A stretch of DNA of 64,000 nucleotides from Candidatus Omnitrophota bacterium (GTDB lineage: Bacteria > Omnitrophota > Gorgyraeia > Gygaellales > Profunditerraquicolaceae). Each line of letters opens with the position of its first letter. Within the stretch, counting starts at the first letter, position 1. The notes beneath the pieces were generated by a model, which was not told the origin of the DNA, did not search any database, and saw only the letters and a list, made by a program, of their open reading frames with translations. Location: the NCBI GenBank assembly GCA_041650295.1, contig JBAZLM010000003.1, positions 2,933 to 66,932 of the forward strand, written 5' to 3'. The position numbers were made by a program, and so were the translations under genes. Positions 1 to 64,000 of the stretch are shown piece by piece.

Positions 1-958
1 CTGAAGTTGCAAAAACCTGCCAAGATTTATGTGCTTTACTTAATTTTTTACCTAAATCCTGCGCTTGTTTGCGATTATTACAAAGTGCAAATACCGCCGC
101 CCCACTTCCAGACATCATAATTTTTTCTAAGCCTATGTCAGAAAATGCTTTTTTAACCTGATTAATTACAGGATAAAGACTGGTAGTAGCAATTTCTAAG
201 TCATTGATCAGGTATTTGCGCTCAAACCTACTGCCTTTTTCAAGTAACTCAGAAGTTAGCATTTTAACATTACACTTCTTTCTTGTCAACCCCGCACCTT
301 GTTTTATTTCCAACTTTTTCCCATCTTGGATTTGCACAAGGTGCGGGGTCAATCTAGAAAAATGCCTGTCTGCCAGCAGACAGGCATCAAATTTTTCATA
401 AACCAAAGGTGTAGAAACCTTAAGATTAGGATAAATCAGCACAAACCAAAGCTTAAGCTTCCGCAAAGAAGGTAGGGGCGCAATCTTATCTCCGCGTTGG
501 CTACCTATAGCAAATTTAGTATTATAAATAAAGAACGCCACATCGCTACCTAGCTTTGCCCCTAAAGTAGCCAACCTTTTGAGCGATAAATTTAATTTCC
601 AGTATTTATTTAATCCCCAAAGAACAGCCGCGGCATTGCTAGAGCCTCCACCTAAACCTGCTCCCACCGGAATATTCTTTTTAAGCTCTATATCTAAACC
701 TAAATTTATTTTCTTTTCTTCTTTCAATAACTCTACTGCCCGCCAACAAAGATTAGTAGCGTCAATAGGCACAAATTTATGATTACATTTAATTTTAATT
801 AAATTATCCGCGCGATTTCTTAAAGTAATCGCATCGGCTAAATCAATTCGGCAAAATAAAGTACTTAAATTATGAAATTTATCTTGGCGTTTATTTAAAA
901 TTTGCAGATAAAGATTTACTTTGGCGAAGGATTTAACTGATAACAAGGATGGCTTCAT
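1..958 (-). CDS. ispE: 4-diphosphocytidyl-2-C-methyl-D-erythritol kinase (IspE), 3' end beyond window; carries an in-frame 63-bp palindromic insertion
   Basis: Manual translation of the minus strand from ATG at 958: MKPSLLSVKSFAKVNLYLQI...PVGAGLGGGSSNAAAVL...MSGSGAAVFAL. These are GHMP-kinase/IspE motifs. The frame stays open to position 1. The ORF is not in the track because it runs off the window edge. Confidence 0.8.
   Translation of the reverse strand, partial: MKPSLLSVKSFAKVNLYLQILNKRQDKFHNLSTLFCRIDLADAITLRNRADNLIKIKCNHKFVPIDATNLCWRAVELLKEEKKINLGLDIELKKNIPVGAGLGGGSSNAAAVLWGLNKYWKLNLSLKRLATLGAKLGSDVAFFIYNTKFAIGSQRGDKIAPLPSLRKLKLWFVLIYPNLKVSTPLVYEKFDACLLADRHFSRLTPHLVQIQDGKKLEIKQGAGLTRKKCNVKMLTSELLEKGSRFERKYLINDLEIATTSLYPVINQVKKAFSDIGLEKIMMSGSGAAVFALCNNRKQAQDLGKKLSKAHKSWQVFATS
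286..352 (-). repeat. Palindromic element (family 1 core) inserted in-frame within ispE: TTGACCCCGCACCTTGT-N31-ACAAGGTGCGGGGTTGAC
   Basis: A perfect 14-bp inverted repeat at 289-302 and 336-349 has the same CCCCGCACCTT core as the intergenic elements. Its length is 63 bp (21 codons) with no stop in the ispE frame. Confidence 0.6.
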
Positions 959-975
959 CGACTGACTTTTTGTCT

Positions 976-1905
976 TCAAGAAAGGTTAGACAAAACTGCT
1001 TTTTCGATATCTACTGCGGTTAGCCCGTACTCTTTCAAAAGCTCTTCGCTTTCGCCGGATTGGCCAAAACGATTACGCACTCCCACGCGAATAACTTTAA
1101 CCGGATAATTCTCAGCCACCACTTCATCAATACTAGAAGCTAGGCCTCCGATAATATTATGCTCTTCACAAACCACTAACAATTTAGTTTCTTTTGCCGC
1201 TTTAAGAATAACTGCATTATCTAAAGGCCTTACCGAATGCACATTAATTAAACGCACTTTCTTCCCCAACTTTGCTAAACTTTTTACCGCCGCTAAAGCT
1301 TGCGAGACCATAATTCCACAAGCAACAATCGTCGCGTCATTACCTTCAGCAAGAATCTGCGCTTTGCCTAATTCAAATTTTCCTTTTCCTTCAATGGTGG
1401 GAGTTTTTGATCTACCTAAACGAATATAAAACGGTCCCGGTTGATTAGCGGCAGCTATAATCGCATCCGCAGTTTGTGGGCCGTCGCAGGGAACAATAAT
1501 ATTCATATTCGGCAAAACTCGCATTAAAGCAATATCTTCTAATGCTTGGTGACTAGCTCCGTCTGGACCAACCGTAATTCCGGCATGTGTAGCCACAATC
1601 TTAACATTAAAATTATTATAACTAATCGCTAAGCGCACTTGATCCCAAGCGCGCCCTGAGGCAAACACAGCAAAAGTGGAAACAAAAACAGTTTTTCCAC
1701 AACTAGCTAACCCAGCAGCGGTAGCCATCATATTCTGTTCAGCCACCCCCATATTAAAAAATCTCTCCGGAAATTTTTTAGCAAAAAGACTAGTACGCGT
1801 AGAGCTAGATAAATCCGCATCCAACACAACAATATTTTTATTGGCTGCGCCTAAAGTTACCAGCGTCTCGCCATAAACATCTCTTTGAAAAAGTTGTTCA
1901 GCCAT
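976..1905 (-). CDS. tkt: Transketolase, C-terminal (pyrimidine-binding) subunit of a split transketolase
   Basis: 309 aa with motifs HAGITVGPDGASHQALEDIALMRVLPNM. It is adjacent to and stop/start-overlapped with the N-terminal subunit. Confidence 0.85.
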   Translation of the reverse strand: MAEQLFQRDVYGETLVTLGAANKNIVVLDADLSSSTRTSLFAKKFPERFFNMGVAEQNMMATAAGLASCGKTVFVSTFAVFASGRAWDQVRLAISYNNFNVKIVATHAGITVGPDGASHQALEDIALMRVLPNMNIIVPCDGPQTADAIIAAANQPGPFYIRLGRSKTPTIEGKGKFELGKAQILAEGNDATIVACGIMVSQALAAVKSLAKLGKKVRLINVHSVRPLDNAVILKAAKETKLLVVCEEHNIIGGLASSIDEVVAENYPVKVIRVGVRNRFGQSGESEELLKEYGLTAVDIEKAVLSNLS

Positions 1906-2726
1906 TATGCTAATTCCTTTAGAGCTTTTTGGGCTTCTTCTTGAGTGGGAGCTTTCCCATGAAAACCGACTACCCCTTCCATAAAAGAGACTCCTTTACC
2001 TTTAATCGTCCGGGCAATAATAATCGTCGGTTTATTTTTAATAGTTTTGGCTTGTTCATAAGCAGCTAAAATTTGCAGCATATCATGGCCATTAATTTCA
2101 ATTACCTTCCAACCAAATGCTTCCCACTTAGCCGCTAAAGGTTCTAAACCCATAACATCCGCACATTTTCCGTCGATCTGACAACCGTTAGAATCTAGGA
2201 TCGCGCAAAGATTATCACATTTAAAATGCCCGCAGGCCATCGCCGCTTCCCAAACACTACCTTCTTGTATTTCACCATCACCTAATAAACAATACACTCG
2301 ATAATCTTTTTGATCCATCTTGGCCGCCAGGCTCATCCCTAAAGCTACCGAAAGCCCTTGTCCCAATGAACCCGAAGCAGATTCTACACCCGGAGTTTTG
2401 CGGTCCGGATGTCCTTGGAGCATGGAACCTAATTGGCGTAAAGTAAATAATTTTTCTTGAGGAAAATATCCCACTTGCGCTAAAATTGCATACCAAAGCG
2501 GACAGCAATGACCTTTAGACATATGAAAACGGTCGCGATCTGGCCACAGCGGATCGGCAGGATTAAAACGTAAAACATTAAAATATAATGCGGTAATTAA
2601 ATCGGTGGCACTCAGGCTTCCACCCGGATGACCCGAGCCGGCCTTAGCCAACATCTGAATAATTAAACGGCGAGTTTCTTTGGCTTTTGTTTCTAACTCT
2701 TGAACGGTTAATTGTTTATTTGCCAT
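1905..2726 (-). CDS. tkt: Transketolase, N-terminal (TPP-binding) subunit
   Basis: 273 aa with GSGHPGGSLSATDLITALYF and GDGEIQEG TPP motifs. Confidence 0.85.
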   Translation of the reverse strand: MANKQLTVQELETKAKETRRLIIQMLAKAGSGHPGGSLSATDLITALYFNVLRFNPADPLWPDRDRFHMSKGHCCPLWYAILAQVGYFPQEKLFTLRQLGSMLQGHPDRKTPGVESASGSLGQGLSVALGMSLAAKMDQKDYRVYCLLGDGEIQEGSVWEAAMACGHFKCDNLCAILDSNGCQIDGKCADVMGLEPLAAKWEAFGWKVIEINGHDMLQILAAYEQAKTIKNKPTIIIARTIKGKGVSFMEGVVGFHGKAPTQEEAQKALKELA

Positions 2727-3684
2727 GATTGGAAAGCTTGAGTAACTTTTCTTTTATACTGCTTTGCGTAGAATCTAGTTTCAGAGATTTCTCCCAATTT
2801 AATTTTGCACTATCCAGATTGCCTAATTTTAAATAAGTTTCACCCAGGTGATCGTATATCGTCGGTTCACTTAACAAAGCTGCCGCGCGTTCTAATTGCT
2901 GCAAGGCCTCTGGATATTTATTTTTCTTAAAATAATACCAACCCAAACTATCAATATAGGCGCCATTTTGTGGCTCAAAACTTAACGCCTTTTTAATCAT
3001 CTGACCAGCCGCTTCAATATTTTTATTTTGTTCTAAATAAAAGTATCCCAAAAAATTTAAAGCTTCGTGATAATTAGGATTTAATTTTAAAGCGCTGTTT
3101 AATTCTTTCTCTACGGAAGAGTTATCTTTTAAATCAAAATAAATACTACCTAAATATAAATGCGCCTCTGAATCTTTTGGCGCCATCCCCACAATTAACT
3201 TAAAAATTCCTTCAGCTTCTTTTAATTTTTTTTGCTGCAAATAAACTACGCCTAAACTTTTGTAAATTTCAACATTCTTTGGTTCAAGTCTAACCGCATT
3301 CTTTAAAGCAACGGTATATTCCTGCGCCGCTAAATCCGCTTTATCTTGCGCCGCATAAACTAGCGCCAGTATTGCATGCGGTTGAACCGCCTCTGGAGAG
3401 ATCTCCACGGCATCTTTTAAATGTTGCACCGCCAGAACCAAATCATTCTTGCGGATATAAACCGAAGCTAAACTTAAGTGTAGTAAAGCACTCTGTGGAT
3501 CAGCATTAAGTGCTTGACTATACTCCTGCACGGCTCGATCTAAGTCTCCTAAATCTTCAGAGTAAACCCCTAAAATATAGTGACTTAAACCTTGGATATC
3601 TTCTTTGGTATCTGAAGCTCTAGCCGGACAAATAGCTAAAGCCAATGTAAGGCAAATTACACTAATAAGATATTTGAAATTCAA
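2716..3684 (-). CDS. TPR-repeat protein with signal peptide (secreted or lipoprotein)
   Basis: N-terminal hydrophobic signal (LTLALAICPARAS) followed by repeated TPR-like helices (YxxLGxxY patterns). Confidence 0.6.
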   Translation of the reverse strand: MNFKYLISVICLTLALAICPARASDTKEDIQGLSHYILGVYSEDLGDLDRAVQEYSQALNADPQSALLHLSLASVYIRKNDLVLAVQHLKDAVEISPEAVQPHAILALVYAAQDKADLAAQEYTVALKNAVRLEPKNVEIYKSLGVVYLQQKKLKEAEGIFKLIVGMAPKDSEAHLYLGSIYFDLKDNSSVEKELNSALKLNPNYHEALNFLGYFYLEQNKNIEAAGQMIKKALSFEPQNGAYIDSLGWYYFKKNKYPEALQQLERAAALLSEPTIYDHLGETYLKLGNLDSAKLNWEKSLKLDSTQSSIKEKLLKLSNHGK

Positions 3685-3688
3685 AGGT

Positions 3689-3799
3689 TTAACCCTTACC
3701 GCCCCAAGCTCTCTTCTTCAAGTGACGTAGACGACGACGTAATTTCTTACGCTTGTGGGTTTTGATTTTCTGTCGTTTTCTTTTCTTTCCGCAAGGCAT
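3689..3799 (-). CDS. 36-aa extremely basic peptide (bS22/L34-like ribosomal-type peptide?)
   Basis: Manual translation gives MPCGKKRKRQKIKTHKRKKLRRRLRHLKKRAWGGKG*. The gene is too short for the ORF track. Composition and length resemble small ribosomal peptides. Identity is uncertain. Confidence 0.3.
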   Translation of the reverse strand: MPCGKKRKRQKIKTHKRKKLRRRLRHLKKRAWGGKG

Positions 3800-3868
3800 A
3801 ACTATTTCTCCTTTAATAAAAATGTGTCATTGCGAGGAGTCCACCGAAGGCGGACGACGAAGCAATCT

Positions 3869-4753
3869 CTAATAAATAACTTTATTCAGCGGATACTCAA
3901 TAATCCCGCAAGCACCAGCTTCTTTTAACTCCGGGATTAATATGCGCACTACTTTCTCATCAATAATTGTCTCAATCGCTACCCAACCGTCATCACTTAA
4001 ACCAGAAATTGTCGGTTTCTTTAAGGCGGGCAACTTGGCAATAACTTTAGCTAAATCTTCTTTTTTGACATTCATCTTTAAGCCAACTTTATCTTCAGCG
4101 GTAATTGCTCCTTCTAAAAGTAAAGCAATCTGCTCCATCTTGGTTTTCTTCCAATTATCTTGATAAGCACTTTTATTGGCTATAAATTGCGTGGTGGATT
4201 CACAAAGTGTAGCAATTTCAGTTAATTTATTAGCCCGCAGAGAGCTGCCAGTTTCCGTAAGCTCGACGATAGCATCGACTAAACCACCGCTTACTTTAAC
4301 TTCTGTAGCACCCCAACTAAATTCTACTTCCACCTTAACTTTATTTTTCTCAAAATAATCTTTGGTAACATTAACTAACTCTGTAGCAATGCGCTTTCCT
4401 TCTAAATCTTTTACTGTTTTTATACCAGAGTCCTGGGGAACCGCTAAAACCCATCTAACCTTACTCATACTTTGTTTAGCGTAAGTTAAGTTACTGACTC
4501 TAACTACATCAGATTTATTCTCTAAGATCCAATCATTACCGGTGATTCCGCAGTCCAATGCCCCATCTTGCACGTAACGCGACATCTCTTGAGCACGCAA
4601 CAAGGTACATTGAATTTCAACATCATCTATCGACGGGAAATAAGAACGCGAACTAGATAAATTCACATTAAATCCGGCTTTTTTAAGCATCTTAAAGGTC
4701 GCCTCTTGCAGGCTACCCTTAGGCAATCCTAATTTTAAAATCTTATCTTTCAC
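3869..4753 (-). CDS. hisG: ATP phosphoribosyltransferase, long form (HisG). The GTG start lies inside a repeat element
   Basis: 294 aa with KLGLPKGSL near the N-terminus and a C-terminal regulatory domain. The start is GTG at 4753-4751 (no in-frame ATG before the conserved motif). Confidence 0.85.
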
Positions 4754-4828
4754 CCCGCACCTTCTCCTTATTTATTCTAAACCCTACCCCTTCTTCAATT
4801 CTAAATACCAAGAAGGTGCGGGGTTCAT
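4751..4828 (-). repeat. Family-1 palindromic start-codon element (copy 1): ATGAACCCCGCACCTTCT...GGAGAAGGTGCGGGGTG
   Basis: Inverted 13-nt arms CCCCGCACCTTCT / AGAAGGTGCGGGG. The terminal GTG is the hisG start. The 5' ATG opens uORF MNPAPSWYLELKKG*. An SD-like GAGGAAAG sits 6 nt upstream of that ATG. Confidence 0.6.
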
Positions 4829-4862
4829 CTAACTTTCCTCTAAATAAATTAACAAGCAAATT

Positions 4863-4891
4863 ATTATAACGGGATTAATATATATTGTAAA
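4863..4891 (-). promoter_or_regulatory. Putative sigma70 promoter TTTACA-N16-TTATAAT upstream of the hisG leader element
   Basis: Minus-strand hexamers with 16-nt spacing. They lie about 35 nt upstream of the uORF SD. Confidence 0.3.
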
Positions 4892-4902
4892 GTAAAATAT
4901 CG

Positions 4903-7566
4903 TTAGCCAAGCTCTACTGTGATTACATTGAGCTTTTCTTTTGGTAAGCTGGTGATAACTTCGCGCGTAAAAATCAGAAAGCGAGATTTATCAATGCCCA
5001 GATCCTCAGAATTAAGCCAAAGTTTAGCAATGCGGTATTTGCCGACATCCAAACGATTAGAATTCATAAAAACAATCTTTAACTTTCTATTCGCAAAAAC
5101 CCGATTAATACTTATTTTGTCCGTAAACTTAAACTGCTCTGCCGCCAGCTTTGGTTCAATCAACAAGTCACCATCTTTCCCTCGCACTCCAAATGTCTGC
5201 GTAAGCAAAGTAAAAACGAACCAACTAGCCGAACCAGTTAAATATGGGTACATTCCTTGACCAGCTAGATCAAAATACTCCGGCAGACAAGGATAAATTT
5301 TACTTTTAGTAGTGTTAGTGGCCATTTTATACAATGAACTTAATACTTTCCAACCCTCCTGAGCATAACCTTGTTTATATAATGCATAAGCAAACATCAC
5401 CACCATATGACTAAAAACCGCTCCGTTTTCTTTGTTACCGTAAGCAAATGAAAATGCCCGGCCAAAATTATGCTGCTCTTTCTTAAAATCTGTATTTAAA
5501 CGGATCCCTCCTAAAGAAGAATCATACAAATAGCGATGAACATTATTTAAAATTTCTTTAGTTTGTTTAGAGGTAGCCACCGCACTCATAATCGGAAACA
5601 CCTGCGAGGTCAAGGTCATCTGCAGAAGATTTCCTTGTTTACCGTCAATTCTATTTTTACAATTATCATAATAACCGTTAAAGAACCCTTCCTTTAACCA
5701 TTCATTTTTACGGATATGTTCTTTTATCCAAACGGATTTTTCTTTTAAAGAACGACTTAATGCTTCTGTATTTATACGTATTTTTCTACCGGAAAGATTA
5801 CTTTGAGTTTTAGAAAAATAATTTTTTAATATCTTGTGCTTTTGCGCAATATTCTGATAATTAAAATCGGTGAATAAAATCTTTAACTCTTGCGCCACTT
5901 CGATATCTTTGCGGCTGCATTTTTTTAACAGTTGCGCTAAAGTTTCCAGATTTTGCGCATACATCGCCGAAAAAGTTACGCTTTCGCCATGCTCTTTAGC
6001 CATATCCAAACCATCATTCCAATCAGCGCCTTCTAAACGAATATGATTATGCGCACCGACATTATAAAACTGCACTAAATTTTGCACCAACAGATGTTCT
6101 AAAATTGTACCCTGATAAATTTTACCATTTCTTGTTTTTAATTGATTACCGTAAGTCTGACTCCATTTGTAATCAATATCCTTGGTGCGATTAATCTGAT
6201 GATTCCGAAAATACGTGGCCGGTTCAAATAAAATCTTTAAATCGCCAGTTTCTTGAAGATATAAATCCAAGGTAATTAACGGCCAAACTCCGTGATCCAT
6301 CCAAACGCGACTAATATTATTGCGGTCAGCTACGAATTCACCAGAGTTCTTTCCAATAATCGTCGCATTGGACCCGTCAATTTTAACTCCGCAGAAATTA
6401 TTAATTAAAAGTGGTCGCACTGCTTGCGGATTACTAATAATTAAGCCTAAGCAATCTTGCCAAAGATCACGCCAACCCCGACCACCTTTACCATAATCAA
6501 AATCCGGTAAAAATGAACAACCGAAAATTTTACGCAAAGTAGGCTGAATACTTACCCAACGTAACCAATTATCAAAATCTTGATTACCACTGATAACGTC
6601 TAAAACTTTAGACTTACTGGCCCAATAATCCTTAGTCAACTTAAAATGCTTTTCAACTTTCGCATTACTGCCGAATTTGTTAATCAAGGAATTTAAATTA
6701 CAATCGTTTTGACCAATTCCCATAAGAATAATATAAGTCGCCTGAGAGTTAGGTGCTAAAGTAACTTTGGCAAAACGCAGTGCCCCCATCGGCTCTTTAC
6801 CCTGAATAAATTTCTTTTGAGAAAGCTGATTTTGAAAAACAGCCTCTGGAGATTCTAAGTCCCCAGAATCTCCACAAAAAATTTCCTGCGTTGGATAAAT
6901 ATATTGTGGACCACGACCACCCTGATTACAACCGGCCACAAAATAAACCGTATCGTTGGGCCGATGACCAGATTCATCAAAAAGCAAAGTCGGCTTAACT
7001 TTAATTCCATATTTTTCAGTTTTAATTCTAGTTAATAACGATGTAACTTGACGGTGATCACGCAAATTATCCGCGCTACGTGCATACATGGGAATCGCTG
7101 CATAAGGAATAAAGCTAATTGATTTTTTGCTAATATTAGTAAGTTTAACTTGCATTACTTCTAAAGCATCGTTACAGGCGGGCACAAAAGATAAGATTTC
7201 AGATTTTAAACCAACTGATTTATTCTTGCGACTAACCTTTTGCCAAAGTTGTCCGGCAGATAATTTAAATTTATCCTGTTTTAACTGTTTAAGGTTTTTA
7301 GAAACCCCGGTAGCCGACCAGATCTTTTCTTGATTAACATAAACCCAGAAATTACGTGAGGCCCTAGAAAGTGAAAGGCTAGCTCTGGAGGCTGGTTCAA
7401 ACAAAAAGCTATTGTGGCTACTCTTAATATCACCACTTAAATCAGCCGATATCGACGACATTAAACCCTGATTGCAAAGTGGCAGATGCAGTGACTTTAT
7501 TTTATTAGCAACAAATGATTCAAAGCTGCCCGAATCATCAATAAATTTGTATAGATTATTAGACAT
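4903..7566 (-). CDS. Large (alpha/alpha)6-barrel glycoside phosphorylase/hydrolase, GH94/GH65-like (cellobiose-phosphorylase-like)
   Basis: 887 aa with GWRDLWQDCLG and GADWNDGLD motifs, reminiscent of GH94-type phosphorylases. No signal peptide. Confidence 0.5.
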   Translation of the reverse strand: MSNNLYKFIDDSGSFESFVANKIKSLHLPLCNQGLMSSISADLSGDIKSSHNSFLFEPASRASLSLSRASRNFWVYVNQEKIWSATGVSKNLKQLKQDKFKLSAGQLWQKVSRKNKSVGLKSEILSFVPACNDALEVMQVKLTNISKKSISFIPYAAIPMYARSADNLRDHRQVTSLLTRIKTEKYGIKVKPTLLFDESGHRPNDTVYFVAGCNQGGRGPQYIYPTQEIFCGDSGDLESPEAVFQNQLSQKKFIQGKEPMGALRFAKVTLAPNSQATYIILMGIGQNDCNLNSLINKFGSNAKVEKHFKLTKDYWASKSKVLDVISGNQDFDNWLRWVSIQPTLRKIFGCSFLPDFDYGKGGRGWRDLWQDCLGLIISNPQAVRPLLINNFCGVKIDGSNATIIGKNSGEFVADRNNISRVWMDHGVWPLITLDLYLQETGDLKILFEPATYFRNHQINRTKDIDYKWSQTYGNQLKTRNGKIYQGTILEHLLVQNLVQFYNVGAHNHIRLEGADWNDGLDMAKEHGESVTFSAMYAQNLETLAQLLKKCSRKDIEVAQELKILFTDFNYQNIAQKHKILKNYFSKTQSNLSGRKIRINTEALSRSLKEKSVWIKEHIRKNEWLKEGFFNGYYDNCKNRIDGKQGNLLQMTLTSQVFPIMSAVATSKQTKEILNNVHRYLYDSSLGGIRLNTDFKKEQHNFGRAFSFAYGNKENGAVFSHMVVMFAYALYKQGYAQEGWKVLSSLYKMATNTTKSKIYPCLPEYFDLAGQGMYPYLTGSASWFVFTLLTQTFGVRGKDGDLLIEPKLAAEQFKFTDKISINRVFANRKLKIVFMNSNRLDVGKYRIAKLWLNSEDLGIDKSRFLIFTREVITSLPKEKLNVITVELG

Positions 7567-7572
7567 GAAGAA

Positions 7573-7713
7573 TTAACTTGCGGGAATTTCCGGAGTTGCT
7601 TCCTTTAACTTAGCCATCTTCTTATTTAATTTTGCTAATCTCTTTTCTTCCTGTTTCTTTTTAGCTTGCTGCTCTCTTAAATTTTTTTGAAATGAATAGT
7701 TAACAATGGCCAT
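7573..7713 (-). CDS. 46-aa charged coiled-coil peptide, hypothetical
   Basis: Manual translation gives MAIVNYSFQKNLREQQAKKKQEEKRLAKLNKKMAKLKEATPEIPAS*. The stop lies 7 nt before the GH94-like start. Confidence 0.3.
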   Translation of the reverse strand: MAIVNYSFQKNLREQQAKKKQEEKRLAKLNKKMAKLKEATPEIPAS

Positions 7714-7794
7714 GGCTTCCTTTCGATTAAATTAGATTATTGGCATTATTATAGCTTATTCAAAGATTAAAACAACAAAAACTCTAGCCCTTTA

Positions 7795-7917
7795 TTATTT
7801 TTGTTTCTCCATCGGCTTTCCACAACAAACCAATTCACCTCCGCCAACCTTGGTTACGGTAACCTCATTACCACAAACAGAACATTTATATTTTTCCCCG
7901 ACTTCTTTTACATTCAT
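7795..7917 (-). CDS. Desulforedoxin (Dx-type rubredoxin-like Fe(Cys)4 protein)
   Basis: Manual translation gives [40 protein letters not shown]. This matches the canonical desulforedoxin pattern YKCxxCGxxVxVxxxGGGxLxCCGxxM. The gene is missing from the ORF track. Confidence 0.75.
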
Positions 7918-7952
7918 TTGTCTGCTCCTTTCTAAAATGTTACATTAAAAAA

Positions 7953-8282
7953 TTAAACTCGACAATCACAAAGCTTATTTCGTAAGTTTTCTTTTTGCTT
8001 TTTAAGTGAATCAACAAATTCTATTTGCTTCTTAATTCCTTTGGCTAATTTATAATCAAGTTTACTGTGATGATTATACCCTCTGCTCTGCATCTCTTTA
8101 ATCAAAAGCTTGTGTCTTAAATAAAGCGCGGCTAGCTTACCTTTCCACCTCAAAGTTTCTGGATGCCGAGAATACCCTTTTTTATTTTTGGTTAAAACCG
8201 ACCAGATCGCATGCAACTCTCGATGCTCTCCCAACAAGTGGTTACGACAGAGCTTTTTTGGTGAAATATCCCAAATCCTCAT
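7953..8282 (-). CDS. Pyrimidine-dimer DNA glycosylase (T4 endonuclease V / DenV-like)
   Basis: The N-terminus MRIWDISPKKLCRNHLLGEHRELHAIW aligns with T4 endoV HLMAEYRELPRVF, including the catalytic Glu region. Confidence 0.5.
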   Translation of the reverse strand: MRIWDISPKKLCRNHLLGEHRELHAIWSVLTKNKKGYSRHPETLRWKGKLAALYLRHKLLIKEMQSRGYNHHSKLDYKLAKGIKKQIEFVDSLKKQKENLRNKLCDCRV

Positions 8283-8352
8283 AGCTTTATTCTATGCCAA
8301 AAAAATACCCTCTGCAAGTATTTACTCACAAAAGGTTAACTAAAATTTAATT

Positions 8353-8391
8353 GCTGGGGCCCGATCTGAACGGACGACCTCAAAGTTATAA
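8353..8391 (-). repeat. Degenerate duplicate of the tRNA-Met 3' half (att-like remnant)
   Basis: CTGGGGCCCGATCTGAACGGACGACCTCAAAGTTATAAG versus the tRNA 3' half at 8850-8889 (36/39 identical). Same orientation, about 460 bp apart. Confidence 0.5.
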
Positions 8392-8540
8392 GACTTAAAA
8401 CCTATTTTCCAGCGACTTTTAGTGTTACTCTTTTAGTCGCCTCCTTTCTGTTTAGATGTTTATATTACACTGCTAAAGAAAATCTTGATTAAGTAAAAAA
8501 CTAGTCAATTAAGTCTAGCCCTTTGCGATAATTAATGATA

Positions 8541-8726
8541 CTATTCAAGACTTTTTCCGCCTGGTAGCAACTTTTCCGGAACATCTTTCCTGTTATCTTT
8601 AAGTTTTTTCCTTGCACATTTCTCGTAATTTCCTTTACAGTATTGCTGTATAAAAAAATCAGAAGTAGTTTGTAAATTAAACCACTTATGCATAGGACAT
8701 TCTTCTAAATTAGGACAACTCTCCAT
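8541..8726 (-). CDS. Hypothetical Cys-rich small protein (CPNLEECPMH...YCKGNYEKC)
   Basis: 61-aa ORF between the tRNA-Met gene and its partial duplicate. No recognisable family. Confidence 0.3.
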   Translation of the reverse strand: MESCPNLEECPMHKWFNLQTTSDFFIQQYCKGNYEKCARKKLKDNRKDVPEKLLPGGKSLE

Positions 8727-8845
8727 ATTATGCCTCCTTGTTTAAAACTATCATATCGTAAATCCCAAAATTGTAAACAATTTAAACTACTAAAAAACTA
8801 CAAAAAAAACCCTGCAGCTTATTAAGCTCCAGGGTTTTTAATAAT

Positions 8846-8922
8846 GGTTGCGGGGGCCCGATTTGAACGGACGACCTCAAGGTTATGAGCCTTGCGAGCT
8901 ACCAGGCTGCTCCACCCCGCGA
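8846..8922 (-). tRNA. tRNA-Met (CAT), initiator-like (C1xA72 mismatch), CCA encoded
   Basis: The reverse complement CGCGGGGTGGAGCAGCCTGGTAGCTCGCAAGGCTCATAACCTTGAGGTCGTCCGTTCAAATCGGGCCCCCGCAACCA is close to E. coli tRNA-fMet. Confidence 0.85.
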
Positions 8923-9035
8923 ATTTAATGACGGCACAATTTACGTAAACGCAGTGAACGTAAATTGTTTGCCGGAATTAATCCTTGACCGCGCAGCGGT
9001 CGAGGACTTCCAAGCAAAACTGCCGTGAAATAAAT

Positions 9036-9317
9036 CTATCTTTTCTTCTCCGAGAAAATTTTAATGGGAATCTCACCTTTTCTGACTACCCCCATTTTAT
9101 CGCGTACAATTTTCTCTTGATACACCGGATCATTTTCAATCCGTTTAAGCTCTTCCTGCAAAAGGTAATTTTCAATCGCCATTTTGCGGAAGTTTTCTTC
9201 TAACTTACGATTCTTAACTCTAGATTCCTGCAGTTTAGTATAACCCGGCAGGAATAAAATTAAAAGTGCAACGGCAAACCCAAACAACCAAAAAGACTTT
9301 CTTAATATAGAAAGCAT
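9036..9317 (-). CDS. ftsB: Cell division protein FtsB/DivIC (septum formation initiator)
   Basis: 93 aa with an N-terminal TM segment and a coiled coil. It sits in the classic position immediately downstream of eno. Confidence 0.7.
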   Translation of the reverse strand: MLSILRKSFWLFGFAVALLILFLPGYTKLQESRVKNRKLEENFRKMAIENYLLQEELKRIENDPVYQEKIVRDKMGVVRKGEIPIKIFSEKKR

Positions 9318-10583
9318 TTATTTCTTCCAACTCGTCCCCGCATAGACTGCCTTCTTACCTAACTCCTCTTCAATCCTCAGGAGTTCATTATATTTACAAA
9401 TTCTATCGGTACGCGATAAAGAACCGGTTTTAATCTGACCTACGCCGGTAGCTACCGCTAAATGAGCAATAGTAGTATCTTCAGTTTCTCCGGAACGATG
9501 CGATATAATCGCATTATATTTATTCTTTTTAGCGATGGCAATGGCTTCTAATGTCTCAGAAAGCGAGCCAATTTGATTAACTTTAATCAGTATAGCATTG
9601 GCCATCTTTTCTGCAATCCCTTTTTTGAATATCTTAGGATTAGTTACAAAAAGATCGTCTCCGACTAACTGCACTTTATCACCCAATCTTGCGGTCATCT
9701 GCTGCCAACCGGCATTATCATGCTCTGAGAGACCATCTTCAATCGAAAGAATCGGATATTTTTGCAACCAACCTTCATAAATAGCAATTAAATCGCTAGC
9801 AGTTTTCTGTGAGCCTTCGAAAGTATATTTACCATCTTTACCAAAAGAACTCGCCGCGCAATCTAAAGCTAATGAAATATCTTTTCCAGGTACATAGCCG
9901 GCTTTTTTAATCGCTTCAATAATTAAACTTAAAGCCTCTTCATTAGAATTAAGACTAGGGGCAAAACCACCTTCATCTCCGACAGATGTAGAAAGTTTTT
10001 TAGATTTAAGAATTGCTTTTAAATTATGAAAAACTTCCGTGGCCATACGTAAGGCATCAGAAAAAGTTGGCGCACCTTGGGGCATAATCATAAACTCTTG
10101 AATATCTAAATTATTATCCGCATGCATCCCACCGTTTAAAATATTCATTAAAGGAATAGGTAATATCTTGGCTTTTTCTCCCCCTAAAAATTTATAAAGT
10201 GATTGTTTCTTGGCTAGCGCCGCAGCTTTAGCCACCGCCATCGAAACGCCTAAGATTGCATTAGCCCCCAAATTAGATTTAAACTCCGTGCCGTCTAATT
10301 TAATTAAAAGTTTATCAATCTTTGCAAAATCTGCATTTTGACCTTTAATCGCGTTGTTAATTATAGTGTTAACATTATTGACAGCTTTTAATACCCCTTT
10401 ACCCATATATTGAGTTTTGTCACCATCCCTTAACTCTAACGCTTCATTGTCACCGGTAGAAGCTCCCGAAGGAACCGCCGCACGCCCTAAAATACCGTTA
10501 GTTAAAAGACAATCTACTTCTACTGTGGGGTTTCCGCGTGAGTCAAGAATCTGTCGAGCTAAAACTTTTTTAATTTTTGCCAT
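9318..10583 (-). CDS. eno: Enolase
   Basis: 421 aa, [23 protein letters not shown]..., with full-length enolase motifs. Confidence 0.95.
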
Positions 10584-10754
10584 TTGGGCCTCTCCTATAT
10601 TTTTGTATTGTTATATTCTGAATTGAATAACTTCATAATTATACACACAAAAAAACCTAAGTCAAGCAAGAAAAGACGTCGTAAATAGTGTTTGACTTAA
10701 AGTTAGAGATATGTTATTTTCTAAGTACAAATCTGCACAAATTAGGGAGAAATT

Positions 10755-12404
10755 ATGAATTGGAAAAAAATTAAATTTTACGTAAAATTATACTGGGTGA
10801 AAGTTGTACTTTTTGCTTTTCTGCTTGCCCTAGGTATATCTTTAGTTATCCTCATCGTTACCGGGCTGCGCGCCTGGAATGAATCTGAGTCCTACCTACG
10901 ACAATCACAATTAGCGATGATCCCGCTGCAACTTTACTTACAAACGATCATGGCCTTAATCTTCGGCTTAGTTTATACCTACATGTGGTACTGGTTAATG
11001 TTTAAAAAAGGCGGGCAATCTTTTTCAAAGACCAGTAAAAAAGCAATCGCCGGAAAAGAAATTAATATTACCTGGAACGATGTTATCGGGATGGACGAAG
11101 CCAAACAAGAAGCCTTAGAAATTGTTAAATTAATTACGGATCGTGCCAGTCTGCAGCGTATCGGCGGAAAGATTCTAAAAGGAATTCTAATGTTAGGACC
11201 TCCAGGTTGCGGAAAAACTTATCTGGCCAAAGCCATTGCTACAGAAACCAAATTGCCTTTTATCTCTATGTCCGGTTCTGAATTTGTAGAGATGTTTGTC
11301 GGAGTTGGTGCCGGCCGCGTGCGTTCGCTTTTTAAAAATGCGCAACAACTCGCGGAATTAGAAGGTGGATGTATTATCTTTATCGATGAAGTTGATGCTA
11401 TCGGTGCCAGACGTAGTATGGATGCCGGTTTTGGTGGCACCACCGAACATAACACTACGCTAAACCAGTTGTTAGTAGAGATGGATGGCTTAAAAGATAA
11501 AGATTATAATATTATTCTAATCGGAGCAACTAATGCTATTGAAACATCACTAGATCCGGCATTGCTTAGGCCGGGAAGATTCGACCGCAAAATTATTGTC
11601 GACAAACCAAACCTAGAAGACCGCGCTAAACTTTTTACTTATTATTTAAAAAGTGTAAAATACAACGCTGAAGATGTTAAAATTGATCGCCTAGCTAGAA
11701 TTACCGTCGGCCAAACACCCGCCGATATTGCTAACATCGTGCGAGAAGCAGCACTAATTACTGTGCGTAATCAAAACCCTTTAATCTCTATGCAAGAGAT
11801 TGACGAGGCGCGGGAAAGAATTGCCTTAGGTATAAAGCGCAGAGTAAAATTAAGCGATAAAGAAAAATGGCAGACTGCTTATCACGAAGCTGGACATGCC
11901 ATTACTACTTATTTGCTAGCACCCTCCAGAGACGTTTTTAAGGTTACCATCACTCCGCGTGGTCCTACCGGCGGAGCAACTTGGACCCCAGAGAGAGAAG
12001 ATACTTTTATTACTGACTCTAATGATCTCTTAATCAACATTAAAATTTCTTTAGGTTCATATGCTGCGGAAAAAATTAAATACAACGCCACGACTACCGG
12101 TGTCTACGGAGATTTCTCTAGTGCTATGCATCATGCCCATCATATGGTTTGGGTTTGCGGTATGGGTAAAAGCGGCTTACTTGGTAACTGGGAGATTACT
12201 AATAACATCTCCGAAGACATTAAAGCTAAATTAGATGCCGATGTACAATATATATTAAACCATTGTCTGACCGAAGTAACTACGCTATTAAAAAAAGAAG
12301 AGCCTCTGATGGACCGGCTGGCCAAAGAACTGGTAGCAAAAAGTGAACTTAACTATGACGAAATCGAAGCTATCTTTAAAGAGTTTGGGAAAAGCCGGCC
12401 TTAA
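10755..12404 (+). CDS. ftsH: FtsH-family ATP-dependent zinc metalloprotease, short divergent paralog (2 TM, no large periplasmic domain)
   Basis: Walker A GPPGCGKT, Walker B IIFIDEVDA and an SRH region. It carries the HEAGH zinc motif and a shortened protease domain. Confidence 0.75.
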   Translation: MNWKKIKFYVKLYWVKVVLFAFLLALGISLVILIVTGLRAWNESESYLRQSQLAMIPLQLYLQTIMALIFGLVYTYMWYWLMFKKGGQSFSKTSKKAIAGKEINITWNDVIGMDEAKQEALEIVKLITDRASLQRIGGKILKGILMLGPPGCGKTYLAKAIATETKLPFISMSGSEFVEMFVGVGAGRVRSLFKNAQQLAELEGGCIIFIDEVDAIGARRSMDAGFGGTTEHNTTLNQLLVEMDGLKDKDYNIILIGATNAIETSLDPALLRPGRFDRKIIVDKPNLEDRAKLFTYYLKSVKYNAEDVKIDRLARITVGQTPADIANIVREAALITVRNQNPLISMQEIDEARERIALGIKRRVKLSDKEKWQTAYHEAGHAITTYLLAPSRDVFKVTITPRGPTGGATWTPEREDTFITDSNDLLINIKISLGSYAAEKIKYNATTTGVYGDFSSAMHHAHHMVWVCGMGKSGLLGNWEITNNISEDIKAKLDADVQYILNHCLTEVTTLLKKEEPLMDRLAKELVAKSELNYDEIEAIFKEFGKSRP

Positions 12405-13242
12405 ACTTTTCATACTAATTTTATTTTTATCTGCCTGCTCCTCTTCTACTGCTCCAACTTTTGTTAAAGAAGACATTCCTCAAGCAGTTAAAGATATCTG
12501 TAAAAAAGAATATAAACTTGACCTAGTTGCTAAACTAGTCGGTAGCACGCTTTGGATTTACCTTCCATTAGAGAATATTATCACTAAACCCGTTAAACCT
12601 GAAAAATACATAGAAAGATTTCTCTTGGAAGATCAAAAGAATTCTTTCAATGAAAGAATACTGCATATTAATTATTCCGTTAAACCCACTGTCGAAAGTG
12701 AAAAACAACAGGAGATGTCCATCGATAAGTCGGTTAATGAAAAAATTTTTAACGTCTTACAAGTTATTCGCCGCGTACTTTTTAGTATGGATCACTCTAA
12801 AAAAGATAAACCTCTTTTCTTTTACATCGTTACTGCCGATACCGCTAATGGTTTTGAAATAAAACAGCTTTTTCATATCTTAGATTTAAAAAAACTTTCC
12901 TATGGATTAATGTCACAAACTGAGTACCAACACCGCATCATTCAAAATACTGCAGTATCGATATTAATCATCGCAGACAAAGAAGGCAACCATCTAGATT
13001 ATCGAGATATTACTTTGGAAGAATTTATCGCAGATCAGATTCAGGGTCGAATTCGTTTAAAATTTCAAAAACCGGAAGTAGAAAAAAATGCCGATATTGA
13101 TAAGGAAGTTTTAAAGATAATTGCTTATACTTTGAAAGCTTACGAATTTAAAGATTATAATTTTGTAGAGACGACAAACTTGGTTAGTGGAGCCAAAAAC
13201 ATTCTTAACCAAAAAGCGATAATCACCAATTGTAAAGAATAA
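12343..13242 (+). CDS. Hypothetical lipoprotein (lipobox LSAC); the true start is probably internal
   Basis: Signal sequence KAGLKLFILILFLSAC. The ORF overlaps the ftsH-like 3' end by 60 nt, so the start is uncertain. Confidence 0.4.
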   Translation: MNLTMTKSKLSLKSLGKAGLKLFILILFLSACSSSTAPTFVKEDIPQAVKDICKKEYKLDLVAKLVGSTLWIYLPLENIITKPVKPEKYIERFLLEDQKNSFNERILHINYSVKPTVESEKQQEMSIDKSVNEKIFNVLQVIRRVLFSMDHSKKDKPLFFYIVTADTANGFEIKQLFHILDLKKLSYGLMSQTEYQHRIIQNTAVSILIIADKEGNHLDYRDITLEEFIADQIQGRIRLKFQKPEVEKNADIDKEVLKIIAYTLKAYEFKDYNFVETTNLVSGAKNILNQKAIITNCKE

Positions 13243-13243
13243 A

Positions 13244-13858
13244 CTAACCTAGCTTTACCCGATTCCCCCGCAAAGCCACCTTACCTTCAACAAACAATTT
13301 AATCACTTGTGGATAAAGTTTATGTTCAAGAGCATGTATCTTTTTTTCAAGCGAAGTTAAAGTTTCTTGTCGACCAAACTTTAATTCATTTTGTAAAATA
13401 ATTGGACCGTGATCAACTTGTGCATCGACAAAATGCACTGTCACTCCGGTAGAGCGAACCTTACGATTAAAAGCATCTTTGATTGCTTGTGAACCTTTAA
13501 AAGCCGGTAATAATGAAGGGTGGATATTGATAATCCGATTGTGATATTGCTTAACAAAAGCCGGAGTTAAAATACGCATAAACCCTGCCAAGGCAATTAA
13601 ATTAATCTTATAGCTCTTTAACCTTTGTATGATTGCAGTTTCAAAATCAAGGCGGCTAGCAAAGTCTTGACGATCAACCAGAATAGTAGCTACTTTGGAT
13701 CTTTGGGCGCGCTTAATTACCAAAGCTTGCGCTTTATCACAAACCAATACCACTAAATTAACTTTAATTTTTTTTTGTTTAATCGCTTTAACGATTGCTG
13801 CAAAATTGCTACCGTTACCAGAAGCAAAGATCGCTAAATTGATTCCTCGCTTTTTCAT
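13244..13858 (-). CDS. purN: Phosphoribosylglycinamide formyltransferase
   Basis: 204 aa. LAIFASGNGSNF, the INIHPSLLP formyltransferase motif and HFVD. Confidence 0.85.
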   Translation of the reverse strand: MKKRGINLAIFASGNGSNFAAIVKAIKQKKIKVNLVVLVCDKAQALVIKRAQRSKVATILVDRQDFASRLDFETAIIQRLKSYKINLIALAGFMRILTPAFVKQYHNRIINIHPSLLPAFKGSQAIKDAFNRKVRSTGVTVHFVDAQVDHGPIILQNELKFGRQETLTSLEKKIHALEHKLYPQVIKLFVEGKVALRGNRVKLG

Positions 13859-14649
13859 CCCTTAATCCTTATAGCTTTAGTCGGACAAACTCCTACGCAC
13901 TCTTTACAAGAAGTACATTTATGATAATCAATTACCGCCAGATTATCAATCACATGTATAGCATCAAACTTACAAGTTTTCTCGCATATCTTACAACCGA
14001 TACAACCTACGGCACAAACATTCTTTACTTGGATTGCCAAATCATGCGAACTACAAGCTACATACACAGTGTGATTTACGGAAACTAATGAAAATAATTT
14101 TTTAGGACAAACCAATACACATTTATTGCAAGATCGACACTTAGCCTGATCAACAATCGGCAAATTTTGAGGCCCCATGCTAATAGCACCGAATGGACAG
14201 GCCTTAACACAACTTCCAAAACCTAGACAAGCAAAAACACAGCTCTTTTGTCCACCTAAGAGTAGGTTAGCCGTAATACAATCATGAACACCATCATATA
14301 AATATTTATCTTTAACTTTATTTATGCCGCCATTGCAATATAGCGTAGCTATTTTTTTAGTTTGCTTTTCTAATGCCACCCCCATAACTGCGGCAATCTT
14401 CTCTTTTGTCTCATCATTACAAGCCCGACAGCTTTCTAAAGAACTTTTACCAATCATTAAATTTTCAGCAAAACCAAAACATCCAGGATTACCGCAAGCT
14501 CCGCAATTTGCGCCAGGTAATAAATGATACACCGCATCAAGCTTTGGATTAACTTGCACGGCTAATTTCTTAGAAGCAATAGCTAATCCAATGCCAAACA
14601 ACAAACCTAAAGAACCTAAAACTAATATCGCTATTAAGATCTCTGTCAT
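13855..14649 (-). CDS. rnfB: Rnf complex subunit B (polyferredoxin)
   Basis: N-terminal TM segment, CGACGNPGC, and multiple CxxCxxCxxxCP ferredoxin motifs. Confidence 0.85.
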   Translation of the reverse strand: MTEILIAILVLGSLGLLFGIGLAIASKKLAVQVNPKLDAVYHLLPGANCGACGNPGCFGFAENLMIGKSSLESCRACNDETKEKIAAVMGVALEKQTKKIATLYCNGGINKVKDKYLYDGVHDCITANLLLGGQKSCVFACLGFGSCVKACPFGAISMGPQNLPIVDQAKCRSCNKCVLVCPKKLFSLVSVNHTVYVACSSHDLAIQVKNVCAVGCIGCKICEKTCKFDAIHVIDNLAVIDYHKCTSCKECVGVCPTKAIRIKG

Positions 14650-14650
14650 A

Positions 14651-15259
14651 TTAAAATTTAAAACCGCTAAATCCCATAAAACTTAAACTTAAAATCGAAG
14701 CAATAATAAAAGCTAAAGGAAAATCCTTTAAAGCTTTAGGAATATTGCACAGCTCTAATCTTTCTCTTATTCCTGACATCAATAACATCGCTAAAGTATA
14801 ACCCAAGCCCACACAAATGCCCTGAAAAACAGAATAATAAAGGCTTCCCGCCACTTCTTTACCATTTACAAAAAACATATCAATATTTAATACCGCCACA
14901 CCTAAAACCGCACAATTGGTTGTAATTAAAGTTAAATAAATTCCAAAAGCTCGGTATAAAGCAGGACTGATCTTCCTAATGAGCATTTCAATCAACTGTA
15001 CTAAAGCAGCAATAACTAAAACAAAAGAAAGTGTGCGTAAATACGTTAAATTAAGAGGCAGTAAAAAAAATCGATAAAGTAACCAAGTAACAACTGAAGA
15101 AGCAATAATTACAAAAGTAACCGCCGCACTCATCGCTAAAGCTTGTTTTGTATTTTTAGAGATAGCGATAAAAGGACAAAGCCCTAAAAAACGCGAAAGT
15201 ATAACATTATAAATAAATACTGAAGAAATAAATATACTTAAGAATTCTTGTGGACTCAT
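14651..15259 (-). CDS. rnfA: Rnf complex subunit A
   Basis: 202-aa polytopic membrane protein with LGLCPF and NCAVLG motifs. Confidence 0.85.
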   Translation of the reverse strand: MSPQEFLSIFISSVFIYNVILSRFLGLCPFIAISKNTKQALAMSAAVTFVIIASSVVTWLLYRFFLLPLNLTYLRTLSFVLVIAALVQLIEMLIRKISPALYRAFGIYLTLITTNCAVLGVAVLNIDMFFVNGKEVAGSLYYSVFQGICVGLGYTLAMLLMSGIRERLELCNIPKALKDFPLAFIIASILSLSFMGFSGFKF

Positions 15260-15849
15260 GATTTTCTAATTTTTAAGAAATTGAAAAAACCTAATAATAA
15301 ACCGATTACTAAAAGTGCCCCGGAAGGCATACCAAAAACAAATGCCGGTTCAAATCCCGGAATTAAAGTATGGCTAAAAATCTGCCCAGCACCTAAAAAT
15401 TCCCTAATTGCTGAAATAAGTACCAGAGCCAAAGTAAACCCCACCCCCATTCCTAAACCATCTAAAAAAGATTTGAGCAAATTGTTCTTACAAGCAAATG
15501 CCTCGGCACGACCTAAAACTATACAATTAACTACAATTAAAGGAACATATATGCCTAAAGCCCGATCCAGTACCGGACTATAAGCTTTTAGAATTAATTC
15601 AATTATCGTAACAAAAGTAGCAATGATGACAATAAAGCAAGGAATACGTATCTTATTAGGAATAAAATTCTTTACTAAAGAAATAATTACACTTGAACCC
15701 AAAAGTACAAAAGTCGCAGCTATTCCCATTCCGATCGCATTAACTACCGATACAGAAACTGCTAATGTTGGACACAATCCCAAAGCCAAAACAAATGTGG
15801 GATTTTCTTTAATTATGCCTTTAGTAAATTCCTTAATTAAATTCTTCAC
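15256..15849 (-). CDS. rnfE: Rnf complex subunit E. The GTG start lies inside a repeat element
   Basis: The N-terminus aligns with E. coli RsxE (LGLCPTLAV; NCIVLGRAEAFA). Confidence 0.85.
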   Translation of the reverse strand: MKNLIKEFTKGIIKENPTFVLALGLCPTLAVSVSVVNAIGMGIAATFVLLGSSVIISLVKNFIPNKIRIPCFIVIIATFVTIIELILKAYSPVLDRALGIYVPLIVVNCIVLGRAEAFACKNNLLKSFLDGLGMGVGFTLALVLISAIREFLGAGQIFSHTLIPGFEPAFVFGMPSGALLVIGLLLGFFNFLKIRKS

Positions 15850-15931
15850 CCCGCACCTTCTCCTATATTATTAATTAATTTTAACCCTCACTCCTTCCAA
15901 CAATTGAGTTCAAAGAAAGTGCGGGGTTCAT
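15847..15931 (-). repeat. Family-1 palindromic start-codon element (copy 2) at the rnfD|rnfE junction
   Basis: ATGAACCCCGCACTTTCTTTG...GGAGAAGGTGCGGGGTG. The uORF ATG overlaps the rnfD TGA (ATGA). The terminal GTG is the rnfE start. Confidence 0.6.
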
Positions 15932-16869
15932 TTCATTCCATAAATTCTTGGTTTAGTATACCGATCAATAAACGGCGTTGCCGCGTTCATCATTAATATC
16001 GCGTAAGATACCCCTTCCGGATACCCACCCCAAATCCGAATTACTCCGGTCAACAGTCCACAACCTATACCAAAAATAATTTGTCCCTTAATTGTTAACG
16101 GAGTGGCCACATAATCAGTAGCCATAAAAAATGCACCCAGAACTAAACCTCCAGTTAATATAGAGAATAGCCAATCTCCGTGAAAAAATTGCGCTGCTCC
16201 AAAAACATAAGTAAACAAAGCCGTCGTAACAATATAAGTAACCGGAATATGCCAACTGATATAGCCTTTAATTAAAAGAAAAGCTGCTCCAATTAATAAC
16301 GCTAAAATACAAACTTCACCAATACAACCTCCGCGATTACCTAAAAATAAATCTAAATATGAAATATCTCCTAGAATTTTTCCTTCTTTAAGTAAGGCCA
16401 AAGGTGTAGCTGAGGTTACCGCATCAAAACTAAATGGCCTAGTAAAAGTAGTCATATATTTCGGCCAAGAAGCCATTAAAAAAACCCTACCCACTAAAGC
16501 CGGATTAAAAATATTTTGTCCCAAACCTCCGAAAACCTGCTTACCGATGGCAATAGAAAATACTGCCCCTACTATTGGCAACCAAATCGGCACATTCGAA
16601 GGAAGATTAAAAGCCAATAAAATACCAGTAATTACCGCCGAGCCATCAAAGATCGTAACTTTTTTCTTAGTTAATATTCCACAGACCCATTCAGTCAATA
16701 CTGCCGCGATCACTGCTACCAATGTGACCCAAAGAGCATCTAATCCAAAAATAATCACTCCGGCAACTCCAGCAGGAATTAAACTTAATACTACTGCCCA
16801 CATAATTTTAGGGATAGATTCATTTTTATGAATATGTGGGGAACCGGAAACAATTAAATTATTTTTCAT
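15928..16869 (-). CDS. rnfD: Rnf complex subunit D
   Basis: SGSPHIHK N-terminus, the VTSATPL FMN-attachment motif, and C-terminal DRYTKPRIYG matching RsxD DYYTRPRVYG. Confidence 0.85.
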   Translation of the reverse strand: MKNNLIVSGSPHIHKNESIPKIMWAVVLSLIPAGVAGVIIFGLDALWVTLVAVIAAVLTEWVCGILTKKKVTIFDGSAVITGILLAFNLPSNVPIWLPIVGAVFSIAIGKQVFGGLGQNIFNPALVGRVFLMASWPKYMTTFTRPFSFDAVTSATPLALLKEGKILGDISYLDLFLGNRGGCIGEVCILALLIGAAFLLIKGYISWHIPVTYIVTTALFTYVFGAAQFFHGDWLFSILTGGLVLGAFFMATDYVATPLTIKGQIIFGIGCGLLTGVIRIWGGYPEGVSYAILMMNAATPFIDRYTKPRIYGMK

Positions 16870-17389
16870 TTTTAATAAACTCTTTTATTTCAATTGCTTT
16901 TTTCATAATTGAATTTACAACTGCTCGACTAGAAATCGTAGCACCAGTAATTGCCGATACTTCGGCTAAATCTAAGCTACTTTGATTACTAAATTGACCT
17001 CTAAATTTATCTTCAGTCACTCTTGCACCTAAACCCGGAGTTTCATTTTGTGAGATAACTTTTATAGCACTAATCTGATCGTCAATAAAAATCCCTACCA
17101 AAGTTTCAATTGTACTTGAATATCCTTTTCCGCTAGCTTTAAAAACATACCCAATTAATTTATCCTGACCATCGAATGCTTTATAATATAAAACTTTATT
17201 ATCAACATTAGACTTGATCGTTGCAAATTTAACCGCTAATGGCATCACTTCTTTTAACGCTAGCTGTTCTTCTAACTGTGCTTGAGCAATAATTTTAGGC
17301 CCAGTTAAAGCATTAACTCCAGCTAATAATCCTGCAGCAACTACACAAATAAGTGCCAAAATAAATCCGTAACGAGCCATCTCTTTCAC
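16859..17389 (-). CDS. rnfG: Rnf complex subunit G (FMN-binding)
   Basis: NETPGLGARV and the ITGATISSRAV FMN-binding motif. 176 aa. Confidence 0.8.
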   Translation of the reverse strand: MKEMARYGFILALICVVAAGLLAGVNALTGPKIIAQAQLEEQLALKEVMPLAVKFATIKSNVDNKVLYYKAFDGQDKLIGYVFKASGKGYSSTIETLVGIFIDDQISAIKVISQNETPGLGARVTEDKFRGQFSNQSSLDLAEVSAITGATISSRAVVNSIMKKAIEIKEFIKNEK

Positions 17390-18651
17390 CTGGATACCTC
17401 TAATTTTGCTCTTTTAATCGTCTGTAATAATTTGCGATTAGCTGGACAAACGTAATTACATATTCCACATTCAATACAATCTAAAGCCCCGCACTCTTTA
17501 GCTAAATCCCAAAGCATTTTTTCAGATGCTAAATTAATCTGACAAGGCATCAGCCCCACCGGACAACCCCGCACACAAGCAGCACAGCGTATACAAGGAT
17601 CTTCTTCTAAGACAACCGCTTCTTTTTTATCCATTAATAATAAACCACCACTAGATTTTATAATCGGAACTTCATCTGTATATTGAGCCAAACCCATCAT
17701 CGGTCCACCAATAATAATCTTTGCTGGCTCCTCTTTAACTTTACAAAATTCCATCAAATTTTTTACGGGAGTACCAATACGCACTAACAAATTCTTTGAT
17801 TCTTGTACACAGCTGCCCGTAACTGTAACTACTCTTTCAATTAATGGTTTAGATTTGTAAACTGCTTCATAAATAGCATAAGCAGTAGCAACGTTCTGCA
17901 CCACTACCCCAATATCAAATGGCAGTTTGCCACGCGGAATTTCTTTTCCTAATACGTTAGCAATTAATTGCTTTTCTCCACCTTGCGGATATTCTGCTTT
18001 TAAAACTTTGACTTTAATTCCAGGAATTTCTAAAAATTTTCTTATTGCTCTGGGTTTATTTTCTTCAATACCAATATAAATTTCTTCAATACCTAGGCAC
18101 TTAGCGATCAACCTAATCCCAAAAAACACCTCTTCAGCTTTTTCAACCATCAAGCGATCATCGGCAGTTAAATAAGGTTCACACTCTGCGCCATTAATAA
18201 TCAAAGTATCCACTAAAACCGGAGGATTAAGTTTGATATGTGTAGGAAAACTAGCTCCTCCCATACCCACGATACCAGCTTCTAAAACAATTTTACGGAT
18301 ATCTAAAGGGGTAAGCTTGTCTATCTCTGATTGATCTTTTAATTTAAAAACTGCACCGTCATCTTGGCCATCACTTTCAATAACAATGGCTTTAGCCCTA
18401 CCTAAAACAGGATGCGGCCAATCTTGAATAGCAATTACTTTTCCAGATATAGAAGCATGAATGGGAGCATAAACTCGCGCCTCAATACTAGCGATCTTTT
18501 CTCCAAGCTTGACCAAATCACCGACTTTTACCTCAGGATTACAGAGTTTTCCTAAATGTTGAATTAAAGGAATATGTACTTTTAGAGGAAGCGGTAATCT
18601 TTCAATTACTTTGTCTTCTGAATGATGTTTATTTTCAGCTAACCTAACCAT
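17386..18651 (-). CDS. rnfC: Rnf complex subunit C
   Basis: 421 aa with GGASFPTHIKL and two CxxCxxCxxxCP clusters. Confidence 0.85.
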   Translation of the reverse strand: MVRLAENKHHSEDKVIERLPLPLKVHIPLIQHLGKLCNPEVKVGDLVKLGEKIASIEARVYAPIHASISGKVIAIQDWPHPVLGRAKAIVIESDGQDDGAVFKLKDQSEIDKLTPLDIRKIVLEAGIVGMGGASFPTHIKLNPPVLVDTLIINGAECEPYLTADDRLMVEKAEEVFFGIRLIAKCLGIEEIYIGIEENKPRAIRKFLEIPGIKVKVLKAEYPQGGEKQLIANVLGKEIPRGKLPFDIGVVVQNVATAYAIYEAVYKSKPLIERVVTVTGSCVQESKNLLVRIGTPVKNLMEFCKVKEEPAKIIIGGPMMGLAQYTDEVPIIKSSGGLLLMDKKEAVVLEEDPCIRCAACVRGCPVGLMPCQINLASEKMLWDLAKECGALDCIECGICNYVCPANRKLLQTIKRAKLEVSR

Positions 18652-19892
18652 GCGACCTTTCGATTAAGAAACAAACTTATTAAACCTAGCAAACTTAATA
18701 ATAAGCCCACTACAACTAAAATCAGCAAATGTGAAAATTTATCCGCTAAAACACTACTAATAAACATAAACAAAATAAAACCTAAATGCATGACAATCTC
18801 TAAAGAACTAAAAATTTTGCCCAACATCTCATTATCGCTAACATTATGAATAATGGTATTGGAGGCAATCATAATCGGAGAGATAATTAATCCCAAACAT
18901 AATGCTAAAAATGCTGCTAAGAAAAAATATGGAAAATAATGTATCCCCAACGCAAAGAATATCAGCATTATACCACTCAAAACTAATGAAACAAAAATGA
19001 TTTTATAATGCGAAATACGTTGCCCAAATTTTCCATAAATTATAGATCCTAAAAACAAACCAATCCCTAAAAACATCACTAAAAGTCCTAAATCTTTAGT
19101 CGCCGAATGCAAAGTCTTCTGCACAAAAACAATAATTACCACATAAACCGAACCCAGAGCAGACCAAAGTGCAAAGATTAACCCTGCCGTAAAACGGATG
19201 TCTTTCTGGCGAATAAAATATAAAACACCCTCTCTTATCTCTGCAAATACAGACTTTCTAATCACCTCAACAATTTCTTTACCTACTTTTTCAAGGTTAA
19301 CTTGCGCTACAAAACGCTTTGAGATAAGAAAAATAAATGTTCCAGAAATTAAAAAAGTTAAAGCATTTAAATAAAAACCACTTTTAGCTCCCAGCCGCTC
19401 AACAATCACACCACTTATCCCAAATCCTAAAACTGCAGCAATCATTCCAGAGGTATTAATTAAGGTATTGGCAACTAACAAGCTCTTCTGTTCAACTAGT
19501 GTGGGGATAATTGAAAGCTTGGCCGGAACAAAAAATCTTCCGATAGAAAAAGCAATAAAAATAATTAAATAAATCGGCGCTAAATTTTTTGAATAAAATA
19601 AAAATAGTGGAATAGCTAAAACTAAAAGACTACGCAAAAAATCACAAACATACATCGTCCGGCGCCTATCCCAGCGATCAACATAAACACCAGCTAAAGG
19701 ACCAATCAAAAATACCGGAATGATGGTAAAGGAGAGAATTTTGGCAATTTGCAGGGTTGAACCAGGAGCACGCAAATAAACAAAAGCAATTAAAGCCATC
19801 TGCCCTAGCCTATCCCCAAGCTGCGAGATAATTTGACCTACCCAAAGCAAAAAGAAGTCACGATTTTTTAAAACTTGACGAAATTGAGTCAT
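18639..19892 (-). CDS. MFS transporter. Its 3' end overlaps the rnfC start by 13 nt
   Basis: 12-TM MFS pattern (WVGQIISQLGDRLGQMAL). Confidence 0.7.
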   Translation of the reverse strand: MTQFRQVLKNRDFFLLWVGQIISQLGDRLGQMALIAFVYLRAPGSTLQIAKILSFTIIPVFLIGPLAGVYVDRWDRRRTMYVCDFLRSLLVLAIPLFLFYSKNLAPIYLIIFIAFSIGRFFVPAKLSIIPTLVEQKSLLVANTLINTSGMIAAVLGFGISGVIVERLGAKSGFYLNALTFLISGTFIFLISKRFVAQVNLEKVGKEIVEVIRKSVFAEIREGVLYFIRQKDIRFTAGLIFALWSALGSVYVVIIVFVQKTLHSATKDLGLLVMFLGIGLFLGSIIYGKFGQRISHYKIIFVSLVLSGIMLIFFALGIHYFPYFFLAAFLALCLGLIISPIMIASNTIIHNVSDNEMLGKIFSSLEIVMHLGFILFMFISSVLADKFSHLLILVVVGLLLSLLGLISLFLNRKVAWLG

Positions 19893-19996
19893 TTAAAATA
19901 TAGGCCGATGAGTGGAATCTCCCGCATTTCCGTATAGTTATGCGAAGCGGGATCCCGCCCACTATAAATAACCCGGCGGGAGAACCACTAAAATAT

Positions 19997-20068
19997 AGCC
20001 GATGGGGGGAGTCGAACCCTCGACCTTGACTTTACGAAAGTCCTGCTCTACCAACTGAGCTACATCGG
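19997..20068 (-). tRNA. tRNA-Thr (CGT), no encoded CCA
   Basis: The reverse complement is GCCGATGTAGCTCAGTTGGTAGAGCAGGACTTTCGTAAAGTCAAGGTCGAGGGTTCGACTCCCCCCATCGGCT. The anticodon loop is TTCGTAA. Confidence 0.8.
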
Positions 20069-20133
20069 CAATTTGCTAAGTATTATATCAACTCCTAACC
20101 AATAGTCAACCATTCACTTAAAGCAAAAAATAA

Positions 20134-20161
20134 TTGACAAACCGATAAATCGTGATAGATT
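20134..20161 (+). promoter_or_regulatory. Putative sigma70 promoter of csp (TTGACA-N16-TAGATT)
   Basis: A consensus -35 with 16-nt spacer. It lies about 125 nt upstream of the csp ATG. Confidence 0.35.
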
Positions 20162-20218
20162 AAGGTGTAGTTAAATTTTAGAGGGAAAATAAAGAAATTG
20201 ATTAGCAACACGTACAAA

Positions 20219-20264
20219 CCGCAATAGCAGAACAAGAATTTAACCTGCTTTGCGGATTTTTTTT
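20219..20264 (+). promoter_or_regulatory. Terminator-like hairpin plus U8 inside the csp 5' leader (candidate attenuator or thermosensor)
   Basis: CCGCAAtaGCAG...CTGCttTGCGG followed by ATTTTTTTT. It lies immediately before the AAAGGAGG SD. Confidence 0.35.
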
Positions 20265-20290
20265 ACTCTTAAAGGAGGTGAGACAGGGCA

Positions 20291-20491
20291 ATGGCAAAAG
20301 GTAAAGTAAAATGGTTCTCTAACCAAAAGGGATACGGATTTGTTACCTCAGAAGACGGTAAGGATGTATTCATCCACTTCAGCGCAATCGTTGGAGATGG
20401 ATATAAATCTTTAGCAGAAGGTGACGAAGTTGAATTTGAAGTTACTCAGGGCCCCAAAGGCGACCAAGCAACTAACGTAAAAAAGATATAA
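20291..20491 (+). CDS. cspA: Cold-shock protein (CspA family)
   Basis: [21 protein letters not shown]1/RNP2 motifs. 66 aa. Confidence 0.9.
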
Positions 20492-20505
20492 ATCTTTTAC
20501 ATATA

Positions 20506-20545
20506 AAAAGTCGGTTCTTTTTTAAAGAACCGACTTTTTATTTTT
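20506..20545. terminator. Bidirectional intrinsic terminator between csp (+) and SulP (-)
   Basis: AAAAAGTCGGTTCTTT-ttta-AAGAACCGACTTTTT, flanked by A- and T-runs. Confidence 0.6.
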
Positions 20546-20554
20546 AATCTCAAA

Positions 20555-22219
20555 TTATAACTTTTGTTTATTTTTTTCCACTACGGAAGTTGCCTGCGCC
20601 AAAGCTAGTTGCACATCGGCAAAGATATTTTCAATCCCAATAAGTTTAACCACTTCCGTACGCTGGAAAGTCTTAAATACCCGCCGGTTAACCCCAGCAA
20701 AAATTATGCGCGTGCCTTGAAGTTGTGCCGATTTAATAAATTTCTCTAATGTGCTTGCCGCAGTTACATCAACCGCAGGAACCGCACTCATTCTCAAAAT
20801 AATTACCTGCGGCAACTTTTCAAACGAAACAATCGCATCGTGGAATTTATCTACCGCTCCAAAGAAAAAAGGTCCATTAATCTCAAAGATCTCAATTCCA
20901 TCGGGGACTCCTGCATATTCATGTAGATGATCACCAGTCTCCTCAGAATCAATTAATTTAATATCAGTAATCTGGGCCATGCGGTGCATAAAAAGAAATG
21001 CCGCCATCACCACACCTACTTCAATGGCTACAGTTAAATCCACAAACACCGTTAAACCAAAAGTCAAAAGTAGAACTAAAACATCTCCGCGACGACTCTT
21101 TAAAAGTCGCTTAAAATGTTGTAACTCACTCATATTATAAGCTACCACAATCAAAATACCAGAAAGTGTAGCCATAGGAATCAGCCCAGCCCACTTGGCA
21201 CAAAAAAGAAAGATAATCAAAATTACAATCGAATGTACAATACCGGCAATCGGAGTACGGCCTCCATTTTTAATATTGGTCGCAGTACGCGCAATTGCTC
21301 CGGTAACCGGGATACCACTAAAAATTGGTGAGATAATATTAGCCACTCCTTGACCAACCAATTCCATATTCGAACGATGACGAGTACCCAACATACCATC
21401 GGCAACTACTGCCGAGAGCAGAGATTCAATACCCGCCAATAAAGCAATAGTTAAAGCCGAAGAGCTTAATTTAATAATCAAGTCTAAGCTTACCTGTGGT
21501 AAATGAGGAAAAGGGAATTTATGCGAGACCTCTCCAAAACGAATAAAGATCGTTTCAACTGGAACATGCAACCATTGCACAAGAATGGTAGTAAGAATAA
21601 TGGCAACAATCGTGCCAGGAATACGTTTAGTAACTCTAGGCCAAAACAAAATTATAAGAATCGTGATAATGCTTAATGCTACAGAATACCAATTCAAAGA
21701 AGGCAAGCTATGGAAATAAACTGCTAACTTATCAAAGAAATTAGCAGGAATCTTATCTATCTGTAAACCAAAAAAATCTCGAATCTGTGTAGTAAATATG
21801 ACTACCGCAATTCCACTAGTAAAGCCTACAGTTACCGGATAAGGAATATATTTTATTACATCCCCTAAGCGCATAATCCCCATTAAAACTAAAAAGATAC
21901 CCGCCATTATCGTGGCCAAGGCTAACCCTTCATAGCCATATTGAGCCACAATATTAAAAACAATAATAATAAAAGCGCCAGTCGGTCCGCCAATTTGCAC
22001 ACGACTTCCCGAAAGTAGGGAAATAAGAAAACCGCCGATAAAGGCAGTAATTAATCCTTGTTCTGGCTTAACACCAGAGGCAATAGCAAAAGCAATAGAT
22101 AAAGGTAATGCCACCACCCCCACAATTATCCCAGCCAAAAGGTCTTTATAAAAACGAGAAAGAGAATATTTCTCCCTTAAGACCGTAATGATCTTGGGTT
22201 CAAAAGTTTTATTTTTCAT
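20555..22219 (-). CDS. SulP-family anion transporter with C-terminal STAS domain
   Basis: 554 aa with polytopic SulP motifs and a C-terminal anti-sigma-antagonist-like domain. Confidence 0.8.
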   Translation of the reverse strand: MKNKTFEPKIITVLREKYSLSRFYKDLLAGIIVGVVALPLSIAFAIASGVKPEQGLITAFIGGFLISLLSGSRVQIGGPTGAFIIIVFNIVAQYGYEGLALATIMAGIFLVLMGIMRLGDVIKYIPYPVTVGFTSGIAVVIFTTQIRDFFGLQIDKIPANFFDKLAVYFHSLPSLNWYSVALSIITILIILFWPRVTKRIPGTIVAIILTTILVQWLHVPVETIFIRFGEVSHKFPFPHLPQVSLDLIIKLSSSALTIALLAGIESLLSAVVADGMLGTRHRSNMELVGQGVANIISPIFSGIPVTGAIARTATNIKNGGRTPIAGIVHSIVILIIFLFCAKWAGLIPMATLSGILIVVAYNMSELQHFKRLLKSRRGDVLVLLLTFGLTVFVDLTVAIEVGVVMAAFLFMHRMAQITDIKLIDSEETGDHLHEYAGVPDGIEIFEINGPFFFGAVDKFHDAIVSFEKLPQVIILRMSAVPAVDVTAASTLEKFIKSAQLQGTRIIFAGVNRRVFKTFQRTEVVKLIGIENIFADVQLALAQATSVVEKNKQKL

Positions 22220-22333
22220 TTTTTTAAGATTGTTTACTGACGATTCTCTTTCAGGGGAGGATTACTCTAAAGATATTAAACTAAAGTAGCGTGTAGGCTT
22301 ATCTATTCAATTAAACGCGCGCCGTCAAAATGT

Positions 22334-22363
22334 AAGTGGCTCACCCTTATCTTGGGAGAGCCT
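22334..22363. terminator. Hairpin plus T5 abutting the tRNA-Phe 3' end
   Basis: GGCTCACCC-ttatctt-GGGAGAGCC TTTTT. Confidence 0.35.
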
Positions 22364-22435
22364 TTTTAAAAATGCCGAGAGAGGGAATCGGACCCCCCAC
22401 GCCGGCCTTTTCAGGGCCGCGCTCTACCACTGAGC
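22364..22435 (-). tRNA. tRNA-Phe (GAA)
   Basis: The reverse complement is GCCGAGATAGCTCAGTGGTAGAGCGCGGCCCTGAAAAGGCCGGCGTGGGGGGTCCGATTCCCTCTCTCGGCA. The anticodon loop is CTGAAAA. Confidence 0.8.
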
Positions 22436-22512
22436 TATCTCGGCTTAAAATCTTTATACTTTGTATATTGTACACAAATTACTTAAAAAGAAAAGGATAA
22501 ATATTTAAAAAT

Positions 22513-22896
22513 TTATCTTACCCCAGTAATCACTTTTACAAAAACATCTTGAGCTAGCTCCATGTTAGGAAAGCAATATTTACGCGCACTAACCCTAACC
22601 CGAGTTGTAGCCTGGGTCATACGGATCAACTTAATCGTTACTTTACTAGACTGGGCTCCCAACTCAATAATGCCTAAATCAAAATTTTCAGACTGAATAA
22701 TTCCATAAGTTTTAGAAACAGCCAGCGCTGAATCCCAAAGAGCTTCATATTTCTTATCTGTATCTCCCTGAACCGTATCGTGACTTACCGCATAAGCGCC
22801 TAAACCTCCGGCTGCGGCTCCGATAATCAAAGTCGCACATCCGCAAACCAACGGAATTAACAATATCGCCATAACAGATATAAATTTACTTTTCAC
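22513..22896 (-). CDS. Hypothetical lipoprotein
   Basis: Signal peptide plus LVCGCA lipobox. 127 aa. Confidence 0.4.
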   Translation of the reverse strand: MKSKFISVMAILLIPLVCGCATLIIGAAAGGLGAYAVSHDTVQGDTDKKYEALWDSALAVSKTYGIIQSENFDLGIIELGAQSSKVTIKLIRMTQATTRVRVSARKYCFPNMELAQDVFVKVITGVR

Positions 22897-23013
22897 TTCA
22901 TCTCCTTTTTAGATTTAGAGAAAACTTTACAAAAACAAAAAACAGTAAAACTAATTATAACTCCCCAAGATAATAATAAAAAAACCCAGCCTTCTAATCT
23001 CACTATTTACCCC

Positions 23014-24567
23014 TTATTTTAATTTTCTACGCTGCCAAGCAATTTTTACTAAAATTGCCAATACAATAAATAAAAATAGCAATCCCAAACGTGTTCCCAA
23101 AATAAACGGCTTATTTACACTAGCCACCCCTTGCATCATTATTTTAGGTAACCACTCCTGCACAAACCACATCCCTAAAATAATAAATAAAAATAACGGA
23201 GTAATATATTTGATAATAAATTTATAAACTTTGGGAATCCTCATCTCTGACCCCTGATGAATCTCTTCCCAAGCTCGATTCATCCCAAAAACCCAAACAA
23301 ATAAAATAATCTCAATAGTCGCAAAAACCACTAAAAAAAAAGTACCTCCCCAAAAATCTAATTCATCCACTACCCCTCGACTTAAGAAAAATATTGCCGG
23401 TTGACACAATATAAATGAAGCCACGGCAAATATCGAAGCTGCCTTTTTACGATTAATATTAAACTCATCTTCTAAAAATGCTACTGCTGGTTGAGCCAAT
23501 GAAACCGAAGATGTAATGCCTGCTAAAAATAATAGAAAAAACCAAAAAAACCCAAAGATTGCCGCCATTGGCAATTTATTTAAAACTAATGGCATCGTCA
23601 CAAAACCTAAATTAAATACTCCTGACTGCGCAATCGCTTTAATATCTACCGGACCAAAAAATACAAAAGCTGCCGGGATCACAATACTTGCTCCTAAAAT
23701 CACTTCAGCAAACGCATTAGTCATTGCCGCTGTAGCCCCAGAAAGTACTACATCATCAGCTTTTTTCAAATAGCTGGCATAGGTAAGAATTACCCCTATT
23801 CCCACGCTTAAAGTAAAAAATATTTGGCCAGCCGCTTCTAACCAAACTTTGGCTGATTTCAACGCCGAAAAATCCGGATTCCATAAAAATCCAAATCCCT
23901 GGTTCACGTTCCAATCAGGTCGACTTAAATCCGGAACTCCCAACGTCATCACCCTAATCATCAACGCTATAGCAAAAAGAAATAAAAGCGGCATCGCCCA
24001 TTTACATAATTTTTCTATGCCACCTTTAATTCCGTAATAAATTACCCAAATATTTAATAAAAAAGTAACTAAAAAGAAGATGTAAGCTGTGCCAATCCCA
24101 TTAAAATATTGATTTTTTTCTAGCCCTTGAAAGCCGGCCAAGAAACTGCGCATCGCATTTTGATCAACTAAAGCTGTATATTTACCGGTTAAAGCAAAAA
24201 GACTATACGCCAAAGTCCATGATTCAATAAATATATAATAAATAAAAATAACTAGCGGTCCAAATATTCCAATAACTCCAAAATATTTGATAAAACGATT
24301 TTTTTGCCAAAGACTTTGAAAAATTCCCGGAGCCGTCCCATGTTCAAAACCTCCACCGTAACGACCCAAGGTCCACTCAATCCACATCAGTGGAATTCCC
24401 AAAAGTAAAAAAGAGATAAAATAGGGGATCATAAAAGCCCCGCCACCGTTAGCCGCAGCTTTAGCCGGAAAACGCAAGAAATTACCCAGGCCAATCGCTG
24501 AACCAGCAACGGCCATAATAATTCCCAAGCGGGATCCCCAGTTATCTCTTTTTTTTCTTTCCACCAT
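23014..24567 (-). CDS. Neurotransmitter:sodium symporter (NSS/SNF) family transporter
   Basis: N-terminal WGSRLGIIMAVAGSAIGLGNFLRFP, the canonical NSS signature. 517 aa. Confidence 0.8.
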   Translation of the reverse strand: MVERKKRDNWGSRLGIIMAVAGSAIGLGNFLRFPAKAAANGGGAFMIPYFISFLLLGIPLMWIEWTLGRYGGGFEHGTAPGIFQSLWQKNRFIKYFGVIGIFGPLVIFIYYIFIESWTLAYSLFALTGKYTALVDQNAMRSFLAGFQGLEKNQYFNGIGTAYIFFLVTFLLNIWVIYYGIKGGIEKLCKWAMPLLFLFAIALMIRVMTLGVPDLSRPDWNVNQGFGFLWNPDFSALKSAKVWLEAAGQIFFTLSVGIGVILTYASYLKKADDVVLSGATAAMTNAFAEVILGASIVIPAAFVFFGPVDIKAIAQSGVFNLGFVTMPLVLNKLPMAAIFGFFWFFLLFLAGITSSVSLAQPAVAFLEDEFNINRKKAASIFAVASFILCQPAIFFLSRGVVDELDFWGGTFFLVVFATIEIILFVWVFGMNRAWEEIHQGSEMRIPKVYKFIIKYITPLFLFIILGMWFVQEWLPKIMMQGVASVNKPFILGTRLGLLFLFIVLAILVKIAWQRRKLK

Positions 24568-24578
24568 GAAAAACTTAC

Positions 24579-24812
24579 TTACATACTTTTAATTGCTTCG
24601 GCAATTACCGGCAAGATACCTTCTGCTTCTTCTTTAGTTAAACGACCCAGTTTTGCAAAAGCATACTCACCATTCTTATCTTTTATCTCTCTAACAATTT
24701 GAATTTTTTTAGGACCATTGTTATAAGAATATACGCTAACTACAACTTTACCTGAATCATTCTCCCAAAAACGAGTAAAAACTTGTGCATCTAAGCTGCT
24801 ATCATAAGGCAT
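24579..24812 (-). CDS. PC4/YdbC-like ssDNA-binding protein (putative)
   Basis: GKVVVSVYSYNNGPKKIQIVREI...GEYAFAKLGRLT resembles the PC4 fold pattern (VSVxxFxGKxxIDIREY...KGISL). Confidence 0.4.
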   Translation of the reverse strand: MPYDSSLDAQVFTRFWENDSGKVVVSVYSYNNGPKKIQIVREIKDKNGEYAFAKLGRLTKEEAEGILPVIAEAIKSM

Positions 24813-24827
24813 TGCGCTACCTCCATA

Positions 24828-25136
24828 TTAGAACTTCTTTCCGTGTCGATAAGGCCGAGTTTTATTATACTCGATTTTTTTTAATAATGCTTTCTCTAAA
24901 TCTATTTTACGCGACCCGCAGTAATCAAAAATGCGAATACAGCAATCCGCCAACTCTTCGGCTAAATTATTATCTTTATCGTGGCTACGCATCGCTTCTA
25001 AAGCTTCTGAAAGTTCAGAATGCATTAAAGCAATTAATTCCCCGTCATTACGTTTTTCTTCCCACCAGCCTTTGCTTTTGGCTACCCGGTGGCACTCTTT
25101 AATTAGATCATTAATTGACGACTTCTTCTTTAACAT
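24828..25136 (-). CDS. MazG-like nucleotide pyrophosphohydrolase (small single-domain)
   Basis: LMHSELSEALEA...EELADCCIRIF. This is the EExxD/E-type MazG helix pattern. 102 aa. Confidence 0.6.
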   Translation of the reverse strand: MLKKKSSINDLIKECHRVAKSKGWWEEKRNDGELIALMHSELSEALEAMRSHDKDNNLAEELADCCIRIFDYCGSRKIDLEKALLKKIEYNKTRPYRHGKKF

Positions 25137-25590
25137 CAGTGATATTCTCCATTTTAGCTACTTTAGGGGTTAGCGCACTAAAGATTCGATCAGCAATCAC
25201 CTCTTTAGCATACGTGCTTGGACTAGAAACTTCAATTAAAGTATTACCATCTGAACCTTCAGTAAAAAATATACCTACCGGAGTAGTATCAGTCTGCGAA
25301 AGATAGATAGCGATCATCTTCTTATCCAGAGCTTCTGCATAAATATACGATGTTGTTTCGATATTATCTATCACTATCTTCTGAGTTAAAATATCTTTAA
25401 CTTTGGAATAACAGCTTTGGTAATCTAAAGCAAAGGATTTTTTTAAAGCACCTGGACGCCCATCCTCTAAAATTTTTGTCGAAATTCCAGCAAAACCTTT
25501 ACCCATCTCTTTAACTGTTGCACACCCCCATAAAACAGAAATTAAAAAACAAGTTGTTATTGTTAAAATAAAACGCAAACTATTCTTCAT
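25111..25590 (-). CDS. Hypothetical lipoprotein
   Basis: Signal peptide with lipobox LWGCA. 159 aa. Confidence 0.4.
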   Translation of the reverse strand: MKNSLRFILTITTCFLISVLWGCATVKEMGKGFAGISTKILEDGRPGALKKSFALDYQSCYSKVKDILTQKIVIDNIETTSYIYAEALDKKMIAIYLSQTDTTPVGIFFTEGSDGNTLIEVSSPSTYAKEVIADRIFSALTPKVAKMENITDVKEEVVN

Positions 25591-25609
25591 AGATATCCTC
25601 CCAAATTAA

Positions 25610-27619
25610 CTATTCATTAATTAATTGTTTAATCTCATCTAAATGCTTACGCGCTTCAGCTTCACCGCGGCGGGCAAACTCATCGGCTTTATGTAGCTCT
25701 AACCAAAACAAACCGGTAGTATCCGGATGTAAAACAATGTCTGCCAACTCCCCTTCACGCCGAGCAACTTCCGATTGCAAAACCTCAACGCTACTAAAAA
25801 TAATATCAACAATATTTAAATTCAAAATACCCTTTAACCAACTAAAAAAATTAAAACCTTTTTGCAACTGATTAGCTTGACCAACCGCAGGAATAGTTTC
25901 TTTAAGCCTAGCCAGCTGTTTTAAAATATCTTCCCGCGATGGAGTAACATTAACGGCAATAATCTTTCTAATCCCCATCTGCATCAAAGGCTCAGTCGGT
26001 AGAGGATAAGTTACCCCTCCATCAAAAAGGATCTCTTCTTTAAATTTAAAAGGTGCAAAGACCCCCGGCATCGAACAGCTGGCCATTATAGCATCAACCA
26101 GCAAACCTTTATCAAAAATTTTTGGTTCTTTTTTGTGCACATTGCTAGCAATTATCTTTAAAGGCAACTTTACATCATAAAAAGTTTTATCCCCGAACTG
26201 CTTTTTTAAAAAACGGTACAACTTATTACCTTTAATAAAACCAAAACGCGGGAAAGTTATATCAATTAATCCCCAAATGTGCTTAGGCTCTTTAAATTCT
26301 CTAATAATATCTAGAATTTCACCGCTACTTTTACCAATTGCCCAAAGACTAGCAATTAAAGAACCAATACTAGAGCCAACGATTGTATCGATGGGTATCT
26401 TTTCTTCTTCAATAACTTTTAACACCCCCACATGACAAAAACCATAGCCCACCCCTACCCCTAAAACTAAGCCAACCTGACAATCACCGAGGTTTCTAGC
26501 GATTCTTCTCACCGCTTTAGAGTATTCACTATCCGGTTGATCGATAATTTGCCGATCAGGAGCTTGAGATTCTATTTTAGGAATAGTGGCAAAGATATCC
26601 TGGCCTAAAATATCCAATTGATCGCTATGATTAATTTTGGCCAATTTATATTCATTAACAATAGTAATAATTTTTTTCGCATCAAAATTAAAATCATTCT
26701 CTAAACGACTAATTAAATTGTTGGTACGCTTTAAATCTAAAGGATCCGGACTAGTCAGGATATGGATAAGATCGGACTGGTTGAGGATGGTAATCATAGC
26801 CTGATCCATCGCCACAGGCAAATCTAAAATAATATAATGATAATCATTCACCAGAATGCTAACTATCTCAATTAATCTTTTAAGGCAAGCAGGATTATTC
26901 TCCTGATAATAAAAACAAAATAAGTCTATACCAAAGCTACTTTTTAAAAGATAGTCTTTTGGTAAAGTATAGATATCCGAAGCAGTGGATAAATCAAAGA
27001 TTGGCGGTTGCTCTATCCCCAATTTAGCCGGTAAAGAGTGTGGTCTACCGCAAGGCAAGATATCTAAAATAATCACTGATTTATGCGTTTCGCGATTTAA
27101 ACTTAAGCCCAAATTTAAAGCATAAATAGTTTTCCCCGCTTGAGCATAAGAACTAAAAATAGAGATAACTGTGCTTTCAAAGATTTTTTTCTGATGCACA
27201 TCTTTATGTTTAAGGCGTCGACTTAACGTCCGACTTAAATCAATTGCCAGATGAGGAATTTTTTGTAAAACATCATCAAAATCTTCTTTTTTAATTACCA
27301 AAATAACACAATCGTTAATCGCTTCACTAGTCACCGAGTGCGCTTCACTAGTTAACAATGAAATAATCCCAAAATATTTACCGCGATGTAAATACTCTAA
27401 AACTGATTGCTTGCCATTTTGATCTTTGGTATAAATCTGCACTCGGCCAGAGATAATGCAATAAAAAGCGCAAGGGTTAGCCCCTTGCGCATAAATAATT
27501 TGCCCCTTGCGATATTCAACGATCTGACTTTTAGCGTTAATTATTGCCAGCTGGCCTTTACTTAGACCAGCAAAAAAAGGTAATTCTTTTATAATAAATT
27601 CTTTATCTTTGGGATTCAC
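25610..27619 (-). CDS. Cyclic-nucleotide-binding (CAP effector) domain / ParA-MinD-like NTPase-like / patatin-like phospholipase fusion protein. The GTG start lies inside a repeat element
   Basis: N-terminal cNMP-binding beta-barrel (GQIIYAQGANPCAFYCIISGRVQIY...YFGIISLL). The central region resembles deviant ParA/MinD (SYAQAGKT). The C-terminus is patatin with GxGxxG and GSSIGS (GxSxG). Confidence 0.65.
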   Translation of the reverse strand: MNPKDKEFIIKELPFFAGLSKGQLAIINAKSQIVEYRKGQIIYAQGANPCAFYCIISGRVQIYTKDQNGKQSVLEYLHRGKYFGIISLLTSEAHSVTSEAINDCVILVIKKEDFDDVLQKIPHLAIDLSRTLSRRLKHKDVHQKKIFESTVISIFSSYAQAGKTIYALNLGLSLNRETHKSVIILDILPCGRPHSLPAKLGIEQPPIFDLSTASDIYTLPKDYLLKSSFGIDLFCFYYQENNPACLKRLIEIVSILVNDYHYIILDLPVAMDQAMITILNQSDLIHILTSPDPLDLKRTNNLISRLENDFNFDAKKIITIVNEYKLAKINHSDQLDILGQDIFATIPKIESQAPDRQIIDQPDSEYSKAVRRIARNLGDCQVGLVLGVGVGYGFCHVGVLKVIEEEKIPIDTIVGSSIGSLIASLWAIGKSSGEILDIIREFKEPKHIWGLIDITFPRFGFIKGNKLYRFLKKQFGDKTFYDVKLPLKIIASNVHKKEPKIFDKGLLVDAIMASCSMPGVFAPFKFKEEILFDGGVTYPLPTEPLMQMGIRKIIAVNVTPSREDILKQLARLKETIPAVGQANQLQKGFNFFSWLKGILNLNIVDIIFSSVEVLQSEVARREGELADIVLHPDTTGLFWLELHKADEFARRGEAEARKHLDEIKQLINE

Positions 27620-27694
27620 TCCGCACCTTCTTCTTTATTCGCTACCTAACCCGCACCTCTTAATATATAAATACAAAGAAGATGCGGGGTTCAT
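27617..27694 (-). repeat. Family-1 palindromic start-codon element (copy 3)
   Basis: ATGAACCCCGCATCTTCTTTG...AGAAGAAGGTGCGGAGTG. The uORF ATG directly follows the GH1 TAA (TAAATG). The terminal GTG is the start of the downstream gene. Confidence 0.55.
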
Positions 27695-28912
27695 TTAAAT
27701 CTCATTATCCTTGGCCACTTGCGCTAATCTCTTAGCGCTGTCTCTAATTGTCCGTTTTTGATTTTGATAATCTATATGCACTAAGCCAAAACGAGGAGCA
27801 AAGCCTTGTGCCCACTCAAAATTATCAATCAGCGACCAATAAATATAACCCAATACATTGACTCCTTGATCCATCGCCATACCCATCTGCTCTAAATGCT
27901 CATAGATATAATCCCATCTTAGACTATCATCTTCCGTACAGATTCCATTTTCAGTAATCATAATTGGTAAATTATATTTTTTAAGCGCCATTAATAATTT
28001 ATACAAACCTTGCGGATAAATATCCCAGCCTAAAGAATTTTTTCGCAATGGAAGATGGTTGTAGCTGCAAGTATCTAACAATAAACTTCTAATCTTGAAA
28101 CTACGTACGTCGGCTAAATTCCTACCGTAATAATTAATCCCGATATAATCTAAGGTTTTGCGACGCAGGAGCGCTTCAATAAAACAAAGATTGTATAATT
28201 TATGACGCAGATACAAAGCAATTTTATTTTTTAAAGTAGGAAAGCAAATCTCAAACGCCTGCAAATTGGCGGAGATACTTACCATTGGTTGAAGCAAAGA
28301 TCTTTCTTGATAAATTTTATGAATCAGCCGATAGGCTTTAACATGGGCTCTGGCCATGTTAATGGTCACCTGGGCTGTCTGAATTAAAGAATTTTTTTTA
28401 GGAGGCCAAACCCCTAAAAGATAAGCGTGTGAAGAATAAATGAGTGGCTCATTAATCGTAATCCAAAATTTTACTAGCCCAGAGAACTCCCTAACTACTT
28501 TATCTACAAAACGCAAAAAATATTTTTGTAGTTTAGCTTTAGTCCAACCACCTTTTTGACTAAACCAAACCGGATTAGTAAAATGATGCAAAGTAACTAC
28601 AGGTTCTAAGCCTTGACGTTTTAACTCTAAAAGTACTTTACGGTAATGCTCAATCTCAACGGTATTAAATTTACCCTCCACTGGCTCAATGCGACTCCAC
28701 TCTATAGAAAAACGGTGACAATTATGGTTAAGCTCTTTAGCAATAGCAAAATCTTGTGGATACAGTTCATAGTGACAACAAGCATCACCAGAGGCTTCTT
28801 TTAAAGCACCACTTTGTTCAGCTAGCCACCAATCATTATAAATATTTTGACCTTCGACTTGATGAGAGCTAGTAGCTGCTCCCCATAAAAAATTACGCGG
28901 AAATTTCTTCAT
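27695..28912 (-). CDS. GH1 beta-glucosidase
   Basis: ITINEP and ITENG catalytic motifs. 405 aa. Confidence 0.85.
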   Translation of the reverse strand: MKKFPRNFLWGAATSSHQVEGQNIYNDWWLAEQSGALKEASGDACCHYELYPQDFAIAKELNHNCHRFSIEWSRIEPVEGKFNTVEIEHYRKVLLELKRQGLEPVVTLHHFTNPVWFSQKGGWTKAKLQKYFLRFVDKVVREFSGLVKFWITINEPLIYSSHAYLLGVWPPKKNSLIQTAQVTINMARAHVKAYRLIHKIYQERSLLQPMVSISANLQAFEICFPTLKNKIALYLRHKLYNLCFIEALLRRKTLDYIGINYYGRNLADVRSFKIRSLLLDTCSYNHLPLRKNSLGWDIYPQGLYKLLMALKKYNLPIMITENGICTEDDSLRWDYIYEHLEQMGMAMDQGVNVLGYIYWSLIDNFEWAQGFAPRFGLVHIDYQNQKRTIRDSAKRLAQVAKDNEI

Positions 28913-28997
28913 ATACGCTCATTATAGCACTACAAAAAAGAAAATCCCAATATAAAAATATTGGGATCTTCTTTTAAAACAAATTAAAACTATTTAT

Positions 28998-29441
28998 TTA
29001 CCTTTTAGCAGGTTCAGTTACCCCGCTAAGATACTTACTTAGCACTTCCCAGGTCTTAGGACCAACTTTACCATCTGCCTTTAAACCATTGGCAGCTTGA
29101 AAATCTACAATCGCTTTTTTACTCTTTGGTCCGATCTTTCCATCGATACTACCAGCATAGAAACCGGCGTTCTTTAAAGCAGTTTGTATCTCCATTCCTG
29201 CAGGTTTATAGGGACCTTGCGGAGGAACGGGTACCACTTCTTTAGTGGAAACTACCGTCGGTACAGCTAAAGCTTTAACATCTTGTGCTTTTAAATCTGT
29301 TGCCATTACTACTGGCGTACTAGGAGTGCTTAAAGATTCCATCGTAATCGGCTGTAACTCTTCTACTTCTTGTTTCTTACCACAACCAGATAATCCTGCT
29401 AATACTACCACTGCCACTACTAAACTTAACCATTTCTTCAT
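28998..29441 (-). CDS. Lipoprotein with C-terminal peptidoglycan-binding domain (PGBD)
   Basis: LSGCG lipobox and GFYAGSIDGKIGPKSKKAIVDFQAANGLKADGKVGPKTW. Confidence 0.6.
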   Translation of the reverse strand: MKKWLSLVVAVVVLAGLSGCGKKQEVEELQPITMESLSTPSTPVVMATDLKAQDVKALAVPTVVSTKEVVPVPPQGPYKPAGMEIQTALKNAGFYAGSIDGKIGPKSKKAIVDFQAANGLKADGKVGPKTWEVLSKYLSGVTEPAKR

Positions 29442-29556
29442 TCCTATCTCCTCTCTAATTTATAATTATGACATTAAACTAATTAAAATAAAAACACATT
29501 GCAACTGATTAACCTTGATTTTAGCAAAATTTAAAGATTATGCAAATAAAATCTCT

Positions 29557-30750
29557 TTAGAGATCTTTTAAGCCAGGAAATATAAAATTAATTAAAGTAA
29601 ACATCGCCAAACAAATTAATCCACAAAAAGAAAGGGCAGCTGAAACCCCAAATGATTGCGCCATACTTCCAGAGATTAAATTTCCAAAAGGCATAATTCC
29701 GGCAAAAGTAATCATAAAAAGACTCATTACTCTTCCACGAAATTCATCCGGTACATTAATTTGTAATAATGTATTCACGAGTGCAATCGGAATAACGCTA
29801 GTACAGCCAATCAAAGTTAAAGAAAACATCGACAATAAATAATTTTTAGATAATGAAAAAACAATTAATGAAAATGAAAAGAGAAACGCAGAAGCCACCA
29901 AAAGTCTACCCTTATATTTAAAATCTCCTAATCTAGCTAAAATCAGTGCTCCGATTAATGCTCCAAAACCTGCACTAGACATCAACACTCCTAAGCCCTT
30001 TACTCCAGCATGTAAAACATTACTCACAAAAACCGGCATTAAGATAACATAAGAAATACCAAAAAAACTCATCGCTGCTACCATACTCACTAAAGCTAAA
30101 ATTAAAGGATGGCGACTAATAAAAATTAAACCGTCTTTTAAATCTTTTAAAGCAGAATTATTCTTGCGCACGATCCCATTTTCAAATTTAATATAAAAAA
30201 GGGCAATGATCACCGCGAAAAAACTAAAACCATTCAAATAAAAACAGCCACTCATTCCAATCACCGAAATTAATACACCCGCAATAGCTGGGCCAATAAT
30301 CCGCGAAGAATTAAAAGATACAGAATTTAATGCAATCGCATTAAACAAATGTTTCTTACCCACCAACTCCACCACTATCGACTGCCTAGCCGGAGCATCA
30401 AAAGCCATCACAATTCCATTCAATAAAGCAATTGCCATAATTTGTATAGCCGTAATCAGTTTAAACTGGGTTAAAATCGCCAATAAAAAAGCTAATAACA
30501 TAAAAGAAGCTTGTGTAAAAATTAATATATTTCTTTTATTTATCCGGTCAGCTAAAACCCCGCCAAATAAAGAGAGCACAAACATAGGAATCGAACCCAA
30601 AAAACCCACCACTCCTAAAAGAAATGCTGATTTAGTTAACTCAAAAACTAACCAGCTCTGAGCAACCGTTTGTATCCAGGTACCAATTAAAGACACAAAC
30701 ATACCCAGCCAATAAATACGAAAATATTTTACTTTTAACGAGGAAAACAT
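29557..30750 (-). CDS. MFS transporter
   Basis: 397 aa with a 12-TM pattern. Confidence 0.7.
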   Translation of the reverse strand: MFSSLKVKYFRIYWLGMFVSLIGTWIQTVAQSWLVFELTKSAFLLGVVGFLGSIPMFVLSLFGGVLADRINKRNILIFTQASFMLLAFLLAILTQFKLITAIQIMAIALLNGIVMAFDAPARQSIVVELVGKKHLFNAIALNSVSFNSSRIIGPAIAGVLISVIGMSGCFYLNGFSFFAVIIALFYIKFENGIVRKNNSALKDLKDGLIFISRHPLILALVSMVAAMSFFGISYVILMPVFVSNVLHAGVKGLGVLMSSAGFGALIGALILARLGDFKYKGRLLVASAFLFSFSLIVFSLSKNYLLSMFSLTLIGCTSVIPIALVNTLLQINVPDEFRGRVMSLFMITFAGIMPFGNLISGSMAQSFGVSAALSFCGLICLAMFTLINFIFPGLKDL

Positions 30751-30762
30751 TACTTGAACTTT

Positions 30763-31218
30763 CTATTTAGAAGGGACAGCCAATCTTTGGCGAACCAGAT
30801 CACTAACGGTTTTACCATCCGCTTTACCACCGATAGTCACGGCTAACTCTTTCATTAAACGACCCATGTCCTTCATTCCATTGGCTTGTGTAGCCACTAC
30901 CGCTTCTTCAATTAAACGCTTAATCTCTTCCACGGGCATCTCTGCCGGCAGATAACTTTTAAGAATTTCTGATTCTTTTTTTTCTTTTTCAGCAGCATCT
31001 AGGCGACCACCATTAGTAAATTGTTCAATAGAATCCTGACGTTGTTTAATCTGCTTCTTTATCACCGTAATAATCTCGGCATCATCCAATTTATCTTTTT
31101 TCTTAGTGGTAGCTAAATTAAGCATATCCGCCCGTAAAAAACTTAATACTGAACTTTTTAAAGCATCTCGAGATTTCATCGCTTCTTTATAGTCTTGGAA
31201 AATTTTCTCTACTAACAT
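30763..31218 (-). CDS. yqeY: GatB/YqeY-domain protein
   Basis: 151 aa. KEAMKSRDALKSSVLSFLRA...KQRQDSIEQF. Confidence 0.75.
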   Translation of the reverse strand: MLVEKIFQDYKEAMKSRDALKSSVLSFLRADMLNLATTKKKDKLDDAEIITVIKKQIKQRQDSIEQFTNGGRLDAAEKEKKESEILKSYLPAEMPVEEIKRLIEEAVVATQANGMKDMGRLMKELAVTIGGKADGKTVSDLVRQRLAVPSK

Positions 31219-31220
31219 GT

Positions 31221-31535
31221 TTACTCTCCCCCTTTTTTGTTAGGCTCAATCTTTAATATATATTTAACTAAAAAGAATATCACCAGAGAAATAGTTAAAA
31301 AATCAATAAAAGCAGCAATAATTAAACCAATCTTAAAATTAATCTTCCAAACGTGTAAAACTGCCTCTTGCCATTTATTACCTGGAAGAATAACTTCTAA
31401 AACTGGCATGACTAATCCTTCGACAATCATCGTAATTAATTTAGCCACTGCCTGGCCCATCACGATACCTACCGCTACCCCGACTACCGCATAAGAACGA
31501 ATAAATTTTATAAATTCTTCGCGTACATCTTTCAT
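31221..31535 (-). CDS. mscL: Large-conductance mechanosensitive channel
   Basis: EFIKFIRSYAVVGVAVGIVMGQAVAKLITMIVEGLVMPVL matches the MscL TM1 signature. Confidence 0.75.
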   Translation of the reverse strand: MKDVREEFIKFIRSYAVVGVAVGIVMGQAVAKLITMIVEGLVMPVLEVILPGNKWQEAVLHVWKINFKIGLIIAAFIDFLTISLVIFFLVKYILKIEPNKKGGE

Positions 31536-31562
31536 TTTTCCCTCACTAATTAACCATTTAAA

Positions 31563-32465
31563 TTAAAATAAGAAACAGTCTTTAAATTTAGCCAATCTTT
31601 TTTGCAAATCCATCATGGTAAGTTTACTGGTCCTAAATAATCCAAAGTCCTCAACATTAAAAGATGCCGCTACGGTTCCATAAGCCAGCGCTTTTTTTAT
31701 CGTTAAGGAATTAATCTTACCCGCTTTGACCAGATATCCCATAAAGCCCCCAGCAAAGGTATCCCCTGCACCCGTCGGATCAATTACTTTCTCAACTGGA
31801 AAAGCCGGCAATGAAAAAATAAGCCCGTTAGCGGTATAAAATAAAACCCCGTGCTCGCCTTTTTTAATTAAAACCATTTTAGGGCCAAAAGAAGACAGGC
31901 GCTTAGCAGCCTTAATTAAGTTACTTTCACCGGAAAGATCTTTAGCCTCCTGATCATTAGCCACATAAATATTAATATGTTTAAGTAATTTAATTAATTC
32001 TTTGCGCTTAGTATGAATCCAATAGTTCATACTATCTAAACCCACCAATTTTGGCGAGTGCATTTTACGCAAAAGTTCTTCTTGAATATTCGGATCAACA
32101 TTAGCCAAAAATATATTCTCAATTTTACGCTGCGCCTGCGAGATCTGTGGTTTAAATATGGAAAGCACACCTAACTGTGTATTTAAAGTAAGTGCAGAAT
32201 TTAAATCACCCTTATATTCCCCTTCCCAGCGAAAAGTTTTTCCCTTATCCACAATTAAAGAACTTATATTTAATCCTTTATCCCTTAAAAAAGTAACATG
32301 CTTTTTAGGAAAATCACTGCCCACAATCGCCGTTAAATTTACTTTAGTAAAAAGGCGAGCCGCCATCGAAAAATGTGCCGCTGATCCACCCAGCAATTCT
32401 TTGTGCTGACCAAAAGGGGTCTTCACACTATCTAATGCCACGGTACCTAAAACAATTATACTCAA
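31563..32465 (-). CDS. PfkB/ribokinase-family carbohydrate kinase
   Basis: DPTGAGDTFAGGF, the PfkB signature 2. Confidence 0.7.
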   Translation of the reverse strand: MSIIVLGTVALDSVKTPFGQHKELLGGSAAHFSMAARLFTKVNLTAIVGSDFPKKHVTFLRDKGLNISSLIVDKGKTFRWEGEYKGDLNSALTLNTQLGVLSIFKPQISQAQRKIENIFLANVDPNIQEELLRKMHSPKLVGLDSMNYWIHTKRKELIKLLKHINIYVANDQEAKDLSGESNLIKAAKRLSSFGPKMVLIKKGEHGVLFYTANGLIFSLPAFPVEKVIDPTGAGDTFAGGFMGYLVKAGKINSLTIKKALAYGTVAASFNVEDFGLFRTSKLTMMDLQKRLAKFKDCFLF

Positions 32466-32467
32466 CT

Positions 32468-32944
32468 TTAATTCCTCCTAATTTTGCGATTCTGCAAATA
32501 TTTCTGAAAAAAATAAATTAACCATACCGAGCCTAAAGAAATCAAAATACTGGCCAAAACGTCAATTACATGGTGCACGCCGACGTAAATTCTAGAAAAG
32601 CCGACCCATGCAGCTAAAACCAAAAACACAAAACCCCAGCCTCGACTAAAAGCAAAAACTATTCCCGCAATTGCAAAAGCTAATAAGGTATGGTGCGAAG
32701 GAAAACCATTATCCGCAACATGATGAATCAGTGGCACAAAATTTCCCACTACAAAAGGACGCGGATTATAATAAAGATGCCCGGCAAGCTTAGCTACAAT
32801 AATCACTAATGGCAAACAGAAAACAGCAAAAATTAAAATGTCTTTTTTCTTTAAATTATTTTGTAATAAAAACCAGATTAAAGCAAACCCCTGCATAAAT
32901 TTAATTAAATATTTTGCCCCAAAGATAAAAATTGTATCAATCAT
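32468..32944 (-). CDS. PAP2-family phosphatase (undecaprenyl-diphosphatase-like)
   Basis: PSHHT and SRIYVGVHHVIDV motifs. Membrane protein. Confidence 0.65.
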   Translation of the reverse strand: MIDTIFIFGAKYLIKFMQGFALIWFLLQNNLKKKDILIFAVFCLPLVIIVAKLAGHLYYNPRPFVVGNFVPLIHHVADNGFPSHHTLLAFAIAGIVFAFSRGWGFVFLVLAAWVGFSRIYVGVHHVIDVLASILISLGSVWLIYFFQKYLQNRKIRRN

Positions 32945-32945
32945 A

Positions 32946-33572
32946 TTATTGATGCTCCTCTAAAAACTTTTGTAAATCTTTAGCTAAAGGTGCTTCTATA
33001 GTCACTAGTTTTGCCGTTTGTGGATGCTCAAACTCTAAATGTTGAGCATGTAAACAAACTCTTTTGGCCCGCAAAGCAAAATCTTTACGAAAAACAAATT
33101 TATCTTCCCCAACCAGAGGATGACCAATTCCTTTAAAATGAATACGAATCTGATTAGTTCTACCAGTAACCGGAGAGATCTCTACTACACAATAATTACT
33201 TTTTTGTTCTATAATTTTATATTTTGTAATCGCACTCTTACCTTCAATCGCTACGCTAATCGTTCCTTGAGCATGCGCTAATTTTCCGTGCACAAAAGCA
33301 AAATACTTTTTACTAACCTGGCGATTTCTAAAAGCATCCGCCATTTTAGCTTCTATGGCTTTAGATTTAGCATAAATAACTAACCCGGAAGTATCGCGAT
33401 CCAACCGATGACAAGGATAAAGCTGATAAACTAACCCTCTGTCTTTAGCGTCTTGATTTAAAATACTGGTTAACGTGCGCGATTCATTTTTTGGCGTCGG
33501 TACGCATAACAAGCCCGCCGGCTTGTCTACAATCAAAAGATAATCATCTTCAAAAACAATCGGAATATTCAC
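32946..33572 (-). CDS. RluA-family pseudouridine synthase. The GTG start lies inside a repeat element
   Basis: HRLDRDTSGLVIYAK catalytic motif. 208 aa. Confidence 0.75.
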   Translation of the reverse strand: MNIPIVFEDDYLLIVDKPAGLLCVPTPKNESRTLTSILNQDAKDRGLVYQLYPCHRLDRDTSGLVIYAKSKAIEAKMADAFRNRQVSKKYFAFVHGKLAHAQGTISVAIEGKSAITKYKIIEQKSNYCVVEISPVTGRTNQIRIHFKGIGHPLVGEDKFVFRKDFALRAKRVCLHAQHLEFEHPQTAKLVTIEAPLAKDLQKFLEEHQ

Positions 33573-33643
33573 CCAGCACCTTCTCTTTATTCATCTAACC
33601 CTACATCTTCTATATTTAAATATCAAGAAAGTGCGGGGTTCAT
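33570..33643 (-). repeat. Family-1 palindromic start-codon element (copy 4)
   Basis: ATGAACCCCGCACTTTCTTGA...GAGAAGGTGCTGGGTG. The uORF ATG overlaps the nadA TAA (TAATG). Confidence 0.55.
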
Positions 33644-34569
33644 TAAATAATCTTTAACATCCGTTCAATCGCTAGTTTTGCCTTTAGGCGAATTTCATCG
33701 CTCACCTTCACTTCATCCTTAAGCTCTTCTATGGCCCAAAGTACTTTTTCTTGCGTCGTACGTTTCATATTTGGACAAACTGCCCGTTCGCTAGCTAAAT
33801 AAAATTCTTTTTCCGGATTATCCTGTTTTAACCGATAGACTAATCCTGCCTCTGTACCTACAATAAATTCTTTGGCCGGATTTTCTTTAGCATATTTGGC
33901 CATTAAGCTAGTAGATAAAACAACATCGGCTAAAGCCAATACTGCTGCTGGAGATTCCGGATGAACCATTACTTTAGCCTGGGGATGAAATTTTTTTTCT
34001 TTTTTTAAATCTTCTGGCAAAATTTTAACGTGAGTCGGACAAAACCCATTCCAAGAAATTAATTTTCTTCCAGTTTTTTTAGAAACATAGTCAGTGAGAT
34101 GCTTATCCGGAACAAAAATTATCTCTTTTTTATCCGCTAAGGCATTCACTACTGCCACCGCATTAGTCGAAGTACAACAATAATCTAGTTCTGCTTTAAC
34201 TTCTGCCGAAGTATTCACATAGCCCACAGTAACTGCCTGCGGATGTTGGCTTTTAAGTTTTCTTAAATCATTAGCCGTCATCATATTGGCCATGGGACAG
34301 CCGGCTAAAATATCCGGCATAATTACCATTTTATCTGGAGACAAAATCGAAGCGGTCTCAGCCATAAAATAAACTCCACAAAAAACAATTACCTTGGCAT
34401 CGGTTTTTGCTGCTGCCCGCGATAGCTCCAAAGAATCGCCTCGAAAATCGGCAATATCTTGAACTTCAGGTAATTGATAATTATGCGCTAAGATCACCGC
34501 GTTGCGTTTTTTCTTTAACTCTTTAATCTTAGCAACTAACGCTTTATCTTCCTTAATCATTTTAATCAA
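33643..34569 (-). CDS. nadA: Quinolinate synthase A
   Basis: 308 aa. VGTEAGLVYRL and CPNMKRTT motifs. Confidence 0.85.
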   Translation of the reverse strand: MIKMIKEDKALVAKIKELKKKRNAVILAHNYQLPEVQDIADFRGDSLELSRAAAKTDAKVIVFCGVYFMAETASILSPDKMVIMPDILAGCPMANMMTANDLRKLKSQHPQAVTVGYVNTSAEVKAELDYCCTSTNAVAVVNALADKKEIIFVPDKHLTDYVSKKTGRKLISWNGFCPTHVKILPEDLKKEKKFHPQAKVMVHPESPAAVLALADVVLSTSLMAKYAKENPAKEFIVGTEAGLVYRLKQDNPEKEFYLASERAVCPNMKRTTQEKVLWAIEELKDEVKVSDEIRLKAKLAIERMLKII

Positions 34570-35632
34570 TAACCTTTTGGATTATCCCTCCACCTAAAAC
34601 AATATCTTTATCGTAGAAAACTGCTGATTGACCCGGAGTTATTGCAAACTGCGGCGTTTTAAAAATTACCTTAAAACCTTTTTTATCCAAAGAGACAATC
34701 GCCGGCATTTCTTTATGATTATAACGTATCCTTACCTTTATCTCAATCTTCTTTTTAAAAGGTTTGCCTAAAAAATGTCTTTCTTTTATAATAAAACCTT
34801 TTTTATAAACATCTTTTCTTTTGCCCACTACAATCTGATTATTTTTTACATCCATCTGACTAACGTATAATGGATAGGCTTTGGCTACCCCTATCCCGTG
34901 GCGCTGACCAATTGTATAAAAGGGCATTCCTTTATGTTCCCCCAGAAGATTACCCTGTTTATCAACAATTTGACCCGGTTTAACCTTTTTTAAATCTCTA
35001 GATTTAATTAAATCACCGGGTTTACCGTCTGGCAGAAAACAAATCTCCTGGCTATCTTTTTTTTCAGCCACATTTAATCCAAAATCCTTAGCCATCTCCC
35101 TAATTCTTAATTTCGTAAAATTCCCTAAAGGGAAAATTATTTTCTTTAGCTGCGTTTGATTTAAACGATATAGAAAATAAGACTGATCTTTTTTAAGATC
35201 TTTGGCTTTTTTAAGAAAATATCCCTGTTTAGATTCTACAATTTTAGCGTAATGACCGGTAGCTAAAAATTGCGCACCTAAGTTAAGAGATTTTTTAAGT
35301 AAGATTCCGAATTTTATAAATTGATTACAACGTACACAAGGATTGGGAGTGCGACCGTTTAGATACTCTTGATAAAAATCTTCAATCACATCACGCTTAA
35401 AATCTTTATCTAAATTTATTACATAATGCCTAATTCCTAATTTCTGACAAACCCGGCGCGCATCCTCAATTCCGGTTAAGCCACAACAGCTAGGTCTCCT
35501 ACCGTCTTTCTCTGCCAAATTAAAGCACATGGTCAGACCGATTACCTCATGGCCCTGCTTCTTTAACAAAGCTGCGGCTACCGAAGAATCCACTCCACCA
35601 CTCATGGCTACGGCAACAAATTTTTTCATCAT
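34562..35632 (-). CDS. mnmA: tRNA-specific 2-thiouridylase
   Basis: VAVAMSGGVDSSVAA PP-loop and C-terminal MnmA domains. Confidence 0.85.
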   Translation of the reverse strand: MMKKFVAVAMSGGVDSSVAAALLKKQGHEVIGLTMCFNLAEKDGRRPSCCGLTGIEDARRVCQKLGIRHYVINLDKDFKRDVIEDFYQEYLNGRTPNPCVRCNQFIKFGILLKKSLNLGAQFLATGHYAKIVESKQGYFLKKAKDLKKDQSYFLYRLNQTQLKKIIFPLGNFTKLRIREMAKDFGLNVAEKKDSQEICFLPDGKPGDLIKSRDLKKVKPGQIVDKQGNLLGEHKGMPFYTIGQRHGIGVAKAYPLYVSQMDVKNNQIVVGKRKDVYKKGFIIKERHFLGKPFKKKIEIKVRIRYNHKEMPAIVSLDKKGFKVIFKTPQFAITPGQSAVFYDKDIVLGGGIIQKVID

Positions 35633-35655
35633 ACTCCATTATAACGTAATTTTAA

Positions 35656-35690
35656 CAAAAAGGGCCCAGCATTTTATTGCCGGGCCCTTT
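35656..35690 (-). terminator. Intrinsic terminator after csp paralog 2
   Basis: AAAAAGGGCCC-N14-GGGCCCTTTT. Confidence 0.55.
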
Positions 35691-35708
35691 TCTTGATTCC
35701 TGTAGAGG

Positions 35709-35909
35709 TTATAACTTCACTACTTTAGTAGCTTGTTCACCTTTAGGACCTTTTTCAATTTCAAACTCAACTTCTTGGCCCTCCTCTAAAGTTTTATAGC
35801 CTTCACCCTGAATCGCAGTGTGATGTACGAATACATCTGCACCATTCTCAGGAGTAATAAAACCATAACCCTTTTGATTGGAAAACCACTTTACTTTACC
35901 TTTTGCCAT
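35709..35909 (-). CDS. Cold-shock protein (second Csp paralog)
   Basis: [30 protein letters not shown]. Confidence 0.9.
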
Positions 35910-36059
35910 TTTCTCTGCTTCCTCCTTTCCACTGATATTATAACAAGCAAGAAAATAAAAAACCGTAAGGTGTGTTATTCTTTCCCCTTACGGTAAAAAA
36001 GACTTCTACTCCCTCGCTCACTACATTGTTAATTTTATAATATTTCTTTCTTTTGTCAA

Positions 36060-36347
36060 CTATATTTTATCTATAACTTTAAGATTATAATATCCCAACA
36101 CCTTAACTTTAGCGCTAGATTTACCTACTAACCAATCATGATATTTACGCATAAAACGATCATGATTAAGCTTTTTGTCCCACTGATAAACTGAGGCATA
36201 TTGATTCTTATAACCATAACGCTGCATCGTAAAATACGCCTTAAAACCTTTGGCTTTTTTCGTATAGCTAGCCCACATTAAGCTATCTTTGCGATACTTT
36301 GCTACTTCTTTTGGCTTGATTTCAAATAAAACGGTATGTATAAACAT
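36060..36347 (-). CDS. ABM-domain (ferredoxin-like alpha+beta barrel) protein, putative
   Basis: 95 aa. Size and pattern fit an ABM/Dabb-type monooxygenase-like fold. Confidence 0.3.
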   Translation of the reverse strand: MFIHTVLFEIKPKEVAKYRKDSLMWASYTKKAKGFKAYFTMQRYGYKNQYASVYQWDKKLNHDRFMRKYHDWLVGKSSAKVKVLGYYNLKVIDKI

Positions 36348-36413
36348 AGGTCCTTTCTTTTATGTCGCAGGTTAAGCCATTATATCTTATTAACTAGCAA
36401 AGATAAATACTTT

Positions 36414-38204
36414 CTACCATTCTAATCTAAAACCCGCCTCATAATATCTACCAGGCTGAGGGATACCGGCGATATCCTGATATCCTACATTTAAAAGATT
36501 GGTAGAATTTAAAAACAACTTAGAATTTTTATTTAAATTATAATTTAGTCCCACATTCATAAGTAACCATCCATCTCGAGATGGACGCTTCTTATAAGTA
36601 AAATCGATTACCTGCTTTCCGAATGGAAAATTAAAACTAAACACTGTACTCACTAAATGCTTAGCATAATTAGTCCCATACTTATATTGATACCCCTGAT
36701 TATCGATGCTTTTATCCGTATAAATATAATTAGCATCTAAACTAAGTAGTGAATTAATTTCTTTTTTTAAAGCACATTCAAAACCAAAAACATTATCCCG
36801 CGTAAAATTACGTGCCTGCCAAAGCTGCGTGGGATCAGATCTCACCCAATCAATCATCCCTTGCTCTTGCCGTAAAAATAAAACTAAATTTGAAGAAAAT
36901 CCCTCCTGCTTATACTCGATCCCCGCTTGATAATTCCAAGTTTTTTCCACGGTTAAATCAGAATTTCCTACCGTAGTTGAATCACTATAATAAAGTTCCG
37001 TAAAAGATGGTAGACGTAAATTTCTAGAGATCCCAAAGTTTAATGCCGTCTGATCGGTAAATTTATATTTAGCACTCACTGAGCCGGTGCCAACATTATT
37101 ATAATTTGAAAAATCGTCCCAGCGAAAAGAAAACCCAAGATCCCATTTTGGACCAAACTGCAAGCTATCATCTAAATAGATAGCCTGATGATCGCGCACA
37201 TGGTTACCTAAATTAGTTGAGGTAATCCTCTCCTGACCATACTCCAAGCCCATCCCTACTTTACCTAATAACCCCGCCTGTTTCTGAAAATAAATACTTG
37301 GGGTAAACATATCATTACGATGACTATTGAAACTATCTACTGTTTCTTTAAGTTGAAATTTATCATAATGACGGCGCCAAATAAAATTTGGCTTAATCAA
37401 TAAACCATCGCTATTTAAAGATAAACCACTATTGACTAAGTATGTTTTCGTCCATTCCCTAGAGTCAAAACCCATATTCGGGGTATAAAAATCATACGCC
37501 CCAAAAGATTTCTCCTGATAGCCGAAATTATTCTCCCAAACTCCTCCATTAGGCAGATCCAAATATGCACCCAAGAAAGTGGTAAATTTTTTAAAATCCG
37601 TATCATCAACAAATCCATGCGACTGCGCATCTTCTACAGAAAACCTTAAACCCAAATTATTCAACTTATCGCTGATACTAAATAACCCGTAACCATTACG
37701 ATTATTTCCGGCGGCAAACTCCCAAGCTATCTTTCTTGCTTGCGGCGCCACTAGGGCAAAATTAATTGCCCCACCAATGGCATCAGCACCAAACAAAGAA
37801 GAACTGGCTCCAGGAATCACTTCAATTTTTTTAATATCTTCTTTGGTAAAATGTATATAGGAATTAAAATGACCGGTTTGCGGGTCATTTATTCTTTGAT
37901 CATTAAGCAGAATTAAAACTTGCTGGAAGGTTGAGCCACGCAAAGAAAAATCGGTTTGAATACCACTGCGTAACGACCGCGTTTGCAAATCTACCGGCAG
38001 ATCACTAAGATTTTCCACGCTAGATTGATAATTAAATGCACTATCTTGGGAAGAATCCGTAGAAAAACTATTCTGGAGGAATTGTTTTTGCTTAGTAATA
38101 ACTAATTTCTCTAAATCTTGAGAGTCTTGGGCAAAGGAAAGAGTGGTTACGGCAAAAATCAACGCAAAAACAATAAAAAAACCGCATCTCTTTATATTCT
38201 GCAT
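36414..38204 (-). CDS. TonB-dependent outer-membrane receptor (small, about 600 aa)
   Basis: Signal peptide, plug-domain motif VIPGASSSLFGADAIGGAINF, and C-terminal beta-barrel ending in aromatic W. Confidence 0.65.
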   Translation of the reverse strand: MQNIKRCGFFIVFALIFAVTTLSFAQDSQDLEKLVITKQKQFLQNSFSTDSSQDSAFNYQSSVENLSDLPVDLQTRSLRSGIQTDFSLRGSTFQQVLILLNDQRINDPQTGHFNSYIHFTKEDIKKIEVIPGASSSLFGADAIGGAINFALVAPQARKIAWEFAAGNNRNGYGLFSISDKLNNLGLRFSVEDAQSHGFVDDTDFKKFTTFLGAYLDLPNGGVWENNFGYQEKSFGAYDFYTPNMGFDSREWTKTYLVNSGLSLNSDGLLIKPNFIWRRHYDKFQLKETVDSFNSHRNDMFTPSIYFQKQAGLLGKVGMGLEYGQERITSTNLGNHVRDHQAIYLDDSLQFGPKWDLGFSFRWDDFSNYNNVGTGSVSAKYKFTDQTALNFGISRNLRLPSFTELYYSDSTTVGNSDLTVEKTWNYQAGIEYKQEGFSSNLVLFLRQEQGMIDWVRSDPTQLWQARNFTRDNVFGFECALKKEINSLLSLDANYIYTDKSIDNQGYQYKYGTNYAKHLVSTVFSFNFPFGKQVIDFTYKKRPSRDGWLLMNVGLNYNLNKNSKLFLNSTNLLNVGYQDIAGIPQPGRYYEAGFRLEW

Positions 38205-38263
38205 AAAACAATTATAAAGAGCGCAGCCTAACTGTCAACTAATAATTTATTTAAGGTTTACAT

Positions 38264-39220
38264 TTACCGGCAGTGCATTAGATCCCCGCTACTCACTTTT
38301 ATCATCACTCCGGAATCCTTGCGAATCAGCAATGCTCCGTCAATATCGATATCTTGCGCCATCCCCTCAATATGTTTATCCTGGCAGTATACTTTAACCC
38401 GCTTACCCAAAGTAAGCCCAAAATGACGCCACTTCTCTACAATGGCCATATTCCCTTTTTTCTCTAATAAAAAATAATTCTCCTCTAATCTAAACAAAAG
38501 CTCCTGTAATAGCGTTACCCGGTTAACCGGTTGATCCAGCTGCTCTCTTAATGAAGTGGCTTGAGCAATTAAAGACTTCTTATCGTTATTCACATTTAGA
38601 CCGATTCCGATGACAATAAAATTAACTTTATCTACTTCAGCGTTCATCTCCGTTAAAATTCCGGCTAATTTCTTATTATGAATTAATACATCATTGGGCC
38701 ATTTAATCTGACTATCGATATCGCAAACCTCCTTTACCGCTTCACAGATACTCACCGCACTCAAAAGAGTTAAAATTGGTGAAACCGCTGGGGCAATCTT
38801 TGGTCTTAGAATTAATGAAAGGTAAATTCCTTTATATTTTGGCGAAGACCACTCTCTACCTAATCTGCCTCTGCCTTTAGTCTGTGATTCCGCTAATACC
38901 AAAGTTCCGCTAGCTGCTCCCTGCATCCCCAACTCCATCGCTAAATTCATCGTAGAATTTAAATAATCAAAATATTTAATTTTTTTACCGATAAACTTGG
39001 TGCGTAGATTACGTAAAACTTCAAAAGGAAAGAGCCGATCCGGACAAGACTGTAAACGATAACCCAAATGCGGCACTGCTTCAATTTCATAACCAGAATC
39101 TTTTAATTCCTGAATATGTTTCCACAACCCCTGACGACTAATCCCTAAATTCTTACTGATCTGATCGCCAGAAAGATAATCGTGTTCTTTACTTAGATAA
39201 TCGAGTATTTTTTCTTTCAC
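38264..39220 (-). CDS. birA: Bifunctional biotin-[acetyl-CoA-carboxylase] ligase / biotin operon repressor. The GTG start lies inside a repeat element
   Basis: N-terminal HTH (LSGDQISKNLGISRQGLWKHI) plus the BPL catalytic domain (GRGRLGREW). Confidence 0.8.
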   Translation of the reverse strand: MKEKILDYLSKEHDYLSGDQISKNLGISRQGLWKHIQELKDSGYEIEAVPHLGYRLQSCPDRLFPFEVLRNLRTKFIGKKIKYFDYLNSTMNLAMELGMQGAASGTLVLAESQTKGRGRLGREWSSPKYKGIYLSLILRPKIAPAVSPILTLLSAVSICEAVKEVCDIDSQIKWPNDVLIHNKKLAGILTEMNAEVDKVNFIVIGIGLNVNNDKKSLIAQATSLREQLDQPVNRVTLLQELLFRLEENYFLLEKKGNMAIVEKWRHFGLTLGKRVKVYCQDKHIEGMAQDIDIDGALLIRKDSGVMIKVSSGDLMHCR

Positions 39221-39297
39221 CCCGCACCTTCTAATTATTCATTAATCTTAAACCACCGCGCCTTCTAATATTATTCAAAAGAAGGTGCGGGGTTCAT
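39218..39297 (-). repeat. Family-1 palindromic start-codon element (copy 5)
   Basis: ATGAACCCCGCACCTTCTTTTGAATAA...TTAGAAGGTGCGGGGTG. The uORF ATG overlaps the upstream TGA (ATGA). Confidence 0.6.
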
Positions 39298-40358
39298 CTT
39301 TTTTTAAGATACTCTTCAAATTTACCCCAAAACGGATCCACTCTCGGATGTTCTAGCTGATATCTTTTATTGCCATCAATCACCTGCATCCCTTTAGACT
39401 TGGCCGTAACCTCACCCACAATACTAGCCGCAATCCCTGACTTTTCTAAAGCAACCACTATCTCTTTAGCTTTTCTAGGATTAGCCGTGGCTAATAAAGT
39501 TCCTTCGCTAATAGATTTAAAAGGATCCATATCAAAACACGCACAAACCAGCCGCACTTCTTCTGGAAGAATTATTTTATTTTTATCAATACACATCCCC
39601 ACCTGACTATGTGCAGCAATTTCAAATAGACCGCCCCAAATACCACACTCCGTGGCATCATGCATAGCAGTTAGTCCACCCACAGAAGCTGCCACCAACG
39701 CATCTTTTATCGTCGACATCTGATAAAAAATATTCTGCGCGCGCTTCACAAAAGCCTTGCCGTATTTTTTTTCTAGAAATTTTGGGAAATAGGCTGACAT
39801 TAAACCGGTGGTTTCAATTGCTGGGCCTTTAGAAACAATGATCGCATCACCCACTTTAGCACAAGGAATAATTAAATCTTTTTTCTTACCAAACCCAAAG
39901 ACCGTCCCGCCACCGACCATAGGATAATTACACCCAGCATAACGTGCAGTATGACCGGTAACCACGCTAATTCCCAGTTTATTACACTCCTTGTGCACCG
40001 CATCCCACATGCGCACTAATTCATCCTGTGCCATTTCAGGAGGCAGATTTAAATCAATCGCCAGATATTTCGGAGCAATTCCACTGACCGCCACATCACT
40101 AGCAATAATATGCACCGCAAACCAAGCCGCTTTTTCAATTCCTAATTCTTTAGCAATAAAAAACGGATCCGTGGATAAGACCATTACCTGATCACCTAAA
40201 TCCACCACCCCAAAATCTACACCATTCTGAGGCTTAACAATTACAGACTTATCCGGCTTGCCTAATTTATGATAAATATGCTGATTAAAAAAATCCGGAT
40301 GGATTTTTCCGAGCTTTGGTAAGGATTTATTTTTCTTCATAGAGTGGGGACATCGCAC
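39294..40358 (-). CDS. PurM-superfamily (AIR-synthase-related) protein, HypE-like but lacking the C-terminal Cys
   Basis: LSTDPFF...SDVAVSGIAPKYL and HDATECGIWGGLFEIA align with HypE NDVAVSGAIPRYL / RDATRGG. No PRIC C-terminus. Confidence 0.5.
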   Translation of the reverse strand: MRCPHSMKKNKSLPKLGKIHPDFFNQHIYHKLGKPDKSVIVKPQNGVDFGVVDLGDQVMVLSTDPFFIAKELGIEKAAWFAVHIIASDVAVSGIAPKYLAIDLNLPPEMAQDELVRMWDAVHKECNKLGISVVTGHTARYAGCNYPMVGGGTVFGFGKKKDLIIPCAKVGDAIIVSKGPAIETTGLMSAYFPKFLEKKYGKAFVKRAQNIFYQMSTIKDALVAASVGGLTAMHDATECGIWGGLFEIAAHSQVGMCIDKNKIILPEEVRLVCACFDMDPFKSISEGTLLATANPRKAKEIVVALEKSGIAASIVGEVTAKSKGMQVIDGNKRYQLEHPRVDPFWGKFEEYLKKR

Positions 40359-41490
40359 GTAGTTTTTTAACCACGGGAGGTAATTTTTCTAACAGATAAT
40401 CAATATCACTTTCGGTGGTCCAGCGACCCAGAGTTATTCTTAAAGATCCATGAGCAGTTCCATGATCTAAACCAATCGCTAATAAAACATGTGAAGGCTC
40501 TAAAGAGCTCGAGGTACAGGCTGAACCGGTGGAGCAAGCGATCCCCAGCATGTCTAGGCTTAAAAGCATCGACTCCCCTTCAATATATTTAATCGAAAAA
40601 TTGACATTATTGGGTAAACGTTTAGTCGCGTGGCCATTAAGAATAACTTCGGGAATCTTTAAAGGAATCTCTTTAATTAATCTATCCCTTAAAGCACTTT
40701 GCAATTTAATTTCATCTTTCATATTCTTTTGACAAAGCTCAACTGCTTTAGCCAGACCAACTATCCCCGGAATATTGTGTGTAGAACCTCGTCTACCTCT
40801 CTCTTGGTCACCACCGCGCATAAAAGTCTCTAAACGTGTACCTTTGCGAATATACAAAGCACCCACACCTTTGGGACCATAAAATTTATGCGCCGCTAAT
40901 GATAATAGATCAACATTGAGCTCATTTACATTTATCGGGATATGACCCACTGTCTGCACAGCATCCGTATGAAAATAAATTCCTTTTTCTTTAGCAATTT
41001 TTCCCAAAATTTCAATTGGCTGCAATGTTCCAATTTCATTATTAGCGTGCATAATACTAATTAGAATAGTTTTGTCGGTAATCGCCTTTTTTAAATCTTC
41101 CGGCAAAACTAAACCATCTTTATCCACTCCTAAATAAGTAACTTGAAAACCTTTTTTTTCTAAAAACTTTAACGGCTCGCTAATCGCATGGTGCTCAATC
41201 GCTGAGGTAATAATATGGTTGCCTTTTTTTTCTAAAGCATAAGCCACACCCATAATCGCATAATTATCCGACTCAGTTCCCCCAGAAGTAAAAACGATCT
41301 CTTCGGGTTTAGCGCCGATAAAATCTGCCAAAGTTTGTCGACTATCCTCTAGAGCTTTCTTAGCTTCTTGTCCATAGGCATGCAAGCTAGAAGCATTACC
41401 AAATTTTTCAAAAAAATACGGCTCCATCGCTTTTAAAACTAACGGATCAGTGGGTGTAGTTGCCGCATAATCTAAATATACTTTCTTCAC
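40327..41490 (-). CDS. iscS: Cysteine desulfurase (IscS/NifS). The GTG start lies inside a repeat element
   Basis: SGGTESDN, the PLP Lys region SLAAHKFYGPKG, and active-site SSGSACTS. Confidence 0.85.
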   Translation of the reverse strand: MKKVYLDYAATTPTDPLVLKAMEPYFFEKFGNASSLHAYGQEAKKALEDSRQTLADFIGAKPEEIVFTSGGTESDNYAIMGVAYALEKKGNHIITSAIEHHAISEPLKFLEKKGFQVTYLGVDKDGLVLPEDLKKAITDKTILISIMHANNEIGTLQPIEILGKIAKEKGIYFHTDAVQTVGHIPINVNELNVDLLSLAAHKFYGPKGVGALYIRKGTRLETFMRGGDQERGRRGSTHNIPGIVGLAKAVELCQKNMKDEIKLQSALRDRLIKEIPLKIPEVILNGHATKRLPNNVNFSIKYIEGESMLLSLDMLGIACSTGSACTSSSLEPSHVLLAIGLDHGTAHGSLRITLGRWTTESDIDYLLEKLPPVVKKLRAMSPLYEEK

Positions 41491-41566
41491 CCCGCACCTT
41501 CTCTCTATTAATTAACTCTTACCCTACGCCTTCTAATGTCTAATTTAACGAAGGTGCGGGGTTCAT
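41488..41566 (-). repeat. Family-1 palindromic start-codon element (copy 6)
   Basis: ATGAACCCCGCACCTTCGTTAAATTAG...GAGAAGGTGCGGGGTG. Its ATG overlaps the TGA of a 7-codon mini-ORF that begins at the GTG of the adjacent family-2 element. Confidence 0.6.
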
Positions 41567-41582
41567 CTCTTAATTACCTCAT

Positions 41583-41654
41583 TCACCACGTTAGAAACAG
41601 GTTGTCGCAGACAACCGTAAATTATCTTTTTGCCTTGTTTCTAACGAGGTTCAT
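41583..41654 (-). repeat. Family-2 palindromic element (copy a), 72 nt, fused in-frame onto the 3' end of the PP-loop ATPase gene
   Basis: ATGAACCTCGTTAGAAACAAGG...GGTTGTCTGCGACAACCTGTTTCTAACGTGGTGAAT. It shares its termini with family 1. The upstream ORF reads through ...SMNLVRNKAKR* inside it. Confidence 0.6.
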
Positions 41655-42437
41655 ACTACCAGTGCGATATCCTTCTAAATCTAATGTTATATAATTAAAC
41701 CCAAACTTTTTTAAACGTTCGACAATCTGTTGGCGCTTATTAAACAATTTATTTAAATCTTGTTTACCGACTTCAATACGACAAAATTCATGGTAATAAC
41801 GCAAACGCACTTGTTTGAAACCTAAACTATTGATATACTCTTCGGCCTGGTTGATTCTCCTCAATAATTTCGCGGTTATTTTAGTTCCGTAAGGGATACG
41901 CGAAGCCAAACAAGCTAAGCTTGGCTTATTCCAACTAGAAAGCCCTAACTTCTTACTTAATTTACAAATATCTATTTTCGTAAAACCCGCTTCAACTAAC
42001 GGCGACTTAATTTTCAACTCTGCTTTCGCCAAACTCCCTGGACGATAATCACCTTTATCCGTTATATTACTGGCTTCAAAAACAAAATTTAATTTATTTT
42101 GTTTAGCAATCTTAATTAACTTTAAAAAGAGCTCTTTTTTACAAAAATAACAACGCTTAACCGGATTAGCCGTAAACTTTTTATTACTTAATTCTTGCGT
42201 TCTAATTACTTTAAGCTCTACCCCAATATCTTTAGCTAATTTCTTAGCTTTAACTAACTCACTTTTAGGATAAGTCTGGGAAACCGCGGTGACCGCTAAA
42301 AATTTATCCGGTGCAAGGGTTAACGCACAAACTTTAAGCAGGAGTGCACTATCCTGGCCGCCGGAAAACGCCACTATACATGATTTATATCTACCAATGA
42401 TACGCTTAAGTAAATCTAACTTCTTTTGCAGAATCAT
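41622..42437 (-). CDS. PP-loop superfamily ATPase (LarE/COG1606-like sulfur transferase). The C-terminal tail is encoded by a repeat element
   Basis: CIVAFSGGQDSALLL PP-loop. 271 aa. Confidence 0.6.
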   Translation of the reverse strand: MILQKKLDLLKRIIGRYKSCIVAFSGGQDSALLLKVCALTLAPDKFLAVTAVSQTYPKSELVKAKKLAKDIGVELKVIRTQELSNKKFTANPVKRCYFCKKELFLKLIKIAKQNKLNFVFEASNITDKGDYRPGSLAKAELKIKSPLVEAGFTKIDICKLSKKLGLSSWNKPSLACLASRIPYGTKITAKLLRRINQAEEYINSLGFKQVRLRYYHEFCRIEVGKQDLNKLFNKRQQIVERLKKFGFNYITLDLEGYRTGSMNLVRNKAKR

Positions 42438-42451
42438 TACTAAATTTATAA

Positions 42452-42673
42452 CTATAAAGCGACGACTTCTTTAATTTCGGGAACTTCTTGTTTTAAAATC
42501 TTTTCAATCCCATTTTTTAAAGTCATGGAGCTCATCGGACAACAACTACAACTTCCTTTTAATTTTAATTTAACAATGCCATCCGGAGTAACTTCCACCA
42601 ATTCCACATTACCACCGTCAGCCATCAACATCGGTCTTACTTTATCTAACGCTTTTTCGATTCTGTCTCTCAT
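42452..42673 (-). CDS. nfuA: NifU/Nfu-type Fe-S cluster carrier domain protein
   Basis: 73 aa. [13 protein letters not shown]...[14 protein letters not shown]. Confidence 0.7.
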
Positions 42674-42736
42674 TTTGTCACCTCCCTATATTTGTCACTT
42701 ATTCTACCATTACTCAAATTAGCCGCAACTTATTTT

Positions 42737-43648
42737 CTAAAATTTATGCTGAGCTAAATAACGAAATGCTCCTAATGCTGCCTTAGACCCCTCACCTGCG
42801 GCAATGATAATCTGCTTTTCTGGAACATTAGTTACGTCTCCTGCCGCAAACATCCCGGCAATATTAGTTTGATTACGTAAATTAATATTTATTTCGTTAT
42901 ACTCATTCTTTTCCACATTTTTAACAAATCCAGAATTAGGAATCAAGCCAATTTCCACAAACACACCCTCCACCGCTAATTCTTTTTCTTGGCTTTGATC
43001 TTTAATTTTAATAGCCCGCACAAATTTATCACCTAATACAGCGCTCACTTGATGATTATTCATAATTTTAACATTACTAGCTTCTTGCACCTTTTGCAGC
43101 ATAATGGCATCACCGGCCAATTGGTCAGTAATATTAATCAAATAAATTTGTTTTGCAATCTTCATTAATTGTAATGTAGCATCCAGTGCGGAATTGCCTC
43201 CTCCAACTACGGCCACAACTTTATTGGCAAATAATGGACCATCACAAGTAGCACAATAAGTAAGCCCATGATTTTTAAATTCTTTTTCTCCTGCAACTTG
43301 CAATTCTTTTGATTTTTTGCCAGAAGCAATAATTACAGTACGCGCCTGATAATCGGCTTTGCTAGTTTTTATTAGAAATATGTCACCAGTTTTATCTACA
43401 CTAAATATTTCCTCATTCTCTTTAAGTGGGATATTATATTTGTGCATATGTTCTTCGAACTTTTGTGTCAACTCCGGACCACTAATAAATTGATAGCCAG
43501 TATAATTTTCAATATCCCCACTCCAGGCAGTCTGACCGCCGATATCCACACTAATGACTAGAAAGTTTAATTTCTTTCTGGCCGCATAGACACTAGCGGT
43601 AATTCCCGCCGGTCCCGCTCCAATAATAATTAAATCATAAATTAGCAT
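42737..43648 (-). CDS. trxB: Thioredoxin reductase (start taken at MLIYDLIIIGAGPAG; the track ORF extends 17 codons further upstream)
   Basis: GAGPAG FAD motif, CATC redox-active site, GGGNSA NADPH motif. Confidence 0.8.
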   Translation of the reverse strand: MLIYDLIIIGAGPAGITASVYAARKKLNFLVISVDIGGQTAWSGDIENYTGYQFISGPELTQKFEEHMHKYNIPLKENEEIFSVDKTGDIFLIKTSKADYQARTVIIASGKKSKELQVAGEKEFKNHGLTYCATCDGPLFANKVVAVVGGGNSALDATLQLMKIAKQIYLINITDQLAGDAIMLQKVQEASNVKIMNNHQVSAVLGDKFVRAIKIKDQSQEKELAVEGVFVEIGLIPNSGFVKNVEKNEYNEININLRNQTNIAGMFAAGDVTNVPEKQIIIAAGEGSKAALGAFRYLAQHKF

Positions 43649-43651
43649 ATT

Positions 43652-43730
43652 GTTAGAAAAATTTGCGGGTGGCTTGTGGGTGGTTTCGCAGCGCGTCATA
43701 GCGCAAGAAACTACCCCAAGACAGGACCCG
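43652..43730 (-). terminator. Long GC-rich imperfect palindrome (12-bp perfect outer arms AAATTTGCGGGT/ACCCGCAAATTT) between grx and trxB
   Basis: Outer and inner inverted repeats (GGGTGGTTTC/GAAACTACCCC; GCGC..GCGC). On the minus strand a U-tract follows (AAATTTTTCT). Confidence 0.4.
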
Positions 43731-43735
43731 CAAAT

Positions 43736-43972
43736 TTATATCCCTAATAATTGTTTTATTTTTTCTTTATCAAATCCCACAATAATTTGCCCATCAATAT
43801 CTAATACCGGTACACCCATCTGACCGCTCTTTTTAACCATCTCATCGGCAGCAACTTTATCTGCGCCCACATCCCAATCTAAAAATAAAACATTATTCTC
43901 TTTTAAATATTGTTTTACACGAATACACCAAGGACAAGTGAGAGTACTATAAACAATCACGCTTTTAGCCAT
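43736..43972 (-). CDS. Glutaredoxin/NrdH-like thiol-disulfide oxidoreductase
   Basis: CPWC active site. 78 aa. Confidence 0.7.
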   Translation of the reverse strand: MAKSVIVYSTLTCPWCIRVKQYLKENNVLFLDWDVGADKVAADEMVKKSGQMGVPVLDIDGQIIVGFDKEKIKQLLGI

Positions 43973-43993
43973 ATACGCCTCCTTATTTTTTTA

Positions 43994-44461
43994 CTAAACC
44001 GGCTTTCTTAAATGATACGGGGCAAGATCAACTATCTCTTCAATCTCAATAGCAATAATATGTTTGGGGTGCGGCAAGCTAGCCTCAGGATGATGGCCAC
44101 GCCCTTGTTCTTCATTTAAATTTTTAAGCAATCTTTTGGCAAGCCGAGAGGTAAGATTATCCTCCCAAATTTTAATCATCTCTTGACTAATGTCTTCCGA
44201 CAAAATTTCTGCTTTTCCCTTCAAACAATACCCAATAAATTTATGTTCCTCAACCGCACTAATACTTATTTTTGCATTAAGTTTTACATTCTCACCCGTT
44301 ACACCATGATAAGCATCAATTAAAAAAATCTTTCCCGCTGGATCAATTTTAACGATCGCTTTACAAGAGCTATGCGGAAAACCGTGCTTATCTATTGAAG
44401 AAACAATCACGAATCCCTGAGCATTAAGAAAATTAATTATTTCTGGTAATATTTTTTTCAT
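43994..44461 (-). CDS. Pyridoxamine-5'-phosphate-oxidase-like FMN-binding protein (putative)
   Basis: 155 aa with a split-barrel-like pattern. Assignment is weak. Confidence 0.35.
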   Translation of the reverse strand: MKKILPEIINFLNAQGFVIVSSIDKHGFPHSSCKAIVKIDPAGKIFLIDAYHGVTGENVKLNAKISISAVEEHKFIGYCLKGKAEILSEDISQEMIKIWEDNLTSRLAKRLLKNLNEEQGRGHHPEASLPHPKHIIAIEIEEIVDLAPYHLRKPV

Positions 44462-45645
44462 TTTAAATGTTTAGCAAAATTACTCCCAAATTCAACACAG
44501 CTCTCTAATTCAACCTGATCAGGATTAAATTTAAAAGCAATACCTGGGAGAGGAAATTCCGCCCCGCAATTTTTTAGTATCTCCTGCATCTCATTAACTG
44601 AGCCACCAGCCCAGCCGTAAGAACCAAAGAAACTAATCTGTCTACCTTTAGGCTTAAATCCTTTAACTAGCTCTAAAAATGCCGCAATATTGGGCAACAT
44701 ATCATTATCATGCGTAGAAGAACCAAAAAGAAATCCTTTAGCCGATAACATTTGGGTAATTACTTCCGTACGATCGCTTTCGGCAATATTATAAAGCTTA
44801 ACTTCAGTTCCCAGAGCAGTAATCCCTTGAGCAATTTTTCGCGCCATTTTTTCAGTTGCTCCCCACATCGTTTCATAAACAATCACCACTTTATTTTTGG
44901 TGGCCCCGCTGCTCCAAGAAACATAAGCATTAAGAATTTTACCCGGGTCTTTACGCCAAATAATACCGTGGCTAGGAGCAATCATTTTAATCGGTAAATT
45001 TAATTTCTGTACATCTTGAATTTTTTTAGCAATTATAGAATTTAACGGCCAGAGAATATTGGCATAATAAGCCTCTACCTCTTCCATTAAAGCACATTGA
45101 TCAACTTGATCGTCGAATCTTTCCGCAGAAGCCAGATGTTGGCCAAAAGCATCATTAGGCATTAACAGCGCTTCCTGAGGACAATAAGTAAACATACTGT
45201 CCGGCCAATGCACCATCGGAGCTTCAATAAAAGTAAGGGAGCGTTTACCTAACTCTAATTTATCCCCAGTCTTAACCGTTTGGAAATTCCAATCCTTATA
45301 ATAATGTCGGTATAGCCCTTCTTTACATTTAGCTGTACCGATAATTTTAGCCTTGGGACAAAGTGCCATTACTGCTGGTAACGCTCCGGAATGGTCAACT
45401 TCAACGTGATTGGCAATAATATAATCAATTTTTTCTAAAGGAACAATTTCACGAATATTGTTAATTAATTCTTCAGAAAACGGAGTATAAACAGTATCAA
45501 TTAAAGCAATCTTCTCATCAATAATCAGATAAGCATTATAACTGGAACCTCTTTTAGTGGTATAAGTATGACCGTGAAAATTGCGCACATTCCAATCTAC
45601 TACTCCCACTGAATAGATATCCGGTAATATTTTTATTGCTGCCAT
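44458..45645 (-). CDS. Flavodiiron protein (FprA-type O2/NO reductase): metallo-beta-lactamase plus flavodoxin domains
   Basis: HVEVDHSGALP di-iron motif and a C-terminal flavodoxin-like fold. 395 aa. Confidence 0.8.
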   Translation of the reverse strand: MAAIKILPDIYSVGVVDWNVRNFHGHTYTTKRGSSYNAYLIIDEKIALIDTVYTPFSEELINNIREIVPLEKIDYIIANHVEVDHSGALPAVMALCPKAKIIGTAKCKEGLYRHYYKDWNFQTVKTGDKLELGKRSLTFIEAPMVHWPDSMFTYCPQEALLMPNDAFGQHLASAERFDDQVDQCALMEEVEAYYANILWPLNSIIAKKIQDVQKLNLPIKMIAPSHGIIWRKDPGKILNAYVSWSSGATKNKVVIVYETMWGATEKMARKIAQGITALGTEVKLYNIAESDRTEVITQMLSAKGFLFGSSTHDNDMLPNIAAFLELVKGFKPKGRQISFFGSYGWAGGSVNEMQEILKNCGAEFPLPGIAFKFNPDQVELESCVEFGSNFAKHLK

Positions 45646-45685
45646 CTCTTCCCCCTTTATTTTTTCTACCTACTCACTCCTGCTT

Positions 45686-46390
45686 CTAATACCCCTGAAA
45701 ATTTTCTAAAACAATTTTACTGCTTTCTAAATTTAATTCCTCAGCTAAAATCTTACGCATCGCCTCCACCATCTGCGGTGGTCCGCAAAGATAAAATTTT
45801 CTCTCTAAATAATCCGGAATTTCATCCTTAATTACTCCGCTATTAATTAAACCCACCCTACATTTAAAACCTTCTTCAGTTTCACACAAAACATGTGCCA
45901 CTCTTAAAAGTGGATAACTTTTTGACATCGCATCGAAATCATCTTTAAAAACTATATCCCTGACCGAGCGATTAGAGTAAAGTAGCACCATATCGGTACC
46001 TAAATTTTTATCAACTACATATTTACAGATACTGCGGATCGGTGTGATCCCAATTCCTCCGGATAAAAAAGCAACTTTTGGTGCGCCTTCATCTAAATTA
46101 AATTTTCCAAAAGGACCCTGAATTTTAACCTGATCATTCGATTTTAATTCATTTAATATTTTAGAAAAATCACTTTGGGTTATTTTTTTTGTAAACTCTA
46201 AGTAACCTTTCTCGGTTGGAGAACTAGAAATAGAAAGATATCTTTTTAACTGAGGATTATCCTTAAGTGTAACCGAGATAAATTGACCGGCCTTAAATTC
46301 TAAGGTACTAGGAATTTCTAAGCGAAAACTCTTAACATTATAATTTCGCGCAATTACTTCTTTTATTCTTACATTAATTTCTACGGGCAT
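45686..46390 (-). CDS. FNR-like FAD/NAD(P)-binding oxidoreductase (likely start MPVEINV...)
   Basis: RYLSISSSP FAD motif and GGIGITP NAD motif. The track ORF start overlaps tpx; an internal ATG is preferred. Confidence 0.55.
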   Translation of the reverse strand: MPVEINVRIKEVIARNYNVKSFRLEIPSTLEFKAGQFISVTLKDNPQLKRYLSISSSPTEKGYLEFTKKITQSDFSKILNELKSNDQVKIQGPFGKFNLDEGAPKVAFLSGGIGITPIRSICKYVVDKNLGTDMVLLYSNRSVRDIVFKDDFDAMSKSYPLLRVAHVLCETEEGFKCRVGLINSGVIKDEIPDYLERKFYLCGPPQMVEAMRKILAEELNLESSKIVLENFQGY

Positions 46391-46394
46391 ATTT

Positions 46395-46907
46395 TTAAAC
46401 TTTGAGTAAACCTTGCAGGATACTAAAAACTTCTGCAAAATTGACTGAATGAGTAATTTCACTAACTAGCTGGATATAACGAATACGATCATTTTTATCA
46501 ATAATAAGTGTACCGCGAGTAAGTAGATTTAATTCTTTAATTAAAACCCCATAATTTAAACCAAAAGAGGTAAAGCGATAATCTGAAAGCACGAATTCAT
46601 TCTTTATTTCATTCATCGAACAAAATCTAGCCTGCGCAAAAGGTAAGTCTTTGCTTACTCCAATAATTACTACATCAGCAGAAAGTTGTGCCGCATTTTT
46701 ATTAAATTCTTTAACCTGTAAATCGCAAACTGGAGTATCTAATGAAGGGAAAAAATTAATTACTTTTATTTTGCCTTTAAAATCTGAGAGCTTAACCTCT
46801 TTTAGGTCCTGGGCTACTAATTTAAAATTATAAGCCCGCTGACCAAGCTTAATCTGTCTACCAGTTAGAGTTAGAGGATTGCCCTGAAAAGTCACTAATC
46901 TAGCCAT
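46395..46907 (-). CDS. tpx: Thiol peroxidase (Tpx, atypical 2-Cys peroxiredoxin)
   Basis: FFPSLDTPVC peroxidatic Cys motif. 170 aa. Confidence 0.8.
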   Translation of the reverse strand: MARLVTFQGNPLTLTGRQIKLGQRAYNFKLVAQDLKEVKLSDFKGKIKVINFFPSLDTPVCDLQVKEFNKNAAQLSADVVIIGVSKDLPFAQARFCSMNEIKNEFVLSDYRFTSFGLNYGVLIKELNLLTRGTLIIDKNDRIRYIQLVSEITHSVNFAEVFSILQGLLKV

Positions 46908-46926
46908 GCTATATCTCCCTTTGCGC

Positions 46927-47088
46927 TTAAGCTACTTTTTCAAACTGGTCTTTACCCACACCGCATTCCGGACAAACCCAAGTATCCGGCAAATCTTCAA
47001 AACTTGTGCCAGGGGCGATTCCATTATCTGAATCACCATTAGCAGGATAATAAATATAGCCACAAACTAAACATTTATATTTACTCAT
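46927..47088 (-). CDS. Rubredoxin
   Basis: Manual translation gives [53 protein letters not shown]. Classic CxxCG...CPxCG. Missing from the ORF track. Confidence 0.85.
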
Positions 47089-47125
47089 CTTTTCCCCCCC
47101 CTATAACAATAAGAAGCGTTTAAAT

Positions 47126-47491
47126 TTATTCAGCCTTATAAACAATTCCTTTATTCCCACCACATTTAGGACTAGCAGTTTTATTATTATCCTTAATAAC
47201 TGCTACTTTTTCCGGCATCTCTCTGGTCCCCATACCATCTTTACCCATCATCATACCCATTCTTTTTTGCATCATACATTTCATCGGCATAGGCCCTTTA
47301 GCCATTCTATAAACTGCTCCAGAGAACATGATTAATGTAGCTAGCCAAATAAAACCCACTACCACATAACCAAAAGCTTTAAGTGGCTTTTCTTCAACTT
47401 TGCGCAACGTATAAAGAACAAAGAAACTTAAAGTTAACAACACTGAAATTGGAACAATTGCCAATAATGGAAACATTTTCATCATACACAT
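47126..47491 (-). CDS. Small membrane protein with Met-rich C-terminal tail (hypothetical)
   Basis: 2 TM helices followed by PMPMKCMMQKRMGMMMGKDGMG. Confidence 0.4.
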   Translation of the reverse strand: MCMMKMFPLLAIVPISVLLTLSFFVLYTLRKVEEKPLKAFGYVVVGFIWLATLIMFSGAVYRMAKGPMPMKCMMQKRMGMMMGKDGMGTREMPEKVAVIKDNNKTASPKCGGNKGIVYKAE

Positions 47492-47509
47492 ATGCCCTCC
47501 TTTGTAGTT

Positions 47510-48799
47510 TTATTTCTTTAAAATCTGTTTTAAATCTTTCTCTGGCGTAGTAATTAATTTTAAATCAAATTTCTGTTGCAGAACGCCAAACACATTTTTA
47601 CTGATGAACGCAGGGGCAGTTGGCCCGATATAGATTCCTTTAATATTAAGGTACAACAAACTCAAGAGTATAGCAACTGCTTTCTGCTCAAACCATGACA
47701 AAACTAAGGTTAGCGGCAGGTCATTTACTCCGCAATTGAACACTTTAGAAAGCGCTACAGCCACCTGAATCGCTGAATAGGCGTTATTACACTGTCCAAT
47801 ATCAATTAACCTAGGAATTCCTTCAATTTCACCAAAATCAAGTTTATTAAAGCGATATTTTCCACAAGCCAAAGTAAGAATTACACAATCCTTAGGCACT
47901 CTTTCAGCAAATTCTGTATAATAGTTGCGCCCAGGTTTTGCTCCATCACATCCACCAATTAAAAAGAAATGTTTAATTTTACCCGCTTTAACTAAACCGA
48001 CAATTTTATCCGCCAATCCTAAGATTGCCGTATGATGAAACCCGGTCATAATTTTCTTACCCGGTGCCTCAGGTAAGGCTGGCAAAGACTTGGCTTTTTC
48101 AATCAAAGATTTGAAATCGCGAGATTTTAAATGTGTTGCTCCGGGAATACCTGTAATACCAATCGTAAACAATCTATCTAAATACGTTCCCTCTGGAGGA
48201 ATTAAAACACAATTAGTCGTCGCTAATATTGCACCACTAAAAGTATTAAATTCTTTCTTCTGCTCCTGCCAGGCTCCACCATAATTACCTACTAAATGCT
48301 TAAATTTTTTTAACTCTGGATAACCGTGCGCTGGAATCATCTCTCCATGCGTGTAAATATTTATACCTGTTCCCTCTGTTTGCTTAAGTAATTCATAAAG
48401 ATCTAATAAATCATGCCCAGTAATTAAAATTCCGGGACCTGCTTTAGTCCCAGTCTCTACCGCAGTCGGCACAGGATTACCGAATCTCTGAGTATTAGCT
48501 TTGTCTAACAATTCCATAACTTTATAATTAACTGCGCCGCATTTTAAAGCTAACTCTACATATTGGTTAAGATCAAAACTCACATTAGTGATCATTTTAA
48601 AAAGTGCTTCGTGCATAAAAGCATCCACCTCTTCATCATGCATACCTAACTGACGCGCGTGATAGGCATAAGCAGCGATTCCTTTTAAACCATATAAAAG
48701 TGTATCTTGTAAACTTTGAATATCTTCATTCTTCCCGCAAACTCCCACTTTAGTACAACCGGTACCACACGCTGTTTGTTCACATTGATAGCAAAACAT
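47510..48799 (-). CDS. hcp: Hybrid-cluster protein / hydroxylamine reductase, short class
   Basis: N-terminal CYQCEQTACGTGCTKVGVCGK cysteine cluster. 429 aa. Confidence 0.85.
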   Translation of the reverse strand: MFCYQCEQTACGTGCTKVGVCGKNEDIQSLQDTLLYGLKGIAAYAYHARQLGMHDEEVDAFMHEALFKMITNVSFDLNQYVELALKCGAVNYKVMELLDKANTQRFGNPVPTAVETGTKAGPGILITGHDLLDLYELLKQTEGTGINIYTHGEMIPAHGYPELKKFKHLVGNYGGAWQEQKKEFNTFSGAILATTNCVLIPPEGTYLDRLFTIGITGIPGATHLKSRDFKSLIEKAKSLPALPEAPGKKIMTGFHHTAILGLADKIVGLVKAGKIKHFFLIGGCDGAKPGRNYYTEFAERVPKDCVILTLACGKYRFNKLDFGEIEGIPRLIDIGQCNNAYSAIQVAVALSKVFNCGVNDLPLTLVLSWFEQKAVAILLSLLYLNIKGIYIGPTAPAFISKNVFGVLQQKFDLKLITTPEKDLKQILKK

Positions 48800-48889
48800 T
48801 GAACACCCCTTTCAGTTTAGTGAAATTTGAGCACCCATAAAAATCTGGCGAAATCCTTGCGCTTCATGCAAGGACCCAAGTTCCAGAAT

Positions 48890-49126
48890 TTAAGGTCTCT
48901 TCACCCCTTTTAATTGTTTCCATTTTTCTTCGCCAATACACTCCCTAGCTGCCTTACACCAATCCACGCAAGAGGGCAGCCTCTCTTTACAAATTAAATT
49001 TTTACATTTCGGGCAAGTTACTTTAATTTCATCAGAAAAAATCTCTGCCACATAACCGCACTTTACACAAGTTATGCTTTCTGCTTTGGCTAAACGTTTA
49101 TCCTGACCCGGACATTGATTAAACAT
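48890..49126 (-). CDS. Cys-rich small protein (zinc-ribbon-like), hypothetical
   Basis: 78 aa with CVKCG...CPKC...C...C spacing. Confidence 0.35.
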   Translation of the reverse strand: MFNQCPGQDKRLAKAESITCVKCGYVAEIFSDEIKVTCPKCKNLICKERLPSCVDWCKAARECIGEEKWKQLKGVKRP

Positions 49127-49950
49127 TAAAGTCTTTCTCCTTTGATACTAATAGTCGCTTCTTGAAAAAGTATAATTTTTCCTGAATTATTAATTGCCGC
49201 CTTAATTATTCCCACTAAACCAAAACAACAAGGCACTTCCATATGCGCATAGGTAACAGACTTAATTTCATTATTCGCAAAGATCTCTTCTAACTTTTGT
49301 TGATATAAAACTAAATCGTCCAATTTGGGACAACCTACTACCAACATTTTATCTTTTAATAAATCTTGATGAAAATTTGCATAAGCAAAAGGCACGCAAT
49401 CTGCAGCAATTAAAAGATCTGTATTATTAAAATATGGGGCGTGTGTAGGTACAAGCCGTAATTGCACCGGCCATTGAGATAATTCTGAGCTAATATTTAC
49501 ATTATTTTTACTTTTCACAGCATCTTCTTTTCTAAGATCAACCACTCTTGATCCTGGACAACCCTGCCCCCGAGATTTACAATCCGATATTTCATCTAAA
49601 GAAATACTAATATTATTATCTTTTAAGAAATCCAATGCTTGTTTTAAATAAACAACTTCATTATGCTCCTTGAGATGACGCAAGTGAGCCTTAATTACAT
49701 TAGCTCCTTGCTTTACGATATTAACCATAACTTTTTTCTCGTCATAAGCAACCGCTTCTCTCTCCTCAATGCTAATTGCTCCTTGTGGACAATGTCCCAA
49801 ACAAGCCCCTAACCCATCACAAAACAAATCACTAATTAAACGCGCTTTTTGATCAATAATTTGAATTGCGCCTTCCGGACAATTTGGAATACACAAACTA
49901 CATCCGTTACATTTGTTTTCATCAATAGTAATAATTTTTCTTTTAGACAT
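49126..49950 (-). CDS. 4Fe-4S ferredoxin-domain protein with Cys-rich C-terminal domain
   Basis: Two CxxCxxCxxxCP motifs at the N-terminus. 274 aa. Confidence 0.6.
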   Translation of the reverse strand: MSKRKIITIDENKCNGCSLCIPNCPEGAIQIIDQKARLISDLFCDGLGACLGHCPQGAISIEEREAVAYDEKKVMVNIVKQGANVIKAHLRHLKEHNEVVYLKQALDFLKDNNISISLDEISDCKSRGQGCPGSRVVDLRKEDAVKSKNNVNISSELSQWPVQLRLVPTHAPYFNNTDLLIAADCVPFAYANFHQDLLKDKMLVVGCPKLDDLVLYQQKLEEIFANNEIKSVTYAHMEVPCCFGLVGIIKAAINNSGKIILFQEATISIKGERL

Positions 49951-49957
49951 ATTTTCC

Positions 49958-50362
49958 TTAAATTAATGCAGCAATATTAATTTTTTTAAGCTGTTCCAAC
50001 ACACTATTCTCAATCATTTGGATTTTTTTTCTTAAAACACACTTTCCTCTATTCGGACAGATATTCTTCTTTAAAAAACACTCGCTTAACCCAACTTCTT
50101 TTTGAAAAATTTCCATTACTTGAATTACATTAATATTTCTAGGTAAAATTATTAACTTAAACCCTCCACCTTGTCCTTTGTAAGACTCTAAAATTTTTTC
50201 TTTATTTAATCGCTGAAGAATTTTTCGCATAAACGGACGCGGTACCCCTAACTTCTTGACTAATTCATCTACCGAGACTAAATCTTTTTGCTTAGAGATA
50301 TAACAAATTGCTCTTAGCGCGTAATCAGTTTTTCTAGTAATAAGTTTCATTATCAACTCCAA
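49958..50362 (-). CDS. Rrf2-family transcriptional regulator (NsrR/IscR-like, 3 Cys)
   Basis: N-terminal wHTH KTDYALRAICYIS plus C-terminal CFLKKNICPNRGKC. Confidence 0.75.
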   Translation of the reverse strand: MELIMKLITRKTDYALRAICYISKQKDLVSVDELVKKLGVPRPFMRKILQRLNKEKILESYKGQGGGFKLIILPRNINVIQVMEIFQKEVGLSECFLKKNICPNRGKCVLRKKIQMIENSVLEQLKKINIAALI

Positions 50363-50539
50363 TAATTATAAAGACAATAGGTAGTTTATCGTCATGCCTA
50401 GGACAACCTACTACAGCCTTCTTTACAATGTGCTACCGGGCGAAGCATGTATTTAATAGTTACTGACATATTCTATCACCTCCTTCACAATGCTAAGGAT
50501 ACCACAATAGTATCATTTGTCAAGAAATAAAAACATTTT

Positions 50540-51808
50540 TTATCTCCAGATAAACCAAACAAATAAATAAGCTGCGGTTACGGCAACTAGAGTAAAAGGA
50601 ATTCCGATCTTCATGAAATGCGTAAACTTAACCGGGTACCCTTCTTTTTTGAGTAAGCCACAAGCCACAATATTAGCTGAAGCACCAATCGGAGTAATAT
50701 TTCCCCCTAAACTAGCGCCGATCAATAAACCAAACAAAAATAGCGAAGGATTAATCTGTAGCTTCTCTGACATAATCATCGCCACCGGTAACATTGCCAC
50801 TAAAAATGGAACATTGTCAATAAATGCAGAGAGAATTACTGCAATAAATACTATCGCGGTATAGCCTATGAAAATATTTGTCCCCACCAAACCCGATAAA
50901 TAATTTGCTAGAACTTGAATCCATCCGGTAAGCGAGATTCCTCCCACAATAATAAAAATACCGATTAGAAAAAAAGTCGTATCCCAATCTAAGCCTTTAA
51001 AACCGGCAATAATCGAAGTTTTATTAACAAACTTTTCCCAAATCAAAGCTAGAATACCAAAACCCATACAAAGCTGACCGGCTAAAGATGAAAAACTAGA
51101 ATCAAAGAATGAAGAAAGTGCTAATAAAATAATTAAACTTACCAATAAAACTGTAGGTACCCAGCTTTTTACTTTTTCTGCTGGGATAAGTTGAGCTTTA
51201 GTTTTATGCTTCCTAAAGATAAAATAGAGTACAAAAAATGAAACAAAAGCTCCTAGCTCTACCGCAAAAAATATACTCGGTTTACCCTGATAAAAGAAAA
51301 AATCTCCAAAATTCATTTTAGTAAAACCACCCAAAAGCATACTAGGGGGATCCCCGATTAATGTCGCAGCCCCTTGCAAATTACTAGAGATGGCAATGGC
51401 AATCATCATGTTCGTAGGATTAACTTTTAGCTTCCTAGCCAAAGCTAAGGCAATCGGAGCCACAATTAACACCGTCGCAACATTCTCCACAAAAGCAGAG
51501 ATAAAACCACTAAGCACACAAATAAATAAAATTGCCCAGGCCGTACTTTTAGCTTTATCTACCACAATTTCGGCAAAATAAGCCGGAACCCTACTTTGCA
51601 TAAAAATATCCGCTAAGATCAATGTACCCACAAAAATCCCCATAACATTCCAGTTGATCGCTAGAAACGCATCTTTAAGGGATATGGCGCCGGTTAAAAC
51701 TAATAAAAAACTCCCTCCCAACGCCACCAGAGTTCGCTTTTGCGGCAAGCAAACAAACAATAGGTAGGAAGTTACAAAAACAATTAAAGCAATAATTTTT
51801 GGAGTCAT
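50540..51808 (-). CDS. ArsB/NhaD-superfamily anion permease
   Basis: 422-aa polytopic protein with the CitMHS/ArsB-like duplicated topology. Confidence 0.55.
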   Translation of the reverse strand: MTPKIIALIVFVTSYLLFVCLPQKRTLVALGGSFLLVLTGAISLKDAFLAINWNVMGIFVGTLILADIFMQSRVPAYFAEIVVDKAKSTAWAILFICVLSGFISAFVENVATVLIVAPIALALARKLKVNPTNMMIAIAISSNLQGAATLIGDPPSMLLGGFTKMNFGDFFFYQGKPSIFFAVELGAFVSFFVLYFIFRKHKTKAQLIPAEKVKSWVPTVLLVSLIILLALSSFFDSSFSSLAGQLCMGFGILALIWEKFVNKTSIIAGFKGLDWDTTFFLIGIFIIVGGISLTGWIQVLANYLSGLVGTNIFIGYTAIVFIAVILSAFIDNVPFLVAMLPVAMIMSEKLQINPSLFLFGLLIGASLGGNITPIGASANIVACGLLKKEGYPVKFTHFMKIGIPFTLVAVTAAYLFVWFIWR

Positions 51809-51868
51809 GTTTTAAATATTAACATAAATAATTAAACCAAGCAAAGCATTTAGGAAGCCCGTTTCTTT

Positions 51869-52252
51869 TTAACTTAAACTTACAAAAATAATACCTAAAA
51901 CAATTAATCCTGTACCTAACCAACGAAAAGAAGTAAATTTCTCTTTTAAAATCAATCTTGAAGCCACAGCAATAAATATATAGTGCATACTATCAGCAGA
52001 AAAAGCAAAATTAAGATCTGCCCTGGAAAGCACTATTAACCAAACACATAAAGAAATTAAGCTAAAACCAAACCCTACCCAAAGCCAAGGGTTGCTAATT
52101 AATTTAAAAATAAATTTAAATATTCTTATAATATTAAAGGGTGGCTTAAATTTCAGAAAGTCAATCGCTGACTTTAAAAATAATTGACTTATCGTATCGC
52201 ACAAACTAGTTAAAGCAATCAAAGAAAGGATCAACAATAAGCCTTGTTTCAT
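51869..52252 (-). CDS. Small 4-TM DMT-superfamily permease (ArnE/ArnF-like pair member)
   Basis: 127 aa, 4 TM. Stop/start overlaps the next gene. Confidence 0.45.
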   Translation of the reverse strand: MKQGLLLILSLIALTSLCDTISQLFLKSAIDFLKFKPPFNIIRIFKFIFKLISNPWLWVGFGFSLISLCVWLIVLSRADLNFAFSADSMHYIFIAVASRLILKEKFTSFRWLGTGLIVLGIIFVSLS

Positions 52253-52665
52253 TTAGCCTGCTCCAATCTTTCCTTACTGCTTAAAGAAACAAATATAACT
52301 CCAATCAAAACCAAAAACACCCCTAACCACCTTAAGACAGTGATCTGTTCATGCAGAAAAATAATCGATACTAAAGGAATTAAAATATAACTAAAACTAG
52401 CAATGGGCACCGCAACACTTAAATCTATTTTTGTAAGCACCATGGACCAAATAATAAATACCGCCACCACAAAAAATAGACCTAACCACAAATAAGGCGA
52501 GCCAAACGTTGCTTTAAGAAAATCTAAAGCACTAGCGATATCAACTATCGCTTTGCTACTTTGCGCTAAAGCACTTTTCTTAAAAAAGAAATGAATTGCT
52601 GTCTCAAAAATATCACAAATAATCAAAAGAAATAGTATTTTAAATGTAACTTTGTTCTTAAGCAT
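52249..52665 (-). CDS. Small 4-TM DMT-superfamily permease (ArnE/ArnF-like pair member)
   Basis: 138 aa, 4 TM. Confidence 0.45.
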   Translation of the reverse strand: MLKNKVTFKILFLLIICDIFETAIHFFFKKSALAQSSKAIVDIASALDFLKATFGSPYLWLGLFFVVAVFIIWSMVLTKIDLSVAVPIASFSYILIPLVSIIFLHEQITVLRWLGVFLVLIGVIFVSLSSKERLEQAK

Positions 52666-52673
52666 ATAATTCT

Positions 52674-53795
52674 TTACCTTTTTCTTTTTTTAATAGAAAG
52701 ATCTGGTTTAAAAAACGGAATAAGCAATTTAAGAAAGAAATTAAATATTAAATCTTTATGCTTTAAATAAGCATAAAGTAAAATAAATTCTCCTCCGAAT
52801 AAAAGCTTTGTTCTATAATTAGTCTGTCCAGAGTAATAATGGTCTATGGAGTTGTCTATACACCACTTAATATTATACGCCTGACAAACAAAATATAGGT
52901 TAAATTGTTTAGATATCTGGTAATCGAAGCCAACAAATTTATCAATAAATAAATTGTTATAAATATAACAAAGATTAAAACCGGCCAATCTACCATCTAC
53001 ATAATAAAGGAAAAAACGAGCATGGCAATTTAAATCCTGACTTACCTGTAAAAAAAAATTTTTAGTCAGATGCTCAAATTTAATTGCACCTTTATAATAA
53101 GTATTTTCATAAAGTTCGTATATTTGATTAATTTCTCCTTCTATATCTTGAACAACTTTAACCTCAATCTTGCCTCGGCTATAAGCCTGTCTTAATTTTC
53201 TTTTCAAATACTTGCGATCAAAACTTGCCAAGCTTTCAAGATAGCCTTCAAAAGAAGTAAAATTAAGTTTTAAATCCACAATAGGGAAACTTACTACTTT
53301 TGAATATCCTTTTTGGATTAAAAGATCTAAAAACAACGTATCCTGCCTTAAGAAGTCTTTAAAAACTACCAACGGTGCATTAAGATTACTTCTACAGGCT
53401 TCTATCCCTTTTAATAATAAAGAAATAATATCAGGATTATTCTTAAAACCCTGTTTAATCCCTAAAATTGCGTGTTCTCCAAAAGGGGAACCGCAAAAAA
53501 TTGTTTTAATAATTAAAAAACGTGGGAAAATCAAGCGAATAAACTTAATAAATTTAGCAAGATATCCTTCTACGGCAATAGCCAAATTAAAATCAGCAGT
53601 AAATAACGGAGCAATAAGCATAATTTCATGACCAGATTCAATAACCAGATAATGAAACTTAAACTCAGGAAATTCTGAATTCTCTAAGGCCCTAAAGAAA
53701 AAATAGCTCTCGGGGATCTTTCCAAAGACAGCATCCCAGGGTTTTTGCCCTATCTTGTCTATACTATCCAATATTTTATAATTATTATTTTGCAT
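52674..53795 (-). CDS. FemAB-like / GNAT-fold acyltransferase-like protein (putative)
   Basis: 373 aa. Weak resemblance to COG3146/FemAB-like proteins. Confidence 0.3.
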   Translation of the reverse strand: MQNNNYKILDSIDKIGQKPWDAVFGKIPESYFFFRALENSEFPEFKFHYLVIESGHEIMLIAPLFTADFNLAIAVEGYLAKFIKFIRLIFPRFLIIKTIFCGSPFGEHAILGIKQGFKNNPDIISLLLKGIEACRSNLNAPLVVFKDFLRQDTLFLDLLIQKGYSKVVSFPIVDLKLNFTSFEGYLESLASFDRKYLKRKLRQAYSRGKIEVKVVQDIEGEINQIYELYENTYYKGAIKFEHLTKNFFLQVSQDLNCHARFFLYYVDGRLAGFNLCYIYNNLFIDKFVGFDYQISKQFNLYFVCQAYNIKWCIDNSIDHYYSGQTNYRTKLLFGGEFILLYAYLKHKDLIFNFFLKLLIPFFKPDLSIKKRKR

Positions 53796-53866
53796 AAAGA
53801 GTTGTCTTGTTTTTTTATTATTTTAGCATAAAATGAATAAATAGATAATAGAAAAGGAATTATAAC

Positions 53867-55090
53867 TTGAGTCTCATACGAGAAATCCCCCCAACAGCCG
53901 GTTGGCCACTGACAATCAAAAGCCTAGCCACTTCTCTCTTTAAAAAATACCCCCCAGGGTTATTAGAAGATGACTTTAGAAGATATCTTAACGCACCGCA
54001 GGCAAAACTTACTTATTCAGGTGCATCGGCTTTTTATATAATTCTAGAAAGCATTAAAAAACTTTCAGATAAAAAAACCATACTTATCCCTGCTTTTATC
54101 TGCCCATTAATTCCTCTGGCAATAAAAAAAGCTAATCTAAAAATAAAAGTTTGCGATACTAATACACACAATTTTGATTTTGATAAAAATAAACTTGAAG
54201 ATATTTTTGCCTCCGATAATGATATTCTTGCCGTATTAGCCGTACATTTAGGCGGATTAACAATAGATTTTTCTACATTACAAACAATCGCGCAAAAATA
54301 CAATGCTTTTATTATTGAAGACTGTGCGCAAAGCTTAGGGAGCCAATACTATGGTAAAAAAACAGGTACTTTGGGTGAATTTTCTTTTTTTAGTCTCAGC
54401 CGAGGAAAAGGCTTAACTATTTACGAAGGCGGAATCGCCATAACTAATTTATCCCAGTATGCTGACCTCTTAAATAACACTGCCAAAGAAATAATGCATT
54501 CAAATTTCTTATCTGAATCTTTAAAAATTGTTGAACTTTTTGCCTACTGCTTATTTTACCAACCGAACTTATTTTGGTTTGCATTTCGATTACCACAGAT
54601 ATTCTGGCATTTGCGTAATAATCCAATAAGAGCAATGGGCGAATATTTTAACCCTGATTTACCGGTACATAAGATTTCTGCTTTTCGAGAATATATCGGG
54701 CATATTAACTTTCCTTATTTGGAAGAAAAAATTACAGATCAACGAAGAAAGGTTGATATCTATTTAGAAGGATTAAAAGATATCCCCGGAATCCGCCCTC
54801 TCGTTGAACTAAAACAAACTCGGGCTAGTTATCCCTATCTTGCCCTTATTTTTGATGACTCCAAAAAAAGAGACTTTGCTTTAAAATTATTCAAAGATTC
54901 TGGCTTAGGAGTTTCCCAAATATATCTGCATGCAATTACAGATTACCCATATTTAAAAAATCTTGTTCCAAATACAAATTGCACTGCCGCCCAAACTTTA
55001 GCAAATAAAACTATAACTCTAAGCACCAGCATATTCTTAGAAGAAATCGACTTTATAAAAATTATTAAAATTTTAAAAGAAAATTTATGA
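53867..55090 (+). CDS. DegT/DnrJ/EryC1/StrS-family PLP-dependent sugar aminotransferase (ArnB-like)
   Basis: IPAFICPL, AVHLGG, IIEDCAQSLGS, FSFFSLSRGKGL (PLP-Lys region). Confidence 0.75.
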   Translation: MSLIREIPPTAGWPLTIKSLATSLFKKYPPGLLEDDFRRYLNAPQAKLTYSGASAFYIILESIKKLSDKKTILIPAFICPLIPLAIKKANLKIKVCDTNTHNFDFDKNKLEDIFASDNDILAVLAVHLGGLTIDFSTLQTIAQKYNAFIIEDCAQSLGSQYYGKKTGTLGEFSFFSLSRGKGLTIYEGGIAITNLSQYADLLNNTAKEIMHSNFLSESLKIVELFAYCLFYQPNLFWFAFRLPQIFWHLRNNPIRAMGEYFNPDLPVHKISAFREYIGHINFPYLEEKITDQRRKVDIYLEGLKDIPGIRPLVELKQTRASYPYLALIFDDSKKRDFALKLFKDSGLGVSQIYLHAITDYPYLKNLVPNTNCTAAQTLANKTITLSTSIFLEEIDFIKIIKILKENL

Positions 55091-55950
55091 TAATTTTTTC
55101 CACTAAAGAAGACCGACGACTAATTACTGAAATACCCGACACAAGCTCTTTTTCGCCTGGTGATCGAAACCTTTGTTTTCTGATTCATGGACTTACCGGC
55201 ACCGCCAAAGAGATGGGTTCAATTGCTAAAAATTTAAATAAAAACGGTTTTTCTGTCGCTTGCCCCTTAATGGCTAACCACAATAAATCTATCTCTTGCC
55301 TTAAGCGCACAAGTTGGCAAGAACTATATAATTCTGTACGCCAAGAATTTATTAAATATGCCCATGATTATGAGAATATTTTTGTGGCCGGCTTATCTTT
55401 TGGTGCTTTAATTGGAATTATGCTGGCTTACGAATTCCCAAAAAAAGTTAAAGCCTTAAATTGCTTCTCTCCCACTCTCTTCTTTGACGGTTGGGCCAAT
55501 CCTAAATTAAGATTTCTTTTACCACTAGTTTATAAAACACCGCTAAAATATTGTTTTTATCTTAAAGAAGGGCATCCTTATGGGATTAAAAATGAGAGGC
55601 TGCGTTCAAGAATTGAAAACTTCTATACAAAATCAGAATTATTTGATTACAGCAAAGTACATCTCTACGGATACCCCGTAATTCCGGTATCTAGCATGGA
55701 ACAGAATCATTTACTGGCAAAACAAGTAATGAAAATACTTCCCCTCGTAACTACTCCGATACAGCTGCTGGGTGCCAAAGACGACGACGTCACTAGCCCC
55801 AAAAACTCTTATTATATCTATAACCATATTGGTTCAAAAGATAAAGAGGTAATATTATTCGAAAATTCCTACCACATTATTATTGCAGATCAAGAAAGGG
55901 ATAAAGTTGCGGAAAAAACTTTATCTTTTTTTCAAAAATACAAAACTTAA
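55087..55950 (+). CDS. Alpha/beta-hydrolase fold esterase/lipase
   Basis: GLSFG nucleophile elbow. 287 aa. Confidence 0.55.
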   Translation: MIIFSTKEDRRLITEIPDTSSFSPGDRNLCFLIHGLTGTAKEMGSIAKNLNKNGFSVACPLMANHNKSISCLKRTSWQELYNSVRQEFIKYAHDYENIFVAGLSFGALIGIMLAYEFPKKVKALNCFSPTLFFDGWANPKLRFLLPLVYKTPLKYCFYLKEGHPYGIKNERLRSRIENFYTKSELFDYSKVHLYGYPVIPVSSMEQNHLLAKQVMKILPLVTTPIQLLGAKDDDVTSPKNSYYIYNHIGSKDKEVILFENSYHIIIADQERDKVAEKTLSFFQKYKT

Positions 55951-57434
55951 GATTTTTTTAAGGCTCTAATTAACGCTTCTTCGAAAAGTTCAACCCCTAA
56001 ATCAATCTCTTCTTCCGTAATATAAAAAGAAGGTGCAATGGTAAAGACGTTTTTATAATAACCACCAACGTCTAAAATTAAACCTCGGCGTTTTCCTTTT
56101 ACATCTAAAGAACCGCTTAAACCTAAATTAACAATCTTATCGGTGAGCTCTTTATTAGGCGTATAGCCGTCTTTTTCGCAGATCTCCATACGCAAAGCCA
56201 AACCAATTCCATCAACATCACCGATCTGAGGATATTTTTTCTGTAATTTCTTAAGTTGATCAATAAAATAACGACCTTTTTTAGGGATCGATAATGCAAA
56301 ATCAGACTCTTCAATTAATTTCATCACCGCCAACCCCGCAGTTGTCCCCAAGGTATTAGAGGAAAATGTCGCATGAGTAGAACCCGGAGGAAAAACATCC
56401 GGATTAATTAATTTCTCTTTAGCCCAGATTCCGCTAATCGGATTTAACCCATTAGTTAGTGCTTTACCAAAAACAATGATATCCGGGGTAATATTAAAAT
56501 GCTCAATCGCCCAGAACTTTCCCGTGCGGAAAAATCCCATTTGGATCTCATCGTCCACAAAAAGAATTCCGTAGCGATCTAAAATTTCTTTTAGTTTAGA
56601 ATAATACTCTTGCGGTGGAACAATATAACCACCAGTACCTTGAATCGCTTCAGCATAAAAAGCGGCAAACTCACATTTATTATTCTTCTTATTCACCACT
56701 GAATAATATTCAGTCTCAAAAAGTCTTTCAAACTGTTTTAAACAATATAAATCACAAAAATCTCTTTTCTTATCATATGGACATCTAAAACAATACGGAT
56801 ATGGAATAAACATTGCCCGGTCTCCAAAATGACCGAAACGTTCCCTATATCTAAAACTCGAGGTAATCGCCGAAGCCGCTAATGTCCTCCCGTGATAACC
56901 ACCCATAAAAGCAAAAACCAAACTTCTACCAGTATTATTACGCACTAACTTTAATGAATCCTCTAAAGCACTGGAACCTCCGACATTAAAATGAATTCTC
57001 CCTTTCTCTTCAAAAGTCCGCTGATTTTTCTGAGCTAATTTTGTTGCTAACTCAATTTTTTCAGTATGCAAATACTGGCAAGCTAGTTGTGGTAAGGTAT
57101 CGATTTGCTTTTTTAATGCTTCATTGAGTTGAGGATTACCATAACCAAAGTTCACCGCTGAATACCACATCTGCAAATCTAAAAATTCTGTCCCTTGATC
57201 ATCATAAAGATAGCTACCATGAGAGCGCTTAAATATATTTAACTTTTCCGCATAATGCACGGTATCTCCCCAAGAGCAATATTTTGCTTCCAGATCAAGC
57301 AACTCATTATGCGTAATATTCTTTTTAATTTTAGCACTTCTCTTAATCATCGCTTTTGAATTCACCCCGTTAGAAACAGGTTGCCAGAGGCAACCGTGGG
57401 GCTTCTCTTTTATCTTATTTCTAACGGGGTTCAT
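55947..57434 (-). CDS. Class-III PLP-dependent aminotransferase. The N-terminal 26 codons are encoded by a family-2 repeat element (true start may be the internal GTG or ATG)
   Basis: DDEIQMGFFRTGKFWA and FGKALTNG (PLP-Lys) motifs. The track ORF begins at the element's ATG: MNPVRNKIKEKPHGCLWQPVSNGVNS. Confidence 0.7.
   Translation of the reverse strand: MNPVRNKIKEKPHGCLWQPVSNGVNSKAMIKRSAKIKKNITHNELLDLEAKYCSWGDTVHYAEKLNIFKRSHGSYLYDDQGTEFLDLQMWYSAVNFGYGNPQLNEALKKQIDTLPQLACQYLHTEKIELATKLAQKNQRTFEEKGRIHFNVGGSSALEDSLKLVRNNTGRSLVFAFMGGYHGRTLAASAITSSFRYRERFGHFGDRAMFIPYPYCFRCPYDKKRDFCDLYCLKQFERLFETEYYSVVNKKNNKCEFAAFYAEAIQGTGGYIVPPQEYYSKLKEILDRYGILFVDDEIQMGFFRTGKFWAIEHFNITPDIIVFGKALTNGLNPISGIWAKEKLINPDVFPPGSTHATFSSNTLGTTAGLAVMKLIEESDFALSIPKKGRYFIDQLKKLQKKYPQIGDVDGIGLALRMEICEKDGYTPNKELTDKIVNLGLSGSLDVKGKRRGLILDVGGYYKNVFTIAPSFYITEEEIDLGVELFEEALIRALKKS
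57363..57434 (-). repeat. Family-2 palindromic element (copy b), 72 nt, in-frame with the aminotransferase
   Basis: ATGAACCCCGTTAGAAATAAG...GGTTGCCTCTGGCAACCTGTTTCTAACGGGGTGAAT. The ATG overlaps the upstream HAD-gene TGA (ATGA). Confidence 0.6.
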
Positions 57435-58105
57435 GATAATTTCCTTTTTAAATAAACTAACACGTCTTTAAGGTTATTAAAAGCCATATAATCTAATTTA
57501 CTTTCTTTAAGATGCCTGAGCAAATGATCTTTAGCAAAGATAATGTGGGCATGTTTTGCAGGGCAAGCATCTGATTCTCCGTCGCCAACATAAACTATAG
57601 TACTATCTTTTTTTGCTTTAGCCAAAAGATTCTTGGTTTTACAATGTGCACAGATCTGACAATCTTTATTTTTAAAAGGGTAATCAGTAATTAATTTAGT
57701 TTTAGAAAAACGCAGTTTATTAGCATAAACCTTAAGATCCTTAATCTTATTAATCTTTAGAATTCGATTAATTATATAATCATAATTATCACTTAATATA
57801 TAAGTTTTAACTTTCTTTACACGTAAAAATTGATAGACCGGCTTAAAATAAGTATCTAATTTTATTTTTGATAGATAGGCATCCAAAGCTTTAACATTTA
57901 AATCCATCCCCCTGAGTTGACCCTCTAAACAGGTTTTAGAACCAATCCTACCACTCTTCCAGCGCTTTTCTAATTCTACCCAACGGTCATCCTTAGAAAA
58001 AAGTAAAAGCATATTGTCAAAAACATCACAAGTAGCAATAGTATTATCAAAATCAAAAAACACCACGCACTTTTTTGGATTCAACTGCATATTTTTATCT
58101 AACAT
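57431..58105 (-). CDS. HAD-superfamily phosphatase-like protein
   Basis: DFDNT (DxDxT) motif I. 224 aa. Confidence 0.5.
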   Translation of the reverse strand: MLDKNMQLNPKKCVVFFDFDNTIATCDVFDNMLLLFSKDDRWVELEKRWKSGRIGSKTCLEGQLRGMDLNVKALDAYLSKIKLDTYFKPVYQFLRVKKVKTYILSDNYDYIINRILKINKIKDLKVYANKLRFSKTKLITDYPFKNKDCQICAHCKTKNLLAKAKKDSTIVYVGDGESDACPAKHAHIIFAKDHLLRHLKESKLDYMAFNNLKDVLVYLKRKLS

Positions 58106-58235
58106 AATATTTTGGCGCCTTTGAAGGCACCAATATCAAGCCACAAACGCTTGTTTGGTTACTCTCAATTTAAGGGTAACTTATAAATGGATGGATTACT
58201 TTTATTTTAATCCCAACTAACCAACCTGTCAATAT

Positions 58236-59243
58236 CTAAGAAATATATACGCCCGGCAACTCTTTTTGACAAAATTTACATTTATTCCCTATAATATTAG
58301 CCTCAATAACGCTAAAATCTTCTCTTTTAATTATCTTTTCTCCACATTGGTTACAACGCGTATCTTGCTCCCCACCATCAATATTACCAACATAAATATA
58401 ACGTAAACCTTGCTTCTTCCCTAACTCATAAGCCAAATTAAGAGTGCTTTTAGGAGTTTGAGGATAAGCATCAAATTTATAATTCGGATGAAAAGCAGAG
58501 ATATGCCAGGGAATATCTTTATTTACTTTAGAAATAAACTCAGCAATTCCCGATAATTCTTCTACACTATCATTTTCTCTAGGGATAACCAAAGTAGTAA
58601 TCTCCGTCCAAATTCCAAGCTTATTTAATAATCGAACTGAATCAAGAACAGGCCCTAAACTACCACTACATATTTTTTTATATGCATCTTCTTTAAAAAA
58701 TTTTAAATCAACGTTAACCGCATCTAAATATGGCCTAATTAATGAAATTGCCCGTGCACTCATGTAACCATTAGTAACAAATATATTATAAAGACCAGCC
58801 GCTTTGGCTAATTTGGCTATCTTTAAAGCAAATTCAAAATATATCGTCGGCTCAGTATAGGTATAAGCTATACTTTGACAGCCATTTTGTTTAGCCAAAT
58901 TAACAATTTTAGTAGCCGCAATTTCTTCTCCAGGCTTTTGATTAATATAGTTACTTTGAGAAATTTTCCAATTCTGACAAAACCCACAACGAAAATTACA
59001 TCCTGCACTAGCGATTGAAAACGTCTTTGTTCCTGGCAAGAAATGATACAGTGGTTTTTTCTCAACTGGGTCTACATTGGCCGCTACTAATTTGCCAAAA
59101 TTATGAGTATAAAGAACTCCTTGGATATTTTGTCTTACCCCGCAAAATCCAAATTTTCCCTCAGGAACCTTACACTCATGCGCACATAATTGACAATGTA
59201 CCTTTTGTTGCGCTAATTTAATATAAAGCAGAGCTTCTTTCAT
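58236..59243 (-). CDS. Radical SAM enzyme (activating-enzyme / AmmeMemoRadiSam-type)
   Basis: CNFRCGFC radical-SAM motif plus N-terminal CQLCAHEC...C cluster. 335 aa. Confidence 0.6.
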   Translation of the reverse strand: MKEALLYIKLAQQKVHCQLCAHECKVPEGKFGFCGVRQNIQGVLYTHNFGKLVAANVDPVEKKPLYHFLPGTKTFSIASAGCNFRCGFCQNWKISQSNYINQKPGEEIAATKIVNLAKQNGCQSIAYTYTEPTIYFEFALKIAKLAKAAGLYNIFVTNGYMSARAISLIRPYLDAVNVDLKFFKEDAYKKICSGSLGPVLDSVRLLNKLGIWTEITTLVIPRENDSVEELSGIAEFISKVNKDIPWHISAFHPNYKFDAYPQTPKSTLNLAYELGKKQGLRYIYVGNIDGGEQDTRCNQCGEKIIKREDFSVIEANIIGNKCKFCQKELPGVYIS

Positions 59244-60220
59244 ATTAATAAATGCACAAATTTACTTTTAGGTTGATGTACTATTCTATGCATAATTTCA
59301 TCTGTTTGCGGAATTTGTCGATAAAACACCTCTATCTCTTTTAAACCCACAATATCGGTATAAGCAGAGACAACCTCCGAAGATAATAAAATTAACTCTT
59401 GATTAACAAAACCCCGCATTAAAGCGCTAGGCCCGGCTAAATTTTTTTGCGGACCCAATAGACAATCACCCGGTCTGGCTAACTCTTCAAGTAAATTATT
59501 CTCACCCTCGTTTCTTCCTACCACTAACCGAGTATTATCGCCAATGCGAAAATGTCTGCCCATCTTTAAAAGCGCCAAATTTTCCAGATTTAATTCTGCG
59601 TGCACTAATAGCTCTTCTAATCGCTTAGAATAGTCAGCATCTGTTAGTAAGCATCCTCCGGCAGGAGTAGGAAATTTTAAAATCCCTAATTCTTTGGCCA
59701 ATTTAGTTTGTGGATTACGTCGGCGTCCATTAAATTTAAGCAATTTTTCTCTTTTTACCCAACCTTGAACTTCTGCTAAGCTGGGAGGGAAAAAATGTGC
59801 TGACAACGGACGCAATAATAAATCATCTAAACCACTTCGTTTTTTAATTAGTTTTAATGCCTGCTTATTTTCCGACATAGGACGTTGACCCAACACTTCA
59901 CCAGTAATAATAAATTTAGCTCCTAGCTCCTCCATTAAAATCTTAGCCTTACTAAACATCAATATCTTGCAATCAATACAAGGATTCATATTTGAACCAA
60001 AACCGTAACGCGGCTTTAAAATTAATTTTAAGAATTCTGCACCTAAATCAATTTCAATTATCTTAAAACCAATATTACAAAATACATTTTTAATATTTAA
60101 TTTACAGAAAGGAATTTTAAAATGCACTCCCACAACTTCTATGCCTTGATTTTGAATGAGTTTAGCTGCCAAAAGACTATCTAGGCCGCCGGAAACTAAT
60201 GCTAATGCTTTTATCTTCAT
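59240..60220 (-). CDS. PP-loop ATPase, ThiI-like tRNA sulfurtransferase-type (no THUMP domain)
   Basis: ALALVSGGLDSLLAA PP-loop and CIDC motif. 326 aa. Confidence 0.5.
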   Translation of the reverse strand: MKIKALALVSGGLDSLLAAKLIQNQGIEVVGVHFKIPFCKLNIKNVFCNIGFKIIEIDLGAEFLKLILKPRYGFGSNMNPCIDCKILMFSKAKILMEELGAKFIITGEVLGQRPMSENKQALKLIKKRSGLDDLLLRPLSAHFFPPSLAEVQGWVKREKLLKFNGRRRNPQTKLAKELGILKFPTPAGGCLLTDADYSKRLEELLVHAELNLENLALLKMGRHFRIGDNTRLVVGRNEGENNLLEELARPGDCLLGPQKNLAGPSALMRGFVNQELILLSSEVVSAYTDIVGLKEIEVFYRQIPQTDEIMHRIVHQPKSKFVHLLI

Positions 60221-60436
60221 GATAATAAAATTAATTAGATTTTTTTATTCTGGAAGAGTCGATTTTACTAATACTATACAGAATACTTAAAAGGAAAGCA
60301 ACAAATGCAGCAAAAACCGCTTAAAAAAATTATATAACAGACTATCCTTGGGTACTAAAACAACAATCCCACTAAGGATATTAAGCTAACTAACAATATA
60401 CTGACTAAGATCCAAAAGTAAAACCATATGCAGCAG

Positions 60437-60517
60437 CTTAACCTAAATTTGGTTTTCTGCCTTTATTAGCTTTCTTGGAACGCCAGTTAAGTTTTCCTCT
60501 ACGTTTTCTTTTTCCCA
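60437..60517 (-). CDS. Ribosomal protein bTHX-like 26-aa peptide
   Basis: Manual translation gives MGKRKRRGKLNWRSKKANKGRKPNLG*, compared with Thermus Thx [25 protein letters not shown]. An AAGGTG SD sits 7 nt upstream. Missing from the ORF track. Confidence 0.55.
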
Positions 60518-60527
60518 TGTCTACACC

Positions 60528-61208
60528 TTAATTTTTATAATAACTTATTGGTACATTTTGCGCAATATAACGCCCTGCTTCCACCAGACAATCGTAAATA
60601 ACCTTGCCCATAGGTTTACCCGCATAATCATTTAATCCTGCTTTAAAAACTTTATCATGCGGAGTTTTTATCTTCTTTCCAGGATTTTCTACAGCTTGAC
60701 TTTGAATATCTTGACTACAAATTACATTTGAGCTAACTGGCTCAACAATGCGTACCTCTAATTGCATGTTGGCTTTGTTTAAAACTTCTCCGAGCAAGCC
60801 ACCCATAAAACTACTAGCGCTACTGCCTCCACCAGCTAAACCATTTTTACCGCCGGAACTTTCGGGAATGAATTCAATCACGGCTACGCTAATAATTAAA
60901 TCGGCTTCTACCGGAGGTACAATTACAAAGCGTTTAGTTGTATTTAAAATACTAATAAAATATTCTTTTAAAGCTAATCCGGTCGCCGCATCTATTCCAG
61001 AGGTCTTTAACTCAAAATCATTTACCGCAATTTTTGCCCGCGCACCAATATAAGGAGTAATCGGCTGACCCATCAAAGAGCTATCCAACACAGAATGCGG
61101 TTTAGTAGAAAAACATCCTGTCAAAGATAACACCACTACGAAGAAAATTAAGACAAAATTTCTTTTCACCTTGCTTTTTAATATATTACCGATTGGCCAA
61201 ACTGTCAA
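60528..61208 (-). CDS. CsgG-family lipoprotein (curli-type secretion channel-like)
   Basis: Lipobox LSLTGC and DLIISVAVIEF, similar to the CsgG core motif. Confidence 0.5.
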   Translation of the reverse strand: MTVWPIGNILKSKVKRNFVLIFFVVVLSLTGCFSTKPHSVLDSSLMGQPITPYIGARAKIAVNDFELKTSGIDAATGLALKEYFISILNTTKRFVIVPPVEADLIISVAVIEFIPESSGGKNGLAGGGSSASSFMGGLLGEVLNKANMQLEVRIVEPVSSNVICSQDIQSQAVENPGKKIKTPHDKVFKAGLNDYAGKPMGKVIYDCLVEAGRYIAQNVPISYYKN

Positions 61209-61257
61209 GGCAAACCTCGCTTAGGCCAAAAGTATCGGCCAAATTATGATTGAGAAG

Positions 61258-61902
61258 CTATAACAAATCCCTTAATTTACTAACTGCGGAGATAATTTTA
61301 AACGGCTTTTCTTTTTTAATCTCAAACAGATGGCTAGAACCTGTTGTAACAATAATTGTTTTGATCTTTGCCCTTCTTCCGGCTTGCGCGTCAATAATCA
61401 TATCTCCGACGTATAAAGCTTGAGATTTTTTTAAACCAAACTTAGCAACAATTTTATTTAAAATTTGAGGGGCGGGCTTACCCTTTTTAAGCTTATCAGC
61501 ACAAAGAATATAATCAAACAAGTTAAAAATTTGTAAATGCTTTAATAAGATTAAAGAAAATTTTGTCGGACGATTACTGGCTACGGCTAACTTATAACCT
61601 TTAGCTTTAAATTGTCGCAAAAGCCTAAGCACTTTCGGATAAAGCTTAGATTGTTTAATTAAACTAAAAACATGATGTTGACGATAAATATTTGCCGCAA
61701 GTTTTAGTTTTTTTATTTCAACATAAGGTTGAAGTAAATTTGTATCCCCCCAGCCCACTGAAGCACGGATAGTTGCTGCTTTCTGGGGTTTTAGGCCGAG
61801 CTTGCGCATCGTAAAATTAAAACTACTATTGATCGCCGCATAAGCATCAATCAACGTACCATCCAAATCAAAGATAATTAATTTAATATTCTTCATAATC
61901 AA
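61258..61902 (-). CDS. HAD-IA hydrolase (phosphoglycolate-phosphatase-like)
   Basis: IIFDLDGTLIDAY motif I. 214 aa. Confidence 0.65.
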   Translation of the reverse strand: MIMKNIKLIIFDLDGTLIDAYAAINSSFNFTMRKLGLKPQKAATIRASVGWGDTNLLQPYVEIKKLKLAANIYRQHHVFSLIKQSKLYPKVLRLLRQFKAKGYKLAVASNRPTKFSLILLKHLQIFNLFDYILCADKLKKGKPAPQILNKIVAKFGLKKSQALYVGDMIIDAQAGRRAKIKTIIVTTGSSHLFEIKKEKPFKIISAVSKLRDLL

Positions 61903-61977
61903 TTAATGGTATTACAAAATTTTAGGCAGGGTTTTAAGGCCCTGCCTAATTTAAATAATCTTTAAAATAAAATTATA

Positions 61978-62634
61978 TTATTGAGCTTGACCTTCCGAAA
62001 CTACTGGAGCTGGCGTTGCTTCTTCAGCTACAGGTTCAGTTGGCGTTACTGATACAGGCGCTTCCACTGCTGGTGCTGGTGCCATTTCCTCTACGGGCGC
62101 TGGCGCCTCCACTACCGGCATAGTTTCCGTAACTGGAGCTGTAACTGCTTCGGCTACAGGAGCTGGTTCTTCAACCGCCGGTGCTAAATCAGTTGGCTTG
62201 CCCTCTTCCATCGCCTGAGCTGGAGCAACCGCAGCCGCATCCGGTTGTTCAAAATTAATATTTTTAGCAACATTTTTACCATCAGCAGCAATAATATAAT
62301 CGATACTTAAAGTATCTTTTATTTTTATTTCATCAAAGCTTTTAATATTTTCAAAAACAGTATTTTCATCCGCAGTTAAAACTAAATCCTTTTCTTGATC
62401 CGTTTCATAATCTAAATATTTTAAAGTAACTGTTTTTGCTTGAGGATCTAAATTAGTTACCTCGCCCCAGGCCCACTGCGCATCATTTGTACTCTTTACT
62501 GGAGTCTGTAAATCAGGATTAACTATAGTTGTATCCACGGGAGCGACTACTGGTTCTTCTGCAAAAACAAAAGTAGTCATCGCCATAATTAAAATAATAA
62601 AACCAAATAAAACTGTGAATTTTTTAAGACTCAT
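61978..62634 (-). CDS. Secreted protein with Pro/Ala/Val/Glu-rich low-complexity C-terminus
   Basis: Signal peptide, then APVxE repeats. Confidence 0.4.
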   Translation of the reverse strand: MSLKKFTVLFGFIILIMAMTTFVFAEEPVVAPVDTTIVNPDLQTPVKSTNDAQWAWGEVTNLDPQAKTVTLKYLDYETDQEKDLVLTADENTVFENIKSFDEIKIKDTLSIDYIIAADGKNVAKNINFEQPDAAAVAPAQAMEEGKPTDLAPAVEEPAPVAEAVTAPVTETMPVVEAPAPVEEMAPAPAVEAPVSVTPTEPVAEEATPAPVVSEGQAQ

Positions 62635-62694
62635 CTTTTGCCCCTCCTTTTATGATTAAGCATCAAATTATCATAATTTATTTTGCTTGTCAAG

Positions 62695-64000
62695 TTATCT
62701 ATAAAACGGCAAGAAAATTAACGCGATCATGACGATAAAAGTCGTCACCAACCCCACCGTTAAACCCACCCAAAACCAATCTAAGAAACTAATTTTTAAA
62801 CGTTTTTCTTTTTCTAAAATTCCGATCGCTACAATATTAGCCGTTGACCCAATTAATGTAATATTGCCCCCTAAACAACCGCCAAAAAGTAACGCCCACC
62901 ATAACGGTTGAAGATTAATATTTAAACTTTGAAACCCTTGAACCACGGGAATAAACGCTGCCACTAAAACCACGTTATCTAAAACACTAGAGCCGATTGA
63001 ACTTACCCACAACACAGCAGCAGTCAAAAAATTAAGGTTGCTTCCGGTGGCTGCTAACATGTGCTTGGCAATAAAAATAGTGGCTCCCGTATATTTTAAC
63101 GTTCCAGCTTGTACAAACAAAAGCAAAAAGAAAAGTAATGTCCACCACTCCACATCTTTCTCTATATATTTTCTAGCCTTTTGATGCTTCCAAATCATAA
63201 CTAATCCACTGGCCACCAACGGAACCACTAACAAAACAGTGTTAGCTGGTAAGTCCCATGCTACCTCCATACGATGATGCAAAGAAATAAAAAAAAGCAT
63301 TATCCCAAATATCGCCAAGCTTATTTTAAGATTTTTTTCTGGAGGCACAGAGATTAATTTAATTAACATTTCGTTTGCCCCAAGTTTTTTCATCTGCTCA
63401 TCAAGAAATTTTATTGATTTTTTATACCAAAACAAGAGGATAATAATCGTTACTACTAAGCATAAAAAAGCCAAGGGAAAAGCTTTAGTAATAAAATCTT
63501 CAAAGGTTAACCCAGATTTAGAAGCAATAAGTATGCCGATAGGATTTCCTAAAACTGTCGCCGCGGATCCGATATTCGTAGCCAAAACAGAAATAATCAG
63601 AAAAGGTGCTGGATTAACTTCAAAATAATCACAAATTTCCATCACCGCTACCACCATAAAAATAATCGAAGTCACTTCATCTACGGTGCAAGCAAGAAAA
63701 GCCGACAAAATACTAATTAAAAGTACAAACTTTCTACCCGTTAATTTTGGAATGCGTAGAATTAAACTTACAATCCAAGCAAAAACTCCCGAATCTTTAA
63801 GTAATCCGATAATCACCATCATCCCCACTAAAAAAAGAATAACTTCCAGCGAGGAAAATTCAATCACATGCTCAAGATCGATAGTCTTGGTCATTAACAA
63901 TACAGATGTGCCGATAAAAGCAAAACTCAGACGAAAATCCCAGAAGAAAAGTGTACCTAATATGGATGCGGAGAATATACCAATGGAAAGAGCCTGATGG
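62695..64000 (-). CDS. ArsB/NhaD-superfamily permease, 5' end beyond window
   Basis: The frame is open to position 64000 with a continuing TM helix. The ORF-track start at 63900 is a TTG within the window. Confidence 0.55.
   Translation of the reverse strand, partial: HQALSIGIFSASILGTLFFWDFRLSFAFIGTSVLLMTKTIDLEHVIEFSSLEVILFLVGMMVIIGLLKDSGVFAWIVSLILRIPKLTGRKFVLLISILSAFLACTVDEVTSIIFMVVAVMEICDYFEVNPAPFLIISVLATNIGSAATVLGNPIGILIASKSGLTFEDFITKAFPLAFLCLVVTIIILLFWYKKSIKFLDEQMKKLGANEMLIKLISVPPEKNLKISLAIFGIMLFFISLHHRMEVAWDLPANTVLLVVPLVASGLVMIWKHQKARKYIEKDVEWWTLLFFLLLFVQAGTLKYTGATIFIAKHMLAATGSNLNFLTAAVLWVSSIGSSVLDNVVLVAAFIPVVQGFQSLNINLQPLWWALLFGGCLGGNITLIGSTANIVAIGILEKEKRLKISFLDWFWVGLTVGLVTTFIVMIALIFLPFYR

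Follow-up and report, generated by a model that had tools for sequence, protein, structure and literature searches.

Rickettsia is the best-known setting for selfish DNA that lies in frame within essential genes. REP/REPIN sequences (RAYT transposases) and IS200/IS605 elements are short GC-rich hairpin repeats that lie outside genes and leave no target-site duplication, those of the IS200/IS605 type inserting beside a fixed tetra- or pentanucleotide. MITEs with in-frame copies inside genes include Chunjie of Geobacter and Nezha of cyanobacteria. Intragenic in-frame copies are also described for the MITEs ERIC, the large BOX elements and the Anabaena MITEs (PMC10969869), and Rickettsia palindromic elements (RPEs) are about 100-150 bp long and form families that are repeated over their whole sequence at many genes (Ogata et al. 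2000 Science 290:347, summarised in PMC10969869).

The 59-nt palindromic element E63 in the essential ispE gene of an uncultivated Candidatus Omnitrophota bacterium is a real insertion that acts like an RPE, as a preliminary description of this DNA had proposed: it contributes 21 open codons at a site compatible with the fold. It represents an undescribed element family. As in RPEs, a short palindrome sits in frame in a housekeeping gene and is translated into an extra peptide that spares the conserved core of the fold, the host protein remaining recognisable. E63 differs from RPEs in having been found at one gene only, in its clear terminal repeats of 12-14 nt, its 4-bp duplication and its presence or absence between near-identical strains; in view of its host phylum and its size of 59 nt, RPEs measuring about 100-150 bp, membership of an RPE family is implausible. 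The outcome familiar from Rickettsia is thereby met in a candidate phylum, free-living or episymbiotic, and the evidence is unusually clean: exact alleles of both kinds, filled and empty, in part from one groundwater well, a defined 4-bp duplication and the same orthologous site occupied across a clade. With MITEs, E63 shares its non-autonomous nature, terminal inverted repeats, target-site duplication and in-frame fusion; it is much smaller than most of them, has termini in common with elements of unrelated phyla and occupies one orthologous site across a clade, whereas MITEs occupy many sites in one genome. Of the characters used to recognise MITEs, E63 displays small size with no ORF of its own, terminal repeats at the exact bounds and a duplication of fixed length; as to copy number, the termini are multi-copy (19 arm hits), whereas the E63 interior is single in the window, in L131 (~10 kb beyond the window) and in the metagenome hits.

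The window, i.e. the whole stretch of 64,000 nt that was analysed, begins within the host gene:

1..958, minus strand: ispE (4-diphosphocytidyl-2-C-methyl-D-erythritol kinase), recognised by its translation, TIGR00154, GHMP domains and synteny.

The ATG of ispE is at 958 and 319 of the 321 codons are inside the window, the last two and the stop codon lying past its left edge. The protein is 100% identical to a 321-residue protein named ispE at NCBI (P0001), and both the GHMP_kinases_N and the GHMP_kinases_C domain of Pfam were detected. Against the equivalog profile TIGR00154 it scores 235 bits (cutoff 138.7), so that ispE is no pseudogene. The gene order GH94-hisG-TPR-transketolase N/C-ispE is common to the window and the orthologues, and a second assembly yielded a sequence identical to that of the window. 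By its score, its GHMP domains and the fold of its base form, the window gene qualifies as IspE.

The element and its borders comprise the following parts:

286..289, minus strand: downstream copy of the target-site duplication, sense TTGA (TCAA on the plus strand), a single TTGA being present in L081, L085 and L087.
289..302, no strand: left-hand arm of the inverted repeat in plus-strand orientation, ACCCCGCACCTTGT on plus, equal to the sense 3' arm ACAAGGTGCGGGGT; from a repeat search.
290..348, minus strand: E63 core, a 59-nt palindromic element, sense CCCCGCACCTTGTGCAAATCCAAGATGGGAAAAAGTTGGAAATAAAACAAGGTGCGGGG; from filled versus empty sites and a DNA alignment of nine orthologues.
336..349, no strand: right-hand arm of the inverted repeat in plus-strand orientation, ACAAGGTGCGGGGT on plus, equal to the sense 5' arm ACCCCGCACCTTGT; from a repeat search.
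349..352, minus strand: upstream copy of the target-site duplication, sense TTGA (TCAA on the plus strand); from the filled-versus-empty comparison.

The preliminary description had reported a perfect 14-bp inverted repeat in the ispE frame, a span of 286-352 and a length of 63 bp or 21 codons. The repeat was recovered at 289-302/336-349, with two 14-nt arms that show 100% complementarity and are separated by 33 nt; the span coincides exactly with the core and its two flanking duplications; and comparison with empty orthologues puts the insertion at exactly 63 bp, composed of the 59-nt core and the 4-bp duplication TTGA. As 59 + 4 = 63 nt make 21 codons that are stop-free in the used frame, the gene stays open, and the earlier translation across the element (...LADRHFSRLTPHLVQIQDGKKLEIKQGAGLTRKKCNV...YPVINQ...MSGSGAAVFAL) was reproduced in a gene above the TIGR00154 cutoff. 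E63 occupies codons 203-224 and, together with one copy of the duplication, encodes L203-G223, the peptide LTPHLVQIQDGKKLEIKQGAG. A doubled 42-residue profile of this 21-residue module gave 317 word-sharing candidates and none at E <= 10 in 5.8 billion sequences, which indicates that the peptide is rare and nothing more. A design of E63 for openness in all six frames gained no support: the window copy is open in five of six frames, other copies only in the used frame and one or two more.

The terminal inverted repeats, of 12-14 nt, read CCCCGCACCTTG...CAAGGTGCGGGG, the repeat shared more widely being CCCCGCACCTT, as the pair CCCCGCACCTT...AAGGTGCGGGG. With up to three mismatches, the window contains 19 copies of the arm motif where 2.2 are expected, a count attained in 0 of 100 shuffles, and every arm pairs with a partner at a distance below 80 nt. 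The sense RNA of 280-395 folds with -57.3 kcal/mol, compared with -27.1 +/- 3.7 in shuffles (z = -8.2). At gathering thresholds, the only Rfam matches in the window were three tRNAs, and none covered the elements.

Uninterrupted alleles, which the preliminary description had suggested looking for, were found in several loci. In L081, a syntenic orthologue, the empty site reads TTTTCTAGGTTGACAAGAAAG, where the window has TTGA, the 59 nt and TTGACAAGAAAG; L085 and L087 are near-identical counterparts of filled alleles. The bounds of the core were taken from three comparisons, window versus L081, L084 versus L085 and L086 versus L087. Over 2915 aligned nt, L084 and L085 differ by 9 mismatches and by a sole indel, the 63 bp at the E63 site; L086 and L087, which come from replicate samples of one groundwater well, show 1 mismatch in 1252 aligned nt and the same 63-bp indel. 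The near-identical contigs stem from independent assemblies, the identities within the two pairs being 99.7-99.9%. The perfect 14-bp repeat starts at the first inserted base, the boundary of the upstream duplication being ambiguous within TTGAC. The claim that the gene survives the insertion holds, ispE being intact and beyond the equivalog cutoff. These comparisons bear directly on the view that the 21 residues are an ordinary lineage-specific IspE loop with a coincidental palindrome, or else an artefact (pseudogene, misassembly). The linker region of IspE does vary in length among bacteria generally, but we consider this view extremely improbable in the face of a perfect 14-bp repeat with a motif enriched 9-fold in the window, flanking 4-bp direct repeats, exact 63-bp indels between near-identical contigs of independent assemblies, the same termini bordering insertions elsewhere, in further genes and phyla, an intact ORF above the ispE equivalog cutoff and a second assembly of identical sequence.

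Among 120 Omnitrophota IspE proteins, the 21-residue module is present in 23, always at the same site and scattered over the tree; the remaining 97 and all solved IspE structures are without it. In a scan of contigs with the IspE alignment, the matches listed were mostly distant IspE of other phyla, and one close Omnitrophota locus among them, L001, is empty at the E63 site. Base-form protein P0026 aligns with M. tuberculosis IspE in one stretch (residues 10-281 against 8-279), whereas the window IspE aligns with the M. tuberculosis structure in two, with 58 residues (193-249) facing 32 (191-221), i.e. 26 extra. Since the AlphaFold model of the window IspE itself (30 sequences) has a pLDDT of 57.5, with residues 177-265 below 50, the base-form model was used for mapping (pLDDT 93.5; TM-score 0.8-0.89 to solved IspE structures). 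There, the E63 site falls at Q197/L198, where helix 185-198 ends and loop 199-204 is about to begin; the internal block of lowest confidence is residues 191-200, with a pLDDT of 76. As modelled, the site is compatible with the fold, being the C-terminal end of a helix adjoining a short loop. Alignment with orthologues and mapping onto a structure, both proposed beforehand, thus lead to lineage-specific extra residues where a helix ends beside a loop; a homologous segment in unrelated lineages or a disabled gene had been named as arguments against an insertion, and the segment was seen in no unrelated lineage while the gene is intact. The locus constitutes a natural experiment on the tolerance of a GHMP kinase, an MEP-pathway enzyme and drug target, towards an insertion of 21 residues.

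E63 is very probably a MITE-type element, and it probably entered ispE once, long ago, and was inherited, with decay in some lineages and many precise losses. In the proposed course of events, a 59-nt non-autonomous element would have inserted at Leu-Thr codons of ispE, duplicating TTGA, in the ancestor of an Omnitrophota clade, and would have been passed on with the gene. It would then have decayed in some lineages and been removed precisely many times, with restoration of the original sequence, either by slippage between the 4-8-bp direct repeats that flank the hairpin or by an element-specific excision. Repeated loss may in this manner generate the patchy distribution, as well as populations in which E63 is polymorphic for presence and absence. 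E63 is no recent landing in this genome: the same element is found at the same site in species with IspE proteins just 60-75% identical, and the interiors of the copies differ by about 22% between species. In six loci picked regardless of their arms, the E63 interiors are 78% identical compared with 75% for the gene; the E63 peptides average 61% identity and the host proteins 71%. The same TTGA site also harbours decayed relics, e.g. a 54-nt version in L130.

The patchiness could alternatively reflect gains: E63 may still be mobile and insert recurrently and site-specifically, with a strong preference for the ispE TTGA within TTGACA. We regard this as possible, yet less probable than one old insertion. 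On a neighbour-joining tree, a single ancient gain demands about 44 independent losses, whereas unconstrained parsimony prefers gains and needs 20 changes from a root without E63. Carriers are mostly singletons beside near-identical empty alleles, perfect arms in most copies, despite synonymous sites of the gene being saturated, fit young copies from masters with functional termini, and the sibling families are highly target-specific, at least 10 intergenic copies having been examined and all of them lying on a start codon. The similarity of E63 copies tracks host similarity weakly (Mantel r = 0.29, p = 0.065), and among six DNA copies divergence does not run parallel to that of the gene, the correlation being negative. 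Against recurrent insertion stand the interior differences of about 22%, which do not fit a homogeneous recent pool, the long residence indicated by the decayed relics, and the degenerate arm of the L084 copy in an allele 99.7% identical to the empty one. In addition, an E63-type copy outside ispE, which could have served as a source, was absent from the 64 kb of the window, from ~10 kb of L131 and from the metagenome scan, both E63-type hits of which are in ispE. Two features complicate the otherwise favoured scheme of an old insertion with losses. The arms are about 93% identical, and at third codon positions 87.5% against 58% for the gene (~1% of gene windows match); this conservation beyond neutral decay and the heavily decayed L130 relic suggest mixed copy ages or selection on the arms. 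As both the left arm and the left repeat (TTTAC) of L084 are degenerate, slippage between perfect repeats does not fully account for the L084/L085 pair. The mobility of E63 is inferred from its anatomy and polymorphism, no autonomous element or transposase with these termini having been identified.

Elements with the same termini occur elsewhere in the window and beyond, the closest comparison being an intergenic one:

4753..4823, minus strand: family 1 relative on the hisG start codon, recognised by the same terminal repeat and an empty site in L081.

At hisG, the empty site of L081 reads AAAAAGATGAAAGATAAA and the filled site ATGAA, the core and TGAAAGATAAG, which independently proves a 4-bp duplication, here TGAA. 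E63 resembles families 1 and 2 of the window in its terminal CCCCG(CACCTT), an A/T-rich interior, a 4-bp duplication and occurrence in the same genomes. The preliminary description had gone further and placed E63 in family 1 on account of a common core. This applies at most to the ends, where the family 1 arms CCCCGCACCTTCT / AGAAGGTGCGGGG have the first 11 bases and 13 of 14 arm bases in common with E63, which likewise has the 4-bp duplication. It does not stand for the interior: the E63 core measures 59 nt against 67-78 nt, and its interior is unrelated to the conserved interior of family 1 with its central third arm-like motif. Comparison of the interiors gave z 0.4-1.8 for E63 versus family 1, z 2.1-6.3 among the family 1 copies of the window and z 0.4-2.4 for these versus the L001 copy. 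Arm position 12, moreover, is G in 9/9 E63 copies and C in family 1 (CTTGT vs CTTCT). All family 1 and family 2 copies lie on start codons (family 1: ATGAA...GTGAA), where family 1 supplies the Shine-Dalgarno-like motif AGAAGGTG and a new GTG start, whereas E63 is intragenic. The ispE copy does lack ATG/GTG termini, as first described, because its duplicated target is TTGA, whereas intergenic copies duplicated TGAA of the start codon (TGAA or TGGA in the intergenic families). E63 is a distinct subfamily of a wider set with the same termini, to which the start-codon elements and elements of other phyla belong.

In an acidobacterial M1 aminopeptidase, a copy with the same termini lies in frame and measures 68+4 = 72 nt; the insertion is confined to that protein and its 86% relative and is absent from 18 other homologues. 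Among 35 distinct copies from metagenomes that have these termini, 8 carry identical 4-mers on both flanks (0.14 expected), namely TGAA, CTGG, CCAG, CGAG, CTCG and TTGA. In elements with these termini the flanking 4-mers are thus duplicated and differ between sites, by which a REP/REPIN or IS200/IS605 type was dismissed. The terminal repeat of IS5 is GGAAGGTGCG; a link based on the likeness of AGAAGGTGCG was rejected since the motif faces outward at the ends, opposite to IS5, and GGGG ends of the Tn3 type have the wrong orientation likewise. Readings as attC sites or transcription-factor operators were rejected on account of the syntenic housekeeping context and the 33-nt spacing of the arms. 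Full-text searches on the arm sequence, on Omnitrophica palindromic elements and on start-codon MITEs brought up nothing relevant. These are undescribed tiny elements with termini of 11-12 nt across phyla, inserted at start codons or in frame, and they pose the question which enzyme moves them and how their targets are chosen.

A promoter-like motif overlaps the downstream border of E63:

261..289, minus strand: sigma-70-like promoter motif in ispE, TTGACA, 17 nt, TAAAAT, with TG before it, at 11/12 consensus matches.

The target site of E63 lies within the -35 hexamer, and the promoter-like motif is left intact because the target duplication rebuilds TTGACA downstream. TTGACA-N17-TA(A/T)AAT is kept in the DNA of 12/12 orthologues, and the -10 region is the ispE stretch with the highest conservation at third codon positions. 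E63 abuts the -35 hexamer of this conserved predicted promoter, and the promoter-proximal arm is invariant at synonymous sites. E63 could, in principle, be a selected cis-element acting as DNA or RNA, for instance by modulating the internal promoter or by forming an mRNA hairpin, whose precise gain and loss form a switch and whose 21 residues are a by-product; we judge this improbable. The arms are conserved at synonymous positions, and the promoter-proximal bases CAAGGTGCGGG of the arm at 289..302 are invariant in 9/9 orthologue copies, whereas the distal arm at 336..349 varies in three and is degenerate in some orthologues (L084, L129), an asymmetry not expected from a hairpin or transposase binding alone. 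TTGACA-N17-TAAAAT in 12/12 orthologues, in the part of the gene most conserved synonymously, and one compensatory change, C-G to T-A in L128, point in the same direction. Conversely, ~80% of orthologues are without E63 yet have the same promoter-like motif, the promoter is a prediction from sequence, and 3/9 copies had been found through their perfect arms. Covariation in the stem is not significant, 161/500 shuffles reaching the observed value; with one compensatory pair, a selected hairpin is not claimed.

A more far-reaching proposal, which we likewise judge improbable, would unite E63 and its siblings in a cross-phylum class of tiny elements with ends harmless to expression and cast the ispE copy, no mere passenger, as a heritable switch on the downstream glmU-prs cluster. 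On this view, the right end carries the Shine-Dalgarno-like motif AAGGTG and GTG, the arms read as open codons (xPHL...QGAG), and the target duplication would rebuild the signal that was hit, be it a start codon or a -35 hexamer. If the proposal were true, the precise and reversible presence or absence of E63 in populations would switch glmU-prs expression.

A further palindrome, overlooked in the preliminary description, lies 12 bp from the E63 repeat:

362..387, minus strand: M7, another palindromic module in frame, with the sense sequence ATGCCTGTCTGC tg GCAGACAGGCAT, recognised by a 12-bp inverted repeat, orthologue lengths and DNA comparison.

The palindrome is perfect over 12 bp (362-373/376-387), and M7 is a 21-bp insertion of seven residues, CLLADRH (consensus CLPAGKA), 9 nt upstream of E63. 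No further copy of M7 was found in the window, and M7 with the following TTTTTCT scores as terminator-like. The lengths of IspE orthologues step by 7 residues, M7 being absent, single or tandemly doubled, and the IspE length classes, with their steps of 7 and of 21 residues, go back to the two palindromic modules and not to misassembly.

In the source metagenome-assembled genome of Candidatus Omnitrophota (G+C 36%), nearly all genes of the window are carried on the minus strand, including ispE, whose product scores 235 bits on the TIGR00154 equivalog (cutoff 138.7) and contains both GHMP kinase domains. The preliminary description had located a palindrome (E63) within this gene. The perfect 14-bp inverted repeat is indeed present, our own translation agrees with the earlier one across it, and with an open frame and a score above cutoff ispE is not a pseudogene. 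The window contains 19 occurrences of the arm motif (2.2 expected), and the E63 region folds as RNA with a stability 8 standard deviations above that of shuffled sequence. The second palindromic module in the gene, M7, had gone unreported.

Features of the ispE region (window coordinates)
From 958 leftwards, minus strand: ispE by translation, ATG at 958, continuing past the window's left edge (319 of 321 codons present)
289-302 and 336-349: arms of E63, perfect 14 bp, spacing 33 nt
286-289 and 349-352: target-site duplication of E63, sense strand TTGA
362-373 and 376-387, minus strand: M7, perfect 12-bp palindrome 12 bp from that of E63; consensus TGCCTGCCGGCAGGCAAGGCT, 21 bp, encoding CLPAGKA
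261-289, minus strand: sigma-70-like promoter motif, TTGACA-17 nt-TAAAAT with upstream TG

Among 120 Omnitrophota IspE orthologues (58-75% identical), protein lengths fall into classes separated by 7-residue steps (288, 295, 302, 309, 316, 323 and 330).

Forms of IspE at the variable site
Base form: site reads KFD-x-FSG-LTRPRC; no DNA inserted
M7 form: plus CLPAGKA; 21 bp, matching the 12-bp palindrome, doubled in tandem in some
E63 form: plus LTPHLVQIQDGKKLNKKQGAG; 63 bp, the element of the preliminary description

In the syntenic orthologue L081 (same gene order, IspE 72% identical to the window's), the sequence of the empty site is TTTTCTAGGTTGACAAGAAAG; the window has AGATTGA, a 59-nt core and TTGACAAGAAAG there. 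The inserted block therefore consists of the core (290-348) and a 4-bp duplication, in total 63 nt (21 codons). Further filled and empty alleles come from two contig pairs out of independent assemblies: L084 and L085 differ by 9 mismatches over 2915 aligned nt and a single 63-bp indel at the E63 site, and L086 and L087, both sampled as replicates from a single groundwater well, by 1 mismatch over 1252 nt and the identical indel. All three comparisons bear out the proposed insertion size and the existence of an uninterrupted allele. A second assembly yields the identical window sequence over 10,958 nt.

The 21 residues are lineage-specific extras: the base-form protein P0026 gives a single continuous alignment to solved IspE structures (e.g. 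M. tuberculosis 3pyd, 8-279 against 10-281), and the alignment of the window's IspE is in two pieces separated by 26 extra residues. For mapping, the base form was used (AlphaFold pLDDT 93.5, pTM 0.91; TM-score 0.8-0.89 to solved structures), as the window's own IspE gave a model of too low quality. In this model, the E63 site (Q197/L198) lies at the C-terminal end of helix 185-198, ahead of loop 199-204, in the internal block of lowest confidence (pLDDT 76); M7 maps to H194/F195. E63 is thus predicted to occupy a fold-tolerant site of IspE.

With the variable region masked, a neighbour-joining tree of IspE shows the 23 carriers of E63 scattered, mostly as singletons; parsimony requires at least 20 changes, and a single gain would entail 44 losses. 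Recurrent site-specific insertion is a serious rival explanation for the history of E63, albeit one we consider rather unlikely. Several observations are evidence for long residence: E63 interiors, at six loci picked without regard to the arms, are 78% identical compared with 75% for the gene; E63 peptides average 61% identity compared with 71% for their host proteins; decayed relics occur at the same TTGA site, such as one of 54 nt in L130 (second-closest relative of the window's ispE); and no E63-type copy was seen outside ispE among the metagenome scan hits, in the window or in L131, a contig extending the same genome beyond the window's left end. Peptide and host-protein similarity are weakly positively associated (Mantel r = 0.29, p = 0.065). 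Arm identity is 93% (third codon positions 87.5% vs a gene average of 58%), and only about 1% of the gene's 8-codon windows are as conserved; the arm bases CAAGGTGCGGG adjoining TTGACA are invariant in 9/9 copies, while the opposite arm varies in 3. This conservation and its asymmetry speak against simple neutral residence. Stem covariation in the nine copies is not significant, with one compensatory change in all. We favour one or a few old insertions, then repeated precise loss and, possibly, also exchange of alleles by homologous recombination. Across a clade, E63 has long resided at this ispE site and is polymorphic there; it did not land recently.

E63 sits immediately upstream of the promoter-like motif, which matches the sigma-70 consensus at 11/12 positions and is kept in 12/12 orthologue DNAs; no 10-codon stretch of the gene is more conserved at synonymous sites than its -10 region. 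The target TTGA is part of the TTGACA hexamer, and the 4-bp duplication restores this -35 hexamer, so that the motif is intact despite E63. Downstream of ispE follow glmU-like, prs and ribosomal protein genes. Judged from sequence, the motif is a candidate promoter that E63 may influence, which forms the basis of a further reading.

The preliminary description ascribed to E63 the same core as the intergenic elements. This holds for the terminal bases CCCCGCACCTT, common to E63 and all six family-1 copies of the window, and for the length of the duplication, but not for the interior, which does not resemble family-1 interiors (z 0.4-1.8, vs 2.1-6.3 among the six copies), nor for core length (67-78 nt in family 1). 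E63 is therefore a subfamily distinct from family 1, probably mobilised by the same enzyme. The region upstream of hisG provides a second filled/empty pair with L081: the empty site is AAAAAGATGAAAGATAAA, the filled one ATGAA, core and TGAAAGATAAG, and the duplication, again 4 bp (TGAA), overlaps the start codon. Insertion thereby moves the old ATG upstream, and the last G of the element with the duplicated TG forms a new GTG. The previously noted ATG/GTG termini of intergenic copies arise from this overlap; E63 lacks them, as had been stated, because its target is TTGA.

Intergenic palindromic copies
Family 1: 4753-4823, 15849-15926, 27619-27689, 33572-33638, 39220-39292, 41490-41561
Family 2: 41586-41649, 57365-57429
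Further copies, related contigs: L131:12309-12401 and 15781-15853; L001:5751-5842; L083:~13471-13640

Every intergenic copy examined in the window, L131, L001 and L083 sits exactly on a start codon (sense strand ATGAA, core, TGAA; TGGA in L001 and L083), which suggests start-codon targeting or strong selection. The displaced ATG begins a leader ORF of 6-19 aa (MNPAPS...), and the right arm supplies a Shine-Dalgarno-like AGAAGGTG, hairpin-paired with an anti-SD-like CACCTTCT, and the new GTG start; translational coupling is possible. The family-2 copy at 57365-57434 (65+4 = 69 nt; ORF 55947-57434, minus strand) is open in frame from the upstream ATG (MNPVRNKIKEKPHGCLWQPVSNGVNSK...) and may be a 23-residue N-terminal in-frame insertion, unless the internal GTG is the translation start. 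At 41490-41649, a single gene is preceded by a family-2 and a family-1 copy stacked with 23 nt between them; the family-2 copy lies on the ATG that opens a 7-codon upstream ORF, and the TGA of that ORF overlaps the main start codon.

JGI metagenomes were scanned for exact matches to CCCCGCACCTTG-N20-50-CAAGGTGCGGGG; of the 39 loci returned, two (L091, L116) are E63 in ispE of other Omnitrophota and the remainder different elements in G+C-rich genomes. Flanking 4-mers are identical in 8/35 distinct copies (0.14 expected) and vary by site. A 72-nt copy (68+4; L121:2234-2301) lies in frame in an Acidobacteriota M1 aminopeptidase, adding 24 residues, APHLGATGSGRDGEQQPRGQGAGL. Apart from this protein, its 86% relative alone has them; 18 other homologues, one of them 75% identical, lack them. 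The arms of this copy are read in the frame of E63 (xPHL...QGAG); elements with these termini therefore land in frame recurrently. The 12-nt termini bound 46-74-nt elements in G+C-rich metagenomic contigs of other phyla (L088-L126 in general). In a bioD-like gene, one copy (L105:3275-3340) is positioned 12 nt in, and the GTG of its arm is in frame; the hairpin is also the inner module of two larger repeat families flanked by CATTGCGAGGAG.../...CGACGAAGCAATG and TGTCATCCTGAG.../...CGAAGGATCTGC.

Rickettsia palindromic elements (RPEs) are translated in frame in a housekeeping enzyme at a fold-tolerated position (PMC10969869). E63 resembles them in exactly this respect, which supports the RPE-like insertion originally proposed, but its size, host and anatomy rule it out as an RPE. 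Miniature inverted-repeat transposable elements are matched in size, terminal repeats, target duplication and absence of coding capacity, but the interior of E63 has no second copy in the window, in L131 or among the metagenome hits, and no parent element is known. A REP/REPIN or IS200/IS605-type identity is excluded by the variable target duplication. Literature searches returned no description of E63 or its terminus-sharing relatives. The original observation is confirmed and its interpretation supported with two corrections: E63 has only its ends in common with family 1, and it is an old resident.

M7 occurs in about 68/120 orthologues, with at least 20 gains or losses on the IspE tree and no other copy in the window; M7 and the TTTTTCT after it together score as an intrinsic-terminator-like hairpin within the coding region. 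Other, longer inserts, e.g. FGGIQTSPLRKDKKYTAFGINPKQAPGFNLGLRRIDA and SNMLSINPEQASSFKPRRVERVG, occupy the same linker in P0045, P0046 and P0053 (window ~350-390), and P0030 carries two tandem copies of E63 at the protein level. The linker appears to be a hotspot where elements of several types insert.

About 2.4 kb past the window's left end, the ribosomal protein L25/Ctc gene (L131:13376-14071) contains an in-frame TAG (..GGSLENLL*EIEVE..), for which sequencing error, pseudogene formation and recoding are possible causes; in L081 the orthologue is one unbroken 229-aa ORF. A G+C-rich hairpin family, GGGGACGGTTCT...AGAACCGTCCCC, present in related genomes in one or two copies 3' of the GH94 gene (L083:6070-6170, L129:1045-1090), is probably terminator-like.

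Follow-up and report, generated by a model that had tools for sequence, protein, structure and literature searches.

A palindromic MITE-like insertion at the hisG start codon of a Candidatus Omnitrophota bacterium, probably acting as a mobile module for restarting translation

The start region of hisG in the window, that is, the whole 64-kb stretch of Candidatus Omnitrophota DNA analysed here, is very probably the product of a 71-bp, non-autonomous, palindromic MITE-like insertion that split the original start of the gene, made a new GTG start codon, and probably left translation coupled to the old initiation signals. Comparison with relatives establishes the insertion itself, the duplication of its target, the native origin of the promoter, Shine–Dalgarno (SD) sequence and ATG, and the membership of the element in a family dispersed in Omnitrophota. 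The transcription start site, the translation of the upstream ORF (uORF), and the use of the GTG are predictions from the DNA, while we infer the coupling mechanism and the type of transposition enzyme. The family, designated family A, is apparently undescribed and lies almost only on start codons; our search of the full-text literature, in which the arm sequences were included as queries, found no published description of it.

The hisG locus and its element-free relatives

The features of the locus, read on the minus strand, are listed below.

3869..4753 (-), hisG, encoding a long-form ATP phosphoribosyltransferase of 294 aa with a GTG start (TIGR00070 and HisG_C)
4886..4891 (-), TTTACA, the -35 hexamer of the putative native hisG promoter, conserved in 8/8 hisG upstream regions covering it, with or without the element
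4863..4868 (-), TATAAT, the -10 hexamer, 17 nt after the -35; the hexamer is conserved against a variable spacer and flanks
4833..4840 (-), GAGGAAAG, the original hisG SD, now the putative SD of the uORF; an equivalent AGGAAA/GAGGAAA is found in the same place in empty-site relatives
4824..4828 (-), ATGAA, the ancestral start codon of hisG and the next 2 nt; empty sites read ATGAAAGATAAA, and the flanks covary across copies
4827-4824 (-), TGAA, the left copy of the target-site duplication
4784..4828 (-), uORF MNPAPSWYLELKKG, in which the old ATG reads into the element as far as a TAG at 4786-4784
4753..4823 (-), the 71-bp palindromic MITE-like element of family A
4811..4823 (-), the 5' terminal inverted repeat CCCCGCACCTTCT, anti-SD-like, within uORF codons 2-6
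4781..4796 (-), GAAGAAGGGGTAGGGT, an internal degenerate copy of the 3' arm that is able to pair with the 5' arm
4753..4769 (-), the putative new ribosome site AAGGAG and the 3' terminal inverted repeat AGAAGGTGCGGGG, whose last G opens the new start codon
4749..4752 (-), TGAA, the right copy of the target-site duplication, whose TG completes the GTG start (4753-4751)

The original prediction had described a stand-alone leader-peptide/hairpin configuration in front of hisG, and most of its anatomy was borne out. The promoter written there as ending in "N16-TTATAAT" is the same site as TTTACA-17-TATAAT, which gives an 11/12 match and is the top promoter-like site in 3600-5400. The predicted SD is present as GAGGAAAG, but its end lies 4 nt, not 6 nt, before the uORF ATG (4828-4826), with the end of the GAGG core 8 nt before it; the SDs of genes in the window are of the GGAG type, at -8 to -14. 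A translatable uORF of 14 codons (4828-4784) does cover CCCCGCACCTTCT, and the expected masking of the hisG SD and GTG agrees with the pairing of CCCCGCACCTTCT (4823-4811) with AGAAGGTGCGGGG (4765-4753), which forms a 15-bp stem over AAGGAG/GAAGGTG and the first base of the GTG, with a minimum free energy of -37.4 kcal/mol (z = -4.64; 0/200 shuffles as stable). The old ATG and the GTG share a frame and are 75 nt apart, and in-frame stops, TAG at codon 15 and TAA at codon 19, close the uORF between them. As had also been noted, MNPAPSWYLELKKG contains no His codon and hisG has no his-gene neighbors.

What changes is the origin of these parts. Six HisG relatives (97, 96, 95, 90, 88, and 87% amino acid identity) have TTTACA-17-TATAAT, an AGGAAA-type SD, and an uninterrupted ATGAAAGATAAA, with no element, so that ATG AAA GAT AAA continues directly into hisG; in one of them, L240, the promoter spacer is identical to that of the window. 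The promoter/SD/ATGAAAG arrangement on which the insertion reading depends is present in the hisG relatives. In the window, the 71-bp palindrome stands between ATGAA and AGATAAG with TGAA duplicated, and exactly the same position is filled in L152 (89%), where the old SD is weakened, and in L245 (91%, variant arms), which makes the insertion polymorphic at hisG, with three filled and six empty sites among relatives of 87-100% identity. Many other genes, rnfE among them, also have pairs of filled and empty orthologues. Because the last G of the element and the duplicated TG make up the new GTG, the "uORF start" is the ancestral start of hisG. Judged from the element-free relatives, the promoter, SD, and ATG are thus native hisG signals and not accessories of the element; the predicted stand-alone leader holds as anatomy, and folding models back the opening of the hairpin through the uORF, but its initiation signals belong to the gene.

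A dispersed family on start codons

The window contains seven copies of family A, six of which are start-associated, and the arm 13-mer occurs in it 15 times at ≤2 mismatches against 0.81 expected. The copies other than that at hisG are as follows.

15849..15926 (-), at the rnfE start; old ATG and rnfD stop share bases (ATGA), and empty-site orthologues are found in L141, L055, L171, and L219
27619..27689 (-), at the start of a CRP-like/patatin gene
33572..33638 (-), at the start of an RluA-family pseudouridine synthase gene
39220..39292 (-), at the birA start
41490..41561 (-), at the nifS/iscS start
290..348 (-), a 59-bp variant with arms CCCCGCACCTTGT and target-site duplication TTGA, in frame inside ispE

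The functions of these genes are unrelated. ATGAA precedes all six start-associated copies and opens an equivalent uORF, and the original contrast between the hisG copy and the operon-internal ones therefore holds for the promoter only; at operon-internal copies, the old ATG lies directly against the preceding gene's stop codon or shares bases with it (ATGA, TAATG, or TAA-ATG). The ispE copy is an in-frame insertion of 21 codons, translated within the host protein. ATGAA sites in the window are occupied at 6/19 start codons and 0/13 intergenic positions (p ~0.04), which is weak as statistics alone, and the preference for start sites is consequently claimed from a metagenome census.

The census, a flank-agnostic pattern search, yielded 113 distinct metagenomic copies, of which ~90-95% lie at a gene start. 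Hainich groundwater samples were the source of many of the loci. In 84 of the 113, a TGNN duplication after NTG is followed by an ORF that is at least 50 aa long or runs off the contig; 13 retain the G+TG start and the ORF while the left flank or old ATG has decayed, 5 have short ORFs, and ~5 are a CCCCC/GGGGG variant with the same layout. The start codon is rebuilt by the element in >100 copies. The duplication is 4 bp long (TGAA, TGAG, TGGA, or TTGA), and its left and right flanks covary, being ATGAA/TGAA in 91 copies, GTGAA/TGAA in 11, ATGAG/TGAG in 8, ATGGA/TGGA in 2, and TTGA/TTGA in 6. The 13-bp terminal inverted repeats are perfect in the hisG copy, and 1587 of 1625 arm cells in 125 copies (97.7%) are Watson–Crick paired; arms are ~96% and interiors ~49% identical, the arm figure being inflated by how copies were found. 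With seven copies in 64 kb, >110 distinct ones in metagenomes, and a length range of 46-120 bp that is too small for a transposase, family A is, as far as its ends and flanks tell, a MITE-like family in Candidatus Omnitrophota with 13-bp inverted ends and a 4-bp target duplication. Nested insertions, one in-frame intragenic copy, and one copy near the 3' end of a gene were also found. A second family (B) with different arms shares the 4-bp duplication (TGAA, TAAA, CTAA, TACA, and others), and in its copy at 57365-57429 the old ATG opens a frame that continues through the element.

About 1.6 Mb of related DNA yielded neither a transposase nor an autonomous parent with family A ends. Unpaired arms, and pairs of arms separated by 0.4-4 kb, came up as candidate parents but proved to be fortuitous matches in unrelated genomes or two small copies next to each other, and a genome scan with a 14-mer gave mostly chance matches in high-GC genomes, only those in Omnitrophota being real elements. 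An apparent excision footprint, ATGAA-G-TGAA at 22901-22892, was dismissed as a coincidence of the SD spacer, given that the sole available orthologue, L194, aligns there as ATAAA-ATGAAA.

Proposed coupled restart of translation and competing explanations

The element inserted into hisG five nt after the A of ATG, with duplication of TGAA, so that the native promoter, SD, and ATG would now drive the uORF into the 5' arm. The 3' arm brings the SD-like AAGGAG/GAAGGTG, and its terminal G forms a new GTG with the duplicated TG; with the GTG rebuilt in this way, HisG would keep its exact N terminus (MKDK...). On naked mRNA, the arms would pair and bury the new ribosome site, and a ribosome that initiates at the old start and translates the uORF would unwind the 5' arm and expose the new SD and GTG. 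Translation of hisG would thereby be coupled to its old initiation signals, not to histidine supply.

The modeled cost of opening the ribosome site of hisG is 14.6 kcal/mol on free mRNA and 1.8 kcal/mol with a ribosome on the old AUG..+20, compared with 5-6 kcal/mol in empty-site relatives. According to folding models of 70 copies, the median cost is 17.6 kcal/mol free, 7.1 with a ribosome, and 18.9 when the interior is flipped; the last value fits the orientation bias of 72:4, that is, the internal arm in sense in 72 copies and antisense in 4. Of 101 copies, 60 have a length of 1 mod 3, and in 43 of these 60 no stop interrupts the uORF anywhere within the element, so that it closes at the duplicated TGA overlapping the new GTG (GTGA), where loop shuffles predict 8.2; in the other two frames, the numbers of open copies are 0 and 4. 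The hisG uORF ends early, at codon 15, not at such an overlap. The uORF is not strictly required everywhere, because the old ATG has decayed in the 13 census copies mentioned above and the old SD is weakened in L152. The stem itself gives little direct evidence of selection at the RNA level: mismatches in the 13-bp core are G.U rather than A.C at 19:8 (p = 0.05) in arms ascertained by exact match, and an earlier excess of 63:11 was discarded since it was driven by the unaligned positions 14-15. A ribosome on the uORF is predicted by folding to unmask the new ribosome site, and we see in the element a generic restart module, probably working by translational coupling, on mobile DNA.

The hisG leader could instead be a dedicated translational attenuator, purpose-built to sense a signal such as amino acid supply and to control the exposure of the SD and GTG. 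All the parts that this requires, a promoter, an SD, a uORF, and an SD-masking hairpin, are there, and the isolation of hisG from other his genes also suits it, but the uORF lacks His codons, and the original prediction itself had set it apart from a classical his attenuator. The same uORF and hairpin precede rnfE, birA, nifS, the RluA-family gene, and the CRP/patatin gene, so the arrangement is neither an attenuator specific to hisG nor one that senses amino acids. Zero terminator-like sites were found in 3600-5400; Rfam gave only three tRNAs over the whole window at gathering thresholds, and only chance microRNA-type matches, with no His_leader or T-box, in 4700-4920 at E<=10. Taken together with the six close relatives that have the same hisG promoter and SD and no element, whose empty sites largely refute it, this leaves the attenuator highly improbable. 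It is harder still to believe that HisG is made from the old ATG, by read-through giving an N-terminal extension or by ribosome hopping, with the GTG unused. The shared frame of the two codons and the in-frame reading of the family B copy would allow for this, but TAG and TAA intervene in the hisG copy, the take-off and landing codon pair is not matched, and the element gives an SD suitably spaced from the start, with a start codon rebuilt in >100 copies.

Two further alternatives concern the nature of the element, and both appear unlikely to us. It might be primarily a host regulatory device, a dispersed SD/anti-SD hairpin recruited to many starts, which is kept by selection and mobile only incidentally; a thermometer, a global translational brake, or a site for RNase III or for a binding protein would be examples. 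The conservation of arms over interiors, the strong orientation bias, the selectively open uORF, the near absence of copies from neutral intergenic ATGAA sites, and the persistence of filled hisG sites across lineages 89-100% identical all speak for such a device. Arm conservation is, however, the quantity inflated by the copy-finding method, the associated genes have no common function, presence among close relatives is patchy, the nested, intragenic, and 3'-end insertions resemble selfish spread, and family B has the same 4-bp duplication with different arms. The other alternative would replace a cut-and-paste transposase making staggered cuts with an HUH/Y1 enzyme of the IS200/IS605 or REP/RAYT type inserting 3' of a fixed ATGAA. 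The short specific target, the hairpin-forming element, and the orientation fixed relative to the target (72:4) would agree with it, and all three are typical of the IS608 and ISDra2 family. Elements of this kind insert without duplicating the target, and they are cleaved at the right end at a site that does not vary together with the target sequence. The covarying duplications TGAG/TGAG (8), TGGA/TGGA (2), and TTGA/TTGA (6), as well as TAAA/TAAA and others in family B, thus stand against an HUH/Y1 enzyme, and RNA-level selection can account for the orientation bias.

With insertion and coupled restart as the preferred reading, a wider proposal may hold, which we put forward only tentatively: family A might be specialized for translation starts, inserting at (A/G)TGAA and carrying a full restart cassette, with selection acting on the open uORF and the orientation. 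The cassette would consist of an anti-SD/SD hairpin whose 5' arm is covered by the hijacked uORF, together with a terminal G that restores the GUG and a duplicated UGA at which the uORF stops atop the new start. Such an element would undo the effect of its insertion by coupling translation across itself, and it might also carry a shared translational control, or a micro-peptide (MNPAPS...EGAG), into unrelated genes.

Significance and relation to known systems

The analysis removes a false lead, namely that the hisG leader might be a new kind of histidine attenuator. Insertion into a start codon normally kills the gene, and a transposable element for which the start codon is a niche would make its insertions tolerable by means of a ribosome site and a rebuilt start, probably with the old start serving as a coupled uORF. 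If confirmed, family A would be a natural, portable translational-coupling cassette and an example of how initiation at housekeeping genes can be rewired by a selfish element across a little-studied phylum. At such sites gene callers will pick the GTG and overlook the uORFs, and comparative analyses of 5'-UTRs in Omnitrophota will be confounded by the insertions.

Family A resembles bacterial MITEs such as the Correia/NEMIS elements of Neisseria and the ERIC elements of enterobacteria in being small (59-110 bp), in coding for no transposase, and in having terminal inverted repeats, a target-site duplication, and many dispersed copies, and also in being cotranscribed with neighboring genes and forming hairpins able to affect a downstream ribosome site. 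Known MITEs are mainly intergenic and have short, loosely defined targets such as TA. Family A, in contrast, sits at ORF position +5 in ~90-95% of copies, makes a start codon from its own last base and the duplication, and carries an SD in its inverted repeat. Rickettsia palindromic elements (RPEs) are likewise palindromic repeats tolerated in coding genes, as is the ispE copy (290-348), and their translated sequence becomes part of the host protein. Such in-frame translation applies to the ispE copy and to the family B copy at 57365-57429, but not to the hisG copy; copies of the hisG type cut the start codon off from the ORF, with translation beginning anew behind them, and they are not translated into the host protein because stops and frame shifts intervene. 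Covariation of the flanks as duplications also distinguishes family A from REP/REPIN-RAYT and IS200/IS605-derived elements. As in the classical his operon leader, a short ORF lies upstream of the first gene of histidine biosynthesis, but the hisG element has no His run, no terminator/antiterminator with a U tract, and no Rfam match, and is absent in close relatives.

The nearest published concept is that of the REP2 repeats of Neisseria, which were reviewed together with the IR sequences of Borrelia (Delihas 2011, PMC3184786). REP2 has no terminal inverted repeats and supplies its own promoter and ATG, and that review describes neither a target duplication nor a retained old start (PMC3184786); family A brings no promoter, lets the old start survive as a uORF, and forms a single long SD/anti-SD hairpin. 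Mechanistically, the closest parallels are translational attenuation of the ermC/cat type, where a leader peptide governs the unmasking of a ribosome site, and termination-reinitiation coupling where a stop codon overlaps a start codon (PMC6728339, PMC12548453). The common elements are a short upstream ORF with its own SD, a hairpin hiding the SD and start further downstream, its opening by a ribosome on the leader, and, in 43 copies, a UGA that overlaps the GUG start (GUGA). The hisG element module has no sign of a stalling signal or an inducer, and it is not specific to one gene but comes ready-made on a mobile element.

The hisG leader and its empty-site relatives

The features of the hisG leader are all minus-strand and fall in the interval that separates hisG from the stop codon of a GH94-type gene of 887 aa (ORF 4903-7566).

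4891-4886 and 4868-4863, minus: promoter, TTTACA and TATAAT separated by a 17-nt spacer (score 11/12)
4840-4833, minus: ribosome site GAGGAAAG, followed by the ATG at 4828
4828 to 4784, minus: uORF MNPAPSWYLELKKG, from the ATG at 4828 to a stop at 4786-4784
4823-4811, minus: 5′ arm CCCCGCACCTTCT, corresponding to uORF codons 2-6
4765-4753, minus: 3′ arm AGAAGGTGCGGGG, perfect complement of CCCCGCACCTTCT, its final G being the G of the hisG GTG
3869-4753, minus: hisG

TTTACA-17-TATAAT is the top promoter-like site of the region, and RNA folding pairs the arms in a 15-bp stem, with a minimum free energy of -37.4 kcal/mol (z = -4.64) that was reached by none of 200 shuffled sequences. The promoter, SD, uORF, arms and hairpin that the original prediction described are therefore present, except that the SD spacing, given there as 6 nt, measures 4 nt between GAGGAAAG and the ATG. 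In this copy the uORF stops early, and AAGGAG and AGGTG lie 10 and 4 nt, respectively, upstream of the GTG; SD usage among the genes of the window is of the GGAG type at -8 to -14.

HisG is strongly conserved across Candidatus Omnitrophota, and the HisG protein of the window carries an annotation from an Omnitrophota MAG. DNA around eight HisG relatives was fetched and the upstream regions were aligned. In six of them (97, 96, 95, 90, 88, and 87% amino acid identity) the site is empty, with ATGAAAGATAAA leading directly into hisG, and the TTTACA and TATAAT hexamers and an AGGAAA-type SD are kept; the promoter spacer of one such locus (L240) is identical to that of the window. Relative to these empty sites the window has an extra 71 bp and a second TGAA. 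The conservation of these signals ahead of an uninterrupted start shows that the promoter, SD, and ATG are native to hisG and older than the element, to which the promoter and SD had originally been ascribed, and that the hisG “uORF” begins at the old start codon and continues into an insertion. The gene order GH94 - hisG - 36-aa ORF - TPR - split transketolase - ispE is conserved, so the isolation of hisG from other his genes, rightly noticed before, is ancestral here and was not caused by the element. The 36-aa ORF directly 3′ of hisG (3689-3799, minus; MPCGKKRKRQKIKTHKRKKLRRRLRHLKKRAWGGKG) is extremely basic and has its own AAGGAG, and several relatives (L239, L242, L244, and L245) have a 36-aa gene call at the equivalent position; it has no NCBIfam match, and we can only guess that its product may be a small ribosome-associated protein.

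The element occupies exactly the same hisG position in the window, in L152 (89%), and, with variant arms, in L245 (91%). Because this distribution is patchy (filled at 100, 91, and 89% identity, among the empty sites) and the element variants differ, it points to either repeated insertion at the same position or repeated precise loss. The hisG site of L245 is occupied by one variant of a set of diverged sub-families, found in the usual start-codon position also in L228 and L229; arms of this type show compensatory changes, e.g. CCCCGCCCTTCC...GGAAGGGCGGGG, by which the hairpin is kept while the sequence drifts.

Copies, targets, and distribution of the element family

The arm 13-mer has 15 matches with two or fewer mismatches in the window, against 0.81 expected, and these compose seven hairpin elements of the palindromic, MITE-like family A. 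Six of the seven have the gene-strand layout ATGAA, CCCCGCACCTTCT ... AGAAGGTGCGGGG, TGAA, and in the same six a long ORF begins with the GTG made up of the last G of the element and the next TG. The genes concerned, hisG, rnfE, a CRP-domain/patatin gene, an RluA-family pseudouridine synthase gene, birA, and nifS/iscS, have no common function. In four of the five copies other than that of hisG, the ATG directly adjoins the stop of the upstream gene or shares bases with it (ATGA, TAATG, or TAA-ATG), a junction usual for coupled genes, and the nifS copy lies 55 nt 3′ of the present stop of the upstream ORF. The contrast formerly drawn with these copies holds for the promoter described at hisG but not for the ATGAA layout, which is the same.

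Family B (CCCCGTTAGAAAy ... rTTTCTAACGGGG) has the CCCCG/CGGGG termini and 4-bp duplication of family A, with looser targets (TGAA, TAAA, and other 4-bp duplications). Its two copies in the window, both in the ATGAA/TGAA layout of family A, are listed with an intragenic variant of family A.

57365-57429, minus: family B copy following the ATGAA start of gene 55947-57434, which can be read through in frame to extend the N-terminus by 23 codons
41586-41649, minus: family B copy at an internal ATGAA of the gene upstream of nifS (now read as 41622-42437), 7 codons 5′ of the original stop, with replacement of the C-terminal residues
290-348, minus: 59-bp variant in ispE (CDP-ME kinase; ORF from 958 to before position 1), arms CCCCGCACCTTGT/ACAAGGTGCGGGG, TTGA duplication

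The ispE copy is in frame and, with its duplication, lengthens the gene by 21 codons (LTPHLVQIQDGKKLEIKQGAG); when aligned with solved IspE structures, the protein has ~26 extra residues at this point, and L179 has a similar TTGA-type in-frame copy. Directly upstream of it, in the ispE reading frame, a perfect 12-bp palindrome (ATGCCTGTCTGC/GCAGACAGGCAT; 362-387) followed by TTTTT resembles an intrinsic terminator and may be a second small insertion.

A 14-mer genome scan found genuine copies only in Omnitrophota MAGs, and a flank-agnostic metagenome scan, which required both 12-nt arms with 35-65 nt between them, returned 119 loci. Most loci were found via the element itself, so arm conservation and copy density are biased, while flank statistics are not. 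The flanks covary in the manner of a genuine 4-bp duplication (ATGAA/TGAA, 91; GTGAA/TGAA, 11; ATGAG/TGAG, 8; ATGGA/TGGA, 2). Among 113 distinct copies, ascertained flank-agnostically, 84 show a TGNN duplication after NTG and then an ORF that either reaches 50 aa or more or continues past the contig end. In 13 the G+TG start and its ORF are present but the left flank is mutated, in 5 the ORF that follows is short (e.g. 37 aa), ~5 belong to a variant with CCCCC/GGGGG ends and the same layout, and only 4 have other duplications (TTGA in three, TTTA in one). Filled and empty orthologues occur for many other genes too; rnfE, for instance, has the element in the window and in L159 but is empty in L141, L055, L171, and L219. 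A sub-family with arms ending T...A (TCCCGCACC...GGTGCGGGA; L064:2864-2935, L064:5048-5119, L217, and L092) shows a compensatory change at the terminal pair, and its rebuilt start is ATG, not GTG. Composite copies lie at L018:2428-2694, L222:4733-4977, and L101:6775-6851; that of L222 is a 244-bp copy with an unrelated palindromic insert in its loop, and in L018 an element is nested at an ATGAA inside another, in tandem (...GGGGTGAATAAAAGAGAAGGTGCGGGGTGAA).

The internal family B copy, the nested L018 copy, and the in-frame ispE copy show that the target is a sequence, not a functioning start codon. Unoccupied ATGAA sites in the window are equally intergenic (13) and at start codons (13), and each of the six start-type copies of family A occupies a start; these counts and the census imply that starts are favored either by extra targeting information or by selection. 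As a candidate excision footprint (duplication + G + duplication), ATGAAGTGAA at 22892-22901 (minus), the start of a 127-aa ORF, is probably a coincidence, because the sole orthologue found aligns ATAAA-ATGAAA there.

Open uORFs, orientation, and a probable mechanism

The element length is 1 mod 3 in 60 of 101 copies. Reading on from the old ATG, 43 of these 60 meet no stop within the element, and their uORF ends at the duplicated TGA, which overlaps the new GTG (GTGA). The expectation from loop shuffles is 8.2 open copies; of the two alternative frames, one is open in 0 copies and the other in 4. Since the interiors are only ~49% identical between copies (arms ~96%, a figure inflated by ascertainment), this openness, as judged from the comparison, must be maintained by selection. 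The peptides have only their arm-encoded ends in common (MNPAPS ... EGAG), and thus the act of translation, not its product, seems to matter. The ends of the element are symmetric, but its interior contains the 3′ arm a second time in degenerate form, sense in 72 copies and antisense in 4.

We computed the cost of opening the new ribosome site (-18 to +12 around the GUG). For hisG the modeled cost is 14.6 kcal/mol if the mRNA is free and 1.8 if a ribosome keeps the old AUG to +20 single-stranded; empty-site relatives are predicted to need 5-6 kcal/mol. Over 70 copies the modeled medians are 17.6 free and 7.1 with a ribosome on the uORF, and flipping the interior raises the latter to 18.9, so that the site remains closed; the flipped cost exceeds the natural one in 67 of 70 copies (p = 5e-13). 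Such folding models explain both the open uORF and the orientation bias, and from these three comparative signals we infer a mechanism. Transcription would begin at the native hisG promoter, and a ribosome starting at the native SD and ATG would unwind the 5′ arm and, in the hisG copy, terminate within the element or, in most copies, at the GUGA overlap; translation would then initiate or re-initiate at the rebuilt GUG. Translation from the native start most likely opens the new one in this manner. The coupling cannot be obligatory, judging from the loss of the old ATG in 13 of 113 copies and the weakened old SD of L152. G.U against A.C in the core stem (19:8) is too slight for a firm asymmetry.

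Comparison with known systems

The original interpretation is thus partly supported: its hairpin/uORF logic is plausible, but an attenuator is not supported because the same layout serves six genes without common function, and what had seemed specific to hisG becomes ordinary once explained. Nor is this a his leader, since it has no His codons, terminator-like site, or Rfam match and is missing from close relatives. Family A agrees with the structural definition of MITEs in its inverted ends, its variable duplication, its many small copies, and its insertion polymorphism, and searches of related loci turned up no autonomous partner; it differs from REP/RAYT and IS200/IS605-type elements in making duplications. 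Full-text literature searches, which included the arm sequences, gave no description of it, and the family is an unusual, apparently undescribed MITE variant living on start codons. Its intragenic copy behaves like Rickettsia RPE, and its arrangement resembles leader-ORF/hairpin translational coupling. Functionally closest are two repeat types, Neisseria REP2 and Borrelia IR, that supply an RBS and ATG to downstream ORFs (PMC3184786).

Follow-up and report, generated by a model that had tools for sequence, protein, structure and literature searches.

A start-codon-associated palindromic repeat family of Omnitrophota, probably the miniature form of a mobile element carrying a GIY-YIG nuclease gene

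The short palindromic repeats found between genes in a 64-kb stretch of Omnitrophota DNA (the window, meaning the whole of the stretch that was analyzed) are most probably MITE-like deletion derivatives of a small mobile element of Omnitrophota and related MAGs, whose parental form carries a GIY-YIG nuclease ORF and which inserts at A-TGAA translation starts. The preliminary description of these repeats had proposed a non-autonomous mobile element. This is borne out by a target-site duplication (TSD), by empty orthologous sites and by the presence of many copies in many genomes.

Identification of the repeat family

Seven copies of the repeat were identified in the window (Table 1), i.e., the six reported earlier, each of which was recovered in its place, and a new one at positions 286-352. 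A profile built from ~110 copies matched these seven window sites and no others. The arm patterns occurred far above chance: CCCCGCACCTTCT at ≤2 mismatches gave 15 window matches against 0.81 expected, a number reached in none of 100 shuffles, and GGTGCGGGGTGAA gave 11 matches against 0.65 expected. The 13-nt arms CCCCGCACCTTCT/AGAAGGTGCGGGG are perfect, or contain at most one mismatch per arm, in all seven copies. Six of the seven lie in gene sense, exactly on the first codon of a long ORF, and according to a mechanical ORF list the GTG of the 3' arm is the first possible start of these six ORFs (4753, 15849, 27619, 33572, 39220, and 41490). In the case of the seventh copy, the TSD makes up the -35 of a promoter-like site.

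Table 1. Repeat copies in the window and the component parts of the copy between rnfD and rnfE (focal copy)
Feature	Position	Strand	Remarks
Focal short copy, rnfD-rnfE, including both TGAA duplications and the ancestral ATG	15845..15931	-	82 nt longer than the empty L063 junction
Original rnfE start (ATG), overlapping the rnfD stop (ATGA) and now the first codon of a uORF of 16 codons	15929..15931	-	rnfD ORF ends at 15928; empty ortholog L063 reads ...acaaaATGAAaagc
Upstream TGAA of the focal copy, 4-bp TSD (by flank co-variation)	15927..15930	-	identical 4-nt flanks in 93/111 copies
5' terminal inverted repeat CCCCGCACtTTCT of the focal copy; anti-SD-like; encodes P-A-L-S of the uORF	15914..15926	-	
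Middle arm GAAGGAGTGAGGGTT of the focal copy; alternative partner of the 5' arm	15883..15897	-	predicted local hairpin -18.2 vs outer hairpin -29.3 kcal/mol
3' terminal inverted repeat AGAAGGTGCGGGG of the focal copy; SD-like, with GG in front (GGAGAAGG); its last G begins the new start codon	15849..15861	-	
Downstream TGAA of the focal copy; with the preceding G gives GTG-AAg, the rnfE start	15845..15848	-	ORF 15256..15849 begins here
Short copy, hisG start; 71-nt core, TGAA/TGAA	4749..4828	-	ortholog empty in L014 (..gaggtttATGAAAAATAAG), occupied in L018
Short copy, start of cNMP-binding/patatin ORF; upstream stop abuts the ancestral ATG (TAAATG)	27615..27694	-	upstream ORF ends at 27695
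Short copy, RluA-like start; TAATG junction with the upstream ORF	33568..33643	-	upstream ORF ends at 33643; ortholog empty in L008 (..gaacatATGAATATCCC), occupied in L019
Short copy, birA start; ATGA junction with the upstream ORF; middle arm 39254-39266	39216..39297	-	upstream ORF ends at 39294
Short copy, iscS start	41486..41566	-	product N-terminus MKKVYLDYAATTP
Seventh copy, away from start codons; compensated arm variants CTTGT/ACAAG; TSD TCAA (+) = TTGA (-)	286..352	.	orientation ambiguous
Second-family copy TGAA-CCCCGTTAGAAAT...GTTTCTAACGGGG-TGAA; start of ORF 55947..57434; 65-nt core, old ATG and new GTG in frame	57361..57433	-	
Second-family copy with degenerate arms, 15 nt upstream of the iscS copy; ORF 41622..42437 ends within it	41582..41653	-	

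The search was extended beyond the window, and the family proved not to be confined there. An exact-arm pattern was found in 94 stretches from 31 assemblies, all of which are MAGs labelled Omnitrophota/Omnitrophica or uncultured Planctomycetia/Planctomycetales. These 94 loci, together with the window, contain at least 111 copies with cores of 52-94 nt; the loci were picked by perfect arms, copies within one genome are not independent, and the gene models are crude ORF calls made entirely on MAGs. Viral contigs contained no match to the short-copy or full-length patterns.

The earlier statement that the element is undescribed agrees with searches of Rfam and the literature. At gathering score, the matches of Rfam 15 in the window were limited to three tRNAs. 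For the focal copy, searched at E≤1, PK-repBA was the best match; its 18 bits (E=0.06) fall short of the gathering score of 45. The full-text literature on its arms, on start-codon MITEs with a TSD, on GIY-YIG genes with terminal inverted repeats (TIRs), on UPF0213 proteins and on Omnitrophota repeats, in a search whose coverage lacks most subscription journals, yielded no description of the element.

Target-site duplications and empty sites

The tetranucleotides flanking the repeat are identical in 93 of the 111 copies, and 13 of these 93 have co-varying pairs other than TGAA. Such pairs include TGAG, TGGA, TAAA, TCAA, TTAA, and TGAT, and full-length copies (see below) with TGCA/TGCA and TGGA/TGGA flanks were also found. 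Judging from this co-variation, the TGAA on either side of the repeat is a direct repeat generated as a 4-bp target-site duplication, and not element sequence; therefore the "uORF ATG" is the ancestral start codon of the host gene. This changes two points of the preliminary description, in which the uORF ATG and the flanking TGAA were taken as parts of the element, and the overlap of this ATG with the upstream stop codon as a trait of it. The overlap or abutment itself, reported for four of the six copies, was confirmed (Table 1), and is no more than an ancestral ATGA or TAATG operon junction. Insertion at stop/start junctions is thus supported.

Empty orthologous sites, a comparison suggested earlier, are present at rnfE, hisG and rluA as well as at no fewer than eight further genes, with starts of the ATGAA/ATGAR type. 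They read ...ATGAA..., with a single TGAA. When the rnfD-rnfE segment of the window was aligned with the empty ortholog in L063, the difference of exactly 82 nt corresponded to a 78-nt element plus a 4-nt TSD. Presence or absence of the element at orthologous sites varies between close relatives. For the window's own sites, exact-protein look-ups aimed at strain-level presence/absence returned only identical contigs from the same sample.

These observations bear on two alternatives. A gene-specific conserved leader that is not mobile, for which the only favorable point is the location upstream of genes, is practically inconceivable, given seven copies before unrelated genes in 64 kb, at least 111 copies in 31 assemblies, and the TSDs; it is refuted by the empty orthologous sites. 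A single-strand hairpin element of the REP/RAYT or IS200/IS605-PATE type would insert beside a fixed tetranucleotide without duplicating it, and the strong terminal hairpin, the strict orientation and the constant adjacent TGAA would all suit such peel-and-paste transposition. It is nevertheless very improbable, since the flanks co-vary off TGAA (TGCA being among the variants), which therefore indicates target duplication, and the empty sites have only one TGAA. The repeats also differ from REP/RAYT (REPtron) systems in having a TSD and no associated Y1 gene, and from IS200/IS605 elements and PATEs in having co-varying flanks, perfect terminal inverted repeats and no TnpA; no Y1/HUH gene accompanies them, the only ORF being that of the GIY-YIG nuclease.

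Some copies stand in tandem, and some fresh copies have a decayed 3' arm immediately before them. From their sequences, it looks like the same start codon has been struck repeatedly, in the manner of repeated invasion.

Placement and orientation at start codons

A start codon is present on both sides of the element in 89 of the 111 copies (~80%), and in 74 of them an ORF of at least 100 codons follows. The usual target is the A-TGAA of a gene start, and the element is placed in a single orientation relative to the gene. As judged by interior purine asymmetry, the orientation of the 89 start-codon copies was 85:0, with four ties, and profile scores were 47-54 bits in gene sense compared to 20-38 bits in antisense. 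For the non-start copies, in which orientation was compared with the TSD, the profile scores were nearly equal on both strands.

After insertion, the left side retains the ancestral ATG together with its SD or with the ATGA by which it overlaps the upstream stop. On the right side, the last G of the element and the duplicated TGAA form GTG-AAx, and therefore the N-terminus of the host protein is retained, with the SD-like GAAGGTG of the 3' terminus located just upstream of the regenerated start. The claim that the element supplies both the RBS and the GTG therefore holds for the SD-like 3' arm (AGAAGGTGCGGGG, preceded by GG) and for the G alone, the remaining TGA being derived from the TSD. 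That the terminal GTG is the start of the downstream protein is supported by the ORF list and by several orthologs. NrdR reads M-R-C-P-S-C from the junction GTG, matching its M-R-C-P-x-C start, an 84%-identical ortholog of the window RnfE aligns from residue 1, and an identical 197-aa RnfE is called from the same GTG in a public assembly. The product of the ORF at the iscS copy starts with the canonical IscS N-terminus (MKKVYLDYAATTP).

The uORFs of the six gene-start copies in the window comprise 14, 16, 19, 6, 8, and 8 codons, within the range of 6-19 given before, and end 15-50 nt ahead of the GTG. The lengths of these copies are 0, 1 or 2 mod 3, i.e., the frame is not kept. In the whole set of 89 start-codon copies, the element length is 1 mod 3 in 60 and the uORF reaches the TGA of the TSD in 42; sense frame 0 is open in 44, compared to one and four for the remaining two frames. 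An excess of variability at the third codon position of the 73-nt mini-ORFs was weak (entropy 1.06 versus 0.86 and 0.83, from non-independent copies). Short copies that keep the old and the new start in frame are rare, examples being L080 and the second-family copy at 57361-57433.

Occupancy within the window was uneven: six of 19 ATGAA-type starts carry the element, compared to none of 70 intergenic TGAA/TTCA sites, and under a crude neutral model the probability of at least six of seven copies falling on starts is 0.0013. Such a distribution could result from purifying selection alone, with insertion at any T[G/A]AA-like site and survival of only the start-regenerating copies and a few harmless spacers. 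This explanation, which needs no start-codon targeting, is a realistic possibility, albeit one that we do not favor. The genome is ~86% coding, and part or all of the start-codon preference could therefore be the product of such selection. In line with this, no extended target consensus or target mimicry of the element end was found beyond A-TGAA and the usual purine-rich SD zone, and non-start copies exist with TCAA, TTAA, and TAAA duplications.

A second family with the same architecture also fits selection alone. Its arms (CCCCGTTAGAAA/TTTCTAACGGGG) differ from those of the first family, it has no SD-like arm, and it is as frequent at TAAA (stop-like) sites as at starts. The 6/19 versus 0/70 occupancy in the window argues against selection as the sole cause, as do the repeated strikes at one start codon (tandem and decayed copies) and the full-length copies found at the same nrdR and gcvPB junctions in several lineages, once with a different TSD. 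Start-codon occupancy would then reflect a real target preference combined with selection for harmless sites.

Full-length elements and their GIY-YIG nuclease

The family also includes copies of ~295-313 nt that share the 13-nt inverted termini and the duplication of the short ones and enclose an intact ORF for an Slx1/UPF0213-type GIY-YIG nuclease of ~90-106 aa. The ORF begins at the captured host ATG, spans both termini (MNPAPS...KEGAG) and terminates at the TGA of G-TGA-A, overlapping the regenerated GTG. The four full-length contexts are gcvPA-gcvPB, cdd-nrdR, ABC ATPase-permease, and RND MFP-pump. All four overlap the downstream gene by 4 nt (GTGA). Three also overlap the upstream gene by 4 nt (ATGA), the exception being the RND copy, located 5 nt past the MFP gene. 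At the nrdR and gcvPB junctions, the copies of different lineages carry TGAA or, in one instance, TGCA as the TSD. One long copy is located in L063. No full-length copy was found in the window, and one is present in the same metagenome assembly, possibly belonging to another organism.

The short copies retain ~25 nt at the 5' terminus of the parent and ~45 nt at its 3' terminus, and the peptides they encode align to the C-terminus of the nuclease. The middle arm of the window subfamily sits where full-length elements encode ..LKLRI.... Among 124 homologs of the nuclease, arm-encoded NPAPS and/or xGAG termini were found in 71 of the 120 listed.

The nuclease belongs to Pfam PF01541 (E=1e-16), and the catalytic residues Y15, Y26, G28, R36, H40, and E60 are invariant. 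In a phmmer search against PDB the best matches were the UPF0213 structures 1zg2 and 1ywl (E=1e-7 to 4e-7), with SLX1 at 2e-3. The predicted model (pLDDT 88.7) consists of the nuclease domain and one long helix; Foldseek superimposed it on the Slx1 nuclease (URI) domain with an rmsd of 1.3-2.0 Å over ~75 residues at 30-39% identity, and the fold also matches the UvrC and I-TevI domains. Of six orthologous-site pairs, four gave a usable dS; in these four, dN/dS was 0.035-0.25, and the flanking genes co-diverge. By these sequence measures, the nuclease is under purifying selection.

A TIR with a fixed-length TSD is a hallmark of DDE transposition, and the repeats might be ordinary MITEs moved in trans by an unlinked conventional (e.g., DDE) transposase that reads the 13-nt termini, with the GIY-YIG ORF as a passenger or stabilising gene. 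We know of no GIY-YIG enzyme acting as a transposase, and one 290-nt copy (L125) with a non-GIY interior can be counted on the same side. We consider this origin unlikely. In ~0.8 Mb of element-bearing loci, unpaired arms located 0.7-3 kb apart were inspected for a conventional autonomous partner, and no longer element bearing a transposase ORF was found. The only arm pair, in L029, was rejected as a chance match around mnmE/folC-like genes. Likewise, no linked DDE, HUH or recombinase gene was found in the element-bearing loci, the only ORF of the long copies being the nuclease. Moreover, this ORF is built into both termini in many lineages, with the TSD and the arms setting its start, frame and stop; it is under purifying selection and has invariant catalytic residues, and the strict orientation (85:0) would not be expected from symmetric TIRs. 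In the explanation that we prefer, the GIY-YIG nuclease would mobilise full-length and short copies alike.

A bolder reading, to which we give an even chance, is that the full-length element represents a new class of prokaryotic transposable element, a start-codon parasite with a stand-alone Slx1-like GIY-YIG nuclease as its sole protein. The nuclease would recognise the hairpin or cruciform of the 13-nt termini and cut T[G/A]AA targets with a 4-nt stagger; known GIY-YIG nucleases produce 1-2-nt 3' overhangs or nicks, not a 4-nt stagger. The element would borrow the host SD and ATG to express its own nuclease, and the host would be repaid with a built-in SD, a regenerated GTG and the GTGA stop/start overlap.

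Predicted hairpins and effects on translation

The preliminary description stated that the two arms can pair over the SD and the GTG, with the middle arm as an alternative partner, and folding predictions agree. The arms are predicted to form a stem of 14-16 bp (-25.5 to -35.2 kcal/mol, z -2.5 to -7), and the middle arm with the 5' arm an alternative hairpin of -13 to -23 kcal/mol. The uORF, the sequestering outer stem (-24 to -34 kcal/mol in this comparison) and the 5'-middle stem are present in all six gene-start window copies, with uORF lengths that are not conserved. No stalling motif was evident in the uORFs of the window copies.

It is plausible from these models that the terminal hairpin buries the SD and GTG and couples the host gene to upstream translation. 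The mRNA termini would pair and hide the start, and ribosomes arriving from the ancestral ATG or the upstream cistron would melt the 5' arm. In frame-preserving copies, the ribosomes would terminate on GTGA and then reinitiate; this does not apply to the six window copies because their frame is lost and their uORFs stop early. The middle arm of the window subfamily may act as a decoy for the 5' arm that can keep the SD free during transcription. As regards the translational-coupling or attenuation device inferred previously, a selfish element that is harmless at start codons would fit the data at least as well.

A wobble-bias test on 18 imperfect copies gave eight G-U-compatible 5'-arm changes, 16 disruptive 3'-arm changes and five compensated pairs, in a small sample confounded by the SD/start constraint. 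In some copies, e.g., L001, the middle arm is possibly the leftover 3' arm of a nested copy, and in the window subfamily its sequence looks like graded convergence on the arm sequence.

Leader-peptide attenuation and coupling hairpins (the ermC and cat leaders, or coat-replicase coupling in MS2-type phages) similarly combine a short upstream ORF over one hairpin strand with the SD and start of the next cistron in the other strand, and an alternative upstream pairing partner. This resemblance, together with the persistence of copies at orthologous starts across species (rpmJ, nrdR, and the MKTKTVFS gene), might suggest a domesticated regulatory cassette of the host, retained as a beneficial coupler or attenuator, with its mobility in the past. 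Such domestication is improbable. The known leaders are single, gene-specific and inducible, whereas the Omnitrophota unit is a transposed cassette before unrelated housekeeping genes. Its targets are functionally unrelated (hisG, rnfE, birA, iscS, rluA, patatin, rpmJ, nrdR, gcvPB, and ABC and RND transporters), its presence or absence differs among close relatives, uORF length and frame are not conserved in the window copies, and the stacked, decaying copies resemble repeated invasion.

Comparison with known elements

The window family shares with MITEs and short palindromic elements (Correia/NEMIS of Neisseria, RUP, ERIC) the small size (59-94 nt), perfect TIRs, fixed-length TSD and many dispersed copies. 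Like them, it arose by deletion from a longer, ORF-bearing element sharing its ends, is transcribed together with genes and can form hairpins in the mRNA. Its TIRs, its fixed 4-bp TSD with empty sites and its small, enzyme-less dispersed copies are those of a MITE, and a longer element sharing the ends and the TSD exists, whose sole ORF encodes a GIY-YIG nuclease and no known transposase type. Unlike MITEs, it targets the start codon in strict orientation, regenerates the start and supplies an SD; the parent encodes a GIY-YIG nuclease, not a DDE transposase, and the duplicated target reads TGAA instead of TA.

Genes for free-standing homing endonucleases of the GIY-YIG type (seg of T4-like phages; I-TevI family) are wedged between conserved genes that remain undisrupted, and the seg-type genes have no promoter of their own, the overlap of their ORFs with a neighbor suggesting translational coupling (PMC2988022). 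The Omnitrophota nuclease gene also sits between conserved genes and overlaps a neighboring ORF, and its GIY-YIG active site is intact. The seg/I-TevI proteins have ~200-250 aa and a separate DNA-binding domain, whereas the ~90-106-aa Omnitrophota protein has none. The former home to one cognate site by double-strand-break repair, with no TIR, TSD or miniature derivatives; the Omnitrophota element is found at many unrelated genes, is bounded by TIRs and a TSD, and has left short non-coding copies.

In sequence and structure, the encoded protein is closest to UPF0213 (COG2827, YhbQ/BH0048/EF2693) and the Slx1 domain, with which it shares the catalytic residues. Slx1 cuts branched and stem-loop DNA, and by analogy cutting of this type would be well matched to element ends that fold into a hairpin or cruciform. 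Cellular UPF0213 members are treated as single-copy proteins of unknown function or as repair proteins; to our knowledge, none is reported to be mobile, to occur in multiple copies or to lie between inverted repeats. Rickettsia palindromic elements (RPE) are likewise short palindromic mobile repeats, tolerated in expressed genes as harmless peptides. They insert in frame within coding regions, whereas the Omnitrophota family is located at the initiation codon, mostly out of frame with the host gene.

Implications

For annotation, many Omnitrophota genes begin with a GTG that the element has generated, and the ORFs of 24-28 or 100 codons ahead of them derive from it. The 13-nt arms offer a simple marker by which these uncultured bacteria, and their dynamics at the strain level, can be followed. 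With a strong hairpin predicted over the RBS of each invaded gene, dozens to hundreds of housekeeping genes may depend for their translation on that of the sequence upstream.

A very small nuclease of the Slx1/UPF0213 type, whose bacterial members have no settled function, would gain a concrete role, and a nuclease class may be added to the known transposition enzymes. Should the element indeed constitute a new class, all or a large share of the small, widespread GIY-YIG proteins of UPF0213/COG2827 would be selfish and mobile nucleases and not repair enzymes. If the preferred explanation is correct, the family would represent a mobile element with the translation start codon as its insertion site, the struck gene remaining expressed: the TSD and one terminal base remake the start, the inverted repeat doubles as an SD, and the stop codon of the element overlaps the new start. 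This would be a new way for a transposon to spread in a compact, operon-packed genome without killing its host.

Structure and distribution of the repeat

Allowing up to two mismatches, the 13-mer CCCCGCACCTTCT has 15 matches in the window (0.8 expected from shuffles), and the 3' end GGTGCGGGGTGAA was found 11 times (0.65 expected). The arm matches pair into seven elements, and a profile built from ~110 copies recovers exactly these seven. The six copies of the preliminary description therefore exist, and a seventh (286-352) is added. The genes at the six copies all lie on the minus strand, with the gene-sense layout ATGAA-CCCCGCACCTTCT-(interior that includes a degenerate middle arm)-AGAAGGTGCGGGG-TGAA. 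According to a mechanical ORF list, the GTG of the 3' junction is the earliest possible start of each long downstream ORF, and four upstream ORFs end in overlap with the 5' ATG, as had been reported. The uORFs opened by this ATG stop 15-50 nt ahead of the GTG. No family matching the repeat was found in Rfam. The window has a GC content of 36%, and its ORFs are nearly all on the minus strand.

Coordinates of repeat copies and neighbouring features (window positions, or positions in loci from other assemblies, L)
Feature	Position	Strand	Junction GTG	End of upstream ORF	Length (nt)	Remark
Region of non-start copy and promoter-like site	261-352	-
Family 1, non-start copy	286-352					orientation ambiguous
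Terminator-like hairpin	362-387					bidirectional
Family 1, hisG		-	4753		71
Duplicate of tRNA-Met 3' half	8351-8396 and 8848-8893				46	89% identical
tRNA-Met	8845-8921	-				duplicate 497 nt downstream
Family 1, rnfD|rnfE	15845-15931	-	15849	15928	78
Family 1		-	27619	27695	71
Family 1, rluA-like		-	33572	33643	67
Family 1		-	39220	39294	73
Family 1, iscS		-	41490		72
Second family	41582-41653	-				15 nt upstream of iscS copy
Second family	57361-57433	-			65	start of ORF 55947..57434; old ATG in frame with new GTG
L011, TCCC...GGGA copy	5904-5975
L080, in-frame copy	6297-6367				71	2 mod 3
L101, full-length copy	1380-1830
L103, stacked copies	~1380-1960
L105, distant GIY-YIG gene	1380-1900
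L125, other interior	630-919

The non-start copy carries TTGA (minus strand) as its duplicated tetranucleotide, and both of its arms show the same compensated change (CTTGT/ACAAG). Together with the CA next to it, the TTGA downstream of this copy makes up the -35 element of a strong promoter-like site (TTGACA-17 nt-TAAAAT plus TG, 11/12 matches), which adjoins the terminator-like hairpin.

The repeat is not limited to the window: when one genome per species was scanned for a pair of perfect arms separated by 30-60 nt, 94 stretches were obtained in 31 assemblies, all of them MAGs titled Omnitrophota/Omnitrophica or 'uncultured Planctomycetia/Planctomycetales' in the records' own labels. Since these loci were selected by perfect arms, arm conservation is unusable as a sign of selection. 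The scanned loci and the window together provided 111 copies with flanks long enough to judge, for which gene models were ORF-based; copies of one genome share descent.

Insertion into start codons

The palindrome proper is CCCC...GGGG, while the outer four bases, TGAA on each side, are direct and not inverted. Identical tetranucleotides flank 93 of the 111 copies, and the non-TGAA flanks vary jointly (TGAG four times; TGGA, TAAA, TCAA and TTAA twice each; TGAT once). Judged from these flanks, the tetranucleotide is a 4-bp target-site duplication. The 'uORF ATG' is thus host sequence (A + TGAA, comprising the ancestral start codon plus the beginning of codon 2), and the new start consists of the terminal G of the element and TGA-A.

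Empty sites were sought by comparing the proteins downstream of elements against the collected loci, and many occupied/empty ortholog pairs were obtained. The rnfD|rnfE junction is occupied in the window, whereas its ortholog in locus L063 (84% identical) reads ...ttattgatcggtatactaaaaataaaatttacggaacaaaATGAAaagcctagttaaagaattt; in the alignment the window stretch is longer by exactly 82 nt, the sum of the 78-nt element and the 4-nt duplication. The hisG start is occupied in the window and L018 and empty in L014, the rluA-like start is occupied in the window and L019 and empty in L008, and, in the reverse case, a start empty in the window is occupied in L072. At least eight more pairs are alike, with an ATGAA or ATGAR start at every empty site. 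These pairs indicate that the element inserts into the start codon, and the ATGA/TAATG overlaps with upstream stops are ordinary ancestral operon junctions. The earlier proposal of a mobile RBS/start cassette inserting at stop/start junctions was largely borne out; its anchoring is corrected to start-codon insertion with TGAA duplication, by an element derived from a GIY-YIG nuclease gene element.

A start codon is present on both sides in 89 of the 111 copies (77 ATG/GTG, 10 GTG/GTG, 2 others), 74 of which precede an ORF with 100 codons or more (median 245). Judged by interior composition, 85 copies are oriented one way relative to the gene and none the opposite way, with four ties; in the window, the profile scores the gene-sense strand at 47-54 bits and the antisense strand at 20-38. 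The GTG/GTG cases, together with many left flanks in which a decayed 3' arm is present, show that the G-TGAA regenerated by an older copy can itself receive a fresh one. In L103, an arm remnant is stacked head-to-tail with one full-length and one short copy on successive TGAA duplications. Subfamily termini TCCC...GGGA, with a compensated outermost pair, occur in L103, L011 and L014 (family 2), regenerating ATG-AA in place of GTG-AA.

A second family has the same CCCC...GGGG ends and TGAA/TAAA duplications; its arms, CCCCGTTAGAAA/TTTCTAACGGGG, are unrelated, and it contains an internal hairpin, GGTTGCC..GGCAACC. Beyond its two window copies it occurs in L038, L014, L050, L055, L074 and L118; no full-length partner was found for it. 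Elsewhere in the window, the partial duplicate of tRNA-Met resembles the att-type scar that a small element, integrated or decayed, would leave.

NTGAA occurs at 23/61 crude gene starts in the window (about one third), so potential targets are abundant. Elements occupy 6/19 ATGAA-type starts versus 0/70 intergenic TGAA/TTCA sites, and a crude neutral model gives a probability of 0.0013 for 6 or more of the 7 copies lying at starts. No target consensus was found past A-TGAA and the purine-rich SD zone. The bias may reflect targeting or else survivorship, with a looser T[G/A]AA specificity followed by selection: the second family, which lacks an SD-like sequence and is found equally often at starts and at stop-like TAAA sites, is in line with survivorship, but the occupancy figures and the stacked copies favour preference.

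Effect on the invaded gene

At the sequence level the host N-terminus is kept: the GTG provides fMet, and the original codon 2 comes next. The new GTG is preceded at 4-10 nt by an SD-like GAAGGTG (in many cases GGAGAAGGTG), and the ancestral SD or stop/start overlap would now serve the element ORF or its remnant. An SD-like 4-mer precedes about half of the window genes, compared to 15% of random positions, which indicates that the organism uses SDs. The proposed role of the GTG as downstream start agrees with a public gene caller, which independently picked it for window RnfE, and with an nrdR junction, where GTG-AGA-TGT-CCC-TCT-TGC gives M-R-C-P-S-C, the canonical NrdR zinc-ribbon N-terminus.

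The arms, suggested before to pair over the SD and GTG, form a predicted stem of 14-16 bp (-25.5 to -35.2 kcal/mol) covering the SD-like sequence and, within GUG, the G and U. The middle arm, put forward as an alternative partner, is likewise predicted to pair with the 5' arm (-13 to -23 kcal/mol) in 6/6 window copies. Translation from the ancestral ATG or the upstream cistron would melt the 5' arm, exposing the SD and GTG; the middle arm, which is transcribed first, might capture the 5' arm, so that the SD stays accessible. Across the family, 60/89 copies have a length of 1 mod 3, and in 42/89 the ORF from the ancestral ATG spans the whole element to the duplication TGA, the other two sense frames being open in just 1 and 4 copies. 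In such ORF-through copies GTGA would be the site of termination, with reinitiation possible. The six window copies, whose uORFs end ahead of the GTG, are not of this type. The L080 copy is in frame on both sides: an upstream GTG opens a 216-codon ORF that crosses the element and continues in the host gene, which could extend the N-terminus by 25 aa.

The full-length element and its nuclease

L063 also contains a version of 294 nt that shares the arms and the TGAA duplication and encloses a small GIY-YIG ORF with one frameshift; the metagenomic locus L115 carries an intact allele of this insertion. The repaired ORF, used as a protein query, retrieved 124 homologs, and among the best 120 of these, 71 have arm-encoded termini (N-terminal MNPAPS and/or C-terminal ..KEGAG). 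Full-length copies lie between gcvPA and gcvPB, a dCMP deaminase gene and nrdR, an ABC ATPase gene and that of its permease, and an RND adaptor gene and that of its pump. A 4-nt GTGA overlap onto the downstream gene is present in 4/4 contexts and an ATGA overlap with the upstream gene in 3/4, the RND copy beginning 5 nt past the adaptor gene. The nuclease ORF opens at the captured host ATG, reads the 5' arm as AAC-CCC-GCA-CCT-TCT and the 3' arm as GAA-GGT-GCG-GGG, and stops at the TGA of G-TGA-A.

The 5' ~25 nt and 3' ~45 nt of the short copies align with the ends of the full-length element, and the mini-peptides that they encode (MNPAPS.YS.IKAIRF.ELNKKEGAG) can be aligned with the C-terminus of the nuclease, ..AYSGLKLRIKNSLNKKEGAG. 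On these alignments, the short copies are derivatives of the full-length element. No full-length copy was found within the 64-kb window; metagenome assembly ERZ27247363, in which the window lies within contig k141_1876590, has an intact one in another contig, an assembly-level link only.

The encoded protein matches Pfam GIY-YIG (E=1e-16), and catalytic Y15, Y26, G28, R36, H40 and E60 are invariant in 31 diverse members. Among solved structures, the UPF0213 proteins BH0048 and EF2693 are its best relatives, then the Slx1 nuclease domain, on which the AlphaFold model (pLDDT 88.7) superposes at 1.3-2.0 A over ~75 residues. At orthologous insertion sites the nuclease co-diverges with the flanking gene under purifying selection: between L097 and L123, dN/dS values are 0.028/0.79 for the nuclease and 0.028/0.90 for nrdR, and the ratio is 0.10-0.25 in three other pairs with estimable dS (saturated in two).

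Full-length copies occupy the same gcvPA|gcvPB junction in two related organisms (L117 and L095); the differing duplications (TGCA/TGCA versus TGAA/TGAA, each matching the host's own second codon) and a nuclease dS (0.73) below that of flanking gcvPB (1.58) suggest independent or repeated insertion at one start codon. L101, from a MAG titled Sedimentisphaerales and labelled Planctomycetota, has a full-length copy with the same arms whose nuclease ORF has its own ATG and stop inside the arms; its left flank is not a start codon. In L125, family-1 arms and an ATGAA junction surround a 290-nt interior that is GC-rich, with hairpins and no GIY-YIG similarity, and so represents different cargo or a nested insertion. 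L105 has a more distant small GIY-YIG gene (nuclease homolog P0120) between two copies of a tRNA 5' part, adjoining a phage-type integrase gene; this insertion is of another kind than the start-codon elements.

Mode of movement and relation to known systems

Any transposition mechanism must cover the perfect 13-nt inverted termini, the 4-bp duplication (consensus T-G/A-A-A), strict orientation, start-codon preference, repeated landing on regenerated sites, and a single associated protein, a structure-specific-type nuclease. We consider the GIY-YIG protein the most likely mobilising enzyme, with somewhat better than even confidence; a non-palindromic 4-nt stagger would alone fix orientation. 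The main alternative is mobilisation by an unlinked conventional transposase, but none was found in the element-bearing loci examined, which are MAG fragments.

The duplication co-varies and no Y1 gene is present, which rules out REP/RAYT and IS200/IS605-type elements. The window copies formally fit the definition of MITEs, sharing TIRs, a TSD, small size, multiple copies and a longer parent, although this parent, unlike the definition, has no recognised transposase. Free-standing GIY-YIG homing endonuclease genes of T4-like phages are likewise wedged between genes and overlap their neighbours (PMC2988022); the parent element differs in having TIRs, a TSD and miniature derivatives, and in lacking a DNA-binding domain and a single homing site. 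A literature search of partial coverage returned no account of the element, its arm sequence, or a TIR/TSD element around a UPF0213-type nuclease, and we provisionally regard it as undescribed. The window element is a start-codon-inserting, TGAA-duplicating derivative of a GIY-YIG nuclease gene element, and there is about an even chance that this parent represents a categorically new class of transposable element.
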